From Thermoplasmata archaeon (GTDB lineage: Archaea > Thermoplasmatota > Thermoplasmata > Thermoplasmatales > GCA-001856825), in NCBI GenBank assembly GCA_021817415.1, contig JAKAUZ010000084.1:17221-81220 (forward strand): a stretch of DNA of 64,000 nucleotides, written 5' to 3'. Shown here one piece after another: positions 1-64,000 of the stretch. Numbering within the stretch: the first letter of the stretch is position 1; the number at the start of each line of letters is the position of its first letter. The translations under genes were made by a program, and so were the position numbers. The notes under the pieces were generated by a model. It searched no databases. It saw only the letters and a list, made by a program, of their open reading frames with translations, and was not told where the DNA came from.

Positions 1-667
1 TGAAGAGTTCATATTTGTATCCTGCATCTTTACAATTTTCACTTTCTACGTTATATAATGGAAAAATCTTTAGTCCTGAATGATAGTCTATGAAATTCAA
101 TAGATAGAATTCATAAAGAAAATCTCTCATTATATAGAAACTGACAGTACTCATTGGGAACCCCTTCTCCTCTAGGAAAAATCTGACTTTGGAATCCTTC
201 GATCTATCCATGAGATTTCTTGGGATTTCAAGTTCGCCTGTACTGTAAAGCTGCTTTAAAAATTTAAAATAAGTTTCATTCTGTGAGTTAAGAAGCAATT
301 CAACAAACTTTAATGGACCTCTGACCTCATCTTTCTTCCACATTGCGGATAACTCTCTGGCCAAATCTGTTATCACATACCCATTGTTGTCCTTAATCGC
401 AAGTCTAGTTAGTCTAAATACCCGCAAGAATTGTTCTGCTTTCGTCAAGAAGGGCGGTCTCTTTGAACTGTCAAATGATTTCAATCTACCAGATCCCAGA
501 ACCCTAAAAGTGTTGGAAAGTCGGTTCTGGGAAGTCTTGATGAGAACTTGTCTTACATCTTCGATGTCGAAATGATCCTTTCTGAAACTGAGTTCATTCA
601 ACACCGCATGAACTTCGTGTCGGTATCTAACAGGTCTAATGCTAGTCCATCTGTCGAGTCCATTCAC
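1..667 (-). CDS. hypothetical protein, 5' portion only (gene runs off the left edge); co-directional partner immediately downstream of the SIR2 gene
   Basis: Own translation of the minus strand. The frame is open from 682 down to base 1, giving 222 complete codons from a GTG at 667-665, which lies 5 nt after the SIR2 stop. No ATG is present near the 5' end. The protein begins VNGLDRWTSIRPVRYRHEVHAVLNELSFRKDHFDIEDVRQVLIKTSQNRL and reads ...ESENCKDAGYKYELF at the window edge. It is absent from the ORF track because it is open-ended. I see no nameable motif and no Walker A. Confidence 0.5.
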   Translation of the reverse strand, partial: MNGLDRWTSIRPVRYRHEVHAVLNELSFRKDHFDIEDVRQVLIKTSQNRLSNTFRVLGSGRLKSFDSSKRPPFLTKAEQFLRVFRLTRLAIKDNNGYVITDLARELSAMWKKDEVRGPLKFVELLLNSQNETYFKFLKQLYSTGELEIPRNLMDRSKDSKVRFFLEEKGFPMSTVSFYIMRDFLYEFYLLNFIDYHSGLKIFPLYNVESENCKDAGYKYELF

Positions 668-671
668 TATT

Positions 672-1904
672 CTAATGTAACTTCACCCCAAAGTATTCTG
701 CTGCATCCGATTTTATTGGTTTTATTGCTTTGACAAGATTGGGATACTCTGACAAATTTCTTCTTACATTGTTTACTGCATTTCTATCGATGTAAATTAT
801 CTCGTACTCTCCTGGATCCGATGATATTGCATCATTAAGTACTTGACTTATCCACTTATCCCTGAATGAATAACCAATGACGTAACATTTTTTTTGCTCC
901 TTAAATCTCTTCTTTAGCAAGCTCAGCAATTCAAAATGTGGGTCGGATACGACATTTTTTGAAAGCCCCATAACTAGTACTCTTGACCTAACTTTGCTAT
1001 CGGGCCTAGATTCAATTATTTCGTTAGCTTCTTCAGTTTTCAGATAGGTCCCATTTTCAAGTTGTACGAGGTCTACAGATCCGTGTAGTTTATAGAGGAA
1101 AATACTTCCCCTTTCAGAGTGTTCGTAATTATCAAAATTTAATGTAATCCGGTCGTTTATTGTCTCATTGTAAAATTGAACTATATCTTGATTTATCGAG
1201 TCGCCAAACAGTTCTATAATATTGTCGTAATTGGTTGTAAAAAGATGAATATTGGATTCAATTCTTTTTGGATTACGCCTCTTCCATCCAGCATCCCCGG
1301 TTATCTTATGGAATAATTCCCCATATAACTTTATCACGTTTCTTCGAACCGTTGGCGCTTGAGTGTAAAAAGTGGAAAGCAAATATTCATGGTATTCGGT
1401 TATCAAATTATAAGCAATTTTGCTCTGACGCAGTCTAAATTTTCGCTGAGCTATTTTGGACAGCATCACGGCAGTGAATACATTGTTGTCCGCTGCATAA
1501 TATTTCGGTTTTGAGAAACCCTGGAAACAAGAGTACAAGGATTCAGAATCTAGTCTCCATCTACTTAGCTTTAGAAGCTTAATGAGTGAATTAATTTTTC
1601 TAATTTCTTTCTTACGTGTCTTACCATCGCTTATCGCCCTTTTGAGATATAGTTGGAAAGATTTAACAATTTCGACACTGGTAGGTAACCCAAAAAGCGA
1701 AGAAACTCCAGCTCCTATAAGCAACAAATGTCCAGTTTTTTCAGTCGTCAATGTCTTATCAGACGGAGGAGATATAAATGTCTTTCCATGTTTTAGGTAA
1801 CCCTTCGAAATATGGGTCCAATAAATAAAAGAGAGACTTGCAACTACTGTCTCGTATATTTTAGGTAAGATAGGTTTGTGTCTTCTCATGTACCACAAGT
1901 GCAT
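672..1904 (-). CDS. SIR2_2-family (sirtuin-like, predicted NAD+-consuming) defence-type protein, stand-alone domain
   Basis: 410-aa ORF carrying the SIR2_2 motif series in order: GHLLLIGAGVSSLFGLPT (codons around 1715-1701), LFTTNYDNIIE, LYKLHGSVD, VIGYSFRDKW. No extra recognisable domain is present. The start could be M1 (1904) or M6 (1889). Confidence 0.75.
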   Translation of the reverse strand: MHLWYMRRHKPILPKIYETVVASLSFIYWTHISKGYLKHGKTFISPPSDKTLTTEKTGHLLLIGAGVSSLFGLPTSVEIVKSFQLYLKRAISDGKTRKKEIRKINSLIKLLKLSRWRLDSESLYSCFQGFSKPKYYAADNNVFTAVMLSKIAQRKFRLRQSKIAYNLITEYHEYLLSTFYTQAPTVRRNVIKLYGELFHKITGDAGWKRRNPKRIESNIHLFTTNYDNIIELFGDSINQDIVQFYNETINDRITLNFDNYEHSERGSIFLYKLHGSVDLVQLENGTYLKTEEANEIIESRPDSKVRSRVLVMGLSKNVVSDPHFELLSLLKKRFKEQKKCYVIGYSFRDKWISQVLNDAISSDPGEYEIIYIDRNAVNNVRRNLSEYPNLVKAIKPIKSDAAEYFGVKLH

Positions 1905-1955
1905 GAATATGCACTAAAAGTATTTATTTATGCACATTATTGCACTTTGGTGCTA
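1900..1955. promoter_or_regulatory. divergent promoter region with helically phased TGCAC repeats flanking an AT-rich TATA-like element
   Basis: TGCAT at 1900, TGCAC at 1910, 1931 and 1941, and TGCTA at 1951, giving spacings of 10, 21, 10 and 10 nt. They flank AAAAGTATTTATTTA (1916-1930). The region lies between the SIR2 start (1904, minus) and the small ORF/methyltransferase operon (plus). Confidence 0.4.
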
Positions 1956-2125
1956 TGAATATACAGTTTTTCAATGTGAGCGAAGTTATTGAAATGAAAG
2001 TCGGTGAAGGGGGTAGGATCACTGGACTGAAAAAGTATGAGGGATCAATAATTAAGATAGTAGTATTTGACACAACTAAGAATGATGTACAAGAAGAAAC
2101 TAGTAAAAGGAGCGGTCAATATTGA
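1955..2125 (+). CDS. small hypothetical protein (56 aa from the ATG at 1955), translationally coupled to the methyltransferase; possible controller protein
   Basis: The ORF track gives 1940-2125 from a TTG; in-frame ATGs lie at 1955 and 1994. Its TGA stop (2123-2125) overlaps the TTG start (2122) of the next gene. The segment MKVGEGGRITGLKKYEGSIIKIVVF weakly recalls SpoVT/AbrB-type swapped-hairpin regulators, at very low certainty. Confidence 0.3.
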   Translation: MNIQFFNVSEVIEMKVGEGGRITGLKKYEGSIIKIVVFDTTKNDVQEETSKRSGQY

Positions 2126-4281
2126 AAAACCTAAGTCCTTCAATCAAACGAGCTTCTAAAGGGTCCGAGATAGATCCAGAAAGAGGCAAGAAGTTGATAG
2201 AAGTAGGTTTGCCCATTGGAAAAATAAGTTCTTTAGCTGAAAAGGAAGCAAACGGTAGAAAGACAATTTATAGAATTCATAAGTGGTGGGCAAGGCGACT
2301 TGGAACTGTTTTTCGAAGTTTGTTAATTGGAGCTTTTATGCATTCATTCACAACACCTGGACAATTCATTGATACATTCAATTCAGAGAGGAGGATTGGC
2401 GAGGGCAAGATTGTACTTGACTCTTTTCTTGGTGGAGGCACGACAGCAGTTGAAGCGCTTAGACTGGGTTCGAAGGTTATTGGAATTGACATTAATCCTG
2501 TGTCTTGGTTTATATCAAAGAAAGAAGTGGAGCCAATAAAACTTAACTTGATGAAGAAGGAATTCGAGATACTTAAGAAAACGGTAGGAAACGAAATATT
2601 GGAACTGTACTCAACAAAGTGCACTAAAGGGCACGAGGCTAAGATTGTTTATGCTCTTTGGAATTACAAAGCAACGTGTTCTTCTTGTAAAAGAGAATCA
2701 GATCTCTTCAGAGATCATATTGTACTAGAAAAAAGGAGCAGTCAAGGAGAAGTAGAGTTTGTTCTTCACTGTGAGTATTGCGGGAATATATTCTCTTCAC
2801 ACTCTAGAGGGATTCAAAAGTGTCCTAAATGCAACATGCAAATCAATGCACGTTTAGGTAATACGCGGAATGGAATATTCAAGTGTATATGTGGTTCCGA
2901 AAGGCGGATTGTGGACATGGTTAAGGAAAACGGGGGACCTTTGGAACGAGCGATGTTCGCAATAGAATATGATTGCCCTAAATGTGGAAGAGGGTTCAAG
3001 GCACCGAGTAGGTCAGATTTGGAGAAGTTCCTAGGGATCAAAAGAAGATTCGAAATCTCAAAAGATTCGCTGTTATATCCTAAGGAAGGCGTCAAGACAA
3101 GCGAAAGCGACAAAAGGCCTGTAAATCACGGATACAAATATTTCTACCAACTTTTCAATGAGCGACAGTTGTTAAGTCTCTCTCTTCTTCTAAATGGAAT
3201 CATGCAGGTTCGAGATCTCTCAACCCGCGAGTTCCTTTTATTGGCATTCTCCGCGAGCCTTGAAACTAACAACCTACTATGTAAGTACGAAACAAAGTGG
3301 GACAAGATTTCGGCGACATTTGCGATTCCCGCGTATCATCCAACGGAGAGAATAGCAGAAAACAATGTTTGGGGAGGCCGATACGGAAGAGGAACTTTTG
3401 TTAAAAGCTACAGAAAGATATTGCTTGCAAAAGGGGTGGGGCTTAAAGGTACCATGGATGAAAAAGTTAAGTATATTCCTGTCAACTCTCCATATCGTTT
3501 CACAAAATTAGCACACTCATATATCAAACTAAAGGCGAATGATTCCGATGTTCTCTTGAAATGCGCTGATTCCGAGAAAATGACCTTTCTCCCCAATGAA
3601 AGCGTAGACCTGGTTTTGACCGATCCACCTTATTTTGATAATTTTACATATTCTAGACTTTCTGACTTTTTTTATGTGTGGCTCAAAATACCATTGTCAA
3701 CAGTCTACCCAAGGTTTTTTGGAAAACCAACCTCAATGCGCAGACAGGAGATTGTTCTAGATCGAAAAACAGGAAAGAGTCTTAACAATGTCGTGAAATC
3801 GTTGTCTAGAGTCTTCTCAGAATGCAATAGGGTTATGAGAAAAGATGGTTTGCTGGTATTCACTTTTCACCACAATCAGCTATGGGCATGGGAGGGTTTG
3901 TACGACTCTGTCAAGACCTCTGGATTTACAATTGTTAATACAATTTACATCAGATCAGAGAGTATTACGGGTTATAGGAAAGCAGGGAAAATAAGTTACG
4001 ATGCCTGCATTGTTTGTAAGAAGGGAGTACAAGAGCCTAGCAGAGCCGACTTGTCCGCAGCAAGAAGATCTTCAAAACTATGGGTCCGAAAATTGGTCAA
4101 GGCAGGAAATGGCTTGCATGATGCTGATGTCAGAAGTATAGTGATGGGCGAGATTGCCAGATTCAATCCTTCTCTATTGAGTGACAAAAGCAAGGAGAAT
4201 AAACTCAATACTTTAACAAATGAATGCATCCAGTTGCGGGATAAACTTAAAAGTGACAATACGGACAAGACAGAAAACTAG
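2122..4281 (+). CDS. DUF1156/COG1743-type DNA methyltransferase with internal Zn-ribbons (N6-adenine or N4-cytosine class, DPPY motif)
   Basis: 719 aa. The N-terminal DUF1156-like signature is IHKWWARRLG (WWARR encoded at 2284-2298). SAM motif I is VLDSFLGGGTTAVEALRLG (from 2419). Three CxxC pairs lie in between: CSSC..CEYC, CPKC..CICG and CPKCG. Catalytic motif IV is LVLTDPPYF (DPPY at 3622-3633). An AGGAG at 2108-2112 sits 9 nt upstream of the TTG start. Confidence 0.8.
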   Translation: MKNLSPSIKRASKGSEIDPERGKKLIEVGLPIGKISSLAEKEANGRKTIYRIHKWWARRLGTVFRSLLIGAFMHSFTTPGQFIDTFNSERRIGEGKIVLDSFLGGGTTAVEALRLGSKVIGIDINPVSWFISKKEVEPIKLNLMKKEFEILKKTVGNEILELYSTKCTKGHEAKIVYALWNYKATCSSCKRESDLFRDHIVLEKRSSQGEVEFVLHCEYCGNIFSSHSRGIQKCPKCNMQINARLGNTRNGIFKCICGSERRIVDMVKENGGPLERAMFAIEYDCPKCGRGFKAPSRSDLEKFLGIKRRFEISKDSLLYPKEGVKTSESDKRPVNHGYKYFYQLFNERQLLSLSLLLNGIMQVRDLSTREFLLLAFSASLETNNLLCKYETKWDKISATFAIPAYHPTERIAENNVWGGRYGRGTFVKSYRKILLAKGVGLKGTMDEKVKYIPVNSPYRFTKLAHSYIKLKANDSDVLLKCADSEKMTFLPNESVDLVLTDPPYFDNFTYSRLSDFFYVWLKIPLSTVYPRFFGKPTSMRRQEIVLDRKTGKSLNNVVKSLSRVFSECNRVMRKDGLLVFTFHHNQLWAWEGLYDSVKTSGFTIVNTIYIRSESITGYRKAGKISYDACIVCKKGVQEPSRADLSAARRSSKLWVRKLVKAGNGLHDADVRSIVMGEIARFNPSLLSDKSKENKLNTLTNECIQLRDKLKSDNTDKTEN

Positions 4282-4448
4282 TTGAAGAACGAACCTAGAA
4301 TATTCTTACTCACTTAGACAAGTAATAGCCGGACTTTCTATAATTTATCCTTGACCAACTAACTTTTGTGTTGTTTCACTCACTTTCCGTTTGAGTATAT
4401 CTTAAGATGCGACTTCCATCAGAGCAGAAACATTTAATAAAGCTAAAC

Positions 4449-4460
4449 ATATTTTTATTC
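4449..4460 (+). promoter_or_regulatory. possible internal archaeal TATA box for a leaderless ParB-like/SNF2/DUF3883 transcript
   Basis: ATATTTTTATTC is centred about 27 nt upstream of the ATG at 4481. It lies in the 180-nt gap after the methyltransferase gene. Confidence 0.3.
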
Positions 4461-4480
4461 ATTTGGAGTCTGGTAAAATC

Positions 4481-5776
4481 ATGGCAATGACCAACAAGTT
4501 GTCAAAGGAAATTGAAGCGTATATAGAAACACATAAGGAAAGTAAACTGGAAAGGATCATTCCAGTAGAACTATCTGGAAAAAGGGAGGACCTCCAAGTC
4601 TATAGAATCCCTATAAACCTTTTAAGGTATAACATAAGAAATGGAAGATTTGCCGCTGAGTATCGTGACTTTGTGAGTAAGAAAGGCAGGGAACTTGATC
4701 CAAACAAAAAGAGCGATGCCCTTGAAATCAGAAAATTACTTCTAAATATCAAACCAGAGGCCACTCGAGTTTTGGAAGACGATCTTAAAAGGATAGGTCA
4801 ATTAGATCCAGGAGTTATGACTTTCGATGGATTTGTTGTCAATGGAAATAGAAGAATGGCAGTTTTTGAGCGACTGCAAGAACAAACGGGTGAGTCCAGA
4901 TGGTCCTTCTTGGAAATGGCAATACTTCCAAAAGCTGTCACTGAGCAAGATTTGTGGAGAATAGAAGCTAATCTTCAATTCTCCAAGGATGAAAGGTTGG
5001 AATATGGCCCGATTAATCAACTCTTAAAATTTAGAGATGGCATAAAAGCTGGCCTGACCACGAAACAAATCGCAGCAAGTATGTACGGGGACTTCTCTGA
5101 GAAAGACATAAAGACTGATTTAGAGCGACTTGAACTAATAGAAACATATCTGGAGTACATTGGAAAAAAGGGAAACTACAAAGCCGCTGAACGTATACAT
5201 GAACACTTTATTGACATTCAAAAAGTTTTGGCAAAACAAAAAAAGAATGGCACTGATCCGCTTGAGCTTCAAAAAATACTTCATTTTGCATTTGACATGA
5301 TAAAGGCTGGATCAACTCACTGGGACATTCGGCAACTTAACAATATCATAAAAGAGCCAATTGCGAAAACCCGTCTTTTGAATGGAATCGAGCAAATAGA
5401 AACAACCAGTCCTATTCAAATGAAAGAGGGGCCTAGTGATGCTGAGTTGATCAAAAATAAACCCGACGAACACCTTAACCAATATACCACAGAGAACAGC
5501 GGAGCTAAAGAACCAGAGGAAGAACAACCTAATGAATTAGAATCTGCCTCGGGCGCAGACGAGAATCCTGTTATTACATTGTTTGAAGAAAGTTCAGAAA
5601 CCGCACTTGCATCTCAGCTGAAGAACAAACCTATTAAGCTACTGACAACTGCTTTGACGAATCTGCAAAGTGTTGAAATTGATAGCCCTGCTCTGTTAGA
5701 GCAGAAGGCTCGAGACTTGATAAATGAAATAGCGTTTATAGTTCAAAAACTGAAAGTCCTTGCAGAAAATAGATAG
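4481..5776 (+). CDS. ParB/sulfiredoxin-fold (ParB N-terminal domain-like) protein with an acidic linker
   Basis: The ORF track start is a TTG at 4463; the in-frame ATG at 4481 is preferred. YRIPINLLRYNIRNGRF is followed by DGFVVNGNRRMAVFERL (NGNRR encoded at 4841-4855), which resembles the ParB-box arginine motif. An acidic low-complexity stretch, KEPEEEQPNELESASGADENP, lies near the C-terminal third. Confidence 0.55.
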   Translation: MAMTNKLSKEIEAYIETHKESKLERIIPVELSGKREDLQVYRIPINLLRYNIRNGRFAAEYRDFVSKKGRELDPNKKSDALEIRKLLLNIKPEATRVLEDDLKRIGQLDPGVMTFDGFVVNGNRRMAVFERLQEQTGESRWSFLEMAILPKAVTEQDLWRIEANLQFSKDERLEYGPINQLLKFRDGIKAGLTTKQIAASMYGDFSEKDIKTDLERLELIETYLEYIGKKGNYKAAERIHEHFIDIQKVLAKQKKNGTDPLELQKILHFAFDMIKAGSTHWDIRQLNNIIKEPIAKTRLLNGIEQIETTSPIQMKEGPSDAELIKNKPDEHLNQYTTENSGAKEPEEEQPNELESASGADENPVITLFEESSETALASQLKNKPIKLLTTALTNLQSVEIDSPALLEQKARDLINEIAFIVQKLKVLAENR

Positions 5777-5787
5777 GGCGATCAAGG

Positions 5788-7698
5788 TTGATTGAAATAG
5801 CAATGAAAGATGGGAAGCTAGAAATTTCCTTTCCAGAGAATCCGGAGCTTTATGAACAAATTGATTCGAGACTGACATTTATTTCCGTGCTTGGATTCGA
5901 ATACAATTCACTTGATCGCAAATTTGTTATGGAAAATATAAGTGACCTAGTTGGCCTTGTGTCTGCGGTTAGAACCTCGATTAGATATTTTGAAAGCGGT
6001 AGACTTCCATATGAATTCGACTCTAATATTGAGCGTATTATTCAGGCTGCTCAGGATTCCGACACGCAAATGATTAACTCGATAAATCGATGGAACGAAC
6101 TTAATGACTCTAATACGAGTCAAATCAGTGTCCCTGGCTTCGTCAGATCTCTCTTCCCTTATCAAATTAGAGGAGTATTGCATGGGCTAGGAGTGGACCA
6201 CCCTGCAAATTTCTCCGTCCCAGGGAGCGGTAAGACAACAATAGCTTATGCAATTTATTCGATTCTAAGAGCTCGAGGAGTCCTTGACAGGATGGTAGTA
6301 GTGGGGCCTAGCAGTTCTTTTATGCCGTGGGAGGATGAGTATGAAGCATGTTTCGGGAAAGGACCGGTCTCGTTGAGAGTGAGCGGAGACAAGGTTGATA
6401 CCTTAGAAGAAGATTTTGATAGAAGCGACCTAGTGCTCCTCACTTACCAGATGGCAAGCAGAATTACCCCAGAACTCATTCATTTGATGTCAAGATCAAA
6501 TACCTTTCTCATTCTTGATGAATCCCATAATATCAAGAGGTTCAGTGGCGGTCTTTGGTCAAGTTCTCTGCTGAAAGTGGCACCCTATGCAAGAAAGAGG
6601 ATGATTCTAACTGGAACTCCTATGCCAAATGATTATTTCGATTTGTGGAGTCAGTTCACTTTTTTGTGGCCCTTTAGAAATCTGCTCAAAGGTTCATCGG
6701 AGTACAAGACACTGGCTAAATCTAAAGACGGTAGGGAGAGAATAAAAGATATTGTAAGACCCTTTTATAACCGAATTAATAAGAGAGACCTAAATCTTCC
6801 CTCGCCAGAATTTAAAGTCATACGTGTGCCGATGGGCAAAGTTCAACAAAGAATTTATAAAGCTATCGCTGCGAAAACCCTTGCAGATCTAGCAAATCCT
6901 CCAAAGGAAAGGCAGATTCTAAGAGACTGGCGTAAATACAGAATTGTCAGGCTTCTCCAAGTAGCAACAAATCCCACTCTTTTGACAAAATATTCTGAGG
7001 AGTTTAGTGTTCCCCCGCTTTTTTCAGACAATCTGCCCATCTCATCCCTGATTCAACAATACCCAGAATACGAGATACCTTCTAAGATGGTCGAGACAGC
7101 AAAAATGACACGTGAGATCATGGACGGGGGTCAAAAAGTGTTGATTTGGACCGCTTTCATTCATAACATTAAGATGTTGCAGGGAATGCTTTCTGAGAGA
7201 AATCCGCTTATAATTTACGGTGGAATTCCAAAAGACGAAAGAGAAGACCAGGTGTTTAATAGAGAAAATATAATACGCGAGTTCAAAAATGACCCAAATC
7301 CTAGAGTCCTCATAGCAAACCCAAGTTCACTATCAGAATCTGTATCTTTACAAAAAGTCTGCATGAATGCAATATACCTTGATAGAACATTCAATGCGGG
7401 CCAATATATTCAGTCACTTGACAGAATTCATAGAATAGGTTTGGCACCGACAGATGTGGTCAAATACTATATATTGATAGCCGCCAACAGTGTGGACGAG
7501 GCAGTGCATTCAAGACTCAACCTGAAATTCAGTCGCCTACTTGAACTGCTAAACGATGAACTACCAATGGTCGATCTCGGTTCGGATCCTAGTCTTGTCA
7601 GTGAGGTAAGTGATCAGGAATTTGAAAAAGACTTCGAAGCTGTTTGTCGGCATTTGACCGATCTTCGTGACGTTGAGATGAATGCCTCCAAAAATTGA
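5788..7698 (+). CDS. SNF2-family (SF2) ATPase/translocase
   Basis: Motifs in order: LFPYQIRGV; Walker A VPGSGKTT (6220-6240); DExH box LILDESHN (DESH at 6517-6528); LTGTPMPN; helicase-C region KVLIWTAF; and motif VI QSLDRIHRIGL. The gene begins 12 nt after the previous gene. Confidence 0.85.
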   Translation: MIEIAMKDGKLEISFPENPELYEQIDSRLTFISVLGFEYNSLDRKFVMENISDLVGLVSAVRTSIRYFESGRLPYEFDSNIERIIQAAQDSDTQMINSINRWNELNDSNTSQISVPGFVRSLFPYQIRGVLHGLGVDHPANFSVPGSGKTTIAYAIYSILRARGVLDRMVVVGPSSSFMPWEDEYEACFGKGPVSLRVSGDKVDTLEEDFDRSDLVLLTYQMASRITPELIHLMSRSNTFLILDESHNIKRFSGGLWSSSLLKVAPYARKRMILTGTPMPNDYFDLWSQFTFLWPFRNLLKGSSEYKTLAKSKDGRERIKDIVRPFYNRINKRDLNLPSPEFKVIRVPMGKVQQRIYKAIAAKTLADLANPPKERQILRDWRKYRIVRLLQVATNPTLLTKYSEEFSVPPLFSDNLPISSLIQQYPEYEIPSKMVETAKMTREIMDGGQKVLIWTAFIHNIKMLQGMLSERNPLIIYGGIPKDEREDQVFNRENIIREFKNDPNPRVLIANPSSLSESVSLQKVCMNAIYLDRTFNAGQYIQSLDRIHRIGLAPTDVVKYYILIAANSVDEAVHSRLNLKFSRLLELLNDELPMVDLGSDPSLVSEVSDQEFEKDFEAVCRHLTDLRDVEMNASKN

Positions 7699-8659
7699 AG
7701 AGTTTAAAAGAGTTACTCATGCAGTTTCAATTTTAACAGGAGAGAGTCCGCCTGATAAAGAATACGTTATTGCTTATTGTCGTGAACAGGTTATAGGGGG
7801 CATATTTCCGAATCATGCTAAGAACATAGCTGTTTGCATTGAGTTGGGACTTATCGGTGAAAATGACAATCTCTTATTTTTAACTGAAAGTGGCACAGAG
7901 TTTCTTAGCCTGGGTAATCCTGACGAATATGAACTCAGTAACAGACAAAAAAAATTTCTTATTGACAAATGCTTCCTAACTGGTGCTGTTGCGGACAGAA
8001 CCAGACATATAATGCTCCAACTTTCTCCATCCTACACTGAGAACACATTCGTTTGGAACAAGTTAGATAGTACCCCTCTTGTTTGCGACCAAGAAGTCCT
8101 GGACATGCTTATCCAGTTGGGAATGTTGATGGAAGATGAAAATGGGCTTCATCTTGAAAGAGCTTATGTTAATGAGGTTAGAACGATAAGACAACAATCT
8201 CAACCCAAGACTTCAGAAGAACTCGCCAAGGAATTGGAAACCGACAAAAAAATAGGAGAAGCTGCAGAGTTGATTGCTCTCGAATTTGAGAAAAGGCGCC
8301 TTAGTGAGATTGGATGTGAATTCGAAGCAAGACTAGTCCAAAGGATAAGTGAACTAGATGTTGGAGCTGGTTTTGACATAATATCTTTTGACAAGCAGAG
8401 TACAAATCTTGTACCAGATCGATTTATAGAAGTTAAAGGATCTCGCGGTAATACCGTAAGATTCTACTGGACGAGGAACGAAATTGAAAAAGCGAAGGTA
8501 CTCCGTCAAAGATATTGGATATATTTTATAGGTGGTATAGAGGAGTATGACAAATCTCACTACAATGCTCCAATTCTCATACAGGATCCTTTTTTGAACA
8601 CGTTGACAAACGGCGACTACGATACTAAATGTGAAGTAATCTCTGTGTTAAAAAATTAA
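7682..8659 (+). CDS. DUF3883-domain protein (restriction-endonuclease-like fold) with an N-terminal wHTH-like region
   Basis: The C-terminal region reads AAELIALEFEKRRLSEIG...GAGFDIISFD...RFIEVKGSRG (IEVKG at 8426-8440)...FYWTRNEIEKAKVLRQRYWIYFI. This matches the DUF3883 pattern (GxDI-S ... IEVK ... NE...A ... Y-ly-V). It overlaps the SNF2 stop by 17 nt. Confidence 0.65.
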   Translation: MPPKIEEFKRVTHAVSILTGESPPDKEYVIAYCREQVIGGIFPNHAKNIAVCIELGLIGENDNLLFLTESGTEFLSLGNPDEYELSNRQKKFLIDKCFLTGAVADRTRHIMLQLSPSYTENTFVWNKLDSTPLVCDQEVLDMLIQLGMLMEDENGLHLERAYVNEVRTIRQQSQPKTSEELAKELETDKKIGEAAELIALEFEKRRLSEIGCEFEARLVQRISELDVGAGFDIISFDKQSTNLVPDRFIEVKGSRGNTVRFYWTRNEIEKAKVLRQRYWIYFIGGIEEYDKSHYNAPILIQDPFLNTLTNGDYDTKCEVISVLKN

Positions 8660-9462
8660 CCAATGTTCGACACAAGGTTTCCGTTCTAATATTGAACTAT
8701 ACGTAGCGCAATAATAATTATGAGAAATAGATCGTTTGTTTATATAGCTGCAATTCATCCCGTCTTTCAGATTCCATAGGGACTGAATTATAACAATGGA
8801 ATTTAACTCTGTACTTTAATTTATCATTTTGTACTTTTTTACACAATTAAAATACAAAGCCGCTCAAACATCAACTTCACATTATTTACGTAATATATCC
8901 AGTTCTATGGGGGTGCATTCCAATCTTCTGACGTATCCATTTCTGCAACGTCCGAATTCGTAAAGTATTACACCCTATCAAATGGAGAAATATGTAAGTA
9001 CATCAGGCTGATTGGATACTGATGGATGGCAGGAAGAAGAGGATTGTAAAGATAACGTCAACATTCGCGGCTTTGGAAGCTGTCTTCCTCCACTATGAGA
9101 TAAATGGCACTTGTCTTTATGGGTAGCTTGAGATTACTCTTCATTTATTTACTTGGGGGGCGATACCTATGCAGGGCGTTGTTTCCACAAGCTTGGTCTC
9201 TACTCTATCCCCTCATGAAGGACGTATCCTAGCTCTCCCCTAGGACCTCAGATTGATTGCATGAAAATACAACCTATTGTAGGAAAGCTCATCGACATTT
9301 TCCAAATAGTCCAGGAATTGCTCTATCTTCTTCTCAGCTTCATTGCCCAATTTTGAACTCTTTAGACTTTCTAGTTCAAGCTCGTAATACTTTTTAGTCC
9401 CTACCTTAAGATCTTCTTTCGCAACTAGTTATTGCATACACGGATCTGAACCATCTGGTGAA

Positions 9463-9564
9463 TCCCGGCTGCCGGATTTGAACCAGCGACCTGTGGATGG
9501 CGGCGGTCGCGCCGAAACGCTGTCCCTCTACAGTCCACCGCTCTACCAACTGAGCTAAGCCGGG
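9463..9564 (-). tRNA. tRNA-Tyr(GUA) with a 29-nt intron at the canonical 37/38 position
   Basis: Hand-folded cloverleaf. The acceptor stem is CCCGGCT/AGCCGGG (the C1:G72 pair typical of archaeal tRNA-Tyr). The D arm is GCTC-AGTTGGTA-GAGC. The anticodon stem is GTGGA/TCCAC with loop CT-GTA-G[intron 9527-9499]A. The T arm is GCTGG-TTCAAAT-CCGGC and the discriminator is A. CCA is not encoded. Confidence 0.85.
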
Positions 9565-9702
9565 TAATACTGTATTAGTATTCCTAAAAATATTTTTCCA
9601 TACGAGCCAAAATGCATTGACAGGATTGCGTAACTTTTAGAAAATTCAATTATGACAATATTAATGTACTCGTTGTTTATATGTTTATAAAGGTGACAAT
9701 AA

Positions 9703-10074
9703 ATGCCTATGCCATTCAGGAAAAGAACGATTATAAGGCCCGATAAACCACCAAAGGAACCAAGGAAATACATAGATTTGAATGATTATCAATTTGCAGA
9801 TGAGCCCGGACCCGGAACTGCAATTAAAATCGGAGAGATAGTAAAATTTGAAGATGTCCCACAATTTAGTGAAATTGTATATGACGGGGACGTTCTCATA
9901 TTAGATTACGGGTCAATACAATCAGATGAGCTGCTCCTCAAGAGAGTTGTTTCTGAGCTTAAGAGAGCAGCGAATGATAATGGAGGGGACGTAGTGGTAC
10001 TGGGCAATAAGTACGTGCTAGTGACTCCACGAGGAATGAAGATAGACAGGAACAAAATCAGGATCGAATCCTGA
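9703..10074 (+). CDS. sepF: cell division protein SepF (DUF552)
   Basis: 123 aa. The core reads IKIGEIVKFEDVPQFSEIVYDGDVLILDYGSIQSDELLLKRVVSELKRAANDNGGDVVVLGNKYVLVTPRGMKI, which matches the SepF/DUF552 layout. Confidence 0.65.
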   Translation: MPMPFRKRTIIRPDKPPKEPRKYIDLNDYQFADEPGPGTAIKIGEIVKFEDVPQFSEIVYDGDVLILDYGSIQSDELLLKRVVSELKRAANDNGGDVVVLGNKYVLVTPRGMKIDRNKIRIES

Positions 10075-10358
10075 ATATTTTTTTATTTTTAACAATTAAG
10101 AATAACAGAATTTCAACCTTTACGGCAGAAACCAATTGATGGAAATATATTTTTTATAAACAGTTCCGTATCTAACATGGATCTTATGGACCTGTAGCCC
10201 TGAATGGCTTGCATAGAAAGGTTCAGGCAAAAGGAGGACCGGAACATCTTCACATAAAGGTAGCATCAGAGAGTGTGGAGACCCTAGAGCTTCCAAACCT
10301 TTGGCCAAAGTGAGTATGTCAGGGTAAGTATTATTAGGAATATCAAAATCCGGGTTTC

Positions 10359-12446
10359 ATGGCTTTAAGTCTATTCGACTGGGAGATTTTTGTATTAATA
10401 TCAGCTCTCACAGGGTTGGTATATGCGGGCGTACAAAGCTATCTCCTTCTAAGAATTCCAGTCACTGAAAAAAAGCCCGAAGAAATTTCAAGAGCCATAA
10501 GAGAAGGATCAAATGCTTTCATGCGGAGACAGTATACCTCCATATTCACATTTGCTGCAGTTCTAGCAGTAATCATTTTTGTGGCATTTTATTTTTCGTC
10601 TGGGATATCAGAAGCATGGAAGCTGACTTTAGGATTCTTGGTAGGTGCGATTGGATCAGCAGTCGCAGGGCTCGTTGGAATGAATATTTCTGTTAGAACC
10701 AATGTCAGAACGGCAATTAGGGCCAAAGAAGGTTTAAATCCGGCCTTAAAGCTGGCATTTAGAGGAGGAACAGTTACAGGTTTGAGTGTAGCCTCTCTCG
10801 CCCTTCTTGGCCTAGTAGTCTTCTATATGTGGTTTCACAGTCCCCAGGCAATGGTGGGGTACATCTTTGGTGCATCTCTGGTAAGTCTATTCGCGAGGGT
10901 TGGCGGCGGGATATACACAAAAGGTGCAGATGTCGGTGCCGATTTGGTCGGGAAGGTAGAGGCAGGGATTCCGGAAGATGATCCCAGAAACCCAGCAGTA
11001 ATTGCAGATAATGTGGGTGACAATGTAGGGGACTGCGCTGGGATGGGAGCAGACCTGTTTGAAACATATGTTGTAACGGCTCTATCCGCAATGCTTCTGG
11101 CATCATTGATTATTGTAAACGGCTCAATTTACTGGGCTAAATTCAAGGGCAATGCAATCGTATTCCCCCTTGTCATTGGAGGAATAGCTATTCTGGCGAC
11201 AATAATTGGTTCTTTCTTTGTAAAGAAAAACAGTAATCAGAGAATTATGACCGCACTTTACAAAGGGCTCATCGCAACAGTCATCATTTCAGCTGTTGGT
11301 TTTTATGTCGCTGTTTATTACTTGATGGGTGGAAATTTAGCAATTTATGTAGATACCTTAGTAGGGATCATAATTATGCTGGTGATGGTGTACGTCACAG
11401 AGTACTACACTTCAGAAAGGTATTCTCCTGTTGCGAAGATAGCAAAAGCATCAAACACAGGGTCGGGAACAAACATAATCACCGGACTGGCTTATGGTCT
11501 GCAGGCCGTTTTTATTCCTGCTATTGTCATAGTTTCAGGGATCATCATTTCATTTGGCATCACTTATTTTTCATTGGGGGAAAATGCGCAACTGGGACTT
11601 TATGGAATAGCAGTTGCAGCAGCGAGCATGCTATCAGCTACCGGTATGATAATTTCCATCGATTCATATGGACCAATTACAGACAATGCGGGTGGCATCG
11701 CGGAAATGTCAGGATTTGACGAGAAAACAAGGAGGGAAGTTACAGACCCACTTGACGCAGTCGGCAACACAACAAAAGCAGTTACCAAAGGCTATGCGAT
11801 CGGGAGCGCAGCACTGGCGGCGCTGACTCTATTCGCAGCATTCAAAACACTTATTTCAGGAGTTTTCCCGACAATTCAGATCGATGATCCAATAGTGGTC
11901 TCAGGGCTGATTATAGGAGCCTCACTTCCATTCTTCTTCACCTCCTACTTGATGAACGCGGTAGGAAAGGCAGCATACTCAATAGTTGAAGAGGTCAGGA
12001 AGCAATTCAGGGAGAAGCCAGGTATATTATCGTGGACGGAAAAACCTGATTATGGCAAGGCAGTGGATATTGTGACACGGGAAGCACTGAGGCAGCTGAT
12101 GGTTCCAGCTCTGATCGCGGTTCTGACTCCTCTTGCAGTTGGATTTATTCTTGGTCCGGAAGCGTTAGGAGGGTTGCTGCTTGGAGTAATACTGTCTGGA
12201 TTCCCACTGGCTATCATGATGACCGTAGGAGGAGGAGCCTGGGACAATGCCAAGAAATACATAGAACAGGGAAACTATGGGGGAAAGGGTTCGGAGGCCC
12301 ATAAAGCTGCAGTAGTGGGAGACACGGTAGGAGATGCTACTAAAGATACCGCTGGACCTGCTATCAATCCACTAGTGAAAGTAGTGAATACAATTTCTAT
12401 CCTCTTTGTGACAATAATGCTTTACCACTACTTATTCCACATCTAA
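10359..12446 (+). CDS. hppA: membrane-bound proton/sodium-translocating pyrophosphatase
   Basis: 695 aa and polytopic. Signature motifs are GGGIYTKGADVGADLVGKVE, DNVGDNVGDCAGMGADLFE and GDTVGDATKDTAGPA. Confidence 0.95.
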   Translation: MALSLFDWEIFVLISALTGLVYAGVQSYLLLRIPVTEKKPEEISRAIREGSNAFMRRQYTSIFTFAAVLAVIIFVAFYFSSGISEAWKLTLGFLVGAIGSAVAGLVGMNISVRTNVRTAIRAKEGLNPALKLAFRGGTVTGLSVASLALLGLVVFYMWFHSPQAMVGYIFGASLVSLFARVGGGIYTKGADVGADLVGKVEAGIPEDDPRNPAVIADNVGDNVGDCAGMGADLFETYVVTALSAMLLASLIIVNGSIYWAKFKGNAIVFPLVIGGIAILATIIGSFFVKKNSNQRIMTALYKGLIATVIISAVGFYVAVYYLMGGNLAIYVDTLVGIIIMLVMVYVTEYYTSERYSPVAKIAKASNTGSGTNIITGLAYGLQAVFIPAIVIVSGIIISFGITYFSLGENAQLGLYGIAVAAASMLSATGMIISIDSYGPITDNAGGIAEMSGFDEKTRREVTDPLDAVGNTTKAVTKGYAIGSAALAALTLFAAFKTLISGVFPTIQIDDPIVVSGLIIGASLPFFFTSYLMNAVGKAAYSIVEEVRKQFREKPGILSWTEKPDYGKAVDIVTREALRQLMVPALIAVLTPLAVGFILGPEALGGLLLGVILSGFPLAIMMTVGGGAWDNAKKYIEQGNYGGKGSEAHKAAVVGDTVGDATKDTAGPAINPLVKVVNTISILFVTIMLYHYLFHI

Positions 12447-13513
12447 ACCTTATTTAATTCATTAATTATTCTTTTTAATTTCATACTTGTTTCTATGTCA
12501 TGCACCCTGACGATGTCTGCCCCACTGACAAAAGCCAGTGTATTGAAAATTAACGTGGATATCTCTCTTTCATCAACATTCTCGTTCATAATCCTTCCAA
12601 TGAATCCCTTCCTTGAAAGACCTATCATAAGTGGATATCCTATTTTGAATTCCTGCAGATTCTTTATTATGTCCAGATTATCCTCAACTCTCTTACCAAA
12701 CCCAATCCCCGGGTCCAAAATTATATTATCTTCAATTCCGATTCTTCGTGCTTTCAGTATCCGCTCGTAAAAGAAGTGCAGTATTTCCAAAATGACGTTT
12801 TCATATTCTGGGTTATCCTGCATCGTCTTGAAATCTCCCTTCTTGTGCATTATTACCAATGGGGCTCCATATCTCTTACACAAAATTCCAATTTCATCAT
12901 CCTCAAGACCTGTCACATCATTGATCATGTGGGCTCCAGTTTCAAGTGCCTGCCTGGCTACTTCCGATCTGTAGGTGTCGATCGACACCTTCAAACCCTT
13001 ATTCAGTGCCATTTCCAGTGGGTGCTTAAGCCTTCTCCACTCCTCATCGGGGTCAACTGGATCACTACCCGGTCTGGTACTTTCCCCTCCCAAATCAACT
13101 ATGTCAACGGCACTTCTTCTTACCAAATCAAAATATTCGTCTAGGCGAGACTCATCTAGCCTGCTGGGTGGATAAAAGGAATCAGGAGTCAGGTTCACTA
13201 TTGCCATCACCCTCTTTTCACCGAATCCAAGTACCTGTCCCCGGAGATCAATTGAGCCTCTATCCTGGTGCGTTTCTGAGAGGATCGGATGGTTCAGTCT
13301 GCTACGAATCTCCAATTCTTCTCTTTCTGCGAGCGGGTAAATCCTTGTCTTGCCGGCCTCATAGTTCAGTCTGTCCAGTCGGAATCTATTCGGGGTTATA
13401 AGAAAAGATTGATACCCTGCGAGGTTTCCCTCGGGAATATCGAACTGTCTTGCAATTGCCTTCCTCGAATGAATGATGTAATAATCGTCATTCCAGGATT
13501 GAAAATTGCGCAT
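12443..13513 (-). CDS. folP: dihydropteroate synthase-family protein with an N-terminal extension of about 95 aa
   Basis: Motifs are VMAIVNLTPDSFY, DIVDLGGESTRPG, SIDTYRSEVA and INDVTG. An N-terminal segment of about 95 aa, unknown to me, precedes the pterin-binding barrel. The convergent 4-nt overlap with hppA involves stop codons only. Confidence 0.8.
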   Translation of the reverse strand: MRNFQSWNDDYYIIHSRKAIARQFDIPEGNLAGYQSFLITPNRFRLDRLNYEAGKTRIYPLAEREELEIRSRLNHPILSETHQDRGSIDLRGQVLGFGEKRVMAIVNLTPDSFYPPSRLDESRLDEYFDLVRRSAVDIVDLGGESTRPGSDPVDPDEEWRRLKHPLEMALNKGLKVSIDTYRSEVARQALETGAHMINDVTGLEDDEIGILCKRYGAPLVIMHKKGDFKTMQDNPEYENVILEILHFFYERILKARRIGIEDNIILDPGIGFGKRVEDNLDIIKNLQEFKIGYPLMIGLSRKGFIGRIMNENVDEREISTLIFNTLAFVSGADIVRVHDIETSMKLKRIINELNKV

Positions 13514-13784
13514 GTGGTACCCCCTTGATCCTGAGGATGTTTGATGGAGATATGTACCCTATTTCCACTGCCTTGGAGACGGTCCTTTCACCAACCAGAT
13601 TTGCCACAGTACAGGTCGGGAACAGCTCAGCGAACTGTTCTTCTGTCACCAACATATCCTTGTAGAAACTTTCCTTGACTTTGATTGTGTATTTCCCGTC
13701 CTTGAATTCTTTTCCCATCAGGTCCTCATCGGCTGCTGCCAGAAGAGTGTCCTGAGGGGTCCTGTAAATCTTGACCCAGATCAT
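13488..13784 (-). CDS. DUF424-family small archaeal protein
   Basis: 98 aa. MIWVKIYRTPQDTLLAAADEDLMGKEFKDGKYTIKVKESFY fits my memory of the DUF424 pattern. The gene is packed between mcm (4-nt overlap) and folP. Confidence 0.55.
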   Translation of the reverse strand: MIWVKIYRTPQDTLLAAADEDLMGKEFKDGKYTIKVKESFYKDMLVTEEQFAELFPTCTVANLVGERTVSKAVEIGYISPSNILRIKGVPHAQFSILE

Positions 13785-15859
13785 GCATTCACCAGGTGAT
13801 ACGCATCATTCCTTGGTTCAGATAACTCCCCATGATTTCTGAGCTGTTTTATATTTTTTCTGACTTCATCCTCACTTATTCCAATCTTGGTTGCTCGCCT
13901 CACAATTTCCTGGAGGGGTGCTCCGGGACCTGTCTCGTTCTCTATCTCCCTGATTATTTCCCTAAGTTTGGGGAGAGCTTTCCTTTCCTTCGTGGAAATG
14001 CCTGAAATCAGGACGTCGATATCTGCCATTCCATTGACCATCGTTGTCTGGCTCAAGAAATATTCCATAAGATCAACTGCTCTTGTCACGTCATCATCGT
14101 CAATCCTGTCGCTAAGCCTGATTCTTGCAGAAGCTTCAGACAACCTGATCAGTGCCTCCAGTTGCCTGGGCGTGATGGCAATTGACTCCGCCTTGTTTCC
14201 AGTGGATGCTTTCCTCTTCTGTAGATAATATTCCTTTATTTTTTCCCTTGCTGATGGAGAAATGATAGGAAAACAGAACTTTCTCGCATAAACAATATAT
14301 TTCTTCATGATTTCCTGATCTATAGTGGCCCTGAAATCTGATTTTTGAACATTTATGCCGCTTGCCAGTTTTTCTCCATCTGAATGTACCCTGAGGATGT
14401 AGTCTGCCATGTCGCCATCACTTTTTCCAGGTCTGTCTACCAGGATGAAAATCAGATCGAACCTTGAAATCAAAGATGGTGGCATATCTGTCTGGGAGAC
14501 GAACGGGTCCTGTTCCTCATATCTTCCATATTTGGGGTTTGCGGCACCCAAAACTGCACATCTTGACATCAAAGTTGCGTTGATTCCGGCTTTCGCAATT
14601 GTAACTGATTGCTGCTCCATTGCTTCGTGCATTGCACTCCTATCGTCCTTATCCATCTTATCCAGTTCGTCCACTGCAGCCAGTCCGCCATCAGCAAGAA
14701 CCAAAGTACCAGCCTCGAGGGTCCACCTGCCTTCAGAGAATTCATCTTTCACTGCAGCTGCAGTCAATCCCGCTGCGGAACTTCCTTTTCCGGAGGTATA
14801 GATGGCCTTGGGCGAGACATTGACAGCATATCTCAACAGTTGACTCTTTGCAGTTCCAGGGTCACCGAAGAGCAGAACGTGTATTTCACCCCTTACTGCG
14901 CTGCCGTCCTCAAACCTCTTCCTTACCCCCCCGAATAGCTGGAGAACTATTGCTTCTTTGATCTTATCCATTCCAAATATTGTCGGGGCGATGCTCTTTA
15001 CAAGTTTGCTGTAAATCTCAGGACTGCTGGCCAGTTCCTTAATGAGCTGTTCGTCCTCCTCCGAAATCTCAACCTCTTCGTATTCTGTCGACTCTTTCTC
15101 CATGTAGAGTGCATTGAGATAAGTATCGAATTGTGTCGAAGGTACTGGTCCAATGCTTCTCTGTTTTCCTTTTAATATTCCAGTGACTGTTACCCTGTCT
15201 CCAGGGTAAAATTTACCACACAGATCATCCCAGAGGTGGATGTTCAACTTTGCTGGCTGGGAAGATCCCTTCATCAGTTCTGGTTTTTCCTGAATTTCTA
15301 TGCCCTGGGTGTCTACGAATAAACTCCTTTCCAGTTCGAATTTGAACTTGACCTTGCTCTCCTTTCCTTTTCCACATCTATTGCAGGAGATTGGTTCGTG
15401 CAGCCTGGAATCATCCTGCGGGTATAGTTCTACGGAATGGCAAAAGGAACATTCGAACGCTGCCATTGTTATTGTAGGAATGACCTCCGTTGCTCTCTTA
15501 ACAATCCCATCTACCTGGATGAATCTGTTGAGATCACTGCTCCGCAGTTCCCTGATGTTTTCTTTCAGGTCGGACAGTTTTGATGAAATGCGCAAGTTTA
15601 TTTTGTTCTCTTTGCTGACCTTGAATTCTTCAGGAAGGAACTCTTCATATAGTTCATTTTCCAGTAGATCCAGATATCTTTCCGGCTGGTCCAGGAAACT
15701 GAGAGCGAAGTCTCTGTTCACCTGATCAATTTCTTCATACTTGAAAATAAGGGAGCGATCCCTTGGATACTGGGAAATGAGCTTGGAGATGTCCAGTGCC
15801 TTATTTGTAAGTATAGTATTCCAAAGTCTTTTTATTTCATCCTCCCTGAATTCTCTCAT
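13781..15859 (-). CDS. mcm: minichromosome maintenance (MCM) replicative helicase
   Basis: 692 aa. The Zn finger is CSFCHS...CNRCGK. Walker A is LLFGDPGTAKSQLL, Walker B is LAAVDELDKM, and the arginine finger is SRFDLIF. A C-terminal wH region is present. Confidence 0.95.
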   Translation of the reverse strand: MREFREDEIKRLWNTILTNKALDISKLISQYPRDRSLIFKYEEIDQVNRDFALSFLDQPERYLDLLENELYEEFLPEEFKVSKENKINLRISSKLSDLKENIRELRSSDLNRFIQVDGIVKRATEVIPTITMAAFECSFCHSVELYPQDDSRLHEPISCNRCGKGKESKVKFKFELERSLFVDTQGIEIQEKPELMKGSSQPAKLNIHLWDDLCGKFYPGDRVTVTGILKGKQRSIGPVPSTQFDTYLNALYMEKESTEYEEVEISEEDEQLIKELASSPEIYSKLVKSIAPTIFGMDKIKEAIVLQLFGGVRKRFEDGSAVRGEIHVLLFGDPGTAKSQLLRYAVNVSPKAIYTSGKGSSAAGLTAAAVKDEFSEGRWTLEAGTLVLADGGLAAVDELDKMDKDDRSAMHEAMEQQSVTIAKAGINATLMSRCAVLGAANPKYGRYEEQDPFVSQTDMPPSLISRFDLIFILVDRPGKSDGDMADYILRVHSDGEKLASGINVQKSDFRATIDQEIMKKYIVYARKFCFPIISPSAREKIKEYYLQKRKASTGNKAESIAITPRQLEALIRLSEASARIRLSDRIDDDDVTRAVDLMEYFLSQTTMVNGMADIDVLISGISTKERKALPKLREIIREIENETGPGAPLQEIVRRATKIGISEDEVRKNIKQLRNHGELSEPRNDAYHLVNA

Positions 15860-15981
15860 TATCCATGGTATTAGGATGCTTATTTTATCTTTTTGAATTC
15901 TCCTGACGTTTAATTGTCAAGTGATTTATCAGGAGAGTACGGAATATTTATCTAATTGGGGTTAATTCATGGCGTAAAATC

Positions 15982-16054
15982 GCAGGTGTTGTGTAGCCTG
16001 GTAGCACAAAGGCCTTCCAAGCCTTTAGCCCGGGTTCAAATCCCGGCACCTGCA
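15982..16054 (+). tRNA. tRNA-Gly(UCC)
   Basis: Hand-folded, 73 nt. The acceptor stem is GCAGGTG/CACCTGC. The anticodon stem is AAGGC/GCCTT with loop CT-TCC-AA. The T arm is CCGGG-TTCAAAT-CCCGG. ORF-track ORF 15956-16327 reads through this tRNA and is not a real single CDS. Confidence 0.9.
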
Positions 16055-16084
16055 TCAAGGAACTTTGTTTCTGAAGTCAGGGAT

Positions 16085-16486
16085 ATGGATAAACAACTGA
16101 TAGATAAGCAGCTGAAGAGTGTATTTGTATCTGAAAACAAGGATGATGCCCTCCAGAGACTAAAGGAATTCAAATCTGAGTGTATAGAGAGCTATCCGAG
16201 GCAGACATACAGTCTTGAGAAGAAGGTGAACTACCTGCTCACCTACTTCCAATACCCTCATGCCATAAGGAGATCAATACACTCCAACAGCATCATTGAA
16301 AGAATGAACAAGGAAGTGAGAAGATGAACAAATGTGATAGATTCCCTTCCTACCGAGAATTCAGCACTTAAGATCGTTTATCTGAGGATGAATCGACTAA
16401 AAGAGAAGATATCTCACAGAGTCCCTAACGGATATTTCAAATGCAGGGATGACTTGAGAGAAACGTTCAGCGCGAGGTATCCGTGA
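16085..16486 (+). pseudogene. IS256/Mutator-family transposase, C-terminal fragment with an in-frame stop
   Basis: ...SYPRQTYSLEKKVNYLLTYFQYPHAIRRSIHSNSIIERMNKEVRR then TGA (16325-16327) then TNVIDSLPTENSALKIVYLRMNRLKEK... This matches the conserved C-terminal end of IS256-type transposases (..ERxNxExRRRxxVxxxFPxxxSxxRLxxL..). The catalytic N-terminal two thirds are absent. Confidence 0.7.
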
Positions 16487-16568
16487 TTTGCACAACCTTT
16501 GTGTCACATTCCTCGTTTTTTAAAGGTAATAAAATAAGTTTTAAATATATTTTAAAAATGAAGTAAAT

Positions 16569-17930
16569 GTGGATATTGAAAAAATCAGGAATGTTATTTT
16601 ATCTGTCAACATTCGTATAGTCCTCTTTTCCCTATTTCTGACAATAGTTCTTGATCTCATTTACATTAGGATCATAAGAAACGTATCCTTGCTCGATTAT
16701 GTCATCATCGAAATCGTGACATTCATGGCGCTGGATTTGCTGATATCTTCCTTGGGAAAAAGAGGATATTTCTCATACCTGTCCAGGAACACCTCACTTG
16801 TCAAGAGAAGTATAAGATGTGCGAGCAGGAAGGAGAAAAGGGCGATGGATGCGAAAATTGAGGGTTTTCTGAGGAAAGAAGGAATGGACAGTAAAATCTT
16901 CGGCACAATCCAAATGGCGACTGAAATCCATCGTTTCGATCCTCCCCTAAGGGAAAATGATTCCCACTTTTTAGTTTCTCTGGAGAATTTGGGATACGAG
17001 AGGAATGAGATGACTGAAAGATATTCCGATTCAAACGACGATAGTAGGGATCATATAACATCACTTGACTTTCAGAATTTCAAGAAAAGAGAGGACGTTG
17101 TGCTGGAGGACAATTCGACTATATGGGTCACTGGGATAAGGGTGATGGAAGGAGATGAGAATTCTCAAGGCAAGAAACTTGTTTTGAGGTATGCTGAGAC
17201 CGGATATTATAGGAAATACAGCCTTAATAGATTACTGCATTGCAAATTTCCGTGGGAACCAAGATATCCAATTGAGCACATTATTGACAATCTAGAGAGC
17301 ATTAAAGGAAAGGATTTCACCTTCCTCAGGGGATTACCTTCCGGTCTCGGGTGCGAAGTCTCGGTCATCACGAGTGACGGAAAATACATCATTGTACAGA
17401 GATCTCACAAGGAGGCTGTTGCGAGGTTCAAGCTGATACAGGCATCTTCAGGAGCCTATGATCTCGAAGACTTCTATTCAAGTGAGGGAAAGATCAATGA
17501 GAATGAGAACCACGTAAGCAGTTTGTTTAGGGGAGCAAGACGGGAACTTGAATTTGAAACCGGTATAATCACGAAATATGGGGGAACGAATTTTTCTGGA
17601 ACTCAAGATTCGATGCTCCTGTTATCGGCATATTATTTCGTGGATATCAATGCCGTAAATTTCATATTCCTTTACAAAACTAGCCTTACATTTGAACAAT
17701 TTAAAGAAAAATTTCGGAAAGAACAATCCAAGGAAAAATGGGAATCCAGAAGAATCTTGAGCCTTGACATCAGAGACATTATATCGGATTCACCAGAATT
17801 CGAGAATTTTATGATAAAACATAGGAATATCTTGTCCGATCAGCTAATTGTCAGCATCTATTCTCTCAAGGAATATTATGGATCCATCAATAGGGCAAAT
17901 GGTCTCTCGCGGAGGGCTGAAGGACATTGA
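16569..17930 (+). CDS. hypothetical protein: two N-terminal TM helices plus a C-terminal domain with a divergent Nudix box
   Basis: 453 aa. The two hydrophobic helices are IRIVLFSLFLTIVLDLIYIRII and YVIIEIVTFMALDLLISSL. Later, VITSDGKYIIVQR ... GKINENE-NHVSSLFRGA-RRELEFETGI approximates the Nudix box GX5EX7REUXEEXGU, with a 3-residue longer spacer and one Glu replaced by Phe. Confidence 0.4.
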   Translation: MDIEKIRNVILSVNIRIVLFSLFLTIVLDLIYIRIIRNVSLLDYVIIEIVTFMALDLLISSLGKRGYFSYLSRNTSLVKRSIRCASRKEKRAMDAKIEGFLRKEGMDSKIFGTIQMATEIHRFDPPLRENDSHFLVSLENLGYERNEMTERYSDSNDDSRDHITSLDFQNFKKREDVVLEDNSTIWVTGIRVMEGDENSQGKKLVLRYAETGYYRKYSLNRLLHCKFPWEPRYPIEHIIDNLESIKGKDFTFLRGLPSGLGCEVSVITSDGKYIIVQRSHKEAVARFKLIQASSGAYDLEDFYSSEGKINENENHVSSLFRGARRELEFETGIITKYGGTNFSGTQDSMLLLSAYYFVDINAVNFIFLYKTSLTFEQFKEKFRKEQSKEKWESRRILSLDIRDIISDSPEFENFMIKHRNILSDQLIVSIYSLKEYYGSINRANGLSRRAEGH

Positions 17931-18512
17931 TTCTTTACAGGAGTTTTATAAAATTTCCCGGAAGAAAAAATCAACCTGATAGATCAGGAAGAAATAAAAC
18001 CAGAAAATACGTCAGCATGGGTTTCTAAAAAATTTTGAATACCATCTCGGTCAATTCCGCCTTTGACTGATAATTATTTTCTGCCTTTATATGTTCGATT
18101 TCATCACGACGGAGCCTATTATGGTATAGGGAATCCCCACAGAAAGAAAAGTTTTAAGACAATCAAAAACAAGAGATGGTTACAATTAATTTAGATAAGC
18201 GGACATAGAGACAGGAATGACTTTTATTTTCTAATATTCGAACAATTACATATTATCAATATTCTATTTCCTTTAAATACTAAGTGTATTTCTGGACCAA
18301 AAAGCAAGGACTATCTCAAATCCATTCAAATGAAGGCACGGCACCTACGTGCCTAAAAATGTTTTGAACGTGGCTCAACTCCGCGCTCTATTTTCTCCAA
18401 TTATTCAGCCAACACAAAAAGTCTCGTTTTGTGAAGGTTATAAATTAAACTCACTTACCGTTATCCTCCACTTGCTATACCAAAGGTAGCATGCATAGGC
18501 AATTTGAGCTAT

Positions 18513-19217
18513 TCAGGAAAAAGCGAACGCTATTATCAAGACTGCCAGGGAAAAGAAAACAGTAGAAAGACTTCCCACTATAATGGCATCTCTCACACGG
18601 TGCACTTTCAGCTTACCCACATGCTCTTCCCATTTAGAGGGGAGTTTTTTTGGTTTATACAACAACGAAAAGAGGGCCCAAGAATCAATGATGATAATTT
18701 CATATATCTCAGTGGTGGCCGACGAAGGGAAAGGAATTAGTATGTCCCCAAGTGGCATAAGTATGGCTATGACTAAAGGAACAATAGCTCCCCTGATATC
18801 TTTAGATGCATAAGAACCGATTCCCATTAAAGTGATTGCAAAGGCGGCCTGCACAAAAAACCAGGCAGATACGAAATCGTGAGGATAAGTTCCACCGTGA
18901 TAATAGCCAATCAAGCCTAAGAAAATTCCAGCCACAAACCAAAAGGTACCCCCAAATACCTGCACTTTATTCTCTGCTGTCGCTATTATGCCGAAAGACA
19001 TAAACCAGATGATGACTGCAATTATTCCCAGCCCAATATTATAGACCCAGGGGAAGTGAGAGAAGGATGGATCACCAAAACTGCTGAGAGCATCCCTTGT
19101 TAAAACCCATTGTGGATTTAGCAAATAGCACACCAGAAATAAGACCCAGGGGACGCCGACTAGAGCACCTCCAAAATACTTGGTAAGATTCCCAATACGA
19201 CTAGATATATCAGTCAC
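18513..19217 (-). CDS. polytopic membrane protein of unknown function (possibly DUF998-like)
   Basis: 234 aa with about 6-7 hydrophobic segments. The family guess rests only on overall layout and the motif ALSSFGDP. Confidence 0.45.
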   Translation of the reverse strand: MTDISSRIGNLTKYFGGALVGVPWVLFLVCYLLNPQWVLTRDALSSFGDPSFSHFPWVYNIGLGIIAVIIWFMSFGIIATAENKVQVFGGTFWFVAGIFLGLIGYYHGGTYPHDFVSAWFFVQAAFAITLMGIGSYASKDIRGAIVPLVIAILMPLGDILIPFPSSATTEIYEIIIIDSWALFSLLYKPKKLPSKWEEHVGKLKVHRVRDAIIVGSLSTVFFSLAVLIIAFAFS

Positions 19218-19439
19218 ATCTGTACCTTTTAATATAATTATGAATCTTCGTTATATGAATATTTCCTCTGATGACATGAGTTTGAACTGAGTCAAGTCTT
19301 ACGAGCCTCTGCCTTAGTAGCACTGTTTGCTCATTCGAAGAATGTGTAAATGTAAAGAAAAAACTCCACCTAATCCCTCAACTGATGTGCAGATCAGAAA
19401 AATTAGAAATTAATTTAAATAATGTTTCAATAGCAATGG

Positions 19440-20342
19440 GTGAGATTTAGACAAGTTCTGGGAATACTTGTAACTACCGTTGTTGGAATTGTAATTTTCT
19501 TTGCCTTGGTCTTAGTACTAAGCAGAATTTATCCAACCTCATTTGTCCACGACTATCAGGTCTACTTCAACGCTCTCATAATAGCCATAGGGGGCATCCT
19601 ACTGACAAACCTGATTGCTGCACTGATTTCAACTAGAACAAAGGAGCTTGTCGGCGAATCGACGGCTGGTGCTCTCAGTTTTATCATCAAGATGGCAGGA
19701 TACATTATAGTAGCAATATCATTTTTCGTCTTCATCAAGGTCGACATAGCCGGCGCCCTTGTTGCCGGGGGATTTGCCGGATTAGTTGTGGGGCTGGCAT
19801 CTCAGGACGTTCTGGGGAATATCTTTGGGGGGATTGCGCTCGTCACCACCAGGCCATTCAAGATAGGTGACAGGATCACAGTATCAACATGGCAGTACGG
19901 ATTGATCGCACCTTCGTATCCCCCTAAATTTTTTTCAAGCGACTTCTTGATCCCCGGATACACAGGTCTAGTGACCGAGATTTCCCTTATGTACACATCT
20001 TTTTTATCAGATGACAACATTCCACTCAAGATTCCTAATAGCGTCCTCATTCAGTCCTCAGTTTTCATTCACAGCAGAAACGAAACGAGAGTGATCAGGG
20101 CTAAAATAGAGGTGCCAAAGGATAATGATCCCGACCTGTTAATGCCAAGAATTAAGGAAGGATTGGTAAGTCTTCCTTTCATAAAGGGCGAAGTGGAAGT
20201 AAGGATATATGAAACCACGCTAACCACTTACATAATAGTGATTCAGGCAATGTGCAAGGGACAGTTTGAGGAACCTCTCAGAAGCGAAATTCTCAGGACC
20301 ACCATGAAGATCATTAAGAATTTCAGGGATGAGAAAAAGTAG
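19440..20342 (+). CDS. mscS: small-conductance mechanosensitive channel (MscS family)
   Basis: 300 aa with three N-terminal TM segments, followed by GLASQDVLGNIFGGIALVTTRPFKIGDRITV, which is typical of the MscS pore-helix/beta-domain junction. Confidence 0.8.
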   Translation: MRFRQVLGILVTTVVGIVIFFALVLVLSRIYPTSFVHDYQVYFNALIIAIGGILLTNLIAALISTRTKELVGESTAGALSFIIKMAGYIIVAISFFVFIKVDIAGALVAGGFAGLVVGLASQDVLGNIFGGIALVTTRPFKIGDRITVSTWQYGLIAPSYPPKFFSSDFLIPGYTGLVTEISLMYTSFLSDDNIPLKIPNSVLIQSSVFIHSRNETRVIRAKIEVPKDNDPDLLMPRIKEGLVSLPFIKGEVEVRIYETTLTTYIIVIQAMCKGQFEEPLRSEILRTTMKIIKNFRDEKK

Positions 20343-20468
20343 CCCGGTATACAGGATGCTTTAGTCAGAAGAGCATGTATCCGTCTCCCTGCTCCCTGGT
20401 TCAGTCAATCATAGCTATAAAACAAGGATAAAATAATATGCACGCCAGCGATTGTATGACAGAAATGT

Positions 20469-21467
20469 ATGGCAACTGAGGGCATCCACTTTTATAAATC
20501 GCTTCCATTCGTGACTGCAGTAGAAGTGGAACTGGGATACCCAGTAATTGTTTCAAGAGAAATGGAAAACGGAGCTTCCCACAATTTTGCGCTTGCAATA
20601 CTCGGAAGGGAAAACGGTAGATGGTACGTGTATTCCAATCAACTGTCACCAAACGATGAAATGAAGACATCTAATCGTTTGAAGGATTCCTATGACAATG
20701 GTACCACAATAGAGTCGGTTCCCCAGAAATGTAAAATGATTGAGTACTACCCTCCCATTGAATTTGATGATTTTCTTAATTCAGTCGCAGCGATTCCTGG
20801 AACAATAGTTCAGCATCTTGCAATCCTGAAGGAGAAGAGCCTCACAGTTTTCATCGAGAGTTCAAGGAATGCGGTTAGGGCCGTAGATGAAATGGTCGCC
20901 AGACACAGACCATTTGGTGGTATAAACTCTAAGGTTGAAACGTTTGAAAATCGTGATGGAAATGGCGAAATTCCATTTTTTATAGCCTATCTCAAGAAAA
21001 ATTACCATGACTTCTCCAATCTGGAATTAATCAAGACTGGATGGAAGATGGGCAGGAAAGAATTCAGGGATGATGTTGCCGGTGTATTTGAGAACGAGGG
21101 AATATTCAGACCTAAGTATTTTGATGACGTTTCTGCCAATCTAATAGCCAATGTCAACAGAGGATTCATTAAGGGGAAATCAAATTTCAAAGTCATAGAC
21201 TTCTCAAGCGAAGGAAAGATGATTGAGTTTTCAGTTCATTCTAGATGGTTTGGGGAATTCTTCACCAACGTGATCAGGAGATACATGGGATCATTCATTT
21301 TCTGGGCATATAGCGATGGAAGGGGGAATCTTGAGAACTACTTCATAATAGACGGAAGGATGAAAGGCGAATTCCTGTCCGGTCTAGGCAGACACTGGCA
21401 GGAGCCGCGAAGAATACGTCACCACAATTTCATTGATTACCTCGTTAAATTAAGCGAGGTAACTTAA
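20469..21467 (+). CDS. hypothetical cytoplasmic protein, no recognisable motif
   Basis: 332-aa ORF with ordinary amino-acid composition and no competing ORF on either strand. No motif recognised. Confidence 0.4.
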   Translation: MATEGIHFYKSLPFVTAVEVELGYPVIVSREMENGASHNFALAILGRENGRWYVYSNQLSPNDEMKTSNRLKDSYDNGTTIESVPQKCKMIEYYPPIEFDDFLNSVAAIPGTIVQHLAILKEKSLTVFIESSRNAVRAVDEMVARHRPFGGINSKVETFENRDGNGEIPFFIAYLKKNYHDFSNLELIKTGWKMGRKEFRDDVAGVFENEGIFRPKYFDDVSANLIANVNRGFIKGKSNFKVIDFSSEGKMIEFSVHSRWFGEFFTNVIRRYMGSFIFWAYSDGRGNLENYFIIDGRMKGEFLSGLGRHWQEPRRIRHHNFIDYLVKLSEVT

Positions 21468-21512
21468 TATAAAAAGGAAGAAATCATTAAATTAAATTGG
21501 GGAGAACAGTCG

Positions 21513-22001
21513 TCACCTGTTATCAGACTTGCTATTCTCCATCATGCAGCCTGAGAGTTCCTTGGCGATTGTAAGCAAAGAGGCCATTTCGGGACTCCTG
21601 ACCATGTTCATGAGTTCCATAAGCGACATCTTCTTCTTTCTTCCAGCAGTCACCTTCATCACTTCATCCACCTTAGGTGCGCAGTTAGCCACTGCCTCCA
21701 AAAGTGGGACGAGTTTCTGTACCTCAACTTTTTCAAGTACGGACAGAAGTTTCTCAATGTCCCCCTTTTTCATAATTCTTGTCAGTGGTTCAAGCGTCTT
21801 TATCGCAAGGGTCATTATGTCAAAAATCTCTGATTTGCTAGCATAGTTGAAAAGATTATCAAATTCTTCTGCTACCCCTTCAAGCATACCAATGACTCCG
21901 CTCTCCTGCAATTTCTCAATTGTCTTTAGCGTAGGTTCTATTGAGTCAATCTTCTTTTGGATTCCATCTAGTTTATTGTACACATCATCAATTGTTACCA
22001 T
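21513..22001 (-). CDS. DUF1641-family protein (usual partner of archaeal SQR-like flavoproteins)
   Basis: The start is moved to the ATG at 22001, preceded by GGAGG and lying 1 nt after the upstream stop. The protein is helical, with LQESGVIGMLEGVAEEFDNLF. Gene order SQR-like followed by DUF1641 is a recurrent pairing as I recall it. Confidence 0.5.
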   Translation of the reverse strand: MVTIDDVYNKLDGIQKKIDSIEPTLKTIEKLQESGVIGMLEGVAEEFDNLFNYASKSEIFDIMTLAIKTLEPLTRIMKKGDIEKLLSVLEKVEVQKLVPLLEAVANCAPKVDEVMKVTAGRKKKMSLMELMNMVRSPEMASLLTIAKELSGCMMENSKSDNR

Positions 22002-22002
22002 T

Positions 22003-23175
22003 TCAATTCCTCCCCCCGAAAATTGAAGCGTAATAATACTTTTCATAGATCGCGTGCATCAGCTTGTAAATTCTGCCTCTTCCAGTCACTGTGCAGTCAG
22101 GGAACGGAATTTTTGGATCCTTGAGTTTTCTTGCAAAATCACAGTACGCAAACCATCCATATGATCCACCTTCCATAGCGCACGCCGCGACAGAATTGTA
22201 CGGAATTGTCAGGTAACTGCCAGTGAGGTCATCAGCGATGAACGTTGCTGCAGTGTCTGCCTGGAAATGTGCGAAGACTCCTGCCATGCCCAGTCCCAAG
22301 GAAGGTGCTACAAGATCGCCAATAGCGTAAATATCGTCGTATTTGTTGTTCCTGAAATTCCTTACATTTGAATCCCCCCATCCCATCTTCGATTTCAGGT
22401 CATCATTATTCTTTACAAAATCTGGAGGTTCATGAATTGGTGAAACTATGGCTAAGTCATATTTCAAAGATTCATTATTTGTCGAGACAACCTCTTTCTT
22501 TACTGGATCAACCATCCCGGTCATAAATTTGAAGGCACCCTTTATTTTCATCTCCTCAAGCCATTGGGTGAGGGGACCGGAAATCGATGGACCGAACATC
22601 TCAAACGGTTTTTCAACAGGATGCGCAACTGTTATCTCTATCCCATCTCTAAGCCCCTTGTTTGTAAAATATTCGTGAAGCATCATCGACATTTCCCACG
22701 GGACCGGAGGGCATCTGTAAACTGGATTGGAAACAGAGATCACTATCTTCCCCTTCCTGAACTTACCTATTGCATCCTTGGTCTTCAGTGCATTTTGGAG
22801 GTCCCAGAAATGGTAAGTGGCTTCAGCTCCCTTGAAACCATTTTGAATTATCCTCGCGCCAGGAGAAAGTACAAGGGTATCGTACTTGTATTCTCCAGTA
22901 TCCGTATGAACTGTCCTGTTCGCGGCGTCGACTTTCGTGACTTCTGTTTTCACCGCCTTCACGTTATCCCCACTAATGTTCCCAAAATCTTTGGAAACCT
23001 GTTGCTCTGTTCTGCTCCCCAGAGCAACATAAGTGTAAGATGGCTGGAATTCGACTTTCCCAGCTTTATCAAGGACTATTATGCTCGTATCAGGAGGTAG
23101 AAGTTTCTTCAACCTGGCTGCCATTAGCCCTCCTCCTGCATTACCACCAACGATTACAACGTTCTTAGAGGTCAT
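22003..23175 (-). CDS. FAD-dependent pyridine nucleotide-disulfide oxidoreductase, sulfide:quinone oxidoreductase-like
   Basis: 390 aa. The N-terminal dinucleotide fold is NVVIVGGNAGGG; a second Rossmann-like segment and IYAIGDL near the C-terminus follow. Confidence 0.7.
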   Translation of the reverse strand: MTSKNVVIVGGNAGGGLMAARLKKLLPPDTSIIVLDKAGKVEFQPSYTYVALGSRTEQQVSKDFGNISGDNVKAVKTEVTKVDAANRTVHTDTGEYKYDTLVLSPGARIIQNGFKGAEATYHFWDLQNALKTKDAIGKFRKGKIVISVSNPVYRCPPVPWEMSMMLHEYFTNKGLRDGIEITVAHPVEKPFEMFGPSISGPLTQWLEEMKIKGAFKFMTGMVDPVKKEVVSTNNESLKYDLAIVSPIHEPPDFVKNNDDLKSKMGWGDSNVRNFRNNKYDDIYAIGDLVAPSLGLGMAGVFAHFQADTAATFIADDLTGSYLTIPYNSVAACAMEGGSYGWFAYCDFARKLKDPKIPFPDCTVTGRGRIYKLMHAIYEKYYYASIFGGRN

Positions 23176-23416
23176 AATATCAAGTCGAAATCCTAAATTA
23201 TTATTAATAAATTAATGGACCTAAACGATGTTTAATCAATTTTACCATTGATTAACTATGTAAGGCATACCAACAATTTGTCTATTCTCTATTGAAAGTT
23301 CAAGTATTTTGATAACCATATGCTGGAGAAAAAGAATTTTTGTTAAAAATCATGACAGATATATATCTAATATTAGATAATATAAAATATTTTATCCCCG
23401 TGAATAATTGTGTTCT

Positions 23417-23602
23417 ATGGCGCATTTTGAATTTAAGTGTAAAGACATTGGAATGGATTGTGGATTTGAAACATCAGGCAAAACGATGGAAGAACTGATG
23501 CCCAAGATAGCTGAGCATGCAAAGACAGCACATAATATGGCAGAAATACCTCAAGATGTCAAGGACAAAGTGGCGAAGGCTATCAAGAAAAAAATGTTCT
23601 GA
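23417..23602 (+). CDS. DUF1059-family small metal-binding-like protein
   Basis: MAHFEFKCKDIGMDCGFETSGKTMEELMPKIAEHAKTAHNM matches the DUF1059 pattern (FKCKDIGMDC ... EHA..H). The ATG at 23417 is preferred over the TTG at 23408. Confidence 0.6.
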   Translation: MAHFEFKCKDIGMDCGFETSGKTMEELMPKIAEHAKTAHNMAEIPQDVKDKVAKAIKKKMF

Positions 23603-23841
23603 ACATTTGTACCCTCTATTTTTCTTTAAATTTGGTGGAAATCTTCTACCATTCAGTATATTCATCCAACTGTGGGAGTACAAAAATCAGAAACTGAATA
23701 TCTGAATTGCAGATTCCATGCAACAGGCGTGGGCTGCGAATATTTTCGAATCGGTTAAGGGTGCAGATATGTCGGTCAGCATAACCTTAGAGGAGATCAA
23801 ACTCTTGAGGATCAAGAGGACGTTCCCAAAGGAGTCCAGCG

Positions 23842-25392
23842 ATGAAGCTTAAGACTAATTTATTTCTTGCAAAGGTACTCAACACTGAATTGAAGTATCA
23901 GTTTCTAAAAAATACTCCCAAGTTCCAAAAATCGGACAAGTACTCAACCTACGTAGCCAAGAGATACCTGGTCAATAACGTGAGATCCTCAATTTTCCTG
24001 AATCTTTTTGTTTACGGGGCAATATCTCTCACGTTTGGAATTGCCATGATCTCAAAGAAATCATTGATTTCCACTGGCAGTTTCACCCTCTTCGTCCTGT
24101 TGCTTGTGCTTGCAGTTATGAACGACTCGCAATTTTACAGGGGTTTATGGGACATGAAGCTCCTTTCCCCATTGAAGACATTGCCGTTGAAGGTGGAAAG
24201 GAGCGTAATTCCAATATCACTCTTCCTGTACAACGAGATATTCCTGCCTTTTGTGACAATACCGGCCGGCATTGTGCTGTCAATATTTCTCAGGACTCCC
24301 TACCCGTTCCTGATTTACACTCTTTTCACAGTCCTATTCATATACATAGCTAGAACCATATCTCTTTTCCTGGGAGTTTCCTTCGCAAGGATGAATACAA
24401 ATCGTAGAAGCAAGAGACTGTATCTTGGACAGATTTTTCAAGTTGTCATGTTCATAATATTCATATTCGCAATCCAGGTCTCAACAAACCCAAATTTGCT
24501 CGCTAGCGTAAAACTCCCTGCATATGTATTTGCAATAATCCCACTTACATATGAAAATGTGGTACAGTTCAACTATTATCCATACGTGTTGGCAGTCACT
24601 TTCCTCCTTGCAGTCTACGCAGCGTATTTTTACCTTAGAAATAGGAATTTTACAGAATCAAGCGAGACATATACTGATATCAAAGGAAATGGAAGGGAAG
24701 AAAGAATCACTAAGAAGACTCCAATAAATTCCCTGATCTCCAAGGACTTCAAACAGATCATTCGAAAGAGGGGAGCAATAATGATTCTTGTGATGCCCGT
24801 TGCTATAATTGTACCCATTGCCATCTCGCTCGTGAATACTGGTGGGAGCGCATCTATAGCATCGTCTGTTCCGTATCTGCCGGCAATATTTCTCATCGAG
24901 TTTCTTTTACTGATAGGTCTTGAAGGAAAGGCGGCCTGGCACCTTTCCGCTCTACCCATATACAGGAGAACATTCTTTGCGTCTAAATTGTTACTTATAG
25001 TGATAATCGGTATCATTTACTACTTGGCGATAATGCTAATCAGTGCCATATCTGCACAAAGTTCATTCATACCTCTTGCACTTGACTTCCCTCTTTATCT
25101 GCTGATATTGGTCACTATTGTTTTCACCGGGGGTGCGTACATCACTTCTGCGATACCCAGGGAGGTTTACTCACTTTCCCAGGAAGGCATAGGAGGCAGA
25201 TGGGTCATGATCAAAACATTCGGAATCGCACTCCCGTTCGTCTTCATAAATGCAGCATTACTTGCAGTTGCAGCAAGGGTAATTCCATATCTTCCTGCCA
25301 TTGTCTCGGGTTATGCATTAACATTTCTTTTTGATCTAGCTGTGTCAACTCTTTTTCTCAGGATTTTCTTGAAGAAAGGTGATTTCTTCTGA
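23842..25392 (+). CDS. large polytopic membrane protein (about 12 TM), function unknown (ABC-2-permease-like topology)
   Basis: 516 aa and strongly hydrophobic throughout. No ATPase gene lies next to it. Confidence 0.45.
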   Translation: MKLKTNLFLAKVLNTELKYQFLKNTPKFQKSDKYSTYVAKRYLVNNVRSSIFLNLFVYGAISLTFGIAMISKKSLISTGSFTLFVLLLVLAVMNDSQFYRGLWDMKLLSPLKTLPLKVERSVIPISLFLYNEIFLPFVTIPAGIVLSIFLRTPYPFLIYTLFTVLFIYIARTISLFLGVSFARMNTNRRSKRLYLGQIFQVVMFIIFIFAIQVSTNPNLLASVKLPAYVFAIIPLTYENVVQFNYYPYVLAVTFLLAVYAAYFYLRNRNFTESSETYTDIKGNGREERITKKTPINSLISKDFKQIIRKRGAIMILVMPVAIIVPIAISLVNTGGSASIASSVPYLPAIFLIEFLLLIGLEGKAAWHLSALPIYRRTFFASKLLLIVIIGIIYYLAIMLISAISAQSSFIPLALDFPLYLLILVTIVFTGGAYITSAIPREVYSLSQEGIGGRWVMIKTFGIALPFVFINAALLAVAARVIPYLPAIVSGYALTFLFDLAVSTLFLRIFLKKGDFF

Positions 25393-25423
25393 AATTTGTT
25401 TAATATCTGGAATTGATAGGCCA

Positions 25424-26413
25424 ATGGTGAATAATTTAAGAAAAACAGATCCCATAAATCCAAGTGAGAAGGTACTTGACGAAGCTTCAGGAATAATCAG
25501 GAAAGGTGGGATAGTGGCCTTTCCGACGGAAACGGTCTATGGTCTGGGGGCTGATGCCACTAACGATTCTGCCTGTTTAAGAATCTTCGAGGCAAAAGGG
25601 AGGCAGAGTGACAATCCACTCATAGTACACATTTCAGATTTTGACCAGTTGTCGGAAATTTCAGGCGGAGTAAGTCATGCGGTACTGCAGCGACTTGAAC
25701 AGGTTTGGCCTGGACCCTTGACAATAGTGCTGCCCAACAGGAAGGCAGGAAAGGTCGCTACCGTCGGCCTGGGAACGGTTGCAGTAAGAATGCCTGCCCA
25801 TAAAATACCACTGGAAATAATACGAAGAAGTGGGAAGCCAATAGCTGCGCCAAGTGCCAACAAATCTGGCAGACCAAGCCCCGTGACTGCGCGGGAAGTC
25901 GTGGAGGATCTGGGCGACAAGGCAGACCTTGTGATAGATGGAGGAAAATCATTTTTTGGGGTCGAATCAACAGTGATCCAGATCAGGCCAGATGACATTC
26001 TGATACTTAGGCCTGGGGCCTTCAATGCGGAAGACGTCAAAAAATTATTCCAAATGAAAGTCAGAATTTCTGGCATGCAGAGTGACTCACCCATATCTCC
26101 TGGGATGAAATACAGGCATTACGCCCCATCAAAGAAATTGATTCTTGCCCCTGACGAGAATTATATCCTGGAAAAATGCGAATCAGGAGGAAATTTTGCC
26201 GTCCTGGGGAGCAAAGAATTGGCAGCAAAACTGAATTGCGAGACAATCGTTCTCGGATCGAGATATGATTTATACGAGGTGGCAAGAAATCTGTTCCCAT
26301 CATTCAGGATGCTGGACCGAGGGAAATTTGATTACGGAATTATAGAGCCATTTGAGGAGAGAGGAATCGGACTGGCCATTATGAATAGAATAAGAAAGGC
26401 TTCTGAAGGATAG
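25424..26413 (+). CDS. sua5: L-threonylcarbamoyladenylate synthase Sua5/YwlC (t6A biosynthesis)
   Basis: GGIVAFPTETVYGLGADA, SDNPLIVHI and IAAPSANKSGRPSP, plus a C-terminal Sua5 domain. The ATG at 25424 is preferred over the GTG at 25379. Confidence 0.9.
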   Translation: MVNNLRKTDPINPSEKVLDEASGIIRKGGIVAFPTETVYGLGADATNDSACLRIFEAKGRQSDNPLIVHISDFDQLSEISGGVSHAVLQRLEQVWPGPLTIVLPNRKAGKVATVGLGTVAVRMPAHKIPLEIIRRSGKPIAAPSANKSGRPSPVTAREVVEDLGDKADLVIDGGKSFFGVESTVIQIRPDDILILRPGAFNAEDVKKLFQMKVRISGMQSDSPISPGMKYRHYAPSKKLILAPDENYILEKCESGGNFAVLGSKELAAKLNCETIVLGSRYDLYEVARNLFPSFRMLDRGKFDYGIIEPFEERGIGLAIMNRIRKASEG

Positions 26414-26495
26414 CCCCCCTTCATTCGCATTGGACCCTCCCTGAAAGAGCTAATGTACCTTCAAATTCAGTTCTGTTATCTCATTTATTATTCCT

Positions 26496-27068
26496 TCAGG
26501 AGTTCTTTGAATCACTTACTGCTGCTAATTTGCTGCCATCCAGAAGCCCTCTTCCATCAAGATAATCAACAATCATTCTCAGACTTTCATCAATTGAATG
26601 TTTGTCAGTATCTATCACCAGATCTGGATTCAGCGGTTCTTCGTAAGTGTCTTGCAGGCCAGTCAGATTCGTTATTTCACCAGCAAGCGCTTTCTTGTAC
26701 AATCCCTTCGGGTCTCTTTTGATCAGAACATCGATCGGGCACCTTATGTATATTTCAACGAAATTGTCAATTTCCTGTCTCGCTTTTTCCCTTATCTCCC
26801 TGTAGGGAGAGATCAGTGGGACAAGAGTGATGACTCCATTCCTTGCCAGGAGCTTTGCGACGTATATAACCCTCTCATTGTGCTTCTCCCGATCCTCTTT
26901 TGAAAATCCCAGGTCTTTTGACAGCCCCTTCCTTATTTCATCCCCGTCTAGAATCTCAATTTTCTTGCCACCATTATTGAAATATTCGCTGAGTCTTGTA
27001 GCCAGGGTTGTTTTCCCGGATCCGGAAAGTCCTGTAAACCATAATACGAACCCCTTGTCATCTGACAT
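26496..27068 (-). CDS. cysC: adenylylsulfate (APS) kinase
   Basis: P-loop GFVLWFTGLSGSGKTTLA, then LDGDEIR and FVEIYIRCP. Confidence 0.85.
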   Translation of the reverse strand: MSDDKGFVLWFTGLSGSGKTTLATRLSEYFNNGGKKIEILDGDEIRKGLSKDLGFSKEDREKHNERVIYVAKLLARNGVITLVPLISPYREIREKARQEIDNFVEIYIRCPIDVLIKRDPKGLYKKALAGEITNLTGLQDTYEEPLNPDLVIDTDKHSIDESLRMIVDYLDGRGLLDGSKLAAVSDSKNS

Positions 27069-28455
27069 AGTCTATCCCCTCCATTGGCTCGCCCTTTATT
27101 CCATACTTCTTTCGCACATTGTATAACTCAAGTATCGTAGGAGCTACTCTGAATATGGATGAATCAATATTTTTGCCAATCTTCCTGTTTTTTCTGAACA
27201 TTATATAGATTCCATCGTAGTCGTGGACGGCATCATCAGGTCCAGTATCATTCTCGAACATATAATCGGATTCATAACCCAGGGTGCCGGCAGCTCGCCA
27301 GTTTAGATCATCAAGATAGACAAACAGGTCGGATCTATCCCCATTCACAATTTCATATTTCTCTTCCGGCTCAAAGACTATGGTATTCCAGTGTTCACCG
27401 TTTGGGCCTTTTATTTCCTTCAACTTTTGCTTCAGTGTCTCCAGCTCTTTCTTCACATCTTTCGGATCTATGACGCCTTCCGATTCTCTACCTTTGACAT
27501 TTAGGAAAATTCTCGCATAATAACCACCCCAGGCCCACGCCTTGGTCCTGGACCAATCAACTTTCAGGTCATCTAAGGACGCTCCTTGTTTCACGTGCTC
27601 ATCCTGTGTAACAAGGTAGCCCTCTCTAATTAGCCACTGGTTAATGGCAAAAGCGCCACTCATCCCTTTTGCACCATGATCGGAAACGATCAGGAGAACA
27701 GTATCATCATCCATTGAATCAACTATCTTTCCGATATGGGAGTCTACCATTTTGAAATACGCGATAAATTTGTCCTTCATTTCAGGGTTATCTTCATAGA
27801 GGTGGTGGTCCTTGTCAATATATCTCCAGAATGCATGATGTATCCTGTCTATTCCTATCTCGACCATGAAGAAGAAGTCCCATTGTTTCTCCTTCAAAAT
27901 CTTCTCGACTAGCTTGAACCTTGTATCACTCATCTGGTGAATCTCTGTAATGATCTTCTCCTTCTCAGGTTTCCTGAATTTTACGTCAAATTGGTAATCT
28001 GGGAAATCTCTCATAATTTCATTCTTGAAACCTGGCGGGTAAGTGAATTCTTTTTCCTTGTCGGGGGTCAAGAAATCAGAGACCATTATACCCGGTATCG
28101 GTTTAGGAGGATAGGTTGGTGGCACCGCGACTATGATGCTCCTCTTGTTCCGGCGTCCGAGAATCTCCCATACCGTATCGAACTTTATGTCCCTTGAGGT
28201 GGGTATCTTTATCTGGTTGTAAGAGTTTCCAACTCTCGACCTGAAGCCATATAGCCCGAGTTCGCCTGGTGATCTTCCGGTTGCCATAACCATCCATGCA
28301 GGAATCGTGATTGGAGGATCACAGCTCCTCAGTTTCCCGTAGATCCCTTCCTGGGTTAATTTTGTAATATTTGGAAGGTAGTCCCTGAGTTTGTCAAACA
28401 TAATGACGGGCGCTGCACAGTCCAGCCCAACCACCATCACTTTCATCCTGTACAC
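27058..28455 (-). CDS. alkaline-phosphatase-superfamily enzyme (type I phosphodiesterase/nucleotide pyrophosphatase-like)
   Basis: 465 aa. The N-terminal metal-site region is VMVVGLDCAAP and a later motif is LLIVSDHGA. It overlaps cysC by 11 nt. Confidence 0.5.
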   Translation of the reverse strand: MYRMKVMVVGLDCAAPVIMFDKLRDYLPNITKLTQEGIYGKLRSCDPPITIPAWMVMATGRSPGELGLYGFRSRVGNSYNQIKIPTSRDIKFDTVWEILGRRNKRSIIVAVPPTYPPKPIPGIMVSDFLTPDKEKEFTYPPGFKNEIMRDFPDYQFDVKFRKPEKEKIITEIHQMSDTRFKLVEKILKEKQWDFFFMVEIGIDRIHHAFWRYIDKDHHLYEDNPEMKDKFIAYFKMVDSHIGKIVDSMDDDTVLLIVSDHGAKGMSGAFAINQWLIREGYLVTQDEHVKQGASLDDLKVDWSRTKAWAWGGYYARIFLNVKGRESEGVIDPKDVKKELETLKQKLKEIKGPNGEHWNTIVFEPEEKYEIVNGDRSDLFVYLDDLNWRAAGTLGYESDYMFENDTGPDDAVHDYDGIYIMFRKNRKIGKNIDSSIFRVAPTILELYNVRKKYGIKGEPMEGIDYVR

Positions 28456-28456
28456 C

Positions 28457-28675
28457 TCAATCCAAATAACCGAGAGATTTCAGTCTGTCCTTAACCTTTT
28501 TCTCGTCCTCTTCAGAGAACGCTTCCTTGTCATTACTGTGAGCTAGGATTTCCCTCAACACGAACGTCACATAGTCACTGACCGATGTAAAACCCGTGTC
28601 TTTGATTTTCGTCTGGATCTTTTCAAACAGTGGAGTAGGTATTGAAACAGTTGTGTATTTTTTTTCTTCTGCCAT
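28457..28675 (-). CDS. ribbon-helix-helix (CopG/Arc family) DNA-binding protein
   Basis: KKYTTVSIPTPLFEKIQTKIKDTGFTSVSDYVTFVLREIL shows a beta-strand plus two-helix RHH layout. Its stop lies 1 nt before the next gene start. Confidence 0.6.
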   Translation of the reverse strand: MAEEKKYTTVSIPTPLFEKIQTKIKDTGFTSVSDYVTFVLREILAHSNDKEAFSEEDEKKVKDRLKSLGYLD

Positions 28676-28945
28676 AGCCAAAGAATTAAGCTTAATTACT
28701 TATAATTTATTATAATTACATCTAATTAAGAGCTATCAAATAGAGGTGATTCTCCGCAATATCCCCTGGAAGTACCATTCTGCAGGCTGAATCGATTTTA
28801 AGTTTTATATTGAATCAGATGAGCGGGGACGACCAAAGTGTTCCTTCTAGCCCCTCTCTTGATTTCTCCCAATAAGTCGATGAGGACTCATAATTTTCAA
28901 TAGTCAGATAACTTTAAATATAATTTACCTATCAAGACCTTACTG

Positions 28946-29236
28946 GTGATAACCGTGGCAGAAAATAACACTATTTTCATAGGCAAAAAGCCAACAGAAA
29001 ATTATGTATTCAGCACAATAATGCTCTTCACAAATGGAGCGAACGAGGTATCCATAAAGGCCAGAGGAATGGCCATAAAAAGGGCAGTAGACGTTGCAGA
29101 GATCGTGAAGAACAGAATGGAATCAATGATGAAATCTACCGTGAAGTACGGAGATATTAAAATTGCTACAGAGAAAGTACAGAGGGAAGATGGAGAAAGC
29201 AACGTTTCTTCAATAGAAATAGTTCTGAAGAAGTAG
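28946..29236 (+). CDS. albA: Alba chromatin/RNA-binding protein
   Basis: NTIFIGKKPTENYVFSTIMLFTNGANEVSIKARGMAIKRAVDVAEIVKNR. Confidence 0.9.
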   Translation: MITVAENNTIFIGKKPTENYVFSTIMLFTNGANEVSIKARGMAIKRAVDVAEIVKNRMESMMKSTVKYGDIKIATEKVQREDGESNVSSIEIVLKK

Positions 29237-29277
29237 ATGGACGAACCATCTACGTACTTTTTTAAAATTAATTCATA

Positions 29278-31068
29278 ATGTTTGAGATTCTTCACCGCGA
29301 TGGGCCAGCGAGAATAGGCAAGCTGTCTGTCGGCGGTAAAGTAATTCATACCCCAACCATTTTGCCAGTCATTCATCCTTTCAAGCCAGAGCCCTGGATT
29401 AGCCAGATCAGGGAATTAAGGCTGGAAGGATTGATAACAAACTCCTACATCTTGAAAAAGGGCAACTACCCAAATGGAAAAGACCTGCACGATTTCCTGA
29501 ATTTTGATGGGATGATAATGACAGACTCAGGTACTTTTCAGGAACACATGTATGGAGAAATCAAAGAGGGAAACCTGGAAATGGTCCAATTTCAAGATCA
29601 GGTAGGATCTGACATAATCACTATCAGGGATGTTTTTTCAGAATTCGATCAGGAAAGAGAGGAAATCCTGTCTGGTCTCAAGGAGACCTATAGACGCGGT
29701 CTGGAGGCAAGGGAGGCATCAAAAGGATACCTGGCATATCCGGTGCAGGGAGGGATTTACAGTGATCTGAGGATTGAGAGCGCTTCACTAATGCAGTCTC
29801 TGGGTGGTGAATATTATCCAATAGGAGGAATAGTCCCGTTAATGGAGAGATACAGGTATGAAGATGTGGTCAACATAATCATCAATTCAAGGAAGGGACT
29901 CAGGACATCATCAGTTGTACATGCATTTGGGGCGGGGCATCCAATGTTCTTTCCGATACTTTTTCTATCCGGTGTAGACGTGGTGGATTCATCATCTTAT
30001 ATCAAATACGCAAGAGAAGGCAGAATCTTGACTGACACTGGAACAATTGAGTTGGATGAAATTGCCGAGGAACTGCCACCTTCGCCTTACTTCGATAGTT
30101 TGACTTTAGATGAGCTCAGGAAAATGCCAGAGGGTGAAAGAAGAGAAATTATAGGGAAGCACAACCTATACGTTACAGTCAAGGAAATTTCCAAAATCAG
30201 GGAGCAGATAAGAAAAGAGAATCTGTGGAACTACGTTGAATATAGGGTCAGGGCGCATCCACTGCTTCTAGGGGCCTATCAGGCACTGCTGAAACACTAT
30301 GAATACATGGAAAAATTTGAGTCAAGATCAAAAAAATCCCCCGTATTCTTTTCAGGAAAAGAGACCCTAGAGAGGCCCCTTGTGAGAAGATTCATCGATA
30401 AGGAAAGAAAGAGAAGATCCGGTGTTGTCATTGAAAGGAAACCATATTCATATTTCGCAATGAATCCCGCTGATTTTGTCAGGACGCCTTTTGGCACAAT
30501 TTCATTGTACCTTGACGAAACTTACCCTGTCGCACAGTCTCTTTTCCCCGGGGAATACTACGAAAAGGACATTTCATTCGAAAAATTCAGGAATCCAGAA
30601 TGGAATGATTTCCTCAGAGAAAAGGTGAATTATATTTTCAATTACCAGTTTGGGGTCAAACTTTTCAAAATCATTGACAAGAACGAAATGGGTTTTGTCA
30701 TAAGCAAGAATACGGGTAAAATTAGGAACGTGACTTACAGGAATGAAATACTCATCTCATTGAGGGCAACGGACGGCTTATTCAGCCTGAATATGACAAG
30801 TGCGAAATTGCTGCATGCCGCTCTTCAATATCCCAAGTTAAGAATTGCTGTAGATCAGGAGATCTCCTCATTCATCAAGGAAGGTAGAAACGTTTTCTGT
30901 AAGTTCGTCAAAGAAGCTGATCGAGAGTTGAGGCCAGGAGATGAGGTCTTGATAGTTGACGATGCTGATAATCTGCTCTCCTACGGGAGGACGTTACTGA
31001 ACAGGGAAGAGATGCTGGAGTTCAAATCAGGAATGGCCGCTAAAAATAGGCTCAAGAGCACTGAATGA
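29278..31068 (+). CDS. tgtA: archaeosine tRNA-guanine transglycosylase family protein (ArcTGT-like) with a C-terminal PUA domain
   Basis: MFEILHRDGPARIGKL, ITNSY, MTDSGTFQ, IGGIVPL, HAFGAGHP and VVDSSSY line up with my memory of Pyrococcus ArcTGT. The C-terminal PUA-like region reads LRPGDEVLIVDD...GRTLL. The CxCxxC zinc motif is absent (see findings). Confidence 0.75.
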   Translation: MFEILHRDGPARIGKLSVGGKVIHTPTILPVIHPFKPEPWISQIRELRLEGLITNSYILKKGNYPNGKDLHDFLNFDGMIMTDSGTFQEHMYGEIKEGNLEMVQFQDQVGSDIITIRDVFSEFDQEREEILSGLKETYRRGLEAREASKGYLAYPVQGGIYSDLRIESASLMQSLGGEYYPIGGIVPLMERYRYEDVVNIIINSRKGLRTSSVVHAFGAGHPMFFPILFLSGVDVVDSSSYIKYAREGRILTDTGTIELDEIAEELPPSPYFDSLTLDELRKMPEGERREIIGKHNLYVTVKEISKIREQIRKENLWNYVEYRVRAHPLLLGAYQALLKHYEYMEKFESRSKKSPVFFSGKETLERPLVRRFIDKERKRRSGVVIERKPYSYFAMNPADFVRTPFGTISLYLDETYPVAQSLFPGEYYEKDISFEKFRNPEWNDFLREKVNYIFNYQFGVKLFKIIDKNEMGFVISKNTGKIRNVTYRNEILISLRATDGLFSLNMTSAKLLHAALQYPKLRIAVDQEISSFIKEGRNVFCKFVKEADRELRPGDEVLIVDDADNLLSYGRTLLNREEMLEFKSGMAAKNRLKSTE

Positions 31069-31075
31069 AAGAGCC

Positions 31076-31915
31076 TTGATTTTAAGAATCCAGTTTTCTC
31101 CGGCAAAAGGAGCAAAATTGCATGAGAAATCTTTAATTTTCACAATCAATAGCCTGAGTGTGCAGATAAGAAGGGCTGATCGCACTGAAGATTACTTCGC
31201 AGTTGAAAGAATACAGAGAGACATTTGGGGAATGGAAGGAGAATGCCCGGTCCCTGTTCCCATTCTGGTGGCAATGAACAATAATGGAGGACTTATTGAA
31301 GTTGCTGAAGAGGGTGGAAGAATAATTGGATTTAGCATGGCATTCCCCGGGAAACATAAGGGGAGAGAATTCCTGTATTCGCATATGGCCGGGGTCCTGA
31401 AAGAGTACAGAAACATGAACATTGGGTACCAGATCAAGATGCACCAGTTTGAATCAGCCAAGCTGATGGGTTACAATGAGGTCAGGTGGACATTTGATCC
31501 CCTTAAGGCAAGAAATTCTTATTTCAACACCCACAAGCTGAAAGCGTTTGCATTTGGTTACAAACTGAATTATTATGGCTTTATGGAAAGTAAGGAGAAT
31601 CGGGGAGTTGAATCTGACAGAATAGAGGCACACAGGTATATGGATAGGGAACCCCAAAAGACTGATGTCTTCATCAAGGTGAATCTTGCCAGTGGCAGTG
31701 TTGAGCAATCAGTTCATGAAGATTCCATTGGAATAGGAATCCCTGCAGACATTCCACAGACAGATACTGCTCTGGTGAACAAATGGAGGCATCTTACAAG
31801 AAGAGCAATATTGACTCTGGAGGAAAATGACTTCGTAATGGTAGATGTACTGAAGGATGGGGATGTTGATTACCTTATATTCTCAAAAAGGGAGAAATCC
31901 GGCCTATTGAGATAA
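31076..31915 (+). CDS. predicted GNAT-superfamily acetyltransferase (COG3375-like)
   Basis: The region IIGFSMAFPG...LYSHMAGVLKEYRNMNIGYQIKMHQFESAKLMGYNEVRWTFDPL resembles the acyl-CoA N-acyltransferase core. The start codon is uncertain. Confidence 0.5.
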   Translation: MILRIQFSPAKGAKLHEKSLIFTINSLSVQIRRADRTEDYFAVERIQRDIWGMEGECPVPVPILVAMNNNGGLIEVAEEGGRIIGFSMAFPGKHKGREFLYSHMAGVLKEYRNMNIGYQIKMHQFESAKLMGYNEVRWTFDPLKARNSYFNTHKLKAFAFGYKLNYYGFMESKENRGVESDRIEAHRYMDREPQKTDVFIKVNLASGSVEQSVHEDSIGIGIPADIPQTDTALVNKWRHLTRRAILTLEENDFVMVDVLKDGDVDYLIFSKREKSGLLR

Positions 31916-31917
31916 GG

Positions 31918-32151
31918 TCACATTGAGAATTCTTCGGCCTCAGGCTCCTTCCTTTTCTTGGGCATTTTCTTGTTTTTCCAGTAAGTTGTAACGTATCCTG
32001 CCACTAGGTTCTTCAACTTCTTTGAAGCATCCGGAAGCGCTTTGTTGACTATTTCCTTGTTATGAATGAAATCCTTGCTGAGGTTGACTTCGTATTTCTC
32101 ATATAGCTGTCTCGCAACTGTCTTGACTAATGTAGGCCTAATGGCACCCAT
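31918..32151 (-). CDS. rps17e: 30S ribosomal protein eS17
   Basis: MGAIRPTLVKTVARQLYEKY...; 77 aa and basic. Confidence 0.8.
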   Translation of the reverse strand: MGAIRPTLVKTVARQLYEKYEVNLSKDFIHNKEIVNKALPDASKKLKNLVAGYVTTYWKNKKMPKKRKEPEAEEFSM

Positions 32152-32207
32152 ACGACCTGAATAAATAATAACTAATTAAACATTTCATCTAATATTGTTT
32201 GTCAAAA

Positions 32208-33257
32208 TCATTTTTCAGAGAATTCTGCATTTCCCTTGAGAACCAGGAATATTGAGCCATACAGGGGTAGTACTTGCGTTCCCTCTGAAAGTTCAATAAT
32301 TTCGCCACCCAATTCAACTTTTGATTTCCTGATGACATTTATTCTTTCCTTTATCTCCTTGAACTCGTCAGGTATCGCCTCGATTAAAGGTTCAAAAGTG
32401 TCAATTTTTTTTGGGTCCACATCCATGACCATCAGGCCAGATTTGCCATGGATTCCTCCAGGAGTTCTGATAAGTCTATGAATGTCAATTGTCACTGGCT
32501 CATCTATCAAAGGGGAAAACTTTGAGTTCACCCGTAGCTTTGCAGCGGATTCAATCGCTCTTTCTATCCTGCTGTCATTCTTCTTTTCAAGGTCAGGAAT
32601 ATTCCTGCCTGTCATTTTTTCGAACTCTTCCTTCCATTTCTTCGCTTTCCTGATTTTTGATAGCATACTTTCCTTTTCGCTTTCAATCCTCTGGCTCCAC
32701 GCAGTCATTTTCTTCAGTCCATAATCTGGAAGGAGACATTTTCCCGTTATGTAATCAACTATTTCTCTTCTCTCCTGGCTCCCGAGATCATTGAAGATGG
32801 AGTAAACGTGCACGTGATAACCTCTACTTCCAGAAAACACTATTTCCATAGAATCATCGTTTATCCGGAAATCATCCCTCAATAGAAAAAGCAACTTCAT
32901 CAATTCGTTCTTGACAGCCCCCAGCATCTCTCCGTAAGTCATCTTGTCTGCATTTGGTATATGATCCCCATCTATGTCAAATATCAGGTCTGCTCCCTTC
33001 CATTCTTTAAAATCCATCTCAGCACTTGGATTTCCGTAATATGCACTGGAATAATAGAAGTGCAATGGAGTGTTGGTCCTGATGAAATCAGCCAATTCAC
33101 CCATCGACTGAAAAGAGGTATGCCTGGCCATTCCAGTTTTATCAAAGAAAGAAAAAGCCAGTTCTCTCTGCTTCAGTTCAGGTATCCTGAAGCTGGAGTG
33201 GCTTGAATAATATAAATCAAAAAAATACTTTGCTCTTCTTACAGAGAAATCATTCAT
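32208..33257 (-). CDS. priS: DNA primase small (catalytic) subunit PriS
   Basis: RELAFSF, the catalytic DxD in GADLIFDIDGDH, SGSRGYHVHV, and the LIRTPGGIHGKSG region. Confidence 0.9.
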   Translation of the reverse strand: MNDFSVRRAKYFFDLYYSSHSSFRIPELKQRELAFSFFDKTGMARHTSFQSMGELADFIRTNTPLHFYYSSAYYGNPSAEMDFKEWKGADLIFDIDGDHIPNADKMTYGEMLGAVKNELMKLLFLLRDDFRINDDSMEIVFSGSRGYHVHVYSIFNDLGSQERREIVDYITGKCLLPDYGLKKMTAWSQRIESEKESMLSKIRKAKKWKEEFEKMTGRNIPDLEKKNDSRIERAIESAAKLRVNSKFSPLIDEPVTIDIHRLIRTPGGIHGKSGLMVMDVDPKKIDTFEPLIEAIPDEFKEIKERINVIRKSKVELGGEIIELSEGTQVLPLYGSIFLVLKGNAEFSEK

Positions 33258-33798
33258 CCTTCTTCCTGTTGAATACGAAATACAGAATTGCCACAGACGC
33301 TATGACTCCAGCTATCAGCACGTATCCATATTCAGATCGCGTGCTGGGATTATTGAAGCTATACGGGGTGGAGTTGTAAAATCCCGGCAGTGCTCCAGCG
33401 TTTAGTTTTTCTTGGTTGCTGTAGCCGTCCCCCGTCGCATCCATGTAGGCAATTTGCTTGAATGCAAGTGTGACGTTGGCTGTCGTAAAGTTTCCTATTA
33501 CCTCCATGGCCTCAATGAATTCACCCCCATAAGGATTCAATCCGGTAAGGGAGGTATCGAAAAGTATGAAATCCTTATTCGGGCTGCTCTTCCAGTTATA
33601 TGTGGAGAAATTTGAACTGTATATTACCGGGTATGCGATGCTTACCCACTGTGCGTCAGTGATAGTTACATTGTACCCCTGATATGTTGTATAGGAAAGA
33701 GTAGGATAAATTGAAGCACCTTCTGCTCCTTGAATGTTAAGATAGCCCGTAGAGAGCAGCACTATGACAACGGCTATGAACAAGTGTTTCAAATTCAC
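33250..33798 (-). CDS. secreted, C-terminally membrane-anchored protein with N-glycosylation sequons
   Basis: Signal-like N-terminus MNLKHLFIAVVIVLLSTGYLNIQGA and C-terminal TM YVLIAGVIASVAILYFVF followed by NRKKDE. Several NxS/T sites are present. Confidence 0.5.
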   Translation of the reverse strand: MNLKHLFIAVVIVLLSTGYLNIQGAEGASIYPTLSYTTYQGYNVTITDAQWVSIAYPVIYSSNFSTYNWKSSPNKDFILFDTSLTGLNPYGGEFIEAMEVIGNFTTANVTLAFKQIAYMDATGDGYSNQEKLNAGALPGFYNSTPYSFNNPSTRSEYGYVLIAGVIASVAILYFVFNRKKDE

Positions 33799-33821
33799 GG
33801 AAGGGGATAAGATTATTGTCC

Positions 33822-34613
33822 TTAAAACTTTTCCTTAATAGCTTCTACGGCTGACAAAAAGAACCTGAATCCCATGCCCTGTCTGTTCTCGCCTCTAGTC
33901 CAATCTGACTCAGTCTCTCTGAAGAATACTCTTTCCGGGTGGGGCATCAGTCCCAGAACGTTCCCTCTATCATTGCACAGCCCGGCTATGTTCAGTACAG
34001 ATCCATTTGGATTCCAGGGGTAATCTGCCTCTTTACCCATGCTGTCCACATATGTCAGGACATTCATTTTTCTCCTTACGATCTCTTCTAGAATGGATTG
34101 GCTCTTCGGTACAAACCTTCCTTCCATGTGCGCGATTGGGAGCTTTATCACCTCACCATCCTCGAAATTCTTCAAGAACAGGCAGTTATTCTTCCTGACT
34201 CTTAAATAAATAGTTCTGGCCTCAAATCTGTTGGATATATTGACTGCCAGTGCAGCCTCTGTCTCCCATTTTCCCTGGGTATTGGGGAGTAAACCCAGTT
34301 CGATGAGAACCTGAAAGCCATTGCACGATCCCATTACTAAATTCCCCTGCTCGACAAAAGACTCAATGTCATTCAAAAGTTTTGCCTTGATTCTTGCGGC
34401 CATAATGGCCCCTGCTCTTATGTAGTCACCCGCTGAAAAACCTCCCGGAAAAAAGATCATATCATATTCACTGACCTTCCTTGCACCGCTCTCAAATTTC
34501 TTGATGTGAACTATTTCTGCTGCTGCCCCTGCATATTTTAAGGAATTGAACGCTTCAAATTCGTTGTTGGTGCCCTCCATGGTCACAACTGCCACTTTCG
34601 GCTCCCTGTTCAT
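33822..34613 (-). CDS. purQ: phosphoribosylformylglycinamidine synthase, glutaminase subunit PurQ
   Basis: KVAVVTMEGTNNE, the catalytic Cys in GSCNGFQVL, and MPHPER. The ATG at 34613 forms an ATGA overlap with the purL stop; the ORF-track start is 34631. Confidence 0.9.
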   Translation of the reverse strand: MNREPKVAVVTMEGTNNEFEAFNSLKYAGAAAEIVHIKKFESGARKVSEYDMIFFPGGFSAGDYIRAGAIMAARIKAKLLNDIESFVEQGNLVMGSCNGFQVLIELGLLPNTQGKWETEAALAVNISNRFEARTIYLRVRKNNCLFLKNFEDGEVIKLPIAHMEGRFVPKSQSILEEIVRRKMNVLTYVDSMGKEADYPWNPNGSVLNIAGLCNDRGNVLGLMPHPERVFFRETESDWTRGENRQGMGFRFFLSAVEAIKEKF

Positions 34614-36904
34614 TGGTAACCAACCTTCCATTTGTTCCTGATTTTTTCAACGCTCAAGTCGAATATTCTTTCCTCTCCCCTCAAAGCTCTAAAATTCTCG
34701 GATGTGTAACCTAGTAACATTGCCTGAGACCCCATAATTTCCTCAAATCTCCTCTCACTTCCTTTGGCAACCTCGACCACAAATCTGGATTGTGTTTCCG
34801 AGAAGACCGTAACGTCTGCCCTCAGACTGAACGAAGAGAAGTCCAATTCCATCCCAATTCCAGAACCTATGGTCATCTCTGCCAGGGCAACAGCCATCCC
34901 GCCCTCAGATACGTCGTGTGAAGAAAGAATCAATTTCTCCTTTGCCGCCTCAAGGAATCTATTCTTTCTGTCCTTCAGGACGTTTGGGTCAGAATCTGGA
35001 ACTGGAGACCTCTTTATACCTAACATCCGGTAGTATAGGCTCCCCCCCATTTCATAAGCTGGAGGCCCAATTGCGTAAATGGGATTCCCGATTCCCTTCA
35101 AATCTGGGGTCAAACTATGATCCAATCGTTCAATCTTTCCAGTTATAAGAATTGTTGGAACAGTGGGAATTCTTGTCTTCCCGGTTTCATTATAAAATGA
35201 CACGTTACCGGATACATAGGGAATTTCAAGCACCGAAGCGGAATCTCTCAATCCCTGGAGCATCTGGACAAATTCACCCATAACCTCAGGTTTCTCAGGG
35301 TTGCCGGCATTTATGCAATCAGACATTGCAAGTGGCTCTGAACCCGATGATACGATATTCCTAACCGCCTCGTCAACTGCAGCTTTTGCGCCCCTGTATG
35401 GGTCCAGCCTGGAATAGAATGGATTGACTCCGTGTGAAATGGCAAGTCCCTCATTGTAATCCCAGGAGGGTCTGATTATGGAAGCGTCAGTGGGCCCCTC
35501 AATTGAGACTTTTCCTGAAAATGGTCCAATTACCGTACTCCCCCTGACTGTATGATCATACTGCCTCACTGCGAATTCTTTCGTCCTTATATTGGGGTCC
35601 TCCAGCATTTTTAACAGAATCTTGTTTAAATTACCGGGATATCTGGGTAAGGTTGTTTCAGCATTCTTCTTGACCTGTCGATAGCTTCTATAGTACAGGG
35701 GGGTTGAGGTAAGGAATTCGAGATCAAGATCCATCACAGCCTCTCCTTTGTAAAAAATCTTAAGGTGATCCCCGGCCTCACTTTCCCCGGCCTCACTTTC
35801 CCCAATGATGGCAGCCGTAACATCCCATTGATCCATTATATCCATGACGTCTTCAACATTCTTCTCCTCTACAGCCAGTAGCATCCTCTCCTGACTTTCC
35901 GAGATCCAAATTTCCCAGGGTCTCATGTTCATTTCCTTTAAGGGGACTCTGTCAAGATAGATACTTCCCCCCACGTTTCCGGCAAGGAGCATCTCTCCAA
36001 TGACACTGCTGAGCCCGCCGCCTCCAAGATCTTTCAGTGCTGAAATTAACCCACGGTCATTTGCTTCAAGAACAGCGTGAATGAGAGGTTCCTTAACAAT
36101 GGGGTTTCCCAATTGGACCGTGGTGGCATCCTCCTTCCCTTTCTCTATGACGGAAGAGGCCATGTTCACACCGTGTATGCCATCTCTTCCAGTTTTCCCA
36201 CCTGCAATAATCAGTTTGATCCCAGGCTTGCTTACGGATGATCCAAGTACTTTATCCTTCTCAACAATCCCCACGCATCCTACGTTCACCAGCACGTTGG
36301 GTACAAAATCATTGGAATAGAATATTCCTCCTGATACTGTAGGAATTCCGACTCTGTTCCCGTAATCCCTGATACCTGCTACCACTCCTTCCTCAATGAA
36401 TCTAGGGGACGGGAAACCCTTTTTACTTCTTTTACCAAAAAACAGCACATCAGAGACTGCCACCGGTTGCGCACCCATGCTCAGTATGTCCCTCAGAATT
36501 CCACCTACCCCGGTTGCTGCACCCCCATAAGGTTCAATTGCTGAAGGATGGTTGTGGCTCTCTATTTTCAATGCGACTGCGAGCTTATCATTGAAACTGA
36601 CAAGTCCTGCATCCCCCTGATAGAAAATCTTCTCCTTGGCAAGTCCAAAAATGAACTTCTTCAGATAATTCCTTGAACTCTTATATCCGCTGTGCTCGCT
36701 CCAGGCTTGGGCAAGTGATTGCAGTTCCAGTTCAGTAGGCTCCCTATTCAGGTTGGTGAAATATGTCTTTATCCTCAGCATCTCTTCCAGTGAGAGCCCA
36801 AGGTGCATCCTGGAGTTGATTTCGCTCAGTTCTTCATCATTCAGTTCCGTATAACGCATAGCTCCTGTGAGGTCAGTCTTCATCAAATTCCACCTTACAG
36901 TCAT
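34610..36904 (-). CDS. purL: phosphoribosylformylglycinamidine synthase subunit PurL
   Basis: 764 aa. Motifs are WSEHSGYKS, IESHNHPS, GGAATGVGGILRD and ISESQERM. The true start may be an internal Met (36883 or 36859), because the annotated start overlaps purS. Confidence 0.95.
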   Translation of the reverse strand: MTVRWNLMKTDLTGAMRYTELNDEELSEINSRMHLGLSLEEMLRIKTYFTNLNREPTELELQSLAQAWSEHSGYKSSRNYLKKFIFGLAKEKIFYQGDAGLVSFNDKLAVALKIESHNHPSAIEPYGGAATGVGGILRDILSMGAQPVAVSDVLFFGKRSKKGFPSPRFIEEGVVAGIRDYGNRVGIPTVSGGIFYSNDFVPNVLVNVGCVGIVEKDKVLGSSVSKPGIKLIIAGGKTGRDGIHGVNMASSVIEKGKEDATTVQLGNPIVKEPLIHAVLEANDRGLISALKDLGGGGLSSVIGEMLLAGNVGGSIYLDRVPLKEMNMRPWEIWISESQERMLLAVEEKNVEDVMDIMDQWDVTAAIIGESEAGESEAGDHLKIFYKGEAVMDLDLEFLTSTPLYYRSYRQVKKNAETTLPRYPGNLNKILLKMLEDPNIRTKEFAVRQYDHTVRGSTVIGPFSGKVSIEGPTDASIIRPSWDYNEGLAISHGVNPFYSRLDPYRGAKAAVDEAVRNIVSSGSEPLAMSDCINAGNPEKPEVMGEFVQMLQGLRDSASVLEIPYVSGNVSFYNETGKTRIPTVPTILITGKIERLDHSLTPDLKGIGNPIYAIGPPAYEMGGSLYYRMLGIKRSPVPDSDPNVLKDRKNRFLEAAKEKLILSSHDVSEGGMAVALAEMTIGSGIGMELDFSSFSLRADVTVFSETQSRFVVEVAKGSERRFEEIMGSQAMLLGYTSENFRALRGEERIFDLSVEKIRNKWKVGYQ
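35770..35803. repeat. perfect 15-bp tandem duplication inside purL
   Basis: CCCCGGCCTCACTTT occurs at 35770-35784 and again at 35785-35799, followed by CCCC. It encodes GESEA-GESEA in the protein (IGESEAGESEAGD). Confidence 0.9.
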
Positions 36905-37109
36905 TGATTACAGGATTTGAAAGGAGTTTGGAGCAGAACTCCTCTCCCTCGCTCAGGTCTCCCCCTTTCAATTTAATTCTATAAACCTTACCTGTTCTCA
37001 CTTCATCAACATTTTTGTACCCAAGAAGCTTCAATGCCTTCGCTACAGACTGCCCCTCGGCATCCTCCACTGAGCCTTTCAGGGTGACTGTAATCCTCAG
37101 CTTAGCCAT
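36873..37109 (-). CDS. purS: phosphoribosylformylglycinamidine synthase subunit PurS
   Basis: 78 aa: MAKLRITVTLKGSVEDAEGQSVAKALKLLGY... The gene order purS-purL-purQ supports the call. Confidence 0.85.
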   Translation of the reverse strand: MAKLRITVTLKGSVEDAEGQSVAKALKLLGYKNVDEVRTGKVYRIKLKGGDLSEGEEFCSKLLSNPVINDCKVEFDED

Positions 37110-37204
37110 GAGAGTGAATTATTTCTGAATAATTAAAGATAGCATTAGACATCCCATTTTCATCAAGGTAAGATTAAGCGCATGTGAAAATTGCTAAATA
37201 TGCA

Positions 37205-39178
37205 CTAGCTGTATTTCACCACCAGATCCCTGAAAATATCAGACACATCTTCACATTTGTCCGTCACTATTTCCATGTACTCGTATAGCTCCTTGAACTT
37301 GACCATTTTGACAGAGTCCTTGAAGTCAAGAACAGTCACAAGCGAATGGGCGAGAACATCATCTGCCTCATTCTCCAATTCATTGATCTTTATGCATCCA
37401 TCAATTATAGAATTGAAATCAGCCTCTTCAAAACTTGCAAAGTACTTGAGAGTCTTGTTGACCTCGTCTACCGAGTCTTTTACAATGTGTGCGAACTCGA
37501 CCATCTCCTCTGTTTTCTCCACCTTGAATAATACAATTCTTTTTGCAACCGCATTGATAAAATCCAGTATGTCATCGTATCTAGTCGCAAGGTTGCCCAC
37601 GTCAACGGACTCCATAGGTTTATTCATGTAATTTACTCTTGTATATATCTGGTGCACTATGCTGTCTGCTTCGTGCTCCAGTTCCTTAATTCTGGTTCCT
37701 CTTACCTCAAGGTTGTCGTATTTCTCCACCATTTCCACCAGTTCCGAAGCAGCAAGGGCAACCTTTTCGCTAAGACTATCGAGGTATTTTGAAAACTCAA
37801 GGAAGGGAGTTGAAGATTCCTCGAGTGTGAGTCCTTTAGCCTCCACTCCCAGAACCGCAGTAAATGCGAATCCAGCAAACATGAATACTGCGACAAAGAG
37901 GAATGTAAATTCAAATCCTTTTGTAGCGACAAGCACGGGGAAGAAGAAAGTCCCAAAAACAGCTCCCAGCCTGCTTATGGCCGAAGCACTCCCCTGGGCA
38001 GTCGCCCTCAGCCGTGTGGGAAATATCTCTGTCGGTATAATCCAGGTAGTCGTATTTGGTCCTGCATTTTCATAGAGAAGAAACACTGCAAGCATTGCCA
38101 TCACCAGAGGAAGGCCCGAGTAAAAGCCAAAACCAAGGATGAGCAAGGCTGCGGTCATGCCAAGGAATCCAAGTTCCTGCAGCCGAATTCTTCCCACCTT
38201 CTCAATGATCAGGAGTGCAATTGCAAAACCTACCAGGGTAAAGACGTCAAGAATAACGGTACCAAGGATGGCATTTATCTTGGCTATGAAACTGTTGCCT
38301 CCGAATCCTATTTTGAATAGTATGAATGGAATCGATATTCCGACTCCGTATACCCCGACGTCCATGAAGAACCACGGTATCCATGCGAACATCGTTCTCC
38401 TTCTCAGTTTCGGCGAAAGCAGTTCGGCAACCCTCCCCTTCCTCTCTGGAACTACCAGCGAGAGGTCCTTGGAATAATCAAGATCGTACTTTTTCTTTAT
38501 TTCCGCAATAATTTCATCCGCTTTCTCCTTCTGGTTGTTGCTGAGCAACCACCTAGGCGATTCCGGCATGCTGTGTCTCAGCAGGAGAACTATGAATGCA
38601 GGAACCACTCCTGACGCAAGCATCAACCTCCAGGAATCTATTGCGTGCCCAAATATCACAATATATTCATACCTGCCAAAAGTAAATCCAATAATTGCAG
38701 CAATTATTGCCCCAATTCCCCAGAACGAGAAGGTTGCTGTGGTCATTTTCCCCCTAATTTTCTTTGGAGAGAACTCAGATACATAAGTGGAAGAGAGCGG
38801 ATAATCTGCTCCTATCCCTATCCCAAGTAGAAATCTGAAAGCAATAAGTTCAATTATATTTGTTGACATCGCAGTGAGCAGACCGAAAAAAACGAAGAAA
38901 ACCAGATCTATAACGTAAAGCGTTCTTCTCCCAATCTTGTCTGCATAATTACCAACGATCAGGGCCCCAAGAAACATTCCTGCTAAGGCCGAGGAATTCA
39001 GAAGACCGATCTCAACACTTCCAAGGAAACTTCCCTTCGAAAGCCAGTTTTGAGTCTCTATGAAAATCATTGCCACAGAAATAATGAATAGATCGTATCC
39101 ATCGAGAAAAACTCCGGCGGAAGATAAGGAAACAACCTTGCGGATAAATCTGTTCTGTTTAGCTGATAGATCTTCCAT
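37205..39178 (-). CDS. MFS transporter (sugar-porter/phosphate:H+ symporter-like) fused to a C-terminal DUF47 (PhoU-like) domain
   Basis: 657 aa. MFS signatures are ADKIGRRTLYV and PESPRWL across about 12 TM. The cytoplasmic tail of about 190 aa carries paired DUF47-type repeats: IKELEHEADSI..YDDILDFI and INELENEADDV..IVTDKCEDV. Confidence 0.7.
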   Translation of the reverse strand: MEDLSAKQNRFIRKVVSLSSAGVFLDGYDLFIISVAMIFIETQNWLSKGSFLGSVEIGLLNSSALAGMFLGALIVGNYADKIGRRTLYVIDLVFFVFFGLLTAMSTNIIELIAFRFLLGIGIGADYPLSSTYVSEFSPKKIRGKMTTATFSFWGIGAIIAAIIGFTFGRYEYIVIFGHAIDSWRLMLASGVVPAFIVLLLRHSMPESPRWLLSNNQKEKADEIIAEIKKKYDLDYSKDLSLVVPERKGRVAELLSPKLRRRTMFAWIPWFFMDVGVYGVGISIPFILFKIGFGGNSFIAKINAILGTVILDVFTLVGFAIALLIIEKVGRIRLQELGFLGMTAALLILGFGFYSGLPLVMAMLAVFLLYENAGPNTTTWIIPTEIFPTRLRATAQGSASAISRLGAVFGTFFFPVLVATKGFEFTFLFVAVFMFAGFAFTAVLGVEAKGLTLEESSTPFLEFSKYLDSLSEKVALAASELVEMVEKYDNLEVRGTRIKELEHEADSIVHQIYTRVNYMNKPMESVDVGNLATRYDDILDFINAVAKRIVLFKVEKTEEMVEFAHIVKDSVDEVNKTLKYFASFEEADFNSIIDGCIKINELENEADDVLAHSLVTVLDFKDSVKMVKFKELYEYMEIVTDKCEDVSDIFRDLVVKYS

Positions 39179-39364
39179 CCATCGGCTATGATTTCAATAC
39201 TTAATTAGATTGTGATTCCCGCAATACGTAAATCCATGATAATCTAGTGACAAATATTTCCAGTTTGGAACCTCGTCAACTCTCTCTCTTCCAAAATGTT
39301 GGTTGTATAAGATTGTCACTTCCGGGGAAAATAGATTATGTGGAAATTAAAAAATTAAAATCAA

Positions 39365-39955
39365 TCAGGACACTATAAATTGCCCGTACATTCCCTCCTG
39401 GGCATGGCCCGGATAGGTACAGATGTACCAGTAGTTGCCCTGCTCATTAAAGGTGAAAGTCGAGTTTTCGTAAGGGTATTCCCCATTTCCAGTGTATGGT
39501 TTGAGGAACGATGAGCCCATAATTGAACTTCCATAAGACATTCCAGAGCCCCCCATCATTGCCATGTATGAATATGGTGGACCCCTGGCGGTTATCACAA
39601 AATTGTGTTCCATGTCGTCCATGTTCACAAGTACAAATCTTATTGTTATTCCCTGTTTTGCAATTATAACTGGATTCACAAGTCCGTACATTACGAAGTA
39701 TTCCCTGGTAGAATTCCCCGCCATTCCCATGGGCGGGGAGAATTCCACCACAACATCTGAACTCCCGTTCACATAGATCGTGTTTGACGCATTCACAATT
39801 CTTATTAAAGGCGGAGGAATATTCAGTGCATTCAAGGATTCCTGGCTCAGATAACCGCCCCTTTCGTTCTCCGTAATGAAAATATATGATCCTATCCCTA
39901 CCACAAGAATTGTGGCAGTAAGAAAAACAGAGAGGAATACATAAAAAGTCTTCAT
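39365..39955 (-). CDS. membrane-anchored type-1 copper (cupredoxin) protein, sulfocyanin-like
   Basis: N-terminal TM, then His in MEHNFV, then the C-terminal ligand set CTYPGHAQEGM (Cys-x3-His-x4-Met). The overlapping 172-aa ORF 39447-39965 in another frame is judged spurious. Confidence 0.7.
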   Translation of the reverse strand: MKTFYVFLSVFLTATILVVGIGSYIFITENERGGYLSQESLNALNIPPPLIRIVNASNTIYVNGSSDVVVEFSPPMGMAGNSTREYFVMYGLVNPVIIAKQGITIRFVLVNMDDMEHNFVITARGPPYSYMAMMGGSGMSYGSSIMGSSFLKPYTGNGEYPYENSTFTFNEQGNYWYICTYPGHAQEGMYGQFIVS

Positions 39956-39961
39956 TGCCCA

Positions 39962-40339
39962 TCACCTTCTCTGGATATCATTCCTCATCTGTTCATATTG
40001 GTCTTTCGAAATCTCTCCTCTGGCATACCTCGCATTGAGGATCTCCAGAGCTGAGTTTCCTGCTTCACCCGTTTCATAGTGCCAGTGGTGATAGTCATGG
40101 TCAGATGCCACGCTGACTATCCAGTAGATGAATATAAAGAAGAGTATGATTGGTATAATCATGAAAAGACCTCCAAAGATCCACATTCCAGTTCCCGCTC
40201 CCATCATACCATAACCATATCCGGTTATTCCGTACCTGGCACCAAACAGCACTGAAAGTATCGCGGCAGCAACAACCAGCGCCATTATCACTGCTAGGAA
40301 TATCCAGAATATCGACATAAAGCCATTTCTGTATCTCAT
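39962..40339 (-). CDS. membrane protein with a C-terminal SHOCT domain
   Basis: Gly/Met-rich TM region, then LEILNARYARGEISKDQYEQMRNDI (the SHOCT pattern). Confidence 0.65.
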   Translation of the reverse strand: MRYRNGFMSIFWIFLAVIMALVVAAAILSVLFGARYGITGYGYGMMGAGTGMWIFGGLFMIIPIILFFIFIYWIVSVASDHDYHHWHYETGEAGNSALEILNARYARGEISKDQYEQMRNDIQRR

Positions 40340-40415
40340 TCTAATTACCTCATAACTTTCAATGATGAAATTCCTTATAAAGTTTCATTGAAATCAATTT
40401 CAGAAATGTGAAATA

Positions 40416-40991
40416 TCAACGTGAAACTCGTTTCAGAATCACGTTATTCGTTGAGCCATGCCTCACTTTTTCCACGATCCCTTTCTTCTCAAGCCTGTCC
40501 ACGATGCGTGACACAGTTGGCCTGGACATTCCTTCAAAGCCCACAAGATCCCTCTGCAGTACTGATCCCCCGGAATCCACGAGCAGTTCGTAAATTCTCC
40601 TCTCTCCATCATCTAGGAACTTCATTATCTCCTCATCAGCTACTTTTGGGTTCTGATTTATGGGCTGTCCCACCTGTCTGAGTTTAGTGAATTCCCTAGC
40701 CAGAATTCTCACATTCTTTTCCAAAAAGATTATCGAGACAACAAGTAGAACCACTGAGAGCAAAAACCCAGTCACCAGAGGGAAATCCATTTCGTTCCTG
40801 AACGCAAACAGTGAAAGAGGATTGAATTTATATGCAATTGGTATTATTAATATAATGATAAGTATAAGCATGGTTGCAGCAAGTACAATGGTTGCACTCA
40901 GTATTGTGGTTATGAGTGTCTTGTAGGTGTTCCTCTCATATTCCTCTCCCTGGTCCTTTGAAGTCTCAACTCCTGAATTATCTCTCTGCAT
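40416..40991 (-). CDS. membrane-anchored winged-helix (MarR/TrmB-like) transcription regulator
   Basis: Two TM helices, then ERRIYELLVDSGGSVLQRDLVGFEGMSRPTVSRIVDRLEKKGIVEK. Confidence 0.65.
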   Translation of the reverse strand: MQRDNSGVETSKDQGEEYERNTYKTLITTILSATIVLAATMLILIIILIIPIAYKFNPLSLFAFRNEMDFPLVTGFLLSVVLLVVSIIFLEKNVRILAREFTKLRQVGQPINQNPKVADEEIMKFLDDGERRIYELLVDSGGSVLQRDLVGFEGMSRPTVSRIVDRLEKKGIVEKVRHGSTNNVILKRVSR

Positions 40992-41248
40992 CTGTTCTAA
41001 TCTGGGAACATTAAGTCATATAAAAGAATGTCATTGGAGAGACTAACTATTATTCGACGGACAGTAGGGTCCACTATGTGAACTCCATAAATGTTACTGC
41101 AGAATTTCATTTATCATTTTGTAATGCTCGTCTTCCCCTTGTATGGAACCATCATGTATGATAAGTCGGTTCTTTGAACCGATGGAATTAAAAGGCCGTA
41201 CTCGACAGATGGTTTTTTAAACATCAGGCTATATCAAATGACAAGATA

Positions 41249-43084
41249 ATGCCATTATTAGGCGGGAAATATAAGGAAAGATATCAAAACATCCTTAACA
41301 AAAGCTATCTTGCTAAATGGGTGGTCATAGGCATCCTGATAGGTACTGTAGCGGGGGTCGGCTCGACCTTCTTCTATTACCTGATACAATTTGTCACTGA
41401 CAACTTCCTTGGCAGAATTACAGGTTATTACCCCCCGAATCCAGCAGGAGAAATTGTTTCTCCACTGAGTTTAAGCCCTCACTACTACCTCATACCAATT
41501 TCAACAATGCTGGGTGGTCTGGTTGTAGGCATCATCATCTATTTCCTTGCCCCTGAGGCTGAGGGCCACGGTACTGACGCAGCAATTGATTCATTCCATA
41601 ACAAAAATGGGTATATCAGGAAGAGGGTACCGATTGTGAAGATGATTGCCTCAGCAATCACAATTGGCTCAGGAGGAAGCGCAGGAAGGGAAGGACCAAC
41701 CGCGCAAATATCCGCGGGGTTTGGGTCATTCCTTGGGTCGGTATTTGGGCTATCCTCTAGGGACAGGAGGATTGCAGTTGCGGCTGGTATAGGAGCAGGT
41801 ATCGGATCCATCTTTAAGTCGCCTTTCGGAGGCGCGATTCTAAGCGCAGAAATCCTATACAGTGGAGGAGATATGGAGGTTGAGGCAATGATTCCTGCCT
41901 TCATAGCTTCTCCTGTGGGTTATGTCATTTTTGCTTCAATGACGAATTTCTCCCCAATTTTTGGTACCGGTGTCAGGTACACATTCTCCAGTCCCATAAA
42001 TTTGCTTATATACGCCCTGTTAGGGCTAATAGCCGGTGGCGTAGGGAGGGTCTATACCTACTCATTCTACAAGACCAAGGAACTTTTCTCAAGATTGAAA
42101 CTGAAAAAATTCCTCATTCCTATGATAGGCGGGGGACTTTCCGGAGTAATTTCAATTTTCTTCCCCGAGGTAACTGGAATGGGCTATGGATACATCCAGT
42201 TCCTTATAGACGGAAAAATAGACCTTGTAGGGACTGAATACATACTACTTCCGACGCTGGCTATTCTCGTTTCTGTGGTTTTCCTTAAAATTATGGCAAC
42301 TTCATTTACGGTCGGGTCAGGGGGGAGTGGAGGGGTATTTGCACCTTCTTTAGTAATCGGTGGATTCACCGGGGCCAGCCTCTGGGTCGTGCTTCATGCA
42401 CTTGCACCAAACATGATAGTTGAATCAGCCCCGCTCGTCATTGTGGGAATGATGGCCCTTTTTGCTGGGGTCGGGAGAACACCAATTGCAGTAATACTGA
42501 TGGTCAGCGAAATGACTGGAACCCTTAACCTCATGATACCTGCGATGGTAGCGGTCGTGATCTCTTACTATATCGTCGGACCCAACCATTCCATATACAG
42601 GAGCCAGGTTAGGACAAGAGCAGACTCTCCTGCACATAGGGGGGAATACAGTGTTCCAGTACTGGCTAGAGTAAAGGTCGAGGAGGTAATGACGAGAAAC
42701 CCGGTCTGCATACAGCCTTCAACTTCTGTTGCTGAGGCAGCCAGGATCATTGGGAACAAGGACATAAAGGGCCTCCCGGTTTGCGTCGACGGTAAATTGG
42801 TTGGAATAGTGGTCAAATCAGATCTGATGAGTGTGAGTACTTCAGACAAGGAATCATATTCAGTGTCAAAGGTCATGACCAGGAACGTGATAACCTCCAC
42901 TTCTTCAGATTCCCTTTTGTCGATTCTGAAAAAGATGACAATTCACGGGATCGGCAGGATACCGGTCATTTCGGATGATGGAGGGAGAGTGGTTGGCATA
43001 GTGTCAAGGGGAGATCTCTATAAGGCTTACGAGAAATTTGAGAGGGACAGTCAAGAAGAAAGAAGGACCAAGGAACTATCGTAA
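41249..43084 (+). CDS. ClC-family chloride channel/transporter with tandem C-terminal CBS domains
   Basis: GSGGSAGREGP, GIGSIFKSPFGGA and GSGGSGGVFAPS, followed by two CBS-like repeats (VEEVMTRNPV... and VSKVMTRNVI...). Confidence 0.9.
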   Translation: MPLLGGKYKERYQNILNKSYLAKWVVIGILIGTVAGVGSTFFYYLIQFVTDNFLGRITGYYPPNPAGEIVSPLSLSPHYYLIPISTMLGGLVVGIIIYFLAPEAEGHGTDAAIDSFHNKNGYIRKRVPIVKMIASAITIGSGGSAGREGPTAQISAGFGSFLGSVFGLSSRDRRIAVAAGIGAGIGSIFKSPFGGAILSAEILYSGGDMEVEAMIPAFIASPVGYVIFASMTNFSPIFGTGVRYTFSSPINLLIYALLGLIAGGVGRVYTYSFYKTKELFSRLKLKKFLIPMIGGGLSGVISIFFPEVTGMGYGYIQFLIDGKIDLVGTEYILLPTLAILVSVVFLKIMATSFTVGSGGSGGVFAPSLVIGGFTGASLWVVLHALAPNMIVESAPLVIVGMMALFAGVGRTPIAVILMVSEMTGTLNLMIPAMVAVVISYYIVGPNHSIYRSQVRTRADSPAHRGEYSVPVLARVKVEEVMTRNPVCIQPSTSVAEAARIIGNKDIKGLPVCVDGKLVGIVVKSDLMSVSTSDKESYSVSKVMTRNVITSTSSDSLLSILKKMTIHGIGRIPVISDDGGRVVGIVSRGDLYKAYEKFERDSQEERRTKELS

Positions 43085-43379
43085 ACCAGTGAGTTCCACT
43101 AGGTATTTCAACTCGCTTTAACCAGGAGGGACGGCAGCGACCAGCGCTTCCATTATCACGTAACCCCTGGAGTCAACTTCATTTGAGAAATGCGATCATG
43201 AATAAGTTTCTAGGGGCATCAAAAAGAGTCAATTCTTTTTATCTCCGGAAAATTATGTGGGTCAATAAAAAAGAGAAGCATTCCAGATCCAAATATTGAT
43301 GGGGAATAAATGGAACTTAAGCACGCTTTCAACACTAGGAAACATATTAATAGTTGCGCAAATATGTCGAATCCGACCT

Positions 43380-43874
43380 ATGACCTCTCATTACAGGATC
43401 CCGATAATTCATATACTCAGGAATGGCAAGAGAAGCCTCTACGAGTTATCTAAACTTCTTGCGTTCGACGGGAAGCGGATGTCAAACGGAACTCTGGTGC
43501 CAATTCTAAGGGAGATGGAAGCAGAGGGGCTCATCACACAGGAAGCAGACGGAAGGAAAAAATATTACCACCTGACAGAGAAGGGAGTAGAATTACACCT
43601 ATCGCTCGAGAAGGTAAAAAAATCACTTTCCGCTCATCTGATGAACGCATCAGTCAGATACGAATTGATGGACAGAAGCGAGGAAACTTCTGCGTTCTGG
43701 ACGAGGCCCGATTTCTTGGGTTCAGTGGAGAAAGCTCAGAGGATCCTGGGTGAGGATTGGGCTGCTCTCATTGTATACATAATAAGACTGGCAACTGATG
43801 GAGATGACGAAGGTCTCATTAAGCTGAAAAGAGGGATCAGGGAACTATTGGAGGAGGGAAGAAATGGCCATTAA
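43380..43874 (+). CDS. PadR-like winged-helix transcription regulator
   Basis: IIHILRNGKRSLYELSKLL...SNGTLVPILREMEAEGLITQEADGRKKYYHLTEKG. The ATG at 43380 is preferred over the ORF-track start at 43296. It overlaps the next gene by 11 nt. Confidence 0.6.
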   Translation: MTSHYRIPIIHILRNGKRSLYELSKLLAFDGKRMSNGTLVPILREMEAEGLITQEADGRKKYYHLTEKGVELHLSLEKVKKSLSAHLMNASVRYELMDRSEETSAFWTRPDFLGSVEKAQRILGEDWAALIVYIIRLATDGDDEGLIKLKRGIRELLEEGRNGH

Positions 43875-45309
43875 TTCAAAGGCAAAGGCATCCATAGTTG
43901 TGATGGCACTCACTGGTACGCTGATAATGTACGTTGAGACAATGATCACTCCAGCCCTGCCTATACTTTCCAAGTTTTTCGATTCTTCGTACGACTCCCT
44001 GTCGTGGGTGATAACCGCTTACCTCATTTCAGGAACGGCCTCAGCGGCAATCTTTGGTAAACTTGGAGACATTTACGGTAAGAAGAAGATTTTCCTGATC
44101 CTCTCGCTTGCTTATGCAGTCGCGATTTCATTTGGTGGGTTCGCCACCACTCTATCCCAGTTCATACTTGTCAGAACAGTGCAAGGGATGGGCATGGGTA
44201 TGATTCCTGTTGCTTTCGCGCTTCTGAACGACGAACTTCCCAAGAAGGACCTTCCGCTCGCCCAGGGGATAATATCGGCGACCTTCACTGTAGGGGCATC
44301 GCTGGGACTGGTGATAGGAGCATGGATCACGCAGAACTATGACTGGCAGTGGTCATATCATTCAGCCATTCCAGTTGCGTTCGGGCTGCTGATAGCAGCC
44401 TTCTTCATATTGCAGGAGTCCCCCGTCAGGGAGAAGGAAAGGATAGATTTTGGCGGCGTATTTCTTCTGATTACAGGTGTAGTCTCCGTCCTTCTCCTGC
44501 TGTCAGAAGGGCAGTACTGGGGATGGGTGTCAACTATAAGCTTTTCAATGGGCCTGCTGTCTCTGGGAAGTTTTGTGATGTTCATACTATATGAGTCCAC
44601 AATAGAGGAACCGTTCATCAATCTCAATCTGCTGAAAATCAGGAATGTATTCATGGCCAATATTGGAGGACTGCTGGTTTCTGGAGGGATGTTCTATCTT
44701 TTCTTCACTATCCCCCTGATTCTGCAGGATCCGAGCCCAACCGGATTCGGTAGGGACATCTTGAGTTCAGGGCTTGCAATGGTCCCCACAAGTTTGCTTG
44801 GAATAGTCTTCGCGCCAATAGGCGCAACCGTCGTGAAAAGACGGGGCCCAAAGACATCAATAATGATTGGAACGGTCGTTATGCTATTTGCTTTTATTTT
44901 GCTATATTTCAACAGGGGATCTGTTATGGCGATCACCGAAGATGCAGCCTTCATTGGGGCAGGGACTTCATTCGTATTTGTGGGAATGATCAACATGGTG
45001 ATCATATCAACCCCAAAGGAGGAGGTTGGGCAGGCAACTGGGATGAACACGGTCTTCAGAAACATAGGCTCTAGTATTTCGCCTGCCATCGCAGGATCAA
45101 TTGAATCGCAGGTGGTGATGCCCGCAATGGTGGGGTCGTACCCTTCTCCGTTCGGGAATTTACCTGTAACCCCGATATTCGGGAACTTTCCTTCCCCCGT
45201 TGCGTTTGATTACATTTATTTTGTTGGTTTTATCACGCTCCTCTTATCCTTGATCTTCACCGTTTCGATGAAGAAAGTAAGAGTCAATGAATCAAATGAG
45301 GTGGTCTAA
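43864..45309 (+). CDS. MFS transporter (drug:H+ antiporter-like, about 14 TM)
   Basis: 481 aa with GKLGDIYGKKKIF (motif A-like) and hydrophobic repeats. Confidence 0.7.
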   Translation: MAINSKAKASIVVMALTGTLIMYVETMITPALPILSKFFDSSYDSLSWVITAYLISGTASAAIFGKLGDIYGKKKIFLILSLAYAVAISFGGFATTLSQFILVRTVQGMGMGMIPVAFALLNDELPKKDLPLAQGIISATFTVGASLGLVIGAWITQNYDWQWSYHSAIPVAFGLLIAAFFILQESPVREKERIDFGGVFLLITGVVSVLLLLSEGQYWGWVSTISFSMGLLSLGSFVMFILYESTIEEPFINLNLLKIRNVFMANIGGLLVSGGMFYLFFTIPLILQDPSPTGFGRDILSSGLAMVPTSLLGIVFAPIGATVVKRRGPKTSIMIGTVVMLFAFILLYFNRGSVMAITEDAAFIGAGTSFVFVGMINMVIISTPKEEVGQATGMNTVFRNIGSSISPAIAGSIESQVVMPAMVGSYPSPFGNLPVTPIFGNFPSPVAFDYIYFVGFITLLLSLIFTVSMKKVRVNESNEVV

Positions 45310-47226
45310 ATGAAGAAAATATTGCTTGTTCTGGCAATTGCCGCAATTTTGGTGTCTGCAATCCCTACTACGATCGGGGCTTCATCCCCGCTTGTTGTGG
45401 AGGAAGTGAACTGGTTCTCGCTGAACAATACCGTTCGGGTTGCTCCCGGCTATACCAACGTACCGATGGTGGCAGAAATAGTGCTTGAAACAGCGTCTAG
45501 CGTATACAACCTGAATATTTCATTCAATTTCACCCAATACGAAAAGGGCATCTTTTCATACAGTTACGTCCACGGGGAGAACAGGAACTTAAGGGACTAT
45601 TATGATTTCCCGATTGCATCTCCCGGGGAAACCTTTACCATATACCAGCTGACAAATATCTCACCATCGGCTCCTTCAGGAATGTATTCGGTCGCGGTGG
45701 ACTATTCTTACGTTGCTGGAAACAGTACGGTTTCAGGGTACACAACAGGGACGATAGCTCTTCTTGGGAGTGTGGACATACTCCCGCAGGCAGCATATTT
45801 CGGCACTCCGGGAAATCCTATACAGGCTACTGCCTATATGGGTGAAGTGCCAGTCACCGTTTATCTGGAGAATAACGGCAATTCTCCAGCGACAAACGTA
45901 ACTGTGTCATATACCCCACAGTCACCACTTAACGGACAAAGTTCAACCGAAGTAGTACCTGCGATTCCATCTTATTATTCCATTCCTGTGACCTTCACAG
46001 TCAGTATAGGGGCTGCAAACACTACAGTAACCCAGTCATTGAATATAAGCTATTTTGGAATGACCCATACTGCGAGTTTCACCCTCCGTCTTTCTGGCTA
46101 TCCGTATCTCATACCCGCAGGTTCCTATTTCAACACAGGTACGATATCTGCTGGCAGGGGGATGAATAATGTGCCGCTCACTTTCTACATTGAGGATGAT
46201 GCGAGGGTTCCAGCCACAAATGTTTCGGTAAGTTATTCTCCAGCATGGCCTCTAACGGGTACCAACCAGAGCACCACTCTTTCCGTTATCCCACAGTACC
46301 AGGCCGTTCCAGTAACTTTCATTGTCAATGTAACCGGTAATGGAACTTCCTTCCTGCAGTATGTCTCAGTAACGTACAATGGAAGCAGCCACTCCCTTAC
46401 TTATAAAGTGATACTTCCAGGTTATTCCAACGTGACTGTCGTGAACTATTACACAAACCCACCATTCATATATCAGGGAGAGAAATTCATCATCCTCAAC
46501 GCAGTGATGGTGAACGGAGGAAACTCACCTTCCCCTCCACAGAAAGTGTACCTGACCAGTAACTATTTTAACGTATCAACGAGTCCATATTCCATTCCCT
46601 CCCTTTACCCGGGAAGAATACTAAATCTGACCTTCCTGATTTCTGCGGCAGAAAGGGTCGGTTACGCTCCAGTATATCTTCACATAAACAGCATAAACGT
46701 CACTCTGCCACTTACACTCCTCAGCAAGGGCTCATTAGTGATATCACACCCTGCCATCACGGTGTCTCCGGGTTCGAGCACCAATCTTTTCACATTTTAC
46801 GTCACCAATTCAGGTAAGGTAGCGCTTGTTGACATCAATGTGCACATACTCACCCCGGATATTCTATACATCGATGTCCCCTCTTCCAACCCCCTTGGAT
46901 CTCTCACAGCGAACAACTTCACATTTTCCCAGCTTAATCCCGGGCAGAGAATAGTTGTGACATTTGTGATGGATGTCGAATCATCTGCATCCCCAGGGAA
47001 CTATCCGTCTCAGCTCTTCCTCTCATACAGAACGAACAACTCCTCTGTGCCATTCTTCGTGACCAGCAATTTCAACGTGACGGTCCAGAATACAGCCATA
47101 CAGGAGATAACATCGACAACCACACTTGCTTACATAGTGATAGCTCTCGCAGTTGTCATAATAGCTGGATTCACCATAGTCATCAGACGGCTCAGGAAGA
47201 AGAGAGGCATCCAGGGCAAGAAATAA
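45310..47226 (+). CDS. surface glycoprotein with tandem CARDB-like Ig-fold repeats, a signal peptide and a C-terminal TM anchor
   Basis: Signal MKKILLVLAIAAILVSAIPTTIGA and anchor LAYIVIALAVVIIAGFTIVI followed by RRLRKKR. There are about 20 NxS/T sequons. The internal repeats YLENNGNSPATNVTVSYTPQSPL...IPVTFTV and YIEDDARVPATNVSVSYSPAWPL...VPVTFIV are about 108 aa apart, plus two more degenerate copies. The start abuts the MFS stop (TAAATG). Confidence 0.7.
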   Translation: MKKILLVLAIAAILVSAIPTTIGASSPLVVEEVNWFSLNNTVRVAPGYTNVPMVAEIVLETASSVYNLNISFNFTQYEKGIFSYSYVHGENRNLRDYYDFPIASPGETFTIYQLTNISPSAPSGMYSVAVDYSYVAGNSTVSGYTTGTIALLGSVDILPQAAYFGTPGNPIQATAYMGEVPVTVYLENNGNSPATNVTVSYTPQSPLNGQSSTEVVPAIPSYYSIPVTFTVSIGAANTTVTQSLNISYFGMTHTASFTLRLSGYPYLIPAGSYFNTGTISAGRGMNNVPLTFYIEDDARVPATNVSVSYSPAWPLTGTNQSTTLSVIPQYQAVPVTFIVNVTGNGTSFLQYVSVTYNGSSHSLTYKVILPGYSNVTVVNYYTNPPFIYQGEKFIILNAVMVNGGNSPSPPQKVYLTSNYFNVSTSPYSIPSLYPGRILNLTFLISAAERVGYAPVYLHINSINVTLPLTLLSKGSLVISHPAITVSPGSSTNLFTFYVTNSGKVALVDINVHILTPDILYIDVPSSNPLGSLTANNFTFSQLNPGQRIVVTFVMDVESSASPGNYPSQLFLSYRTNNSSVPFFVTSNFNVTVQNTAIQEITSTTTLAYIVIALAVVIIAGFTIVIRRLRKKRGIQGKK

Positions 47227-47245
47227 TTTTATTTTTTTCCATTTT
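47227..47245 (+). terminator. oligo-T archaeal terminator candidate after the surface-protein gene
   Basis: TTTTATTTTTTTCCATTTT lies directly after the TAA stop at 47224-47226. Confidence 0.45.
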
Positions 47246-47461
47246 CCAGGACAGATGCTTGCGTCGGGATTGGTCTGGGAAGCATATTCACGTGATAGTA
47301 TGGGAAAGGACTACACTGCATCATGCTTGCTGTATCATTGTTCTATTTCTGCTGTGGAACGGCCCCGCAGATACAAAAACGCCAGCAGATCCACTTGGAA
47401 CACAGGTGGAACAGCTGCCTTTTCAGAATGATTATATCCTGACCATTCATGCTTGTCTGTG

Positions 47462-47887
47462 ATGATTGACATTTCAGAGAAAGAAATAATTAAGCGGTCT
47501 GCGACGGCCTACGGGGAAATTCACCTCAAGCCATCAACAATCGAGTCAATCAGGAATGGAGAGATTAAAAAGGGGGATGTCATAGGAATATCAAAGGTAG
47601 CAGGGATATCAGGTGCAAAAATAACCTCAACTATGCTTCCTCTCTGCCATCAGATACCACTTGACGATGTCGAACCTACAATTGACATAAGTGGAGAGGT
47701 ACTGTCTGTCAAGTGCACCGTGAAGGCACACCACAAAACGGGGGTAGAGATGGAGGCGCTAGTGTGCGTCTCAACAGCTCTCCTGAATGCGTGGGACATG
47801 GTAAAGTACCTGGAAAAGGATGAATCGGGAAACTATCCGACAACCCGGATAACAAACCTCGGTGTTCTCGAAAAGAGGAAGGGTTAA
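47462..47887 (+). CDS. moaC: cyclic pyranopterin monophosphate synthase MoaC
   Basis: IISDKEIIKRSATAYGEI-type N-terminus, KGDVIGISKVAGISGAK, LPLCHQIPL, and GVEMEAL as read in the ORF. The start is the ATG at 47462 or upstream alternatives from 47453. Confidence 0.85.
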   Translation: MIDISEKEIIKRSATAYGEIHLKPSTIESIRNGEIKKGDVIGISKVAGISGAKITSTMLPLCHQIPLDDVEPTIDISGEVLSVKCTVKAHHKTGVEMEALVCVSTALLNAWDMVKYLEKDESGNYPTTRITNLGVLEKRKG

Positions 47888-47888
47888 A

Positions 47889-48362
47889 ATGGCTCACAAG
47901 ACGGATGATTTTTATAGCCTCAAGGTCAGAATAGTGACAGTTTCCTCTACCCGGTCCGAAATGGATGACATCACAGGAAAAAAAATGCAGAACCTGCTGG
48001 AGGGGGATGGTCTCGAAGTATCAAGGGAAATAATAAAAGATGACCCCACCGAAATATTGAGGGCATTCTTCTGCAATTTCAATTCTGATGTGTTTATTTA
48101 CTGTGGGGGGACGGGACCAAGTAAAAATGACGTGACTGTCCAGTCTGTCAGGAAGATTGCTGAAAAGGAAATGTCAGGGTTCGGGGAACTGTTCAGGTCG
48201 AGGTCAGGAGGTATTCTCCCATACCTTTCTAATGCATCCCTCTTCTCATATGGTCCTAAGGAGATATTCTGCATACCGGGCTCTTCCCAGTCAGTAGATA
48301 TCGCCTATCCCCTTATCAGGGAAATGATCCACCATCTTCATCATGAACTGATCAAGGAATAA
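47889..48362 (+). CDS. moaB: molybdenum cofactor biosynthesis protein MoaB/Mog family
   Basis: VRIVTVSSTRS..., DVFIYCGGTGPSKNDVT and IPGSSQS. The ATG lies 1 nt after the moaC stop. Confidence 0.8.
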   Translation: MAHKTDDFYSLKVRIVTVSSTRSEMDDITGKKMQNLLEGDGLEVSREIIKDDPTEILRAFFCNFNSDVFIYCGGTGPSKNDVTVQSVRKIAEKEMSGFGELFRSRSGGILPYLSNASLFSYGPKEIFCIPGSSQSVDIAYPLIREMIHHLHHELIKE

Positions 48363-48454
48363 CTCCTGCACCCGCAGCTTCCGTGGAATGTAACTGCAGT
48401 GGATCGCAACGGAATGGATACCGGATTCTAGAGTTCCCCCGGCCCGAAATGGAG

Positions 48455-50173
48455 TCAGTTGATTATCTCTCCCGTCCTGGGATCCAGATGGTAACCTGGG
48501 AAGTCACTCAGGTACCTTGAAGAATTCTTGAGCCTATCTATGAATCTCCTGCCCGTGGCTGTTCTAAGGAAATCCTTCGATGCCAGTATGTCATAATCCT
48601 CTTCCCTGAGAGGCTTGAAATCAAGGCTGAAAAGTTTAGAATAGAATTCTATTGATACCCCTGCATCTGCGCGGTGTTGCTTGACTGACCTTGCAACTGC
48701 AGCATGGCTTCTTGCTTCCCAGAAGTATCCCCTTATTCTTTCCTTCCTGAATTCCTTGCCAAGTTCAGACTCCAGATAGAAATCTATAAGGTCCCTCGTA
48801 CCTGATCCTGCATTCCTGTTCACGAACAGCAAGTCCCTGTCAACAATTTCCTTCATTGAGGAAACTCCTGTGGTTGATATGATTCCTTGAACTCTTGAAA
48901 AGCCTCTGATCAGGACAGCATTCTCCCTCAGATCCCCTGACATGACAAACCTGTTGTATTCCTCATCCCTAAGTAGATGGATGCCTGCGACGTCCGCCTC
49001 TCCCATCTCCATTGCCTTCACCCCTCCCCATGAGCCCGCATTCACAATGGTAGGATTGGAGGAGGAATCAAACAGTATTCTTTCGAGGAACGGGTCATTA
49101 CTTCCAATGCACAGGAGGTCTCTCTTCTCATTCTTGAGCCTGAGGAATTTCACCCTCTCGTCCCTGTCATAGAAATTCCTTGAACCAGGAATGACCAGGA
49201 GGCCATCGGCGTAGACGACTCTACTGAACGATCCAGAATCACCCAATATGGGGTATGCTCTTCCGCTCCTTCCGATTATGGCCGGAATGATGGTGTCCTT
49301 CCCTTTTTCGGAATTGATTCTGAATGCGAGCTTGACCGATACAAGACGCTTCCGATCCATAGAGAGCGCTTCTTGAAACGCTGGGACTACCAGGTAATAG
49401 AGGACAGCAGCGGCTGATAGTGGGAAACCAGGCATTCCTATGAGTAACGAATTCCTGAATCTTGCAAGAAACGTAGGCTTCCCCGGCTTGATGGAAATCC
49501 CATGGAAGACAATGTGCCCGCCCAGTTTCTCTGTCACTCTATACAGAAGATCGTGAAACCCTGCCGAGGTTGAGCCAGAGGAGATCAGGACATCAAATGC
49601 TTCCAGATTTTTTTGTAGGAATCTGATGGTCTTGTCCTCATCGTCCTCAATCTTGCCCAGAATTTCAACCTGAAGCTGGCCTATGGATTCGAGAACTCCC
49701 TTGAAGAAATAGGAGTTGCTGTCAAATATCATCCCCTCATTCAGGGAGTTACCCGGAGTCATCAGCTCATCCCCTGTCGAGAAGATACCTATCTTCAATT
49801 TCCGTAGCATTTTCACCTTGTCTATTCCCGTGGAGGCGAAAAGTGCAATGTGTTCAGGAGTCACCCTCTTCATTCTATTGGCAAGAACTTCACCGTAGAA
49901 GAAGTCGGATCCTGCATGAGCAATATTTTCTCCCGGCGCAACGCTCCGGTAAACATCGACGGTACTCCCGCTCCTTGAAGTGTATTCTACCATGATGACT
50001 GAATCAGCCCCTCTCGGAATCATCGCTCCTGTTGATATGTATGCTGCCTCTCCCTTCCCCACCGTAATCCCGGGCCTGCTCCCCACCTTCACTTCCCCAA
50101 CGATTTTCAATTTCACCGGAGAATCTTCCTCAGCTCCCGCTGAAGACTCCCAGTCGATGGCATAGCCGTCCAC
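48455..50173 (-). CDS. moeA: molybdopterin molybdenum/tungsten transferase MoeA fused to a C-terminal periplasmic-binding-protein-like (PBP_like) domain; 5' end unresolved
   Basis: MoeA core: DGYAI, ISTGAMIPRGADSV, IGIFSTGDEL, ISSGSTSAG, SIKPGKP and GMPGFPLSA. A C-terminal region of about 220 aa follows (LCIGSNDPFLE...AGIHLL...GSGTR). The conserved MoeA N-terminal segment continues in frame upstream of the called GTG up to 50356, without any ATG, GTG or TTG (see findings). Confidence 0.8.
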   Translation of the reverse strand: MDGYAIDWESSAGAEEDSPVKLKIVGEVKVGSRPGITVGKGEAAYISTGAMIPRGADSVIMVEYTSRSGSTVDVYRSVAPGENIAHAGSDFFYGEVLANRMKRVTPEHIALFASTGIDKVKMLRKLKIGIFSTGDELMTPGNSLNEGMIFDSNSYFFKGVLESIGQLQVEILGKIEDDEDKTIRFLQKNLEAFDVLISSGSTSAGFHDLLYRVTEKLGGHIVFHGISIKPGKPTFLARFRNSLLIGMPGFPLSAAAVLYYLVVPAFQEALSMDRKRLVSVKLAFRINSEKGKDTIIPAIIGRSGRAYPILGDSGSFSRVVYADGLLVIPGSRNFYDRDERVKFLRLKNEKRDLLCIGSNDPFLERILFDSSSNPTIVNAGSWGGVKAMEMGEADVAGIHLLRDEEYNRFVMSGDLRENAVLIRGFSRVQGIISTTGVSSMKEIVDRDLLFVNRNAGSGTRDLIDFYLESELGKEFRKERIRGYFWEARSHAAVARSVKQHRADAGVSIEFYSKLFSLDFKPLREEDYDILASKDFLRTATGRRFIDRLKNSSRYLSDFPGYHLDPRTGEIIN

Positions 50174-50348
50174 TTCCGACCTGTCGAAGGGAGGGATGTC
50201 GACGCTGGCCAGTACGTCCTCAGAAAGCAGCCCTCCGTTTGCTGACTGGAGAGGGATAAGATCAGTCTTCAGAAGCGATTTCAGCTGTTGTGCGATAACC
50301 TCTCTTGCCCCTGCCGGGGAGATGAGTGAATGGAAAATTTTTGCCGTG

Positions 50349-51542
50349 CTACCACCTCAGCATCTGTACATCCACCAGATTCCCCTCCTCGATCCCTTCA
50401 GAATTCTCATCTACAACCACGACCCCATCAGCGGAGACCATCGAGTATATTACTCCAGATCCAGTAGTCCTAAGGGGGGTAACATTCGGTTCATCATCAT
50501 TCCCCTCCAATCTCACCCTGACAAAACTCCTGAATCCAAGGGTATTGACGATACTCCTTTTCAGCCTCCCCTTCCTGATGACCCTTTTATTGAGACTGAT
50601 TCCGTACCATCTTGACAGCAGTTCTAAAATGACATTCTCTGCAGAAATGAGGGCAGCGACAGGCAAACCTGAGAGAATGAATACGGGTCTGCCTCCAAGG
50701 ATGGCAAGACCCGTCGTCCTCCCCGGCCTTATCCTCAGGCCATGGAAAATAATCTTCCCTTCCCTTTCGAGCAACCTGTGCAAGAGGTCAAATTCTCCCG
50801 GGCCAGATCCACCCGTCACGATGATCACGTCCTCGTCCATTTCCCTGATTTTCCTCCTGATTTCCTCCATGTCGTCTTTTACCGCACCATGCATAACCGC
50901 CTCAAGTCCAATCCAGTTGAAGAACCCATTCAGGAGCGGTTGGGTCGTGTTGATCACATTTCCGCTTATAAGCTCGTCTCCGGTTGAGAGGATGCCAACC
51001 CGCAAATTCAGTATTTCCACTTCCTCCACTCCAGTCTCCATTAACGCCGCGATGTGAGGAGGCACTATCCTCTCCCCTTTCCGGATTATCACAAATCCCT
51101 TCTTCAGGTCCTCTCCTCTCAGGCTGACATTCTGGTACTTCCGTGTTGGAGCGTACACACTTAGCAGGTTCCCCGAAACGGATGCATCTTCCAGCATGGC
51201 AACGGAATCGGCACCTTCCGGGATCTTCCCCCCAGTCGTGATCCTTGCGGCCTCCCCTTTCCCGATACTGAATTTCCCTTCTGTAGATGGGAGTATATCT
51301 CCAACTATAGTGAATGTGGAAGGATTGGTTCGGGACGATGATATAGTCTCCTGTGACCTCAGGGCATAACCATCCATTGCACTTCTGTCAAATCTCGGGA
51401 AATCAACCAGAGATTTGATTTCCCTTGCAGAGTAGTGCCCCAGTGCGTGAGGGAGATTGACCGCAACCACCCTGGCTTCTGGCCTCAGATTGGAGCTTCT
51501 CTTGATGGCTTCATCAAGCGGGGTGTAGGACTCAAGTTCCAT
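50349..51542 (-). CDS. moeA: molybdopterin molybdenumtransferase MoeA (stand-alone paralogue)
   Basis: FPRFDRSAMDGYAL, ITTGGKIPEGADSV, VGILSTGDEL, VTGGSGPGEFD, RIRPGRT and LSGLPVAA. The ATG at 51542 (MELESYTPLDEAI) is preferred over 51596. Confidence 0.85.
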   Translation of the reverse strand: MELESYTPLDEAIKRSSNLRPEARVVAVNLPHALGHYSAREIKSLVDFPRFDRSAMDGYALRSQETISSSRTNPSTFTIVGDILPSTEGKFSIGKGEAARITTGGKIPEGADSVAMLEDASVSGNLLSVYAPTRKYQNVSLRGEDLKKGFVIIRKGERIVPPHIAALMETGVEEVEILNLRVGILSTGDELISGNVINTTQPLLNGFFNWIGLEAVMHGAVKDDMEEIRRKIREMDEDVIIVTGGSGPGEFDLLHRLLEREGKIIFHGLRIRPGRTTGLAILGGRPVFILSGLPVAALISAENVILELLSRWYGISLNKRVIRKGRLKRSIVNTLGFRSFVRVRLEGNDDEPNVTPLRTTGSGVIYSMVSADGVVVVDENSEGIEEGNLVDVQMLRW

Positions 51543-51576
51543 GGATGAATAATTGTTGAATCGATATAAAACATTG

Positions 51577-52470
51577 TTAGTATGGGAGCTCAACAAGTTT
51601 GGAACTGTCTATGTTCAGGAAGGGCTTTCCCGGTTCAGGAGGAACGGAAGCAAAGTAATATCTTCCGTCGATTTTGAATCTTATTTTCCCTGCACCGATG
51701 CCCTCCAGTGTGTCGTATCTTATTCCCGACAAGCTGCTGAAAGTAATTGCGTCCCGTTCTATCCTGTAGTACTTTTTGTCAAGAACGACAAGATTGGTGT
51801 AGCCAATTAGTGAAAGTGTCCGGTAATGCCTGATCGTTTGCATCGAATCTACTGACTCAACCAGCTCCCCTCCATCAATTGATGTCAGCGTGGAGAATCC
51901 CCCCTCCAAATCCTTGTTGTTGTGGGTGGCATAGATATAATCGAAATTGTATTCTTCAGCAAGCTCATCAACAAGGGCCAAAATGTTAACCCTTGCGATC
52001 TCGTCCTGAAAAGAAAATGGCTCATCCATCAGGAGGACCCTCGGTTTTGATACGACTGCCCTTGCGACTGCCACTTTCTGTGCCTCCCCTGATGAAATCT
52101 CCTGGATCTTCTTGTCCAGCAATGACTCTATTTCCATCGATCTTATCAGCCTATCTACCAGACCCTTGTCCCCTCTTCCGTATCTCACAGATATCTCAAT
52201 ATTTCCCCTCACCCTCATGGTCGGAAATAATAGCAGTTCCTGGGGAATAAGTGCGATCCCCCTCTCCTCGGGTGCGATTTGCGAAATTTCCACCCCGTCA
52301 ATAAAAATTCCCCCCTCGCTCCTGATAAGCCCGGCCACCGAGAACAGAAAAGTCGATTTACCTGACCCATTTCTTCCTATCAGGAAATTTCTTTTTCCAT
52401 CCAGTCTCAGCTTGGGAACTTTCAGAAAAAACCCTCCACGCTTCACTGAGAAATCAACGAATTCTATCAT
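51577..52470 (-). CDS. ABC transporter ATPase, molybdate/tungstate-type (ModC/WtpC-like)
   Basis: Walker A LIGRNGSGKST, signature ISSGEAQKVAVARA and Walker B LLMDEPFS, with a C-terminal extra domain. Substrate is inferred from the neighbouring genes. Confidence 0.7.
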   Translation of the reverse strand: MIEFVDFSVKRGGFFLKVPKLRLDGKRNFLIGRNGSGKSTFLFSVAGLIRSEGGIFIDGVEISQIAPEERGIALIPQELLLFPTMRVRGNIEISVRYGRGDKGLVDRLIRSMEIESLLDKKIQEISSGEAQKVAVARAVVSKPRVLLMDEPFSFQDEIARVNILALVDELAEEYNFDYIYATHNNKDLEGGFSTLTSIDGGELVESVDSMQTIRHYRTLSLIGYTNLVVLDKKYYRIERDAITFSSLSGIRYDTLEGIGAGKIRFKIDGRYYFASVPPEPGKPFLNIDSSKLVELPY

Positions 52471-53257
52471 TTCCGCTCTCCAGTAATTTGACTGCAAACA
52501 GCGTAACAATCCCGCTCAGTATAAGAATGGATGACGAGGCCACTGCAGGTGAAAGTCCACCGCTGTTAATCTGTGAGTAGATGTACACCCCTGCAAGTTG
52601 AACCAGACTTGGAAAGATATAATAGGCAACGATGAGCAAGCTCCCGACTTCAGAGATTGATCTTGCCCAGGTCAAAACCAAACCCCTTAGAATTGATTTC
52701 CACATTATCGGGATGGCCACAATGAAGAAGCTTCTCGAAGCAGAGAGTCCGAGAGTCCTGGCCATATTTTCAAATTTCATCGTGTCCCTGGCATATGCAA
52801 GCTGGACTGATCTGATGGTATAAGCAGACGAAAGGAACAACAGAGTTACTATCACGGCGAAAAAGGTATCGTCAAACTGGTATCCCGGAATGATGCGTGC
52901 AATGAATGATCCAAGTGGCATACTAGGCTCCAGAAGAATGAGCATCATGACGCCTACTACCGTGTGGGGTATCATTATGGGAAGTTCAACCAGGCTATCC
53001 AGGGCCTTTACGGTCTTCGACCCGTTGCGGGAGGTGAAATAGACATACGGTATCGAAAATCCGACTGAGACCAAGCCCACAACCAGTGCAAGTAGATAGG
53101 TATAGTATATGCTCTTCCAGATACCAGACGTTCCGCTCCCGACCAAATAAGTGAAGCTCTGGAATGTAAGTATCCTGATGACTGGTGTCAAAATGAAAAT
53201 GATGTAGACAACGAAAAAGGGGAGAAATAGGTAGTAGAGAGTGTTTCCTTTTCTCAT
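52454..53257 (-). CDS. ABC transporter permease (ModB/WtpB-like)
   Basis: 267 aa with about 6 TM and an EAA-like loop region (ARTLGLSASRSFFIVAIP). Confidence 0.7.
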   Translation of the reverse strand: MRKGNTLYYLFLPFFVVYIIFILTPVIRILTFQSFTYLVGSGTSGIWKSIYYTYLLALVVGLVSVGFSIPYVYFTSRNGSKTVKALDSLVELPIMIPHTVVGVMMLILLEPSMPLGSFIARIIPGYQFDDTFFAVIVTLLFLSSAYTIRSVQLAYARDTMKFENMARTLGLSASRSFFIVAIPIMWKSILRGLVLTWARSISEVGSLLIVAYYIFPSLVQLAGVYIYSQINSGGLSPAVASSSILILSGIVTLFAVKLLESGNDRIR

Positions 53258-54435
53258 ATTTCTTCGTAGGAAGTCGCAGGAATATACGCGGGTACCGGTT
53301 GCGTTATTGCGGTCAGGAATGAGGGTCCACTTCCATAGAGAAATGGCGTAGAGATGGGATCAAAATCTGATGCAAGAAGAATTCCCTGTCCCATGCTTGT
53401 AAGAAGGTAGTACACCATGATTGATGCATCCTGCTGATTTCTCGATGAAGAAATGATTGTCACTGAATAAAGTATCGGTGCCCCCGGGAAATTTCCAATG
53501 TTGTCACCGGACGGACCGGTGGAATTCACCTCTCCGTAGAAGGAGACCTGCTCATTGCTGATATTTCCCAGGTTTATCCAGGTGGGGAGGCCATTGCCTC
53601 CATTGCTGTTTTCGAAATAACTCAGACGCTGATTGACTGCCTGCGACTTGTAGGTGAGTGCATAATCCACTCCACCAGACTGCAGATATGCATCTAGACC
53701 TATCTCCTCCGTTGTAAGCTTCAGGTCGCCAACCGAAAGCTTGTAGCTGAACAGCTCATTGTAGAGTGCCATGGAATCATTCACCGGATAGCCTCCTCCG
53801 TAATGGTCCTCGGCAAGAGTACCGTTAGGCCCAAACCATGAATTCCAGGCATCATTGTACTTCATGAACTCCCCCTGATTGTGATGGAATGCATCCTGCA
53901 CAAACCTGTTTGACCAGTTAGTGTAAAGAATGCCCGCAAGTTTGATCATCTCGATTGCCTGGAACCCGCTCGGGTCAAGTGAAGAATTTGAAACACCTAC
54001 TATAACGTGGGGGGCGCTGATGTTCTCAAACCAGAATGCCCCGGGCGATATGTAATATTCCTTATTCAGCCAGGTAACCGCCATCTCATTGGATGCAAAA
54101 ATAACCATCCATTTTGTATAGTTGGGCATTAGGTACTGTGGGATCACTCCGGCAGCAGCAGACATAAAGACATCCACAGGCTCTTTCTCCTTTATCAAAA
54201 GTGCATCTTCCACAGAACCGTGGAATGCATATGCTGCCCTGATGCCGGTGCTCTGGGTGAAGCTCTGATTGAAATCGACTCCCATGGCATAGTCAAGGGA
54301 ACCAGCTGCCATGACGGAAATGGGAACTGAGGATACTGGCGCAGAACTGTGGGAAAAAGTTGAACCAGCGAGGTACCCGCCCGTGAATCCAATCACCAGA
54401 ATCACGATCAGTACTATAATGACAGTTTTTGACAC
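53254..54435 (-). CDS. membrane-anchored ABC substrate-binding protein (ModA/WtpA-like molybdate/tungstate binding)
   Basis: N-terminal anchor MSKTVIIVLIVILVIGFTGG; ISVMAAGSL resembles the conserved AGSL anion-binding start of ModA/WtpA. It is first in a four- or five-gene minus-strand operon with the Mo cofactor genes. Confidence 0.55.
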   Translation of the reverse strand: MSKTVIIVLIVILVIGFTGGYLAGSTFSHSSAPVSSVPISVMAAGSLDYAMGVDFNQSFTQSTGIRAAYAFHGSVEDALLIKEKEPVDVFMSAAAGVIPQYLMPNYTKWMVIFASNEMAVTWLNKEYYISPGAFWFENISAPHVIVGVSNSSLDPSGFQAIEMIKLAGILYTNWSNRFVQDAFHHNQGEFMKYNDAWNSWFGPNGTLAEDHYGGGYPVNDSMALYNELFSYKLSVGDLKLTTEEIGLDAYLQSGGVDYALTYKSQAVNQRLSYFENSNGGNGLPTWINLGNISNEQVSFYGEVNSTGPSGDNIGNFPGAPILYSVTIISSSRNQQDASIMVYYLLTSMGQGILLASDFDPISTPFLYGSGPSFLTAITQPVPAYIPATSYEEI

Positions 54436-54489
54436 AGAAAAGGAATAGGTATTCTTCTAAAAATATTTTGATTTGGTCACACCGTATTT

Positions 54490-54908
54490 CTGTAAAACAT
54501 AGTCATGTTACTTTCTTTTCCACAGCTTGGTTCACCTCATCCGAATGTGATGGTGTCATGGAATCAGGAATAACGAGAAACATTCAAGGAAATTCAACTA
54601 CAGTCTGGACAGGTGGTCATTTTATCGGTTGCAGAATTTCGTAGAATACAAGACTAAATTATGCGGCATACCTCTAACCTATGTGGAAGCCCAAAAACAC
54701 ATCGCAAGAGTGTTCAAGGTGCAGAAACATAGGAATTAGGGATTCAAAGAAATTCGTGTGCCATTCATGTGGCCACGTTGACCGTGCAGACGCAAATGCA
54801 TCATTCAATATTGCTTTGCGTCAACCAATAAACAGCAACATCGGTCAATTGAACATAGACAGGGATGTGTTCAAGGGCAGCCTTGATACGCCTAGAGCGA
54901 TAGTCTAA
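54490..54908 (+). pseudogene. IS200/IS605-family TnpB (OrfB) C-terminal remnant with at least two frameshifts
   Basis: Three frames together spell a TnpB C-terminus: ..DGVMESGITRN / GIRNNEKHSRKFNYSLDRWSFYRLQNFVEYKTKLCGIPLTYVEA / PKNTSQECSRCRNIG..FVCHSCGHVDRADANASFNIALR (Zn-finger plus RuvC-III DxNA motif). The N-terminal two thirds are missing, because the wtpA-like gene start lies at 54435. Confidence 0.75.
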
Positions 54909-54929
54909 GAATGATAGAATCGCCAACCA

Positions 54930-54969
54930 TCTGCAATTGCAGAGGAACCCCACAGAATTCATTCGTGGG
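54930..54969 (+). repeat. two hairpin/palindrome elements just downstream of the TnpB remnant (possible IS right-end / guide-RNA scaffold relic)
   Basis: A perfect 14-nt palindrome TCTGCAATTGCAGA lies at 54930-54943. A hairpin CCCAC(54949-54953)-11 nt-GTGGG(54965-54969) follows. Confidence 0.35.
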
Positions 54970-55059
54970 AGGATGTCAGACAATGACCATTGGAACTCCG
55001 AGTATAACTAAGCAAATACTCAGCAAAAGTAATATGATCTCAAGTAGTTTCCCTTACGA

Positions 55060-56508
55060 ATGATACCCAGGTTGAGGAAGATCGACAATTGCAAGTATGA
55101 AATGCCCCTTGATGAGAAGAGAGGAATGAGGGTGCCTGGGATCATTTATTCGAATGAGACAATAATCAAAGGGGTGGAGAATGATGAATCACTCAACCAG
55201 GTCGCAAATGTTGCAGCTTTGCCTGGAATAATAAAAGCATCAATAGCGATGCCAGATATACACCTTGGATACGGGTTCCCAATCGGTGGAATTGCTGCTT
55301 TTGATTTTAATGACGGGATCATCAGCCCAGCGTCGGTTGGATACGACATAAACTGCGGGGTCCGCTTGATAAAGACGAATCTCCACGAAAATGAAGTAAA
55401 ACCAAAAATTAGGGAACTAATAGACGAAATATTCGTTAACGTACCCTCAGGAGTCGGAAGGGAGGGGAAAATTAAAATTGGGTTTTCAAAACTGGAAAAT
55501 TTCCTCAGCGAGGGAGTAAATTACGCGGTCGAGGAAGGATTCGGTTGGAAGAGCGACCTAGAGAGAATTGAGGAGGGGGGCAAACTGGAAATTGCAGATA
55601 GGTCCAAGGTATCTAGCAGGGCAAGAGAAAGGGGTTTTCCCCAGCTTGGTTCTCTTGGGGCTGGGAACCATTTCCTTGAAATTCAGGTCGTGGACAAGAT
55701 ATTCGATGCCGAGCTTGCAAAAAAGTTTGGAATTGAGTATGAGGGGATGGTCGCAGTAATGGTGCACACGGGATCGAGAGGGTTCGGGCACCAGGTTGCC
55801 ACAGAGTACGTGGAGAGGGCCTCCCAGGCCATGGTTAAATATGGGATCAAGGTCGCGGACAAGCAGCTTGCAGCTGCGCCAATAGGCAGTAAAGAAGGAG
55901 AAGACTATATGGGAGCCATGGGTGCCGCAGCAAACTTCGGCTTCTCAAACAGGCAGGTTATCACGAAATGGATCAGGGAAAGCTTCGAGAAGGTGATGGG
56001 AGAAAAGGCAGAGGACATGGATATGGAACTTGTCTATGATGTTGCTCACAACATTGCGAAGAGGGAGGAGCACATAATTGAGGGAAGCAGGAAGGAGGTG
56101 ATGGTCCACAGGAAGGGAGCCACGAGGGCATTTCCTGCAGGGAGGAAGGAGGTATCTGCACTTTACAGGGAAACAGGCCATCCCGTGATAATCCCGGGGA
56201 CGATGGGAACGGCTTCCTATGTTCTGGTCGGAACCCAAAAAAATCTCGGGGAATCATTCGGTTCTACCTGTCACGGCTCCGGCAGAGTCATGAGCAGGAG
56301 CAAGGCAGTGAAACAGTACTCAGAGCAGATGGTAAGGAGCAGCATGGAAAGGAAGGGAATTTACGTCAGGGCGGCAACCAAATATGTACTGCAGGAAGAA
56401 GTGCCTGAATCTTACAAGAATGTGGACGAAGTGATAGACTCCGTGCAGTGCGCAGGAATTTCGAGACCGGTCGTGAGGCTCAGACCAATCGGAGTAATGA
56501 AAGGATAA
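55060..56508 (+). CDS. rtcB: RNA-splicing ligase RtcB
   Basis: MPDIHLGYGFPIGG, GYDINCGVR, GAGNHFLEIQ, VHTGSRGFGHQ and CHGSGR. 482 aa with no intein. Confidence 0.95.
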   Translation: MIPRLRKIDNCKYEMPLDEKRGMRVPGIIYSNETIIKGVENDESLNQVANVAALPGIIKASIAMPDIHLGYGFPIGGIAAFDFNDGIISPASVGYDINCGVRLIKTNLHENEVKPKIRELIDEIFVNVPSGVGREGKIKIGFSKLENFLSEGVNYAVEEGFGWKSDLERIEEGGKLEIADRSKVSSRARERGFPQLGSLGAGNHFLEIQVVDKIFDAELAKKFGIEYEGMVAVMVHTGSRGFGHQVATEYVERASQAMVKYGIKVADKQLAAAPIGSKEGEDYMGAMGAAANFGFSNRQVITKWIRESFEKVMGEKAEDMDMELVYDVAHNIAKREEHIIEGSRKEVMVHRKGATRAFPAGRKEVSALYRETGHPVIIPGTMGTASYVLVGTQKNLGESFGSTCHGSGRVMSRSKAVKQYSEQMVRSSMERKGIYVRAATKYVLQEEVPESYKNVDEVIDSVQCAGISRPVVRLRPIGVMKG

Positions 56509-57139
56509 ATATGATGGCATATGAGATGGAGATGAAAGTCACAAGAGGGACTTTATAGACGGCCCTGTCTCCCCTGATCCAGTATTTGTACTCATCCTTG
56601 ACATTGCCTACGGGTATTGAAGTGAACCTCCCCCTCAATTTCCCATCCCTGTTGGAGAGGTAGATGAAAAGACCTGAGAACATCCCCATTATGCTGGAGA
56701 GCATAAGAATCGGGATAACTGGCGGAAGAATTGAATACAGCAGAGGCAAATGAGGATACAGGGGAAAACCAGCAGCGATGGTCTGGAGTACCTTGAGGTC
56801 CCCTCTTCCAAAATTCTTTATGATTATTGAAAAAACCTTCATCAGGAGGACAGAATATGCAACTGATATCACCAATATGCTCGGTGATAGGAGCAGAGGG
56901 AACAGTATTACCATATAAAAAATGATTGAATATTTCCTGACCCAGTACTCTCCGATCAGCGGGATCAATAAGATGGAGAGATACGGGTTCACGGCAAGAT
57001 AGTACAGCAGGAGCCCTATATTAAATACCAGAAAAATTACTGTGGCAATCTTCCTTGACCTGAAATCCTCATATCCCGCATAGATAAGAAACAAGAGCAG
57101 CAGTAATCCCACGTAGGGATAATATGAGAAGATGCTCAT
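56480..57139 (-). CDS. A24-family aspartic prepilin/preflagellin peptidase-like membrane protein
   Basis: Polytopic, with two Asp motifs in the expected context: YAGYEDFRSRKI and NFGRGDLKVLQ. Confidence 0.55.
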   Translation of the reverse strand: MSIFSYYPYVGLLLLLFLIYAGYEDFRSRKIATVIFLVFNIGLLLYYLAVNPYLSILLIPLIGEYWVRKYSIIFYMVILFPLLLSPSILVISVAYSVLLMKVFSIIIKNFGRGDLKVLQTIAAGFPLYPHLPLLYSILPPVIPILMLSSIMGMFSGLFIYLSNRDGKLRGRFTSIPVGNVKDEYKYWIRGDRAVYKVPLVTFISISYAIIFILSLLRLV

Positions 57140-57886
57140 TTACTGTACCTTCGCTATAAGTTCTATTTTTCCAGATCCTGACCGTCTATAGACTCCAAAT
57201 TCATCCATCTTCTTCAGCTGCTCGTAAGTGAATACCGTTCCTTCCTTGCATACCCTGTACCCATTCACGCTGCAGCTGTCGCATATGCCTATTCCACACT
57301 TCATTAGCCTTTCTAGGGAGAAATAGACGTTTCCATGCTTCTCCCTGTGCATCCTATCTAGAAGACTCCTCATCATTGCTTCCGGGCCGCAGACATAAAC
57401 TGTATCATATTCATCCTCCTCCTTCACAAACAGGTCTACAACATTCCCCCTGAATCCCAGTGAACCGTCCTCTGTTGCAATCCTGAAGTCATCGTCAAGA
57501 AGGAATAGGTCATTTCTTGTCCTCGCACCCGTATACACATCGCCTTTATATTTCCTTATCAATGGAAGAAGAGATGCAAGACCGGTACCCCCGGCCACGT
57601 ATGCTGTTTTTCCTTCCGGTTCGGGGTACGGATTTCCATAGGGACCCCTATAGAACATCCTCTCCCCTTTCTTCATCGATGCAAGTTTTTTGGTGGACTC
57701 GCCGAACACTTTAAAGGTGATCGCGAAATCATCTCCGATAGAAGAGAGCGACATGGGTACCTCCTTAACACCCGGTACCCATACCATAAGAAATTGGCCA
57801 GGCTTCGCCACCATAACTGAATCAAATCTGATCGTGAATATGCTGTCATTCTCATTAACAATTTCCTTTATCACAGAAAAGTTCAT
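57140..57886 (-). CDS. pyrK: dihydroorotate dehydrogenase electron-transfer subunit PyrK
   Basis: FAD/NAD-binding fold (RMFYRGPYG, VAGGTGLASL) and the C-terminal 2Fe-2S motif CGIGICDSCSV. Confidence 0.85.
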   Translation of the reverse strand: MNFSVIKEIVNENDSIFTIRFDSVMVAKPGQFLMVWVPGVKEVPMSLSSIGDDFAITFKVFGESTKKLASMKKGERMFYRGPYGNPYPEPEGKTAYVAGGTGLASLLPLIRKYKGDVYTGARTRNDLFLLDDDFRIATEDGSLGFRGNVVDLFVKEEDEYDTVYVCGPEAMMRSLLDRMHREKHGNVYFSLERLMKCGIGICDSCSVNGYRVCKEGTVFTYEQLKKMDEFGVYRRSGSGKIELIAKVQ

Positions 57887-58785
57887 GATTTCACCATGAG
57901 GCCGATTATATCGTCAAGGGAAGAAAATCCCTCATCTTCCAGGTACCTTGCAATGCCAGCGTTTATGTTGTCATAGATCCCATAGTCCCGGTAGTACAGA
58001 CCAGTTCCCACCTGCACTGCGCTTGCACCAAGCAGGAAGAATTCAACTGCGTCGTTCCAGTCATTTATTCCTCCGACCCCAATTATGTCCTTTTCAGATT
58101 CTTTCCTGACGTCGTAAACCGCCCTCAGTGCAATAGGCTTGATTCCAGGCCCAGAATACCCGCCTATCTTGTTTGATAGAAGGAACTGCCTTGCATAAAT
58201 ATCGACGCCAGTAGCCTTCACGGTGTTTATAAGGACATAAGCATCCGCCTTCTCCGCTGCCTTGGCTATTGTAACGATGTTCGTTATGCTGGGAGTCAGC
58301 TTGGCCCAGATCTGCAGATTGGTCCTGGACTTCAGTTCTCTGATGATGTCCTCAACCAGGTCAGGGTCCTGCCCAATCTCCGACCCAACACCAGCCACAT
58401 GCGGGCAGGATAGATTGAGTTCAAGTATTTTGAATCCTAAACCTTCCACTCGTCTCGCAAGGTAGAGGAACTCCTCCGTATCCTTCCCGAATATGGAAAC
58501 AGCCACTTTTTCTTTTACTGGGAAATTGGAAAACTCTTCAGAAAACGAATCAATCCCCGGATTCGCCAGTCCAACTGCATTTAGCATTCCAGTTGCTATC
58601 ACCGAAACCACTGGGGTTGGGTATCCCTTTCTTTCCGATGAGCCAATAGACTTCGTTACCGCAATGGCAGCTCCACTTTCCAGCGCCCTCTTCATGGAAC
58701 CTGAGGTCTCATCAAGGATGCCGCTGGCAAGCATCACCGGATTGGAGAGCCTGATGTCACCCACGCTGGTGGATATTGAAACCAT
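57883..58785 (-). CDS. pyrD: dihydroorotate dehydrogenase catalytic subunit (class 1B)
   Basis: LSNPVMLASG, ELNLSCPHV, GGYSGPGIKPIAL and GVGGI. It has a 4-nt overlap with pyrK. Confidence 0.9.
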   Translation of the reverse strand: MVSISTSVGDIRLSNPVMLASGILDETSGSMKRALESGAAIAVTKSIGSSERKGYPTPVVSVIATGMLNAVGLANPGIDSFSEEFSNFPVKEKVAVSIFGKDTEEFLYLARRVEGLGFKILELNLSCPHVAGVGSEIGQDPDLVEDIIRELKSRTNLQIWAKLTPSITNIVTIAKAAEKADAYVLINTVKATGVDIYARQFLLSNKIGGYSGPGIKPIALRAVYDVRKESEKDIIGVGGINDWNDAVEFFLLGASAVQVGTGLYYRDYGIYDNINAGIARYLEDEGFSSLDDIIGLMVKS

Positions 58786-58815
58786 CTGTTAGGGAATTAC
58801 AATAGAGATTAAAAT

Positions 58816-60582
58816 CTATGGATTCTCTGCAAGTACCTTCTTTTTCTGGCTATGATAAATCTCCAGTATCTCTTCCTCATCTGTCGTCTCCTCTGGTTTC
58901 TTGTCCTCTCTCCATCTCCCCGTAAATCTCGGAAACCGGATGGCGAGACCGGAATCCTTCTTGATCAGATCCCTGCAGCAGGTGTGGATTGGGGAGAGGG
59001 TGATCTCAGAACCCTTAACCTCAAGAACCAATCCTGGCTCAAACCAGTAATCTGGAGTCATCAATGAATCCACCCTCCTATCCTTTGTCTTCAGGGAAAA
59101 GCGCTGAAGCATCCTTGGGAGGCTGTGCAGCTGGTCATCTGTGAACCCGGATCCAAGTTTGCATATGGTAGTGAATTTATCTTCTGTTTTAGAGTAGACT
59201 GCCATCAGCAGGGCACCGTACCCTCCACTTCTCCTTCCTTTCCCTCCAAAAGCCCCTACCACAACCAGATCCACAGTATCTTCCATTTCCATCTGGTAAT
59301 CCCTCTTGTATTTAATCCAGACAAATTCTCTTGCGCCGGCCCTGTAGAAAGATTTATCCGATATTGATTTTGCCACCACTCCCTCGCATCCTGCTTCCAG
59401 GGCCAGGCTAAAGAATCTTTCTGCATCGTCCTCTTCGCTGACAATGAGGCTCTTCCCTATTTTCAGGCCCGCGGACTCGTCCACTGAGTTGACCATTTTG
59501 AGGCGTCTCTGGGGGTACGGGAGATTCATCAGGTTCTCTCCTTTCAGGTATATGCAGTCAAAAAGGAAGAGGACCACCGGAATCTTCTCAGCTGTCTCCA
59601 GGAGGTCAAATTTCCTGCCTCTTCTCCTCGATATCTCCTGAAAGGGGAGCATCTCCTCTGTTTCAATGTTGTATGGGACGGCTTCTCCATCCAGGATGGC
59701 ATTTTCTGCTTTCACTTTCTCTCTTATTTCCTTCACTATGTCAGGGAACTGGGAGGTCACGTTTTCCAGCCTCCTTGAGAAAAGGGTCACCTTATTTCCA
59801 TCCTTGTGCGCCTGGATTCTCAGCCCATCATACTTGTATTCCAGGGCACACACTCCTCCCATCTTCAGGAGAATGTCCCTCAGAGAGGGAAGACGTTCCG
59901 CAAGCATGGACCTTACCGGAACGCCAGGGACCACCTTGACCCCCGCCAGGGACTGTATTCCACCATTGTATGCCATTCTGGCTATTTCGGGGAGATTGGG
60001 CATTATGTTGAATGCCCTCTCAACTTCATCCTGGTCTTCCTTACTCCCAAAAGCAATTGCTATGGCATCGACAAGAGTCATGTCAGCGACACCTATTCTC
60101 ATCTTTCCAATAGCTATCCTTATCACGAATCTGGCTTCAACCGGGGATGAGTTGTGTAGTAGCTCCTGGAGAATCTGGATCTTCCTGGTTTGGGATCCGC
60201 TTCCAGACTCCCTTGCCATCTTGCTATAGGAATTATAAACTTTTTTTATCGTCAGATTCTCACTGAACAGAGAATGCTGTTTTTTCTCCTTCAGAAGCTC
60301 CTCGCCGACTTTTCCGAGATCTCCGACCTTAAGGAGCAAACCTTCTATCTTGCCCTCAGCAACTCCGGAAATTGTCGCCAGTGCTCTTACAACCAGCTTC
60401 TCAGCAACTCCAAGTTCCACTCCCTCATAATCGGGGGCGACCTTCCCCTGCAAGAGAAATACCGTTTCCATTATATCTTCGTCAGCGACCTTAAGAAAAT
60501 TCGCGATTATGTCAACCATCTCAAGCCTTTTCGTCGTATTCTCAATTTGATCCAGCACCTTGGCAAGCTCGAGAAACTCCAC
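58816..60582 (-). CDS. lig: ATP-dependent DNA ligase
   Basis: Adenylation motif I LEYKYDGLRIQAH, then LDGEAV, LFLFDCIY, EGVVAK and WIKYKRDY. Confidence 0.95.
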   Translation of the reverse strand: MEFLELAKVLDQIENTTKRLEMVDIIANFLKVADEDIMETVFLLQGKVAPDYEGVELGVAEKLVVRALATISGVAEGKIEGLLLKVGDLGKVGEELLKEKKQHSLFSENLTIKKVYNSYSKMARESGSGSQTRKIQILQELLHNSSPVEARFVIRIAIGKMRIGVADMTLVDAIAIAFGSKEDQDEVERAFNIMPNLPEIARMAYNGGIQSLAGVKVVPGVPVRSMLAERLPSLRDILLKMGGVCALEYKYDGLRIQAHKDGNKVTLFSRRLENVTSQFPDIVKEIREKVKAENAILDGEAVPYNIETEEMLPFQEISRRRGRKFDLLETAEKIPVVLFLFDCIYLKGENLMNLPYPQRRLKMVNSVDESAGLKIGKSLIVSEEDDAERFFSLALEAGCEGVVAKSISDKSFYRAGAREFVWIKYKRDYQMEMEDTVDLVVVGAFGGKGRRSGGYGALLMAVYSKTEDKFTTICKLGSGFTDDQLHSLPRMLQRFSLKTKDRRVDSLMTPDYWFEPGLVLEVKGSEITLSPIHTCCRDLIKKDSGLAIRFPRFTGRWREDKKPEETTDEEEILEIYHSQKKKVLAENP

Positions 60583-60898
60583 GCAATTAAATTGTGATTT
60601 AGATAATAAATTATGTCATTCTGGAAATTTCCTTAGCAGGAAGGGGAGAAAGTTCATTGACTGATACAGGAATAGATCAACCCGGAAGGTGAATGTTCCA
60701 AAGATCATTCACCCGTTCCGTTCCAGAAGAGAGGTTTTGCCTTGAAGCCCGAGTAAATCACCATCTAATTCTGTCTGTAAATCCTTTTATTTTAAGATAA
60801 GATATTGGAAGGATGTCCTTGACTAAAACCGTAAGGGCTTTCTTGATTTATCCTGCTGATACATTTTGTCAAGGAATGATTTACTGGGGGTTTAACCG

Positions 60899-62059
60899 AT
60901 GAATGATATCTACATAGTTGGGGCAAAGAGAACTCCGATTGGAAGGTTCGGCAAGGCACTGAGATCACTGAGTGCGATTGACCTTGGCCGCATCGCGATA
61001 AAGGGGGCACTGGATGACGCCAAAATGGATCCTGCAAAGGTAGAAGAAGTGGTAATGGGCAACGTGATAGGGGCAGGTTTGGGTCAGGACCCAGCACGCC
61101 AGGCTGCCATACAGGCAGGTATACCTGTGGAATCCTCTGGGTCTACGGTAAACATGGTCTGCGCATCCGGAATGGTCTCTATCGCAAATGCTTTCCGTTC
61201 AATGAAACTGGGTGAAAGAAATGTGATGGTTGCTGGAGGGATGGAAAGCATGAGCAATGCCCCATTCATTCTCGACTCAAGTTTCAGGTGGGGTGACAAG
61301 AGGATCACACCCTCCCGACCGGTAATGGATTCAATGATAAGCGACGGCCTTTGGGATTTCAAGTATCACAAGCATATGGGAGCAATTGCAGATGAATGGG
61401 CAAAGATGCACATGATAACCCGGGATGAAGCAGATGATTATTCACTGGAGAGTTTTAAGAGAGCAATGGAAGCCACCAAGAAGGGCGATTACAAGAAGGA
61501 AATAGTACCTATAGATGGTTTTGACTTTGATGAAGGAATAAGGGAGACATCCAAGGAACAACTGATGAAACTTGAACCAGCTTTTGCAAAGGATGGTATA
61601 CTGACTGCGGGTAACTCTTCCCAGCTTTCAGACGGAGCGGCGGCTGTGGTGCTTGCTACAGAAGAAGCTGTGAAAGAGCTGGGACTTGAAAAGAGGGCAA
61701 GGATCCTCGGGGTGGATACGACTTCTATGGACCCTTTTGATTTCCCGTACTCTCCGGTTCCTTCATCTAAAAATCTGATGAAAAAACTTGGCCTTTCCAT
61801 TAATGATTTTGACCTGATTGAGCACAACGAAGCATTCTCAATCGCGTCTCTTGCTGTGATGAAAGGCATAAATGCGGACTGGGATAAATTTAACGTGAGG
61901 GGGGGAGCCGTGGCAATGGGGCATCCGCTCGGGGCATCCGGAGCAAGGATTACGATTACTTTAATGAGAGCTCTGGAGGACCGTAATCTCAGGAAAGGAC
62001 TGGCAACCATCTGCCATGGCGGAGGGGGAGCATATTCAATAGCAATAGAGGTGATCTAA
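60899..62059 (+). CDS. acetyl-CoA C-acetyltransferase (thiolase II)
   Basis: Active-site Cys region TVNMVCASG, then NEAFS and CHGGGGAYS at the C-terminus. Confidence 0.9.
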   Translation: MNDIYIVGAKRTPIGRFGKALRSLSAIDLGRIAIKGALDDAKMDPAKVEEVVMGNVIGAGLGQDPARQAAIQAGIPVESSGSTVNMVCASGMVSIANAFRSMKLGERNVMVAGGMESMSNAPFILDSSFRWGDKRITPSRPVMDSMISDGLWDFKYHKHMGAIADEWAKMHMITRDEADDYSLESFKRAMEATKKGDYKKEIVPIDGFDFDEGIRETSKEQLMKLEPAFAKDGILTAGNSSQLSDGAAAVVLATEEAVKELGLEKRARILGVDTTSMDPFDFPYSPVPSSKNLMKKLGLSINDFDLIEHNEAFSIASLAVMKGINADWDKFNVRGGAVAMGHPLGASGARITITLMRALEDRNLRKGLATICHGGGGAYSIAIEVI

Positions 62060-62896
62060 ATGAAAATCGGAGTAATAGGATTAGGAATTATGGGGGGAGG
62101 AATAGCACAGGTTTCTGCAGTAGCAGGGCACGACGTGATAGCAACAGATGTGAGCAGAACCATTTATGAAAAGGCAGTCGCAACAATCGGAAAGAGCCTT
62201 GACAAGCTCATAGAGAAAAAGGTTATCACGGGGAACAAAGCAGACATTCTGGGAAGAATAAAATTTACCGAGGACTACAAGGAATTCAGTGATTGCTCAA
62301 TCGTAGTGGAGGCAATTGTTGAGAATCTCGAATCCAAAAGAGAATTTTACCGGAAAATTGAACCACATCTTAAATCCGATGCGATACTGGCATCAAACAC
62401 GTCCTCCATCAGCATCACAGCCCTTGCTGCAGCCACCAGGAGGCCGGATAGATTCATAGGTATTCATTTCTTCAATCCGGTACCGCTCATGAATCTTGTA
62501 GAACTCATAAGGGGAGTGAGAACTTCAGATGAGATAGTCCAAAAGGGCATAGATTACGTAAAGACAATAAAGAAGGAGTACGTTGTTGTAAATGACGCTC
62601 CTGGTTTTGTTACCACAAGAATCATAGTCATGCTGGTCAATGAGGGTGCATTCGAATATTCCGAGGGACTTGCGACAAAGGAAGACATTGATAAAGCGTT
62701 GAAGTTCGGTGGTAATTTTCCAATGGGCCCACTGACACTTGGAGACCTTATAGGCCTTGATACAGTGGTGAATATAATGGACGTCATGTATGAATCGTAC
62801 AAGGACCCGAAATACAGGGTTGCTCCAATACTCAGGAAAATGGTCGAGGCGGGTAAGCTGGGAAGGAAAACAGGGGAAGGTTTCTACAAATATTGA
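62060..62896 (+). CDS. hbd: 3-hydroxyacyl/3-hydroxybutyryl-CoA dehydrogenase
   Basis: Rossmann IGVIGLGIMGGGIAQV, then NTSSISIT, HFFNPVP and GFVTTRI. The start abuts the thiolase stop (TAAATG). Confidence 0.9.
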   Translation: MKIGVIGLGIMGGGIAQVSAVAGHDVIATDVSRTIYEKAVATIGKSLDKLIEKKVITGNKADILGRIKFTEDYKEFSDCSIVVEAIVENLESKREFYRKIEPHLKSDAILASNTSSISITALAAATRRPDRFIGIHFFNPVPLMNLVELIRGVRTSDEIVQKGIDYVKTIKKEYVVVNDAPGFVTTRIIVMLVNEGAFEYSEGLATKEDIDKALKFGGNFPMGPLTLGDLIGLDTVVNIMDVMYESYKDPKYRVAPILRKMVEAGKLGRKTGEGFYKY

Positions 62897-62908
62897 TTCA
62901 TCCAAATA

Positions 62909-62940
62909 TTCTTTTTTGCTTCTGTTTTTCTATATCTTTT
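62909..62940 (+). terminator. oligo-T terminator candidate after hbd
   Basis: TTCTTTTTTGCTTCTGTTTTTCTATATCTTTT begins 13 nt after the TGA at 62894-62896. Confidence 0.4.
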
Positions 62941-63127
62941 GGCAATCTTAAATCTCTACCTAGGGGAGCAACACCCCTTTCCATCCCAGCGTTCAGGGTC
63001 AATCTATGATCCCGAGGTCAGGGGCTCAAGGAACCCATAAGATACATATTTTCAGACCGGATTCAGATTGAACCACAGAAATACTTATTGTAAATAAAGG
63101 AAGAGAATAAAAAAATGGAAATTTTGT

Positions 63128-63574
63128 TCACTCGTCCGGTTCTGCCCAGACGTCTGAAGATCTCCATTCCAGGTCGCGTGACACCTTCAGTTTGATCTTC
63201 ATTCCCACCTTCACCTTTTCTGGATGTTTAGTCTTCAGTCTTGTCAGGAATACTGTATCGACGCCTTCCAGTTCCACATAAACAAGCTGGAATGGCAGGT
63301 CTTTGAGGAATTTCTCTCCAGAATAGTGAAGAGTGGAAAATGTGTGTATTTTCCCCTTCCCTGAAATCTCTACCCACTTTGTTTCACCCAGGCAGTACGG
63401 GCAATCTGCTCTTGGTGGAAGGAAGGTCACTTTGCACCTTTCACACCTTGTGGTCATGAATTTGCCTTTGGACAGACTTGTGAAAAATGGGGTGGTTTTT
63501 CCGTAGGAGTGTTTGTACTCAATTTCGTAGGGAGTTTTTATTATCAGCGGGTCAATTGAAAAAATTTCTGTCAT
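63128..63574 (-). CDS. DUF35 OB-fold/Zn-ribbon protein (thiolase/HMG-CoA synthase scaffold type)
   Basis: Zn ribbon CERCKVTFLPPRADCPYC followed by an OB-fold-like C-terminus. It lies immediately downstream of a thiolase-like gene. Confidence 0.75.
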   Translation of the reverse strand: MTEIFSIDPLIIKTPYEIEYKHSYGKTTPFFTSLSKGKFMTTRCERCKVTFLPPRADCPYCLGETKWVEISGKGKIHTFSTLHYSGEKFLKDLPFQLVYVELEGVDTVFLTRLKTKHPEKVKVGMKIKLKVSRDLEWRSSDVWAEPDE

Positions 63575-63579
63575 TTATT

Positions 63580-64000
63580 TCACCTCGCCATGATTGTAGC
63601 AGTAACGTACGTACCCGTCCCTGCGTGAGAATGTATAAGACCTCTTTCCGCACCTTTCACCTGGGTCTTATCGGACCCATGGAACTTTCCAGCGACTCCC
63701 TGCAGCTGCCAGAACATTTCAACTGCCTGCATCACCCCAGTTGCTCCAACCGCATGCATTGCTCCGATCAAACCACCTGATGGATTGACCGGCAAGTCTC
63801 CGTCGATCGCAGTAACTCCTTCCTCCACAAGTTTTCCTCCTTTTCCGTATTGAGTCAGTCCTAGGTCTTCATATGTCTGTATCTCGCTGCTGGTGTAAGC
63901 ATCGTGTAGTTCTATCACGTCCAGTTGTTTGAGGGGGTTTGTAATGTTGGCCTGTTTATATGCCTGTCTTGCCGATTCTCGTCCAGCCCTGAACGAGTGG
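63580..64000 (-). CDS. thiolase-like (SCP-x/archaeal acetoacetyl-CoA thiolase-type) protein, C-terminal part; gene continues past the right edge
   Basis: Own translation shows the frame stays open from 63918 up to 64000 (...HSFRAGRESARQAYKQANITNPLKQLDVIELHDAYTSSE...). The C-terminal motif is GGLIGAMHAVGATG. The M at 63918 in the ORF track is an internal GTG. Confidence 0.8.
   Translation of the reverse strand, partial: HSFRAGRESARQAYKQANITNPLKQLDVIELHDAYTSSEIQTYEDLGLTQYGKGGKLVEEGVTAIDGDLPVNPSGGLIGAMHAVGATGVMQAVEMFWQLQGVAGKFHGSDKTQVKGAERGLIHSHAGTGTYVTATIMAR

What the first reader, a model, noticed from the sequence alone, without database searches (positions are those of the whole stretch)
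1..1904. Stand-alone SIR2_2 protein with an unrecognisable downstream partner: possible new SIR2-based NAD+-depletion module
**Seen in sequence.** The 410-aa protein is essentially only a SIR2_2 domain (GAGVS, TTNYD, KLHGS, GYSFRD). A second minus-strand ORF starts 5 nt after its stop and stays open for 222 codons to the window edge. I translated it by hand; it is not in the ORF track.

**Established knowledge.** SIR2_2 domains are NADase effectors in Thoeris ThsA, DSR1/DSR2, SIR2-HerA and SIR2-APAZ/short-pAgo systems. In each case they are coupled to a sensor domain or partner protein.

**Inference.** No SLOG, APAZ or HerA P-loop is visible in either protein within the window. The partner may therefore be a new sensor. 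Its middle segment (FLRVFRLTRLAIKDNNGYVITDLAREL) looks winged-helix-like.
Basis: partly seen in the sequence, partly recalled or inferred. Interest (0 to 1): 0.62.

Follow-up and report, generated by a model that had tools for sequence, protein, structure and literature searches.

The report
SIR2, winged-helix protein, ORC-like ATPase operon
The stand-alone SIR2 gene is the first gene of a conserved three-gene operon (a predicted NAD+-destroying enzyme, a protein built from several winged-helix domains, and an ORC/Cdc6-like ATPase) that sits in anti-virus gene islands of scattered archaea and matches no described defence system, so it is probably an undescribed SIR2-based immune module.

Summary
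The window holds a 410-aa SIR2_2 protein and, 4 nt after its stop, the first 222 codons of a second gene.

Reading the contig to the left completes the picture:
- The partner is 336 aa.
- A third gene follows with a 4-nt overlap. It encodes a 367-aa P-loop ATPase.

The order SIR2, partner, ATPase recurs with tight coupling in at least nine independent loci at 22-63% identity. These include Nitrosarchaeum and other archaeal MAGs, soil and sediment metagenomes, and one integrase-bearing IMG/VR contig.

Neither the partner nor the ATPase family matches any Pfam, NCBIfam or PADLOC model. AlphaFold models (pLDDT 91) show the partner as an array of about four winged-helix domains with no full-length structural relative. 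The ATPase is an Orc1/Cdc6-like AAA+ protein that also resembles RdrA and BrxC. It is not HerA.

In related loci the SIR2 slot is taken by a PD-(D/E)xK-like protein, an HD-like protein or an ABC ATPase, while the partner-ATPase pair stays. SIR2 keeps its catalytic N, D and H.

Best reading: a winged-helix plus AAA+ sensor and switch pair that controls a SIR2 NADase effector. It is a new variant of the known SIR2 abortive-infection theme. No function has been tested.

The parts
672..1904 (-). Gene 1: SIR2_2-family protein. It is 410 aa from the first ATG. Alternative starts are the ATG at 1889 and the TTG at 1751, and relatives are 338-353 aa. Predicted NADase effector. NAD loop G64-x-G66-x-S68; catalytic N225, D227, H274; G344-YSF-x-D349.
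   Evidence: The catalytic assignment follows PMC11472057.
1..667 (-). Gene 2: the partner, 336 aa in all. Only residues 1-222 lie inside the window (bases 2-667). The whole gene is contig C49 16877-17887, which would be window -343 to 667. It is an array of about four winged-helix domains plus a small beta subdomain. The N-terminal 100 residues are basic (pI 10.9). N191, R265 and K312 are invariant. Conserved motif SFYxxRDxxYxFxLLN.

Gene 3 lies entirely left of the window, so it cannot be listed as a part of its own. It is the 367-aa ORC/Cdc6-like AAA+ ATPase at contig C49 15777-16880, minus strand, which would be window -1443 to -340. It overlaps gene 2 by 4 nt. Walker A G67-x-GKS71; Walker B F202-L-D204-Q-F-E207 (DQ, not DE); H244; R293; R324 in the lid. 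It has no C-terminal winged helix.
   Evidence: Partner. ATPase.
1905..2121 (.). Divergent intergenic region shared with the neighbouring methylase cassette. An AT-rich TATA-like run lies at about 1919-1930, upstream of the SIR2 ATG.
Evidence: sequence only, no transcript data.

Best explanation
This is a three-gene, horizontally acquired anti-virus module.

Proposed mechanism:
1. The winged-helix array protein and the ORC/Cdc6-like AAA+ ATPase form a sensor and switch pair. The pair most likely recognises invading nucleic acid. Together the two proteins supply what a single Orc1/Cdc6 protein combines, namely AAA+ domain, lid and winged helix.
2. ATP-dependent assembly of the pair on its ligand activates the SIR2 protein, which is otherwise auto-inhibited.
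3. SIR2 hydrolyses NAD+ and arrests the infected cell (abortive infection).

Shown here: gene order and coupling, conservation, the folds, intact catalytic and ATPase motifs, replacement of the effector in related loci, the defence-island setting and the patchy distribution.

Inferred: complex formation, the ligand, NADase activity and protection against viruses.
For: 1. Operon. The gap between SIR2 and the partner is 4 nt, and the partner and ATPase overlap by 4 nt.

2. The same order and tight spacing recur in these loci:
- L003
- L007 Nitrosarchaeum and L008
- L012-14 and L016, where flanking gene fragments match the SIR2 and ATPase profiles
- L015
- L022
- L025/26
Wherever sequence exists downstream of a partner gene, the ATPase follows.

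3. Co-inheritance. The identity matrices of the three proteins give the same groupings.

4. Effector swap on a constant partner-ATPase core:
- a 181-209-aa protein with invariant D74...E87-x-K89 (L009, L019-21, G638)
- a 588-aa protein with a weak HD hit (L017)
- an AAA_15/AAA_21 ATPase (L024)

5. SIR2. It passes the Pfam SIR2_2 cut-off. Its best PADLOC hits are Argonaute-associated SIR2 at 3e-21. Its best PDB relatives are the SIR2 proteins of SIR2-HerA (8w9l, 2.8e-15), with catalytic N/D/H aligned.

6. ATPase. The model has pLDDT 91.0. Top Foldseek hits are Orc1/Cdc6 (2qby_A, E 2.5e-6, TM 0.49), RdrA of RADAR and the BrxC N-terminal ATPase. Walker A and candidate arginine residues are invariant in 24 sequences.

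7. Partner. The model has pLDDT 90.9. Only weak fold hits appear, all to proteins with several winged helices: the FokI recognition domain, Stn1, RNA polymerase III C34, JetB and MukE.

8. Setting.
- The island has low GC: operon 37.4% against 43.2% for the genome.
- It lies next to a tRNA and contains an IS transposase.
- It sits beside a methylase-SNF2 cassette.
- Other copies sit beside restriction-modification genes, and one lies on an integrase-bearing viral contig.

9. Patchy distribution. A full-length partner occurs in 1 of 401 genomes sampled from the window's phylum and in 2 of 401 Nitrososphaeria.
Against: - There is no experimental evidence of any kind.
- Complex formation and the ligand are inferred from gene linkage and fold alone.
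- The partner's winged-helix assignment rests on a predicted model whose best Foldseek E-value is 0.066.
- The Walker B motif reads DQ instead of DE in all 24 members. The ATPase may therefore bind ATP but hydrolyse it slowly.
- SIR2_2 domains can have activities other than NAD+ hydrolysis.
- The effector-swap loci are few. Two of the alternative effectors are identified only by a motif or a sub-threshold hit.
- In one locus (L008) the partner is split into two ORFs.
Confidence: 0.62

Rival explanations
1. Methylation-linked (restriction-modification-like) system. An adjacent DNA methyltransferase marks host DNA, and the winged-helix and AAA+ pair reads unmodified foreign DNA before firing SIR2. 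Alternatively, the triad senses DNA ends made by a neighbouring restriction enzyme.
For: A DNA methyltransferase lies within one or two genes of the triad in L003, L008, L015, L022, L024 and L025, and divergently in the window. The methyltransferases of L022, L024 and L025 are 68-79% identical although their positions and orientations differ. The ATPase fold resembles BrxC of the methylation-dependent BREX system. The top fold hit of the partner is the FokI DNA-recognition domain.
Against: In L022, L024 and L025 the methyltransferase travels with its own conserved partner of about 312 aa (63-77% identical). In L017 it travels with an EcoO109I-type endonuclease. Both cases look like ordinary type II systems next door. 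L007 has no methyltransferase nearby. The methyltransferase families differ between loci (N6_N4, D12, DUF1156). An earlier follow-up (e1-3559855) assigns the window's methyltransferase to a separate conserved four-gene cassette. Restriction-modification genes are common in any defence island.
Confidence: 0.15
2. Split STAND/NLR-like receptor, analogous to Avs5. The ATPase acts as the nucleotide-binding oligomerisation module, and the partner is a sensor that binds a viral protein rather than DNA. Oligomerisation then activates SIR2.
For: Some ATPase family members give sub-threshold Pfam hits to nSTAND1, NACHT, NB-ARC and AAA_16. Avs5 shows that the combination of SIR2 with a STAND NTPase exists (PMC11897194, listed). 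The ATPase lacks the winged helix that a STAND module needs, and the partner could supply it.
Against: The top 50 Foldseek hits are ORC/Cdc6, RdrA, BrxC and other AAA+ proteins. No Avs or NLR structure is among them. The gene order is SIR2, partner, ATPase, not SIR2, NTPase, sensor. The partner is made of winged-helix domains with a very basic N-terminal part (pI 10.9), which favours nucleic acid as the ligand.
Confidence: 0.13
3. Not a defence system. Instead, a regulatory or chromatin module in which a SIR2-type deacylase or ADP-ribosyltransferase is targeted to DNA by an ORC-like ATPase and a winged-helix protein. Alternatively, an inactive remnant.
For: Canonical sirtuins modify archaeal chromatin proteins (established knowledge). 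ORC-like and winged-helix proteins are typical of replication and chromatin. No function has been tested.
Against: - The protein belongs to SIR2_2 (PF13289), the family of defence NADases, not to the canonical sirtuins.
- The partner occurs in 1 of 401 genomes of the phylum.
- The island has low GC and lies next to a tRNA and an IS element.
- The SIR2 slot is taken by nuclease-like proteins in relatives.
- All three reading frames are intact, and all motifs are conserved.
Confidence: 0.06

Closest known systems
SIR2-HerA (Nezha) anti-phage system
   Same: A stand-alone SIR2_2 protein of about 340-410 aa is encoded beside a P-loop ATPase. The SIR2 proteins of this system are the closest solved relatives (8w9l E 2.8e-15, 8yhx, 8j4u), and the catalytic N/D/H align. 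In that system the ATPase activates an auto-inhibited NADase (PMC11472057).
   Different: The ATPase here is an ORC/Cdc6-like AAA+ protein of 367 aa, not a HerA/FtsK-type hexameric translocase. There is an obligatory third protein, the winged-helix array. No PADLOC HerA model is hit.
Argonaute-associated SIR2 (SPARSA and long-B pAgo-SIR2 systems)
   Same: The best PADLOC profiles for the SIR2 protein are Aga_SIR2 (3.3e-21 and 3.9e-21). In both cases a nucleic-acid sensor is coupled to NAD+ depletion.
   Different: There is no APAZ, MID or PIWI domain. The partner model has no Argonaute or APAZ hit among the 50 best listed PDB matches, and no Pfam or PADLOC hit.
Avs5 (SIR2-STAND) and other NTPase-gated effectors such as RADAR RdrA-RdrB
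   Same: An oligomerising P-loop NTPase of the ORC/STAND lineage controls an enzymatic effector. RdrA is among the best structural matches of the ATPase (8hr8_A, E 1.3e-5).
   Different: Avs5 is one polypeptide, and RADAR uses a deaminase. Here the functions are divided among three small proteins, and the effector slot is interchangeable.
BREX ATPases BrxC and BrxD (ORC/Cdc6-clade AAA+)
   Same: The fold is similar to the BrxC N-terminal ATPase (9zll_B, E 1e-4). A distant branch of the partner-ATPase pair sits next to a short BrxL-like gene and type 1 BREX genes.
   Different: There are no PglZ, PglX, BrxA or BrxB genes in the triad. The ATPase matches no BREX model in Pfam or PADLOC. It is a third of the size of BrxC.
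Archaeal Orc1/Cdc6 replication initiators
   Same: These are the best structural matches (2qby_A, 1w5s, 1fnn; TM about 0.5). The ATPase has an AAA+ core and a lid with a conserved arginine.
   Different: Sequence identity is 11-16%. The C-terminal winged helix is absent. There is a large helical insert at about residues 118-195. Walker B reads DQ. The gene lies in a mobile island, and the partner family is found in only 1 of 401 related genomes.

Membership tests
SIR2_2 defence-type sirtuin-like NADases (PF13289) | Profile match above the curated cut-off | tested here: met
   49.3 bits against a cut-off of 24.5, E 7e-13. There are 21 PADLOC SIR2 models with hits.
SIR2_2 defence-type sirtuin-like NADases (PF13289) | NAD-binding GxGxS loop and catalytic Asn/Asp/His | tested here: met
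   G64, G66, S68, N225, D227 and H274 are invariant in five members. They align with N163/D165/H212 of 8W9L (residues named in PMC11472057).
SIR2_2 defence-type sirtuin-like NADases (PF13289) | NAD+ hydrolysis on activation | not testable with these tools
   This needs an enzyme assay.
SIR2-HerA (Nezha) | Adjacent HerA/FtsK-superfamily ATPase | tested here: not met
   The adjacent ATPase folds as an ORC/Cdc6-like AAA+ protein, and no HerA appears in the top 50 Foldseek hits. No Pfam or PADLOC HerA hit was found for 24 members.
Short pAgo SPARSA and pAgo-associated SIR2 | APAZ domain and a pAgo (MID-PIWI) gene in the operon | tested here: not met
   Neither neighbour matches any Argonaute or APAZ model. 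The partner model shows no such fold hit.
Thoeris (ThsA-ThsB) | SLOG domain on the SIR2 protein and a TIR-domain ThsB gene | tested here: not met
   Only SIR2_2 is found on the 410-aa protein. No TIR hit was found in the neighbouring genes.
DSR1/DSR2 | Single large protein (over 1000 aa) with an N-terminal SIR2 and a C-terminal sensor | tested here: not met
   The protein has 410 aa or fewer and sits in a three-gene operon.
Avs5 (SIR2-STAND) | SIR2, STAND NTPase and sensor fused in one polypeptide | tested here: not met
   The genes are separate. The ATPase is closest to ORC/Cdc6, and STAND Pfam hits are only sub-threshold.
Lamassu with a SIR2 effector | SMC-like LmuB ATPase with a coiled coil | tested here: not met
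   The ATPase is a compact 367-aa AAA+ protein. No PADLOC Lmu model is hit.
ORC/Cdc6-clade AAA+ ATPases | Walker A, Walker B, lid domain with a sensor-2 arginine | tested here: met
   GxGKS71, D204 and R324 are invariant. The ATPase shows a weak match (E 1.4e-4, 22.2 bits, below the 27-bit cut-off) to the RFC-like AAA+ lid model PF21960. Foldseek probability is 1.00 to Orc1/Cdc6. Walker B is DQ instead of DE.
ORC/Cdc6-clade AAA+ ATPases | C-terminal winged-helix DNA-binding domain | tested here: not met
   The model ends after the lid helices (H323-339, short H354-359) and has no winged helix.

The most novel reading that the evidence does not exclude
The winged-helix array protein and the wH-less ORC/Cdc6-like ATPase together form a previously unrecognised sensing module that works with any effector. 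It would be in effect a split replication-initiator-like DNA reader. The module defines a new family of modular defence systems with at least four effector classes: SIR2, PD-(D/E)xK-like, HD-like and ABC ATPase. It is so far confirmed in archaeal genomes, and the unassigned metagenomic loci may include bacteria. The window's SIR2 triad would be its most common form. It may act as a second layer beside restriction-modification systems.
Probability: 0.35. Interest if true: 0.72.

Novelty: new variant of a known kind. Interest (0 to 1): 0.62.

Why it matters
SIR2 NADases are a major class of effector in prokaryotic immunity, and every characterised one depends on a specific sensor: HerA, pAgo/APAZ, SLOG, STAND, or the DSR tail-tube sensor.

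This locus would add a new sensor solution. It is built from two protein families that have no annotation in Pfam, NCBIfam or PADLOC, and it is found mostly in archaea, whose defence systems are poorly explored.

The constant partner-ATPase pair combined with interchangeable effectors gives a clear, testable unit. The division of ORC-like functions (AAA+ and lid in one protein, winged helices in another) also bears on how replication-initiator-type ATPases were recruited into immunity, as in BREX and RADAR.

Tried and rejected
Searches that found nothing:
- Single-sequence searches of the partner and the ATPase against Pfam, NCBIfam, PADLOC and PDB.
- Profile searches of both families against PDB.
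- A scan of all 40 partner and 24 ATPase family members against PADLOC and Pfam. This gave only sporadic sub-threshold hits.
- Foldseek of the partner model against PDB and BFVD. No match had E below 0.06.
- Four literature searches for a SIR2 system with an ORC-like ATPase or a winged-helix partner, and one more search that returned no papers. The BREX survey PMC12839542 does not mention SIR2.
- Look-ups of earlier scan notes by sequence and among relatives.
- A PDB profile search with the 209-aa alternative effector. Its nuclease assignment rests on the D...ExK motif only.

Searches limited by method:
- The word-indexed homology search missed even relatives at 35% identity. The profile search and the exhaustive search were needed.

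Readings rejected:
- HerA, APAZ/pAgo, SLOG/TIR, DSR, Lamassu and Kongming. See the membership tests.
- The idea that the methyltransferase is an integral fourth gene was downgraded. In three loci it has its own conserved neighbour, and in one an EcoO109I-type endonuclease.
Full report
**1. Observation**

The window edge cuts an operon on the minus strand.
- ORF 672-1904 encodes a 410-aa protein.
- Four bases after its stop, a GTG at 667 opens a frame that runs 222 codons to base 2.
- The 410-aa protein matches Pfam SIR2_2 above the curated cut-off (49.3 bits against 24.5) and matches nothing else.
- The window is contig C49:17221-81220 of a 2.03-Mb, 88-contig assembly. The assembly carries a full-length archaeal 16S rRNA gene.

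**2. Completing the operon**

I fetched the 17 kb to the left.
- The second gene is 336 aa (C49 16877-17887).
- A third gene follows with a 4-nt overlap. It encodes 367 aa (C49 15777-16880), with Walker A GYGKS and the sequence IFLDQFED.
- About 640 nt of non-coding DNA and a convergent gene follow.
- The unit therefore has three genes: SIR2, partner and ATPase.
- Each gene is single-copy in the genome.

**3. Is the triad conserved?**

The partner has few relatives in the word-indexed search. An exhaustive phmmer search of 1.84 billion representatives finds 46 at E<=1e-3, nearly all 310-355 aa long.

Loci carrying the triad in the order SIR2, partner, ATPase:

| Locus | Source | Gene sizes (aa) |
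|---|---|---|
| L003 | sediment metagenome | 352-330-370; 32-35% identical to the window proteins |
| L007 | Nitrosarchaeum MAG | 338-328-367 |
| L008 | uncultured archaeon | 353-(205+103)-361; partner split in two ORFs |
| L015 | metagenome | 342-341-370 |
| L022 | IMG/VR contig with an integrase | 350-357-372 |
| L025/26 | metagenome | 341-355-372 |

- On the short contigs L012-14 and L016, the truncated flanking genes match the SIR2 profile (E 1e-20 to 2e-21) and the ATPase profile (E 1e-21 to 1e-43).
- Gene junctions are overlaps of 4-11 nt or gaps of 0-5 nt in every SIR2-type locus.
- Pairwise identities of the three proteins give the same groupings. L022 against L025 is 55, 61 and 63%. 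L003 against L007 is 38, 43 and 40-43%. The three genes are therefore inherited as one unit.

**4. The effector slot is interchangeable**

In other loci the partner-ATPase pair is kept, but the upstream gene differs:
- **L017/L018.** A 588-aa protein with a weak HD hit.
- **L024.** A 347-aa AAA_15/AAA_21 ABC-type ATPase.
- **A distant branch** (L009 Bathyarchaeota, L019-21, one further JGI contig, G638 Nitrososphaeria). A 181-209-aa protein with invariant D74, E87 and K89, which is a PD-(D/E)xK-type motif.
  - In this branch the partner-like protein still matches the partner profile at E 1e-26 to 1e-28.
  - The ATPase is longer, at 409-435 aa.
  - A short BrxL-like gene often follows.
  - A divergent SMC_N/AAA_23 gene accompanies the cassette, and type 1 BREX genes lie next to it in L019-21.

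A constant pair with variable enzymatic neighbours is the usual signature of a sensor module with swappable effectors. This is an inference.

**5. The three proteins**

*SIR2.*
- G64, G66, S68, N225, D227, H274 and G344-D349 are invariant in five members.
- A family profile finds the SIR2 proteins of SIR2-HerA as the closest solved structures (8w9l at 2.8e-15, 8yhx, 8j4u). SIR2-APAZ and KomC follow.
- The aligned residues are the N163/D165/H212 that the authors of 8W9L call catalytic (PMC11472057).
- The best PADLOC profiles are Argonaute-associated SIR2.
- Relatives begin 51-55 residues downstream of the window's first ATG. An in-frame TTG at 1751 would give a protein of matching length. A TATA-like run at about 1919-1930 sits just upstream of the ATGs at 1904 and 1889. 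The start codon is unresolved.

*Partner.*
- The AlphaFold2 model, built with a 40-sequence alignment, has pLDDT 90.9 and pTM 0.89.
- Its secondary structure reads as about four winged-helix units (roughly 16-99, 101-150, 155-203 and 236-331) plus a small beta subdomain (205-232).
- Foldseek finds nothing significant in PDB or BFVD. The weak hits are all to proteins with several winged helices: the FokI recognition domain, Stn1, RNA polymerase III C34, JetB, MukE, ESCRT-II and Dcc1.
- The N-terminal 100 residues have pI 10.9.
- N191, R265 and K312 are invariant.

*ATPase.*
- The model has pLDDT 91.0 and pTM 0.89.
- Foldseek gives probability 1.00 to archaeal Orc1/Cdc6 (2qby_A at 2.5e-6, TM 0.49). 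RdrA of RADAR, eukaryotic ORC/Cdc6, the BrxC N-terminal ATPase and PABY2304 follow. No HerA appears.
- G67, G69, K70, S71, D204, Q205, E207, H244, R293 and R324 are invariant in 24 sequences.
- Two features stand out. Walker B reads DQ, not DE, in every member. The C-terminal winged helix of Orc1/Cdc6 is missing.
- The partner could supply winged helices in trans. This is an inference.

*Annotation status.* Neither family is covered by Pfam, NCBIfam or PADLOC, even when every member is scanned.

**6. Setting**
- The operon has 37.4% GC against 43.2% for the genome. A low-GC stretch runs from about C49 10,000 to 27,500.
- The stretch contains an IS transposase (DDE_Tnp_1 plus SWIM) and a DUF2130 gene. 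It ends at a tRNA.
- A full-length partner gene occurs in 1 of 401 genomes sampled from the window's phylum and in 2 of 401 from the class of the Nitrosarchaeum MAG.
- This patchiness, the island setting and the copy on an integrase-bearing viral contig fit a mobile defence module.

**7. Methyltransferases**
- A DNA methyltransferase lies within one or two genes of most triads.
- In L022, L024 and L025 the methyltransferase (68-79% identical between loci) travels with its own conserved gene of about 312 aa (63-77% identical).
- In L017 it travels with an EcoO109I-type endonuclease.
- L007 has none.
- I therefore treat these as neighbouring type II restriction-modification systems. A functional link stays open as a rival at about 15%.

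**8. Mechanism**

Most likely (confidence 0.62), the winged-helix protein and the AAA+ ATPase form a nucleic-acid sensor and ATP-dependent switch. Its assembly relieves auto-inhibition of the SIR2 NADase. NAD+ is then depleted and the infected cell stops growing.
- The precedent for ATPase-driven activation of an auto-inhibited stand-alone SIR2 is SIR2-HerA (PMC11472057).
- The precedents for ORC-type AAA+ proteins in immunity are RADAR RdrA and BREX BrxC.
- The rivals are a methylation-linked variant, a split STAND-like protein sensor and a non-defence chromatin role. They are set out in the rival explanations with their tests.

**9. Comparison and novelty**
- The SIR2 protein is a member of the SIR2_2 defence clade.
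- The system is not SIR2-HerA, SPARSA, Thoeris, DSR, Avs5, Lamassu or Kongming. In each case a defining component was looked for and not found.
- Seven literature searches in all (and one malformed query that was rejected) turned up no description of this triad.
- I class it as a new variant of a known kind: a SIR2 effector gated by an NTPase sensor. Two of its protein families are uncharacterised.
- Nothing has been tested experimentally, and expression could not be examined.

Noticed in passing
L009 4364-8702; L019 5408-9749; L040 (G638) 6896-9749: A distant branch of the partner-ATPase pair is preceded by a 181-209-aa protein with an invariant D...ExK motif. It is often followed by a short BrxL-like gene (BrxL_N plus ATPase, about 475 aa, with no C-terminal Lon-protease domain). 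A divergent SMC_N/AAA_23 gene of about 825 aa accompanies it. In L019-21 it lies directly next to type 1 BREX genes (brxA, brxB, brxC, pglX).
   Followed up: partly
L022 2195-4318; L024 4743-6894; L025 4245-6188: A conserved pair lies beside three different triads, in different orientations. It consists of an N6_N4 DNA methyltransferase (68-79% identical between loci) and a protein of about 312 aa with no Pfam match (63-77% identical). It is probably an unannotated type II restriction-modification system.
   Followed up: partly
L008 4993-5914: In the uncultured-archaeon MAG the partner gene is split into two ORFs of 205 and 103 aa, and both match the partner profile. The cause is a frameshift, a pseudogene or an assembly error.
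   Followed up: no
window 1749-1904: The SIR2 ORF carries about 51 N-terminal residues that are absent from all relatives. An in-frame TTG at 1751 would give a protein of the family's usual length. ATGs at 1904 and 1889 lie just downstream of a TATA-like run at about 1919-1930. The start codon is unresolved.
   Followed up: partly
contig C49 15777-16880 (left of the window; would be window -1443 to -340): The Walker B motif of the ATPase reads hhhhDQFE, with Q where AAA+ proteins normally have the catalytic E. This holds in all 24 family members. It suggests ATP binding with slow hydrolysis, or a relocated catalytic glutamate (E207).
   Followed up: no
contig C49 about 10000-27500 (window up to about 10300): A low-GC island (about 39% against 43.2% for the genome). 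It holds a DUF2130 gene, an IS transposase (DDE_Tnp_1 plus SWIM), a 100-aa winged-helix gene, a 383-aa gene with no match, the SIR2 triad and the methylase-SNF2 cassette. It ends at a tRNA (window 9463-9564).
   Followed up: partly
L030-L039 (Nitrososphaeria genomes): Profile positions of about 205-295 of the partner (its last winged-helix domain, motif LRD...ISDxQF) match weakly (E 1e-4 to 1e-8). The matching open frames are about 180-630 aa long, many of them near 220 aa. They occur in 24 of 401 Nitrososphaeria genomes, so this domain has an independent family.
   Followed up: no
L017 194-2817: An EcoO109I-type restriction endonuclease, with a methyltransferase fragment before it, directly precedes the variant of the module that carries the HD-like effector.
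   Followed up: no

What the first reader, a model, noticed from the sequence alone, without database searches (positions are those of the whole stretch)
2122..8659. Candidate undescribed methylation-linked defence operon: Zn-ribbon DUF1156 methyltransferase + ParB/Srx-fold protein + SNF2 ATPase + DUF3883 nuclease-like protein
**Seen in sequence.** Four co-directional ORFs are tightly packed, with gaps of 180 nt and 12 nt and a 17-nt overlap.
- Gene 1 has WWARR (2284-2298), FLGGG motif I (from 2419), three CxxC Zn-ribbon pairs and DPPY (3622-3633).
- Gene 2 has a ParB-box-like NGNRR (4841-4855).
- Gene 3 has the full SNF2 motif set (GSGKT at 6220-6240, DESH at 6517-6528, QSLDRIHRIG).
- Gene 4 ends in a DUF3883-type core (GFDIISFD...IEVKG at 8426-8440...NEIEKA...YWIYFI).

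**Established knowledge.**
- DPPY methyltransferases make m6A or m4C.
- As I recall the comparative-genomics literature, COG1743/DUF1156 methylases are enriched in defence islands, typically alongside a DUF499 ATPase.
- SNF2 ATPases partner with methylases in DISARM.
- DUF3883 is a restriction-endonuclease-like fold.

**Inference.** This gene set lacks the hallmarks of every system I can name. There is no HsdR/HsdS, no Res, no PglZ/BrxC/BrxL, no DrmA/DrmB(DUF1998)/PLD, and no DUF499. It therefore looks like a distinct self/non-self system. The methylase would mark the host genome, and an SNF2 translocase plus ParB-like module would deliver or license the DUF3883 nuclease.
Basis: partly seen in the sequence, partly recalled or inferred. 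Interest (0 to 1): 0.86.

Follow-up and report, generated by a model that had tools for sequence, protein, structure and literature searches.

The report
Methylase-linked ParB–SNF2–nuclease defence operon
Four adjacent archaeal genes (a DNA methylase, a ParB-like protein, an SNF2 motor and a nuclease with its own DNA-reading domain) form a cassette conserved in archaea and bacteria that most likely works as a restriction-modification-like defence, and it appears to be an unnamed relative of the poorly understood lactococcal AbiR system.

Summary
**Observation.** It is confirmed. The four ORFs, their spacing and every quoted motif are present. Three domain calls pass Pfam: DUF1156/N6_N4 methylase, SNF2, and NOV_C/DUF3883.

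**Gene 2.** It hits no Pfam, PADLOC, NCBIfam or PHROGs model. Its AlphaFold model matches Spo0J, ParB and KorB, and its family aligns with plasmid proteins annotated as ParB (hhalign probability 99.5%).

**Conservation.**
- ParB-like–SNF2–NOV_C is an ordered core in about 25 independent loci from archaea and bacteria.
- Most complete loci have an adjacent methylase, drawn from four unrelated classes.
- Neighbours are often defence genes.

**Gene 4.** It has two fast-evolving winged helices resembling type IIS recognition domains (BpuJI), followed by an invariant D…ExK nuclease core.

**Reading.** The most likely function is a restriction-modification-like system. It is not Hma, BREX, DISARM or Zorya.

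The ParB-like/SNF2 pair is homologous to pairs on Firmicute plasmids. Those pairs have the architecture a 2026 review describes for lactococcal AbiR: ParB-like plus nuclease–Snf2, methylase-dependent, and toxic without the methylase.

**Verdict.** This is a new variant of a known but mechanistically unexplained kind, not a wholly new one. Function is inferred, not tested.

The parts
2122..4281 (+). Gene 1: DNA methyltransferase, 719 aa. Layout: N-terminal DUF1156 helical domain (aa 30-89), SAM motif I FLGGG (nt 2425-2439), a Cys-rich double Zn-ribbon insert that is probably the target-recognition region (aa 186-257, nt 2677-2892), and catalytic DPPY (nt 3622-3633).
   Evidence: Pfam N6_N4_Mtase 4.4e-16 and DUF1156 28.3 bits against a cut-off of 24. 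PADLOC PglXI 1.2e-27, HmaB 7.7e-27, DUF1156_MTase 3e-22. NCBIfam DUF1156_antiphage scores only 109 bits against a cut-off of 1000. PHROG methyltransferase 3.9e-106. The Cys pairs, GGGT and DPPY are conserved in the nine aligned sequences (the window's protein plus eight orthologues).
4463..5776 (+). Gene 2: ParB-like protein, 437 aa as the ORF is listed; the probable start is the ATG at 4481, giving 431 aa. Layout: ParB/Srx-type N-domain, helical/HTH middle domain, disordered linker (aa 317-365), C-terminal helical domain. Invariant motifs are YNIRNGRFAAE (nt 4631-4660) and GQxDPG…NGNRR (nt 4796-4855).
   Evidence: No hit in Pfam, PADLOC, NCBIfam or PHROGs. AlphaFold model pLDDT 83. Foldseek PDB top hits are Spo0J 1vz0 (E 1.4e-4), M. 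xanthus ParB-CDP, KorB, pNOB8 ParB and sulfiredoxin. Invariant residues are listed. tblastn finds annotated ParB proteins at E 4e-21. hhalign probability 99.5%, E 3e-23. The family has 2010 representatives at 50% identity.
5788..7698 (+). Gene 3: SNF2-family ATPase/translocase, 636 aa. Q-motif region, Walker A GSGKT (nt 6223-6237), DESH (nt 6517-6528), TGTP (nt 6610-6621), motif VI QSLDRIHRIG (nt 7411-7440). The N-terminal ~115 aa are poorly conserved.
   Evidence: Pfam SNF2-rel_dom 1.3e-18, ResIII, Helicase_C. Best PADLOC hits are ZorD 6.4e-28, then DpdE, HmaA and DrmD. All ATPase motifs are >=90% conserved in 27 orthologues. BLASTP 3e-45 to the SNF2 part of the L. plantarum plasmid PLD-SNF2 protein.
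7682..8659 (+). Gene 4: nuclease with its own DNA-reading module, 325 aa. Two N-terminal winged-helix domains (aa ~1-175), a long helix, then the NOV_C/DUF3883 PD-(D/E)xK core. Catalytic D232 lies within nt 8369-8392 and E250-x-K252 within nt 8426-8440. The gene overlaps gene 3 by 17 nt.
   Evidence: Pfam NOV_C 6e-15. PADLOC PDC-S36, TmtA and PD-T4-1, nuclease part only. AlphaFold pLDDT 88. Foldseek top hits are the BpuJI type IIS recognition domain (E 3e-3, probability 1.0), PaqCI and FokI. D232, E250 and K252 are invariant in 24 homologues. Mean pairwise identity is 23% in the N-terminal part and 44% in the nuclease.

Best explanation
**What it is.** A four-component, NTP-dependent, restriction-modification-like defence system, carried in a low-GC stretch next to a tRNA gene in an archaeal genome.

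**Proposed steps.**
1. Gene 1, a DUF1156-type DPPY methylase, marks host DNA at a sequence read by its Zn-ribbon insert.
2. Gene 4 reads the same kind of site on unmethylated DNA through its variable tandem winged-helix module, and cuts with its PD-(D/E)xK (NOV_C) domain.
3. Gene 3, an SNF2 ATPase, moves along double-stranded DNA to couple recognition to cleavage. It either brings the nuclease to its target or signals between sites.
4. Gene 2 has the full ParB domain layout. It acts as a nucleotide-gated DNA clamp or sensor that loads on the target DNA and licenses or recruits the SNF2-nuclease pair.

**Shown here.**
- The folds and domain assignments.
- Intact, conserved catalytic motifs.
- The invariant gene order ParB-like–SNF2–NOV_C.
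- Exchange of the methylase among unrelated classes.
- Defence-island and mobile-element contexts.
- Homology of genes 2 and 3 to plasmid pairs with the architecture described for AbiR.

**Inferred, not shown.**
- That methylation protects the host.
- That gene 4 is methyl-sensitive.
- That the three core proteins form a complex.
- That gene 2 binds or hydrolyses a nucleotide.
For: 1. **Conserved core.** The core is conserved and ordered in every locus with enough flanking sequence and intact genes, except L018. These loci come from Thaumarchaeota, methanogens, Thermoplasmata, Verrucomicrobia, Acidobacteria, Elusimicrobia, Gammaproteobacteria and Chloroflexota. Genes often overlap or are separated by only a few bases.
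2. **Methylase exchange.** Most complete loci have an adjacent methylase; L010, L016 and L021 show none. The methylases are of unrelated types: the long gene-1 type; a short beta-class type with SPPY; a Dam-like type; and C5-Dcm in the Streptococcus prophage Javan191, which has the same core. The SNF2 tree shows a few type switches and cross-domain transfers.
3. **Catalytic residues.** They are conserved in the methylase, the SNF2 ATPase and the nuclease.
4. **Gene 4 N-terminus.** It resembles type IIS recognition domains and evolves about twice as fast as the nuclease part. This is expected of a specificity module.
5. **Gene 2.** It has the ParB fold and layout, with invariant residues at the GxxRR-type motif.
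6. **Context.** A SIR2 operon lies next door in the window. Other loci carry type I, type II and type IIG R-M genes, a GajB-like gene, toxin-antitoxin genes and Tn7-like cargo. Two loci hold decayed copies.
7. **Precedent.** AbiR combines ParB-like, nuclease-Snf2 and DNA-binding proteins, needs a methylase and is toxic without it (PMC13064643). In Hma, the SNF2-NOV_C nuclease alone protects against phage T4 (PMC11232893).
Against: - There is no experiment on this cassette.
- Gene 2 fails Pfam ParBc. A profile-versus-B. subtilis Spo0J comparison was not significant, so nucleotide binding is a structural inference only.
- A few loci show no methylase inside the operon (L002, L010, L016, L021). 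In L001 and L002 the nearby methylase belongs to an ordinary type II pair.
- The methylase type mostly tracks the clades of the SNF2 tree, so exchange was occasional rather than frequent.
- The direct link to AbiR rests on a review's domain description.
- PADLOC-DB v2 dates from 2023. A newer catalogue might already name the system.
Confidence: 0.62

Rival explanations
1. It is simply a member, a reduced or split form, of the Hma system (the 'type-1 BREX-related' system). That system has a DUF1156 methylase (HmaB), an SNF2 helicase fused to a NOV_C nuclease (HmaA) and a DUF499 ATPase (HmaC).
For: Gene 1 matches PADLOC HmaB at 7.7e-27 and passes Pfam DUF1156. Gene 3 hits the helicase part of HmaA at 4.8e-13, and gene 4 hits the HmaA C-terminus at 5e-4. 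The Hma paper reports that 15-20% of HmaA loci lack HmaB or HmaC.
Against: - No DUF499/HmaC lies in the operon or among the ten largest other ORFs of the window.
- Gene 3's best matches are ZorD and DpdE, not HmaA.
- Gene 1 reaches only 109 of the 1000 bits required by the NCBIfam DUF1156_antiphage model.
- In relatives the DUF1156-type methylase is replaced by unrelated methylases, while the ParB-like gene, which Hma lacks, is always present.
- Neither the Hma paper nor the BREX-related survey describes a ParB-like component in these systems.
Confidence: 0.1
2. It is an abortive-infection or addiction-type module in the strict AbiR sense. Genes 2-4 are a toxic DNA-replication-blocking machine triggered by infection. 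The methylase serves only as an antidote against self-damage, not as a self/non-self mark that lets the system destroy incoming DNA directly.
For: AbiR was described as impeding phage DNA replication and as toxic without the LlaKR2I methylase. HmaA acts as a nickase in phage defence. ParB-family domains act as sensors in Menshen, GmrSD and SspE.
Against: A methylase that prevents toxicity is what a restriction-modification logic predicts, so the two readings overlap. Gene 4 carries a type IIS-like recognition module, which suits direct site-specific attack on unmodified DNA. Nothing in the sequence shows a phage-protein trigger.
Confidence: 0.15
3. It is a counter-defence or establishment module of a mobile element. 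ParB-like, adenine methylase and SNF2 domains are hubs of the 'polyvalent proteins' of phages and conjugative elements, as in the P1 Dar/DdrB set, which protect incoming DNA from host restriction.
For: Four of 40 family members weakly hit Pfam ddrB-ParB, best E 1e-3. Related ParB-like/helicase pairs are common on conjugative and mobilizable plasmids (72 records, 52 of them Enterococcus) and occur in a prophage. The polyvalent-protein domain network is described in PMC5512222.
Against: - Most loci here are chromosomal, with housekeeping flanks.
- A site-reading PD-(D/E)xK nuclease is an invariant member.
- There are no virion, T4SS or peptidase-processing contexts.
- Defence systems themselves often ride on plasmids, prophages and Tn7-like elements.
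Confidence: 0.06
4. It has a housekeeping role: DNA segregation, repair, or chromatin or transcription remodelling by a ParB-SNF2 pair, with an unrelated orphan methylase nearby.
For: ParB proteins normally act in partition. SNF2 proteins such as RapA act in transcription.
Against: - There is no ParA partner in these loci.
- Distribution across distant phyla is patchy and looks like horizontal transfer.
- Some loci hold decayed copies.
- A nuclease and a methylase are linked to the pair in most complete loci.
- The window's copy sits in a low-GC stretch next to a tRNA gene.
Confidence: 0.03

Closest known systems
AbiR of Lactococcus lactis plasmid pKR223 (abiRa/b/c plus the LlaKR2I methylase)
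   Same: - The parts list is the same: a ParB-like protein, an Snf2 ATPase, a nuclease and a DNA-binding helical/winged-helix protein.
- AbiR depends functionally on a DNA methylase and is toxic without it (review PMC13064643).
- The review matched AbiRii to PDB 5K5D, which is also among gene 2's Foldseek hits.
- Genes 2 and 3 are homologous to Firmicute plasmid pairs of the layout ParB-like + PLD-SNF2 beside Dcm (hhalign 99.5%; BLASTP 3e-45).
   Different: - In AbiR the nuclease is described as an N-terminal SauUSI-like (PLD-type) domain fused to the Snf2 protein. Here it is a separate PD-(D/E)xK NOV_C protein with its own winged helices.
- AbiR's third protein is described as sigma70-like.
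- The AbiR methylase belongs to a neighbouring type II system. Here a DUF1156-type methylase is in the operon.
- Homology to the AbiR proteins themselves was not tested, because no sequences were available.
Hma / type-1 BREX-related system (HmaA SNF2-NOV_C, HmaB DUF1156 methylase, HmaC DUF499 ATPase)
   Same: It shares a DUF1156-type adenine methylase, an SNF2 ATPase and a NOV_C/DUF3883 PD-(D/E)xK nuclease. Both are found in defence islands.
   Different: There is no DUF499 ATPase. The helicase and nuclease are separate and much shorter (636 + 325 aa against a PADLOC HmaA profile of 1176 positions). A ParB-like protein is present. The methylase is exchangeable with unrelated classes.
ParB-superfamily sensor systems: Menshen (NsnABC), GmrSD, SspE, DndB, DpdB
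   Same: A ParB/Srx-fold protein followed by a DNA-binding domain works with an ATPase and a nuclease in modification-related defence.
   Different: Those systems use the DUF262 or DndB branches of the superfamily, and gene 2 hits neither model. Structurally gene 2 is closest to canonical partition ParB, Spo0J and KorB. Its partner ATPase is SNF2, not an ABC ATPase.
Class 1 DISARM (DrmD SNF2 + DrmMI) and Zorya ZorD (SNF2 + Mrr-like nuclease)
   Same: An SNF2 ATPase is coupled to a methylase (DISARM) or to a PD-(D/E)xK nuclease (ZorD). ZorD is gene 3's best PADLOC match, at 6.4e-28.
   Different: No DrmA, DrmB or DrmC, and no ZorA, ZorB or ZorC, are present.
Type IIS restriction enzymes (BpuJI, FokI, PaqCI)
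   Same: Gene 4 has the same plan: winged-helix recognition subdomains followed by a PD-(D/E)xK cleavage domain.
   Different: The match is at fold level only (E ~3e-3, 11-13% identity). Gene 4 always comes with an SNF2 ATPase and a ParB-like protein, which implies NTP-dependent action.

Membership tests
Hma (PADLOC) / type-1 BREX-related | HmaC, a DUF499 ORC/Cdc6-type ATPase | tested here: not met
   No DUF499 or HmaC hit for any operon protein or for the ten largest other ORFs of the window. The upstream 367-aa AAA+ protein seen in L037 hits only an RFC-like lid domain.
Hma (PADLOC) / type-1 BREX-related | HmaA: a single SNF2 helicase with a C-terminal NOV_C nuclease | tested here: not met
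   The two functions are on separate genes. Gene 3 hits HmaA only at 4.8e-13, over profile positions 509-639. Gene 4 hits it at 5e-4. ZorD and DpdE score better for gene 3.
Hma (PADLOC) / type-1 BREX-related | HmaB: a DUF1156 methylase | tested here: inconclusive
   PADLOC HmaB 7.7e-27, and Pfam DUF1156 28.3 bits, above its cut-off of 24. NCBIfam DUF1156_antiphage reaches 109 bits against a cut-off of 1000.
AbiR (lactococcal) | ParB-like component (AbiRii/AbiRb) | tested here: met
   Gene 2 has the ParB fold, and its Foldseek hits include 5K5D. It is homologous to plasmid proteins annotated as ParB.
AbiR (lactococcal) | Snf2 ATPase with an N-terminal SauUSI-like nuclease domain on the same protein (AbiRiii/AbiRc) | tested here: not met
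   Gene 3 has no nuclease domain. The nuclease is the separate PD-(D/E)xK protein, gene 4. Firmicute relatives do carry the PLD-SNF2 fusion.
AbiR (lactococcal) | Dependence on a DNA methylase; toxicity without it | not testable with these tools
   Only adjacency can be shown. A methylase lies next to the core in most complete loci; L010, L016 and L021 show none.
AbiR (lactococcal) | Sequence homology to AbiRa, AbiRb and AbiRc themselves | not tested
   The original papers and sequences are not held. No hit carried the name AbiR.
ParB/Srx superfamily (gene 2) | ParB/Srx N-domain fold with a GxxRR-type arginine motif, followed by an HTH DNA-binding domain | tested here: met
   Foldseek: Spo0J TM-score 0.60 over ~220 columns, probability 1.0. 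N129, R130 and R131 are invariant. hhalign 99.5% to an annotated ParB. Pfam ParBc itself does not hit.
ParB/Srx superfamily (gene 2) | CTP or other NTP binding and hydrolysis; clamp closure | not testable with these tools
   This needs biochemistry. The only evidence is motif positions, and the profile-versus-Spo0J alignment is not significant.
NOV_C / DUF3883 PD-(D/E)xK nucleases (gene 4) | Pfam PF13020 above its gathering score, with the D…ExK catalytic triad | tested here: met
   55.5 bits against a cut-off of 22.1. D232, E250 and K252 are invariant.
BREX | PglZ and BrxC | tested here: not met
   Neither is found. The only BREX-related hit is gene 1 to the type-3 methylase PglXI, at 1.2e-27.
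DISARM | DrmA helicase plus DrmB (DUF1998), with or without DrmC (PLD) | tested here: not met
   Gene 3 gives only weak DrmD and DrmA helicase-core hits. There is no DUF1998 and no PLD.
Type I / type III restriction-modification | HsdS and HsdR, or Res | tested here: not met
   No such proteins are present. The ResIII Pfam hit on gene 3 is the generic helicase N-domain.
Menshen | NsnA ParB-DUF262 plus NsnB ABC ATPase | tested here: not met
   Gene 2 gives no DUF262 or NsnA hit, and there is no ABC ATPase in the operon.

The most novel reading that the evidence does not exclude
Gene 2 is a true ParB-type, nucleotide-gated (possibly CTP-gated) DNA clamp used for immunity. It would load on unmethylated or incoming DNA, slide along it, and license an SNF2 motor and a site-reading nuclease. 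The archaeal cassette, the Streptococcus prophage cassette, the Firmicute plasmid ParB/PLD-SNF2 pairs and lactococcal AbiR would then form one cross-domain superfamily of 'ParB-switch' restriction systems. Its central protein family has about 2000 clusters at 50% identity and has no Pfam model.
Probability: 0.3. Interest if true: 0.85.

Novelty: new variant of a known kind. Interest (0 to 1): 0.66.

Why it matters
- It would add a widespread, cross-domain defence cassette to the short list of methylation-based systems that are not classical R-M, alongside BREX, DISARM, Hma and MADS. It is frequent in ammonia-oxidising and methanogenic archaea, whose immune repertoire is poorly charted.
- It would give AbiR a family and a testable mechanism. 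AbiR was found in 2000 and is still unexplained.
- It would define a large ParB-like protein family that no Pfam or PADLOC model covers.
- It would test whether the ParB nucleotide-switch principle, known from chromosome segregation, has been reused to tell self DNA from foreign DNA.

Tried and rejected
- **Pfam ParBc on gene 2.** No hit even at E<=10. A profile of 40 homologues against all PDB sequences also gave no hit.
- **Profile against B. subtilis Spo0J.** The result was not significant (hhalign probability 0.6%, E 0.1), although GNRR aligned on GERR. It is not used as evidence.
- **Attachment-site repeat.** I looked for a repeat of the tRNA 3' end to delimit an integrated island. Only short chance repeats were found in 1-9700.
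- **Naming the system from the literature.** Five full-text searches found no description of this four-gene set. The Dnd and BREX-related surveys do not contain it.
- **Linking to AbiR by sequence.** The original papers are not held, and no hit was named AbiR among 1277 homologues of the plasmid PLD-SNF2 protein.
- **Upstream SIR2 operon as part of the system.** Rejected, because it is absent from the related loci inspected.
- **Frequent methylase shuffling.** Only partly borne out. Methylase type largely follows the SNF2 clades, with a few switches.

Full report
**1. The observation**

The region holds four co-directional ORFs: 2122-4281, 4463-5776, 5788-7698 and 7682-8659. The gaps are 181 nt and 11 nt, and the last two genes overlap by 17 nt.

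Identical genes are called on several public archaeal contigs, for example GCA_027369235.1. There gene 2 starts at the ATG at 4481 (431 aa) and gene 3 is called as 631 aa.

The flanks are archaeal housekeeping genes: SepF, H+-pyrophosphatase, a pterin-binding enzyme and MCM. An intron-containing tRNA lies at 9463-9564 on the minus strand, just past gene 4. The first 10 kb have a lower G+C (0.36-0.41) than most of the rest of the window (mostly 0.42-0.50).

**2. What each protein is**

Gene 1 is a DNA methylase.
- Pfam gives N6_N4_Mtase at 4e-16, and DUF1156 at 28.3 bits against a cut-off of 24.
- The best PADLOC matches are the type-3 BREX methylase PglXI, HmaB and DUF1156_MTase.
- It reaches only 109 of the 1000 bits needed for NCBI's DUF1156_antiphage equivalog.
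- Motif I, the Cys pairs of a double Zn ribbon and DPPY are conserved across the nine aligned sequences (the window's protein plus eight orthologues).

Gene 3 is an SNF2 ATPase. All motifs are conserved in 27 orthologues. Its best PADLOC match is ZorD.

Gene 4 is a nuclease with its own DNA-reading module.
- It passes Pfam NOV_C/DUF3883, and D232, E250 and K252 are invariant.
- Its AlphaFold model (pLDDT 88) shows two N-terminal winged helices ahead of the nuclease.
- The best PDB matches are the DNA-recognition domain of the type IIS enzyme BpuJI (E 3e-3, probability 1.0), followed by PaqCI and FokI.
- The N-terminal part averages 23% pairwise identity among orthologues. The nuclease part averages 44%.

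Gene 2 hits nothing in Pfam (even at E<=10), PADLOC, NCBIfam or PHROGs. Other evidence shows it is ParB-like.
- It has a large family: 226 hits in the word-indexed search, and 2010 representatives at 50% identity in the exhaustive search.
- The invariant motifs are YNIRNGRFAAE and GQxDPG…NGNRR.
- The model (pLDDT 83) has a ParB/Srx-type N-domain, a helical/HTH middle, a disordered linker and C-terminal helices.
- Its top Foldseek matches are all ParB relatives: Spo0J, CDP-bound M. xanthus ParB, KorB, pNOB8 ParB and sulfiredoxin.
- At sequence level, tblastn finds plasmid proteins annotated as ParB (E 4e-21). hhalign against one of them gives 99.5% probability over 336 columns.

**3. Conservation**

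Look-ups of homologue-bearing contigs, plus a scan of one genome per species, gave about 30 loci. I searched their six-frame ORFs with the four window proteins.

- ParB-like–SNF2–NOV_C is present in that order in every locus with enough flanking sequence and intact genes, except L018. L018 has the ParB-like gene and a Dam-like gene but no SNF2 or NOV_C.
- The hosts are Nitrosopumilus, Cenarchaeum, Nitrosopelagicus, Methanoperedens, Methanosarcinales, Methanoculleus, Methanoregula, Thermoplasmata, Verrucomicrobia, Terriglobales, Elusimicrobia, Gammaproteobacteria, Chloroflexota and Rhodospirillales.
- Most complete loci have an adjacent methylase; L010, L016 and L021 show none. It is of three unrelated kinds: the long gene-1 type (usually 5'), a short beta-class type with SPPY near the N-terminus, or a Dam-like type (3').
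- The Streptococcus prophage Javan191 carries the same core next to a C5 methylase.
- On an SNF2 tree, methylase type mostly follows the clades, with a few switches. Bacterial and archaeal sequences are interleaved.
- Two loci hold decayed copies. One is cargo of a Tn7-like element.
- Neighbours include type I, type II and type IIG R-M genes, a GajB-like helicase and toxin-antitoxin pairs.
- In the window the divergent neighbour is a SIR2 gene.

**4. Most likely mechanism**

The pattern is a fixed three-gene module with intact catalytic sites, plus an exchangeable methylase, spread horizontally and sitting among defence genes. This is the pattern of a restriction-modification-like system.

My reading of the roles is as follows.
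- The methylase marks self DNA.
- Gene 4 reads unmethylated sites with its fast-evolving winged helices, and cuts.
- The SNF2 ATPase supplies DNA translocation.
- The ParB-like protein, which has the whole ParB domain layout, acts as a nucleotide-gated clamp or sensor that licenses the other two.

The folds, the conservation and the contexts are shown here. Protection by methylation, methyl-sensitivity of gene 4, complex formation and nucleotide binding are inferences.

**5. Comparison with known systems**

The cassette is not Hma (the type-1 BREX-related system). It has no DUF499 ATPase, the helicase and nuclease are separate, and a ParB-like protein is present. It is also not BREX, DISARM, Zorya, Menshen or type I/III R-M.

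- On Lactiplantibacillus, Exiguobacterium, Priestia and other Firmicute plasmids, a gene 2 homologue sits directly upstream of a PLD-nuclease–SNF2 fusion of about 860 aa. The SNF2 part of that fusion matches gene 3 at 3e-45. In the two loci inspected (L040, L041) a Dcm methylase lies nearby, and L041 also carries Vsr and a type II-like nuclease.
- A 2026 review assigns lactococcal AbiR a similar layout. AbiRii is ParB-like and was matched to 5K5D. AbiRiii has a SauUSI-like nuclease followed by Snf2. AbiRi is sigma70-like. The review also recalls that AbiR needs the LlaKR2I methylase, is toxic without it, and interferes with phage DNA replication (PMC13064643).
- I could not obtain AbiR sequences or the original papers. 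Homology to AbiR itself is therefore untested, and the link is at the level of architecture plus homology to AbiR-like plasmid pairs.

**6. Novelty and verdict**

The four-gene set is a real, conserved and very probably defensive cassette. Its central protein family is unannotated. PADLOC v2 cannot call it, and I found no paper describing it.

Its logic and two of its proteins tie it to AbiR, and its methylase and nuclease domains tie it to Hma. I therefore rate it a new variant of a known kind rather than categorically new.

The most interesting open possibility is that a ParB-type nucleotide switch is used here to discriminate foreign DNA.

Noticed in passing
window 1-1904 (minus strand); continues beyond the window start, seen in L037 876-4223: A divergent operon lies upstream of gene 1. 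It holds a SIR2_2 protein (672-1904; PADLOC Aga_SIR2 3e-21), a 336-aa protein with no family hit (only partly inside the window, about 1-667), and a 367-aa AAA+ ATPase with an RFC-like lid domain. This looks like a second candidate defence system, and no PADLOC system model covers it as a set.
   Followed up: partly
window 9463-9564 (minus strand) and 8660-9460: Rfam finds a 102-nt tRNA, apparently intron-containing, which ARAGORN missed. It lies about 800 nt downstream of gene 4, after a non-coding stretch. Together with the lower G+C of 1-10 kb, this suggests the defence genes sit in an island inserted at a tRNA gene. No attachment-site repeat was found inside the window.
   Followed up: partly
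L001/L013 7761-12506, L007 7734-12389, L012 5108-16404, L016 8738-16265; also L010 and L021: A sub-variant, mostly in Thaumarchaeota, has two tandem paralogues of the ParB-like gene. L001/L013, L007, L012 and L016 also carry an extra protein of about 725-740 aa with no family hit apart from a weak C-terminal Zn-ribbon match. L010 and L021 have the duplication but no such protein was seen. Its role is unknown.
   Followed up: partly
L043 (Lactococcus lactis plasmid pIBB109_AgSa_3) 3008-11714: A ParB-like protein and an SNF2-type helicase, homologous to genes 2 and 3, sit directly after a type III-like methylase and endonuclease pair. The ParB-SNF2 pair therefore seems to combine with different nuclease/methylase modules.
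   Followed up: no
plasmid hits: The ParB-like plus helicase pair occurs on 52 Enterococcus plasmid records, many of them conjugative or mobilizable. I did not examine what it does there.
   Followed up: no
P0025, P0027, P0038, P0051, P0052: Some gene 2 homologues carry an N-terminal Mrr_N winged-helix domain (PF14338), a domain otherwise found on Mrr-type restriction enzymes.
   Followed up: no
L032 4759-11030 and L033 7742-12138: Two archaeal genomes (a Thermoplasmata and a Methanomicrobiales MAG) hold the same four-gene cassette broken into many short ORFs. These are decayed copies.
   Followed up: partly
L030 (Chloroflexota MAG) and L031 (Nitrosopelagicus): The SNF2 proteins of these two loci are almost identical on the tree although the genomes are from different domains. 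This reflects either very recent transfer or a mis-binned contig.
   Followed up: no
window 15956-16327 (+) and 15982-16054 (+): An ORF that public gene calls annotate with Transposase_mut (PF00872) overlaps a tRNA-Gly(TCC) gene on the same strand. It is probably a transposase remnant or an over-called ORF.
   Followed up: no
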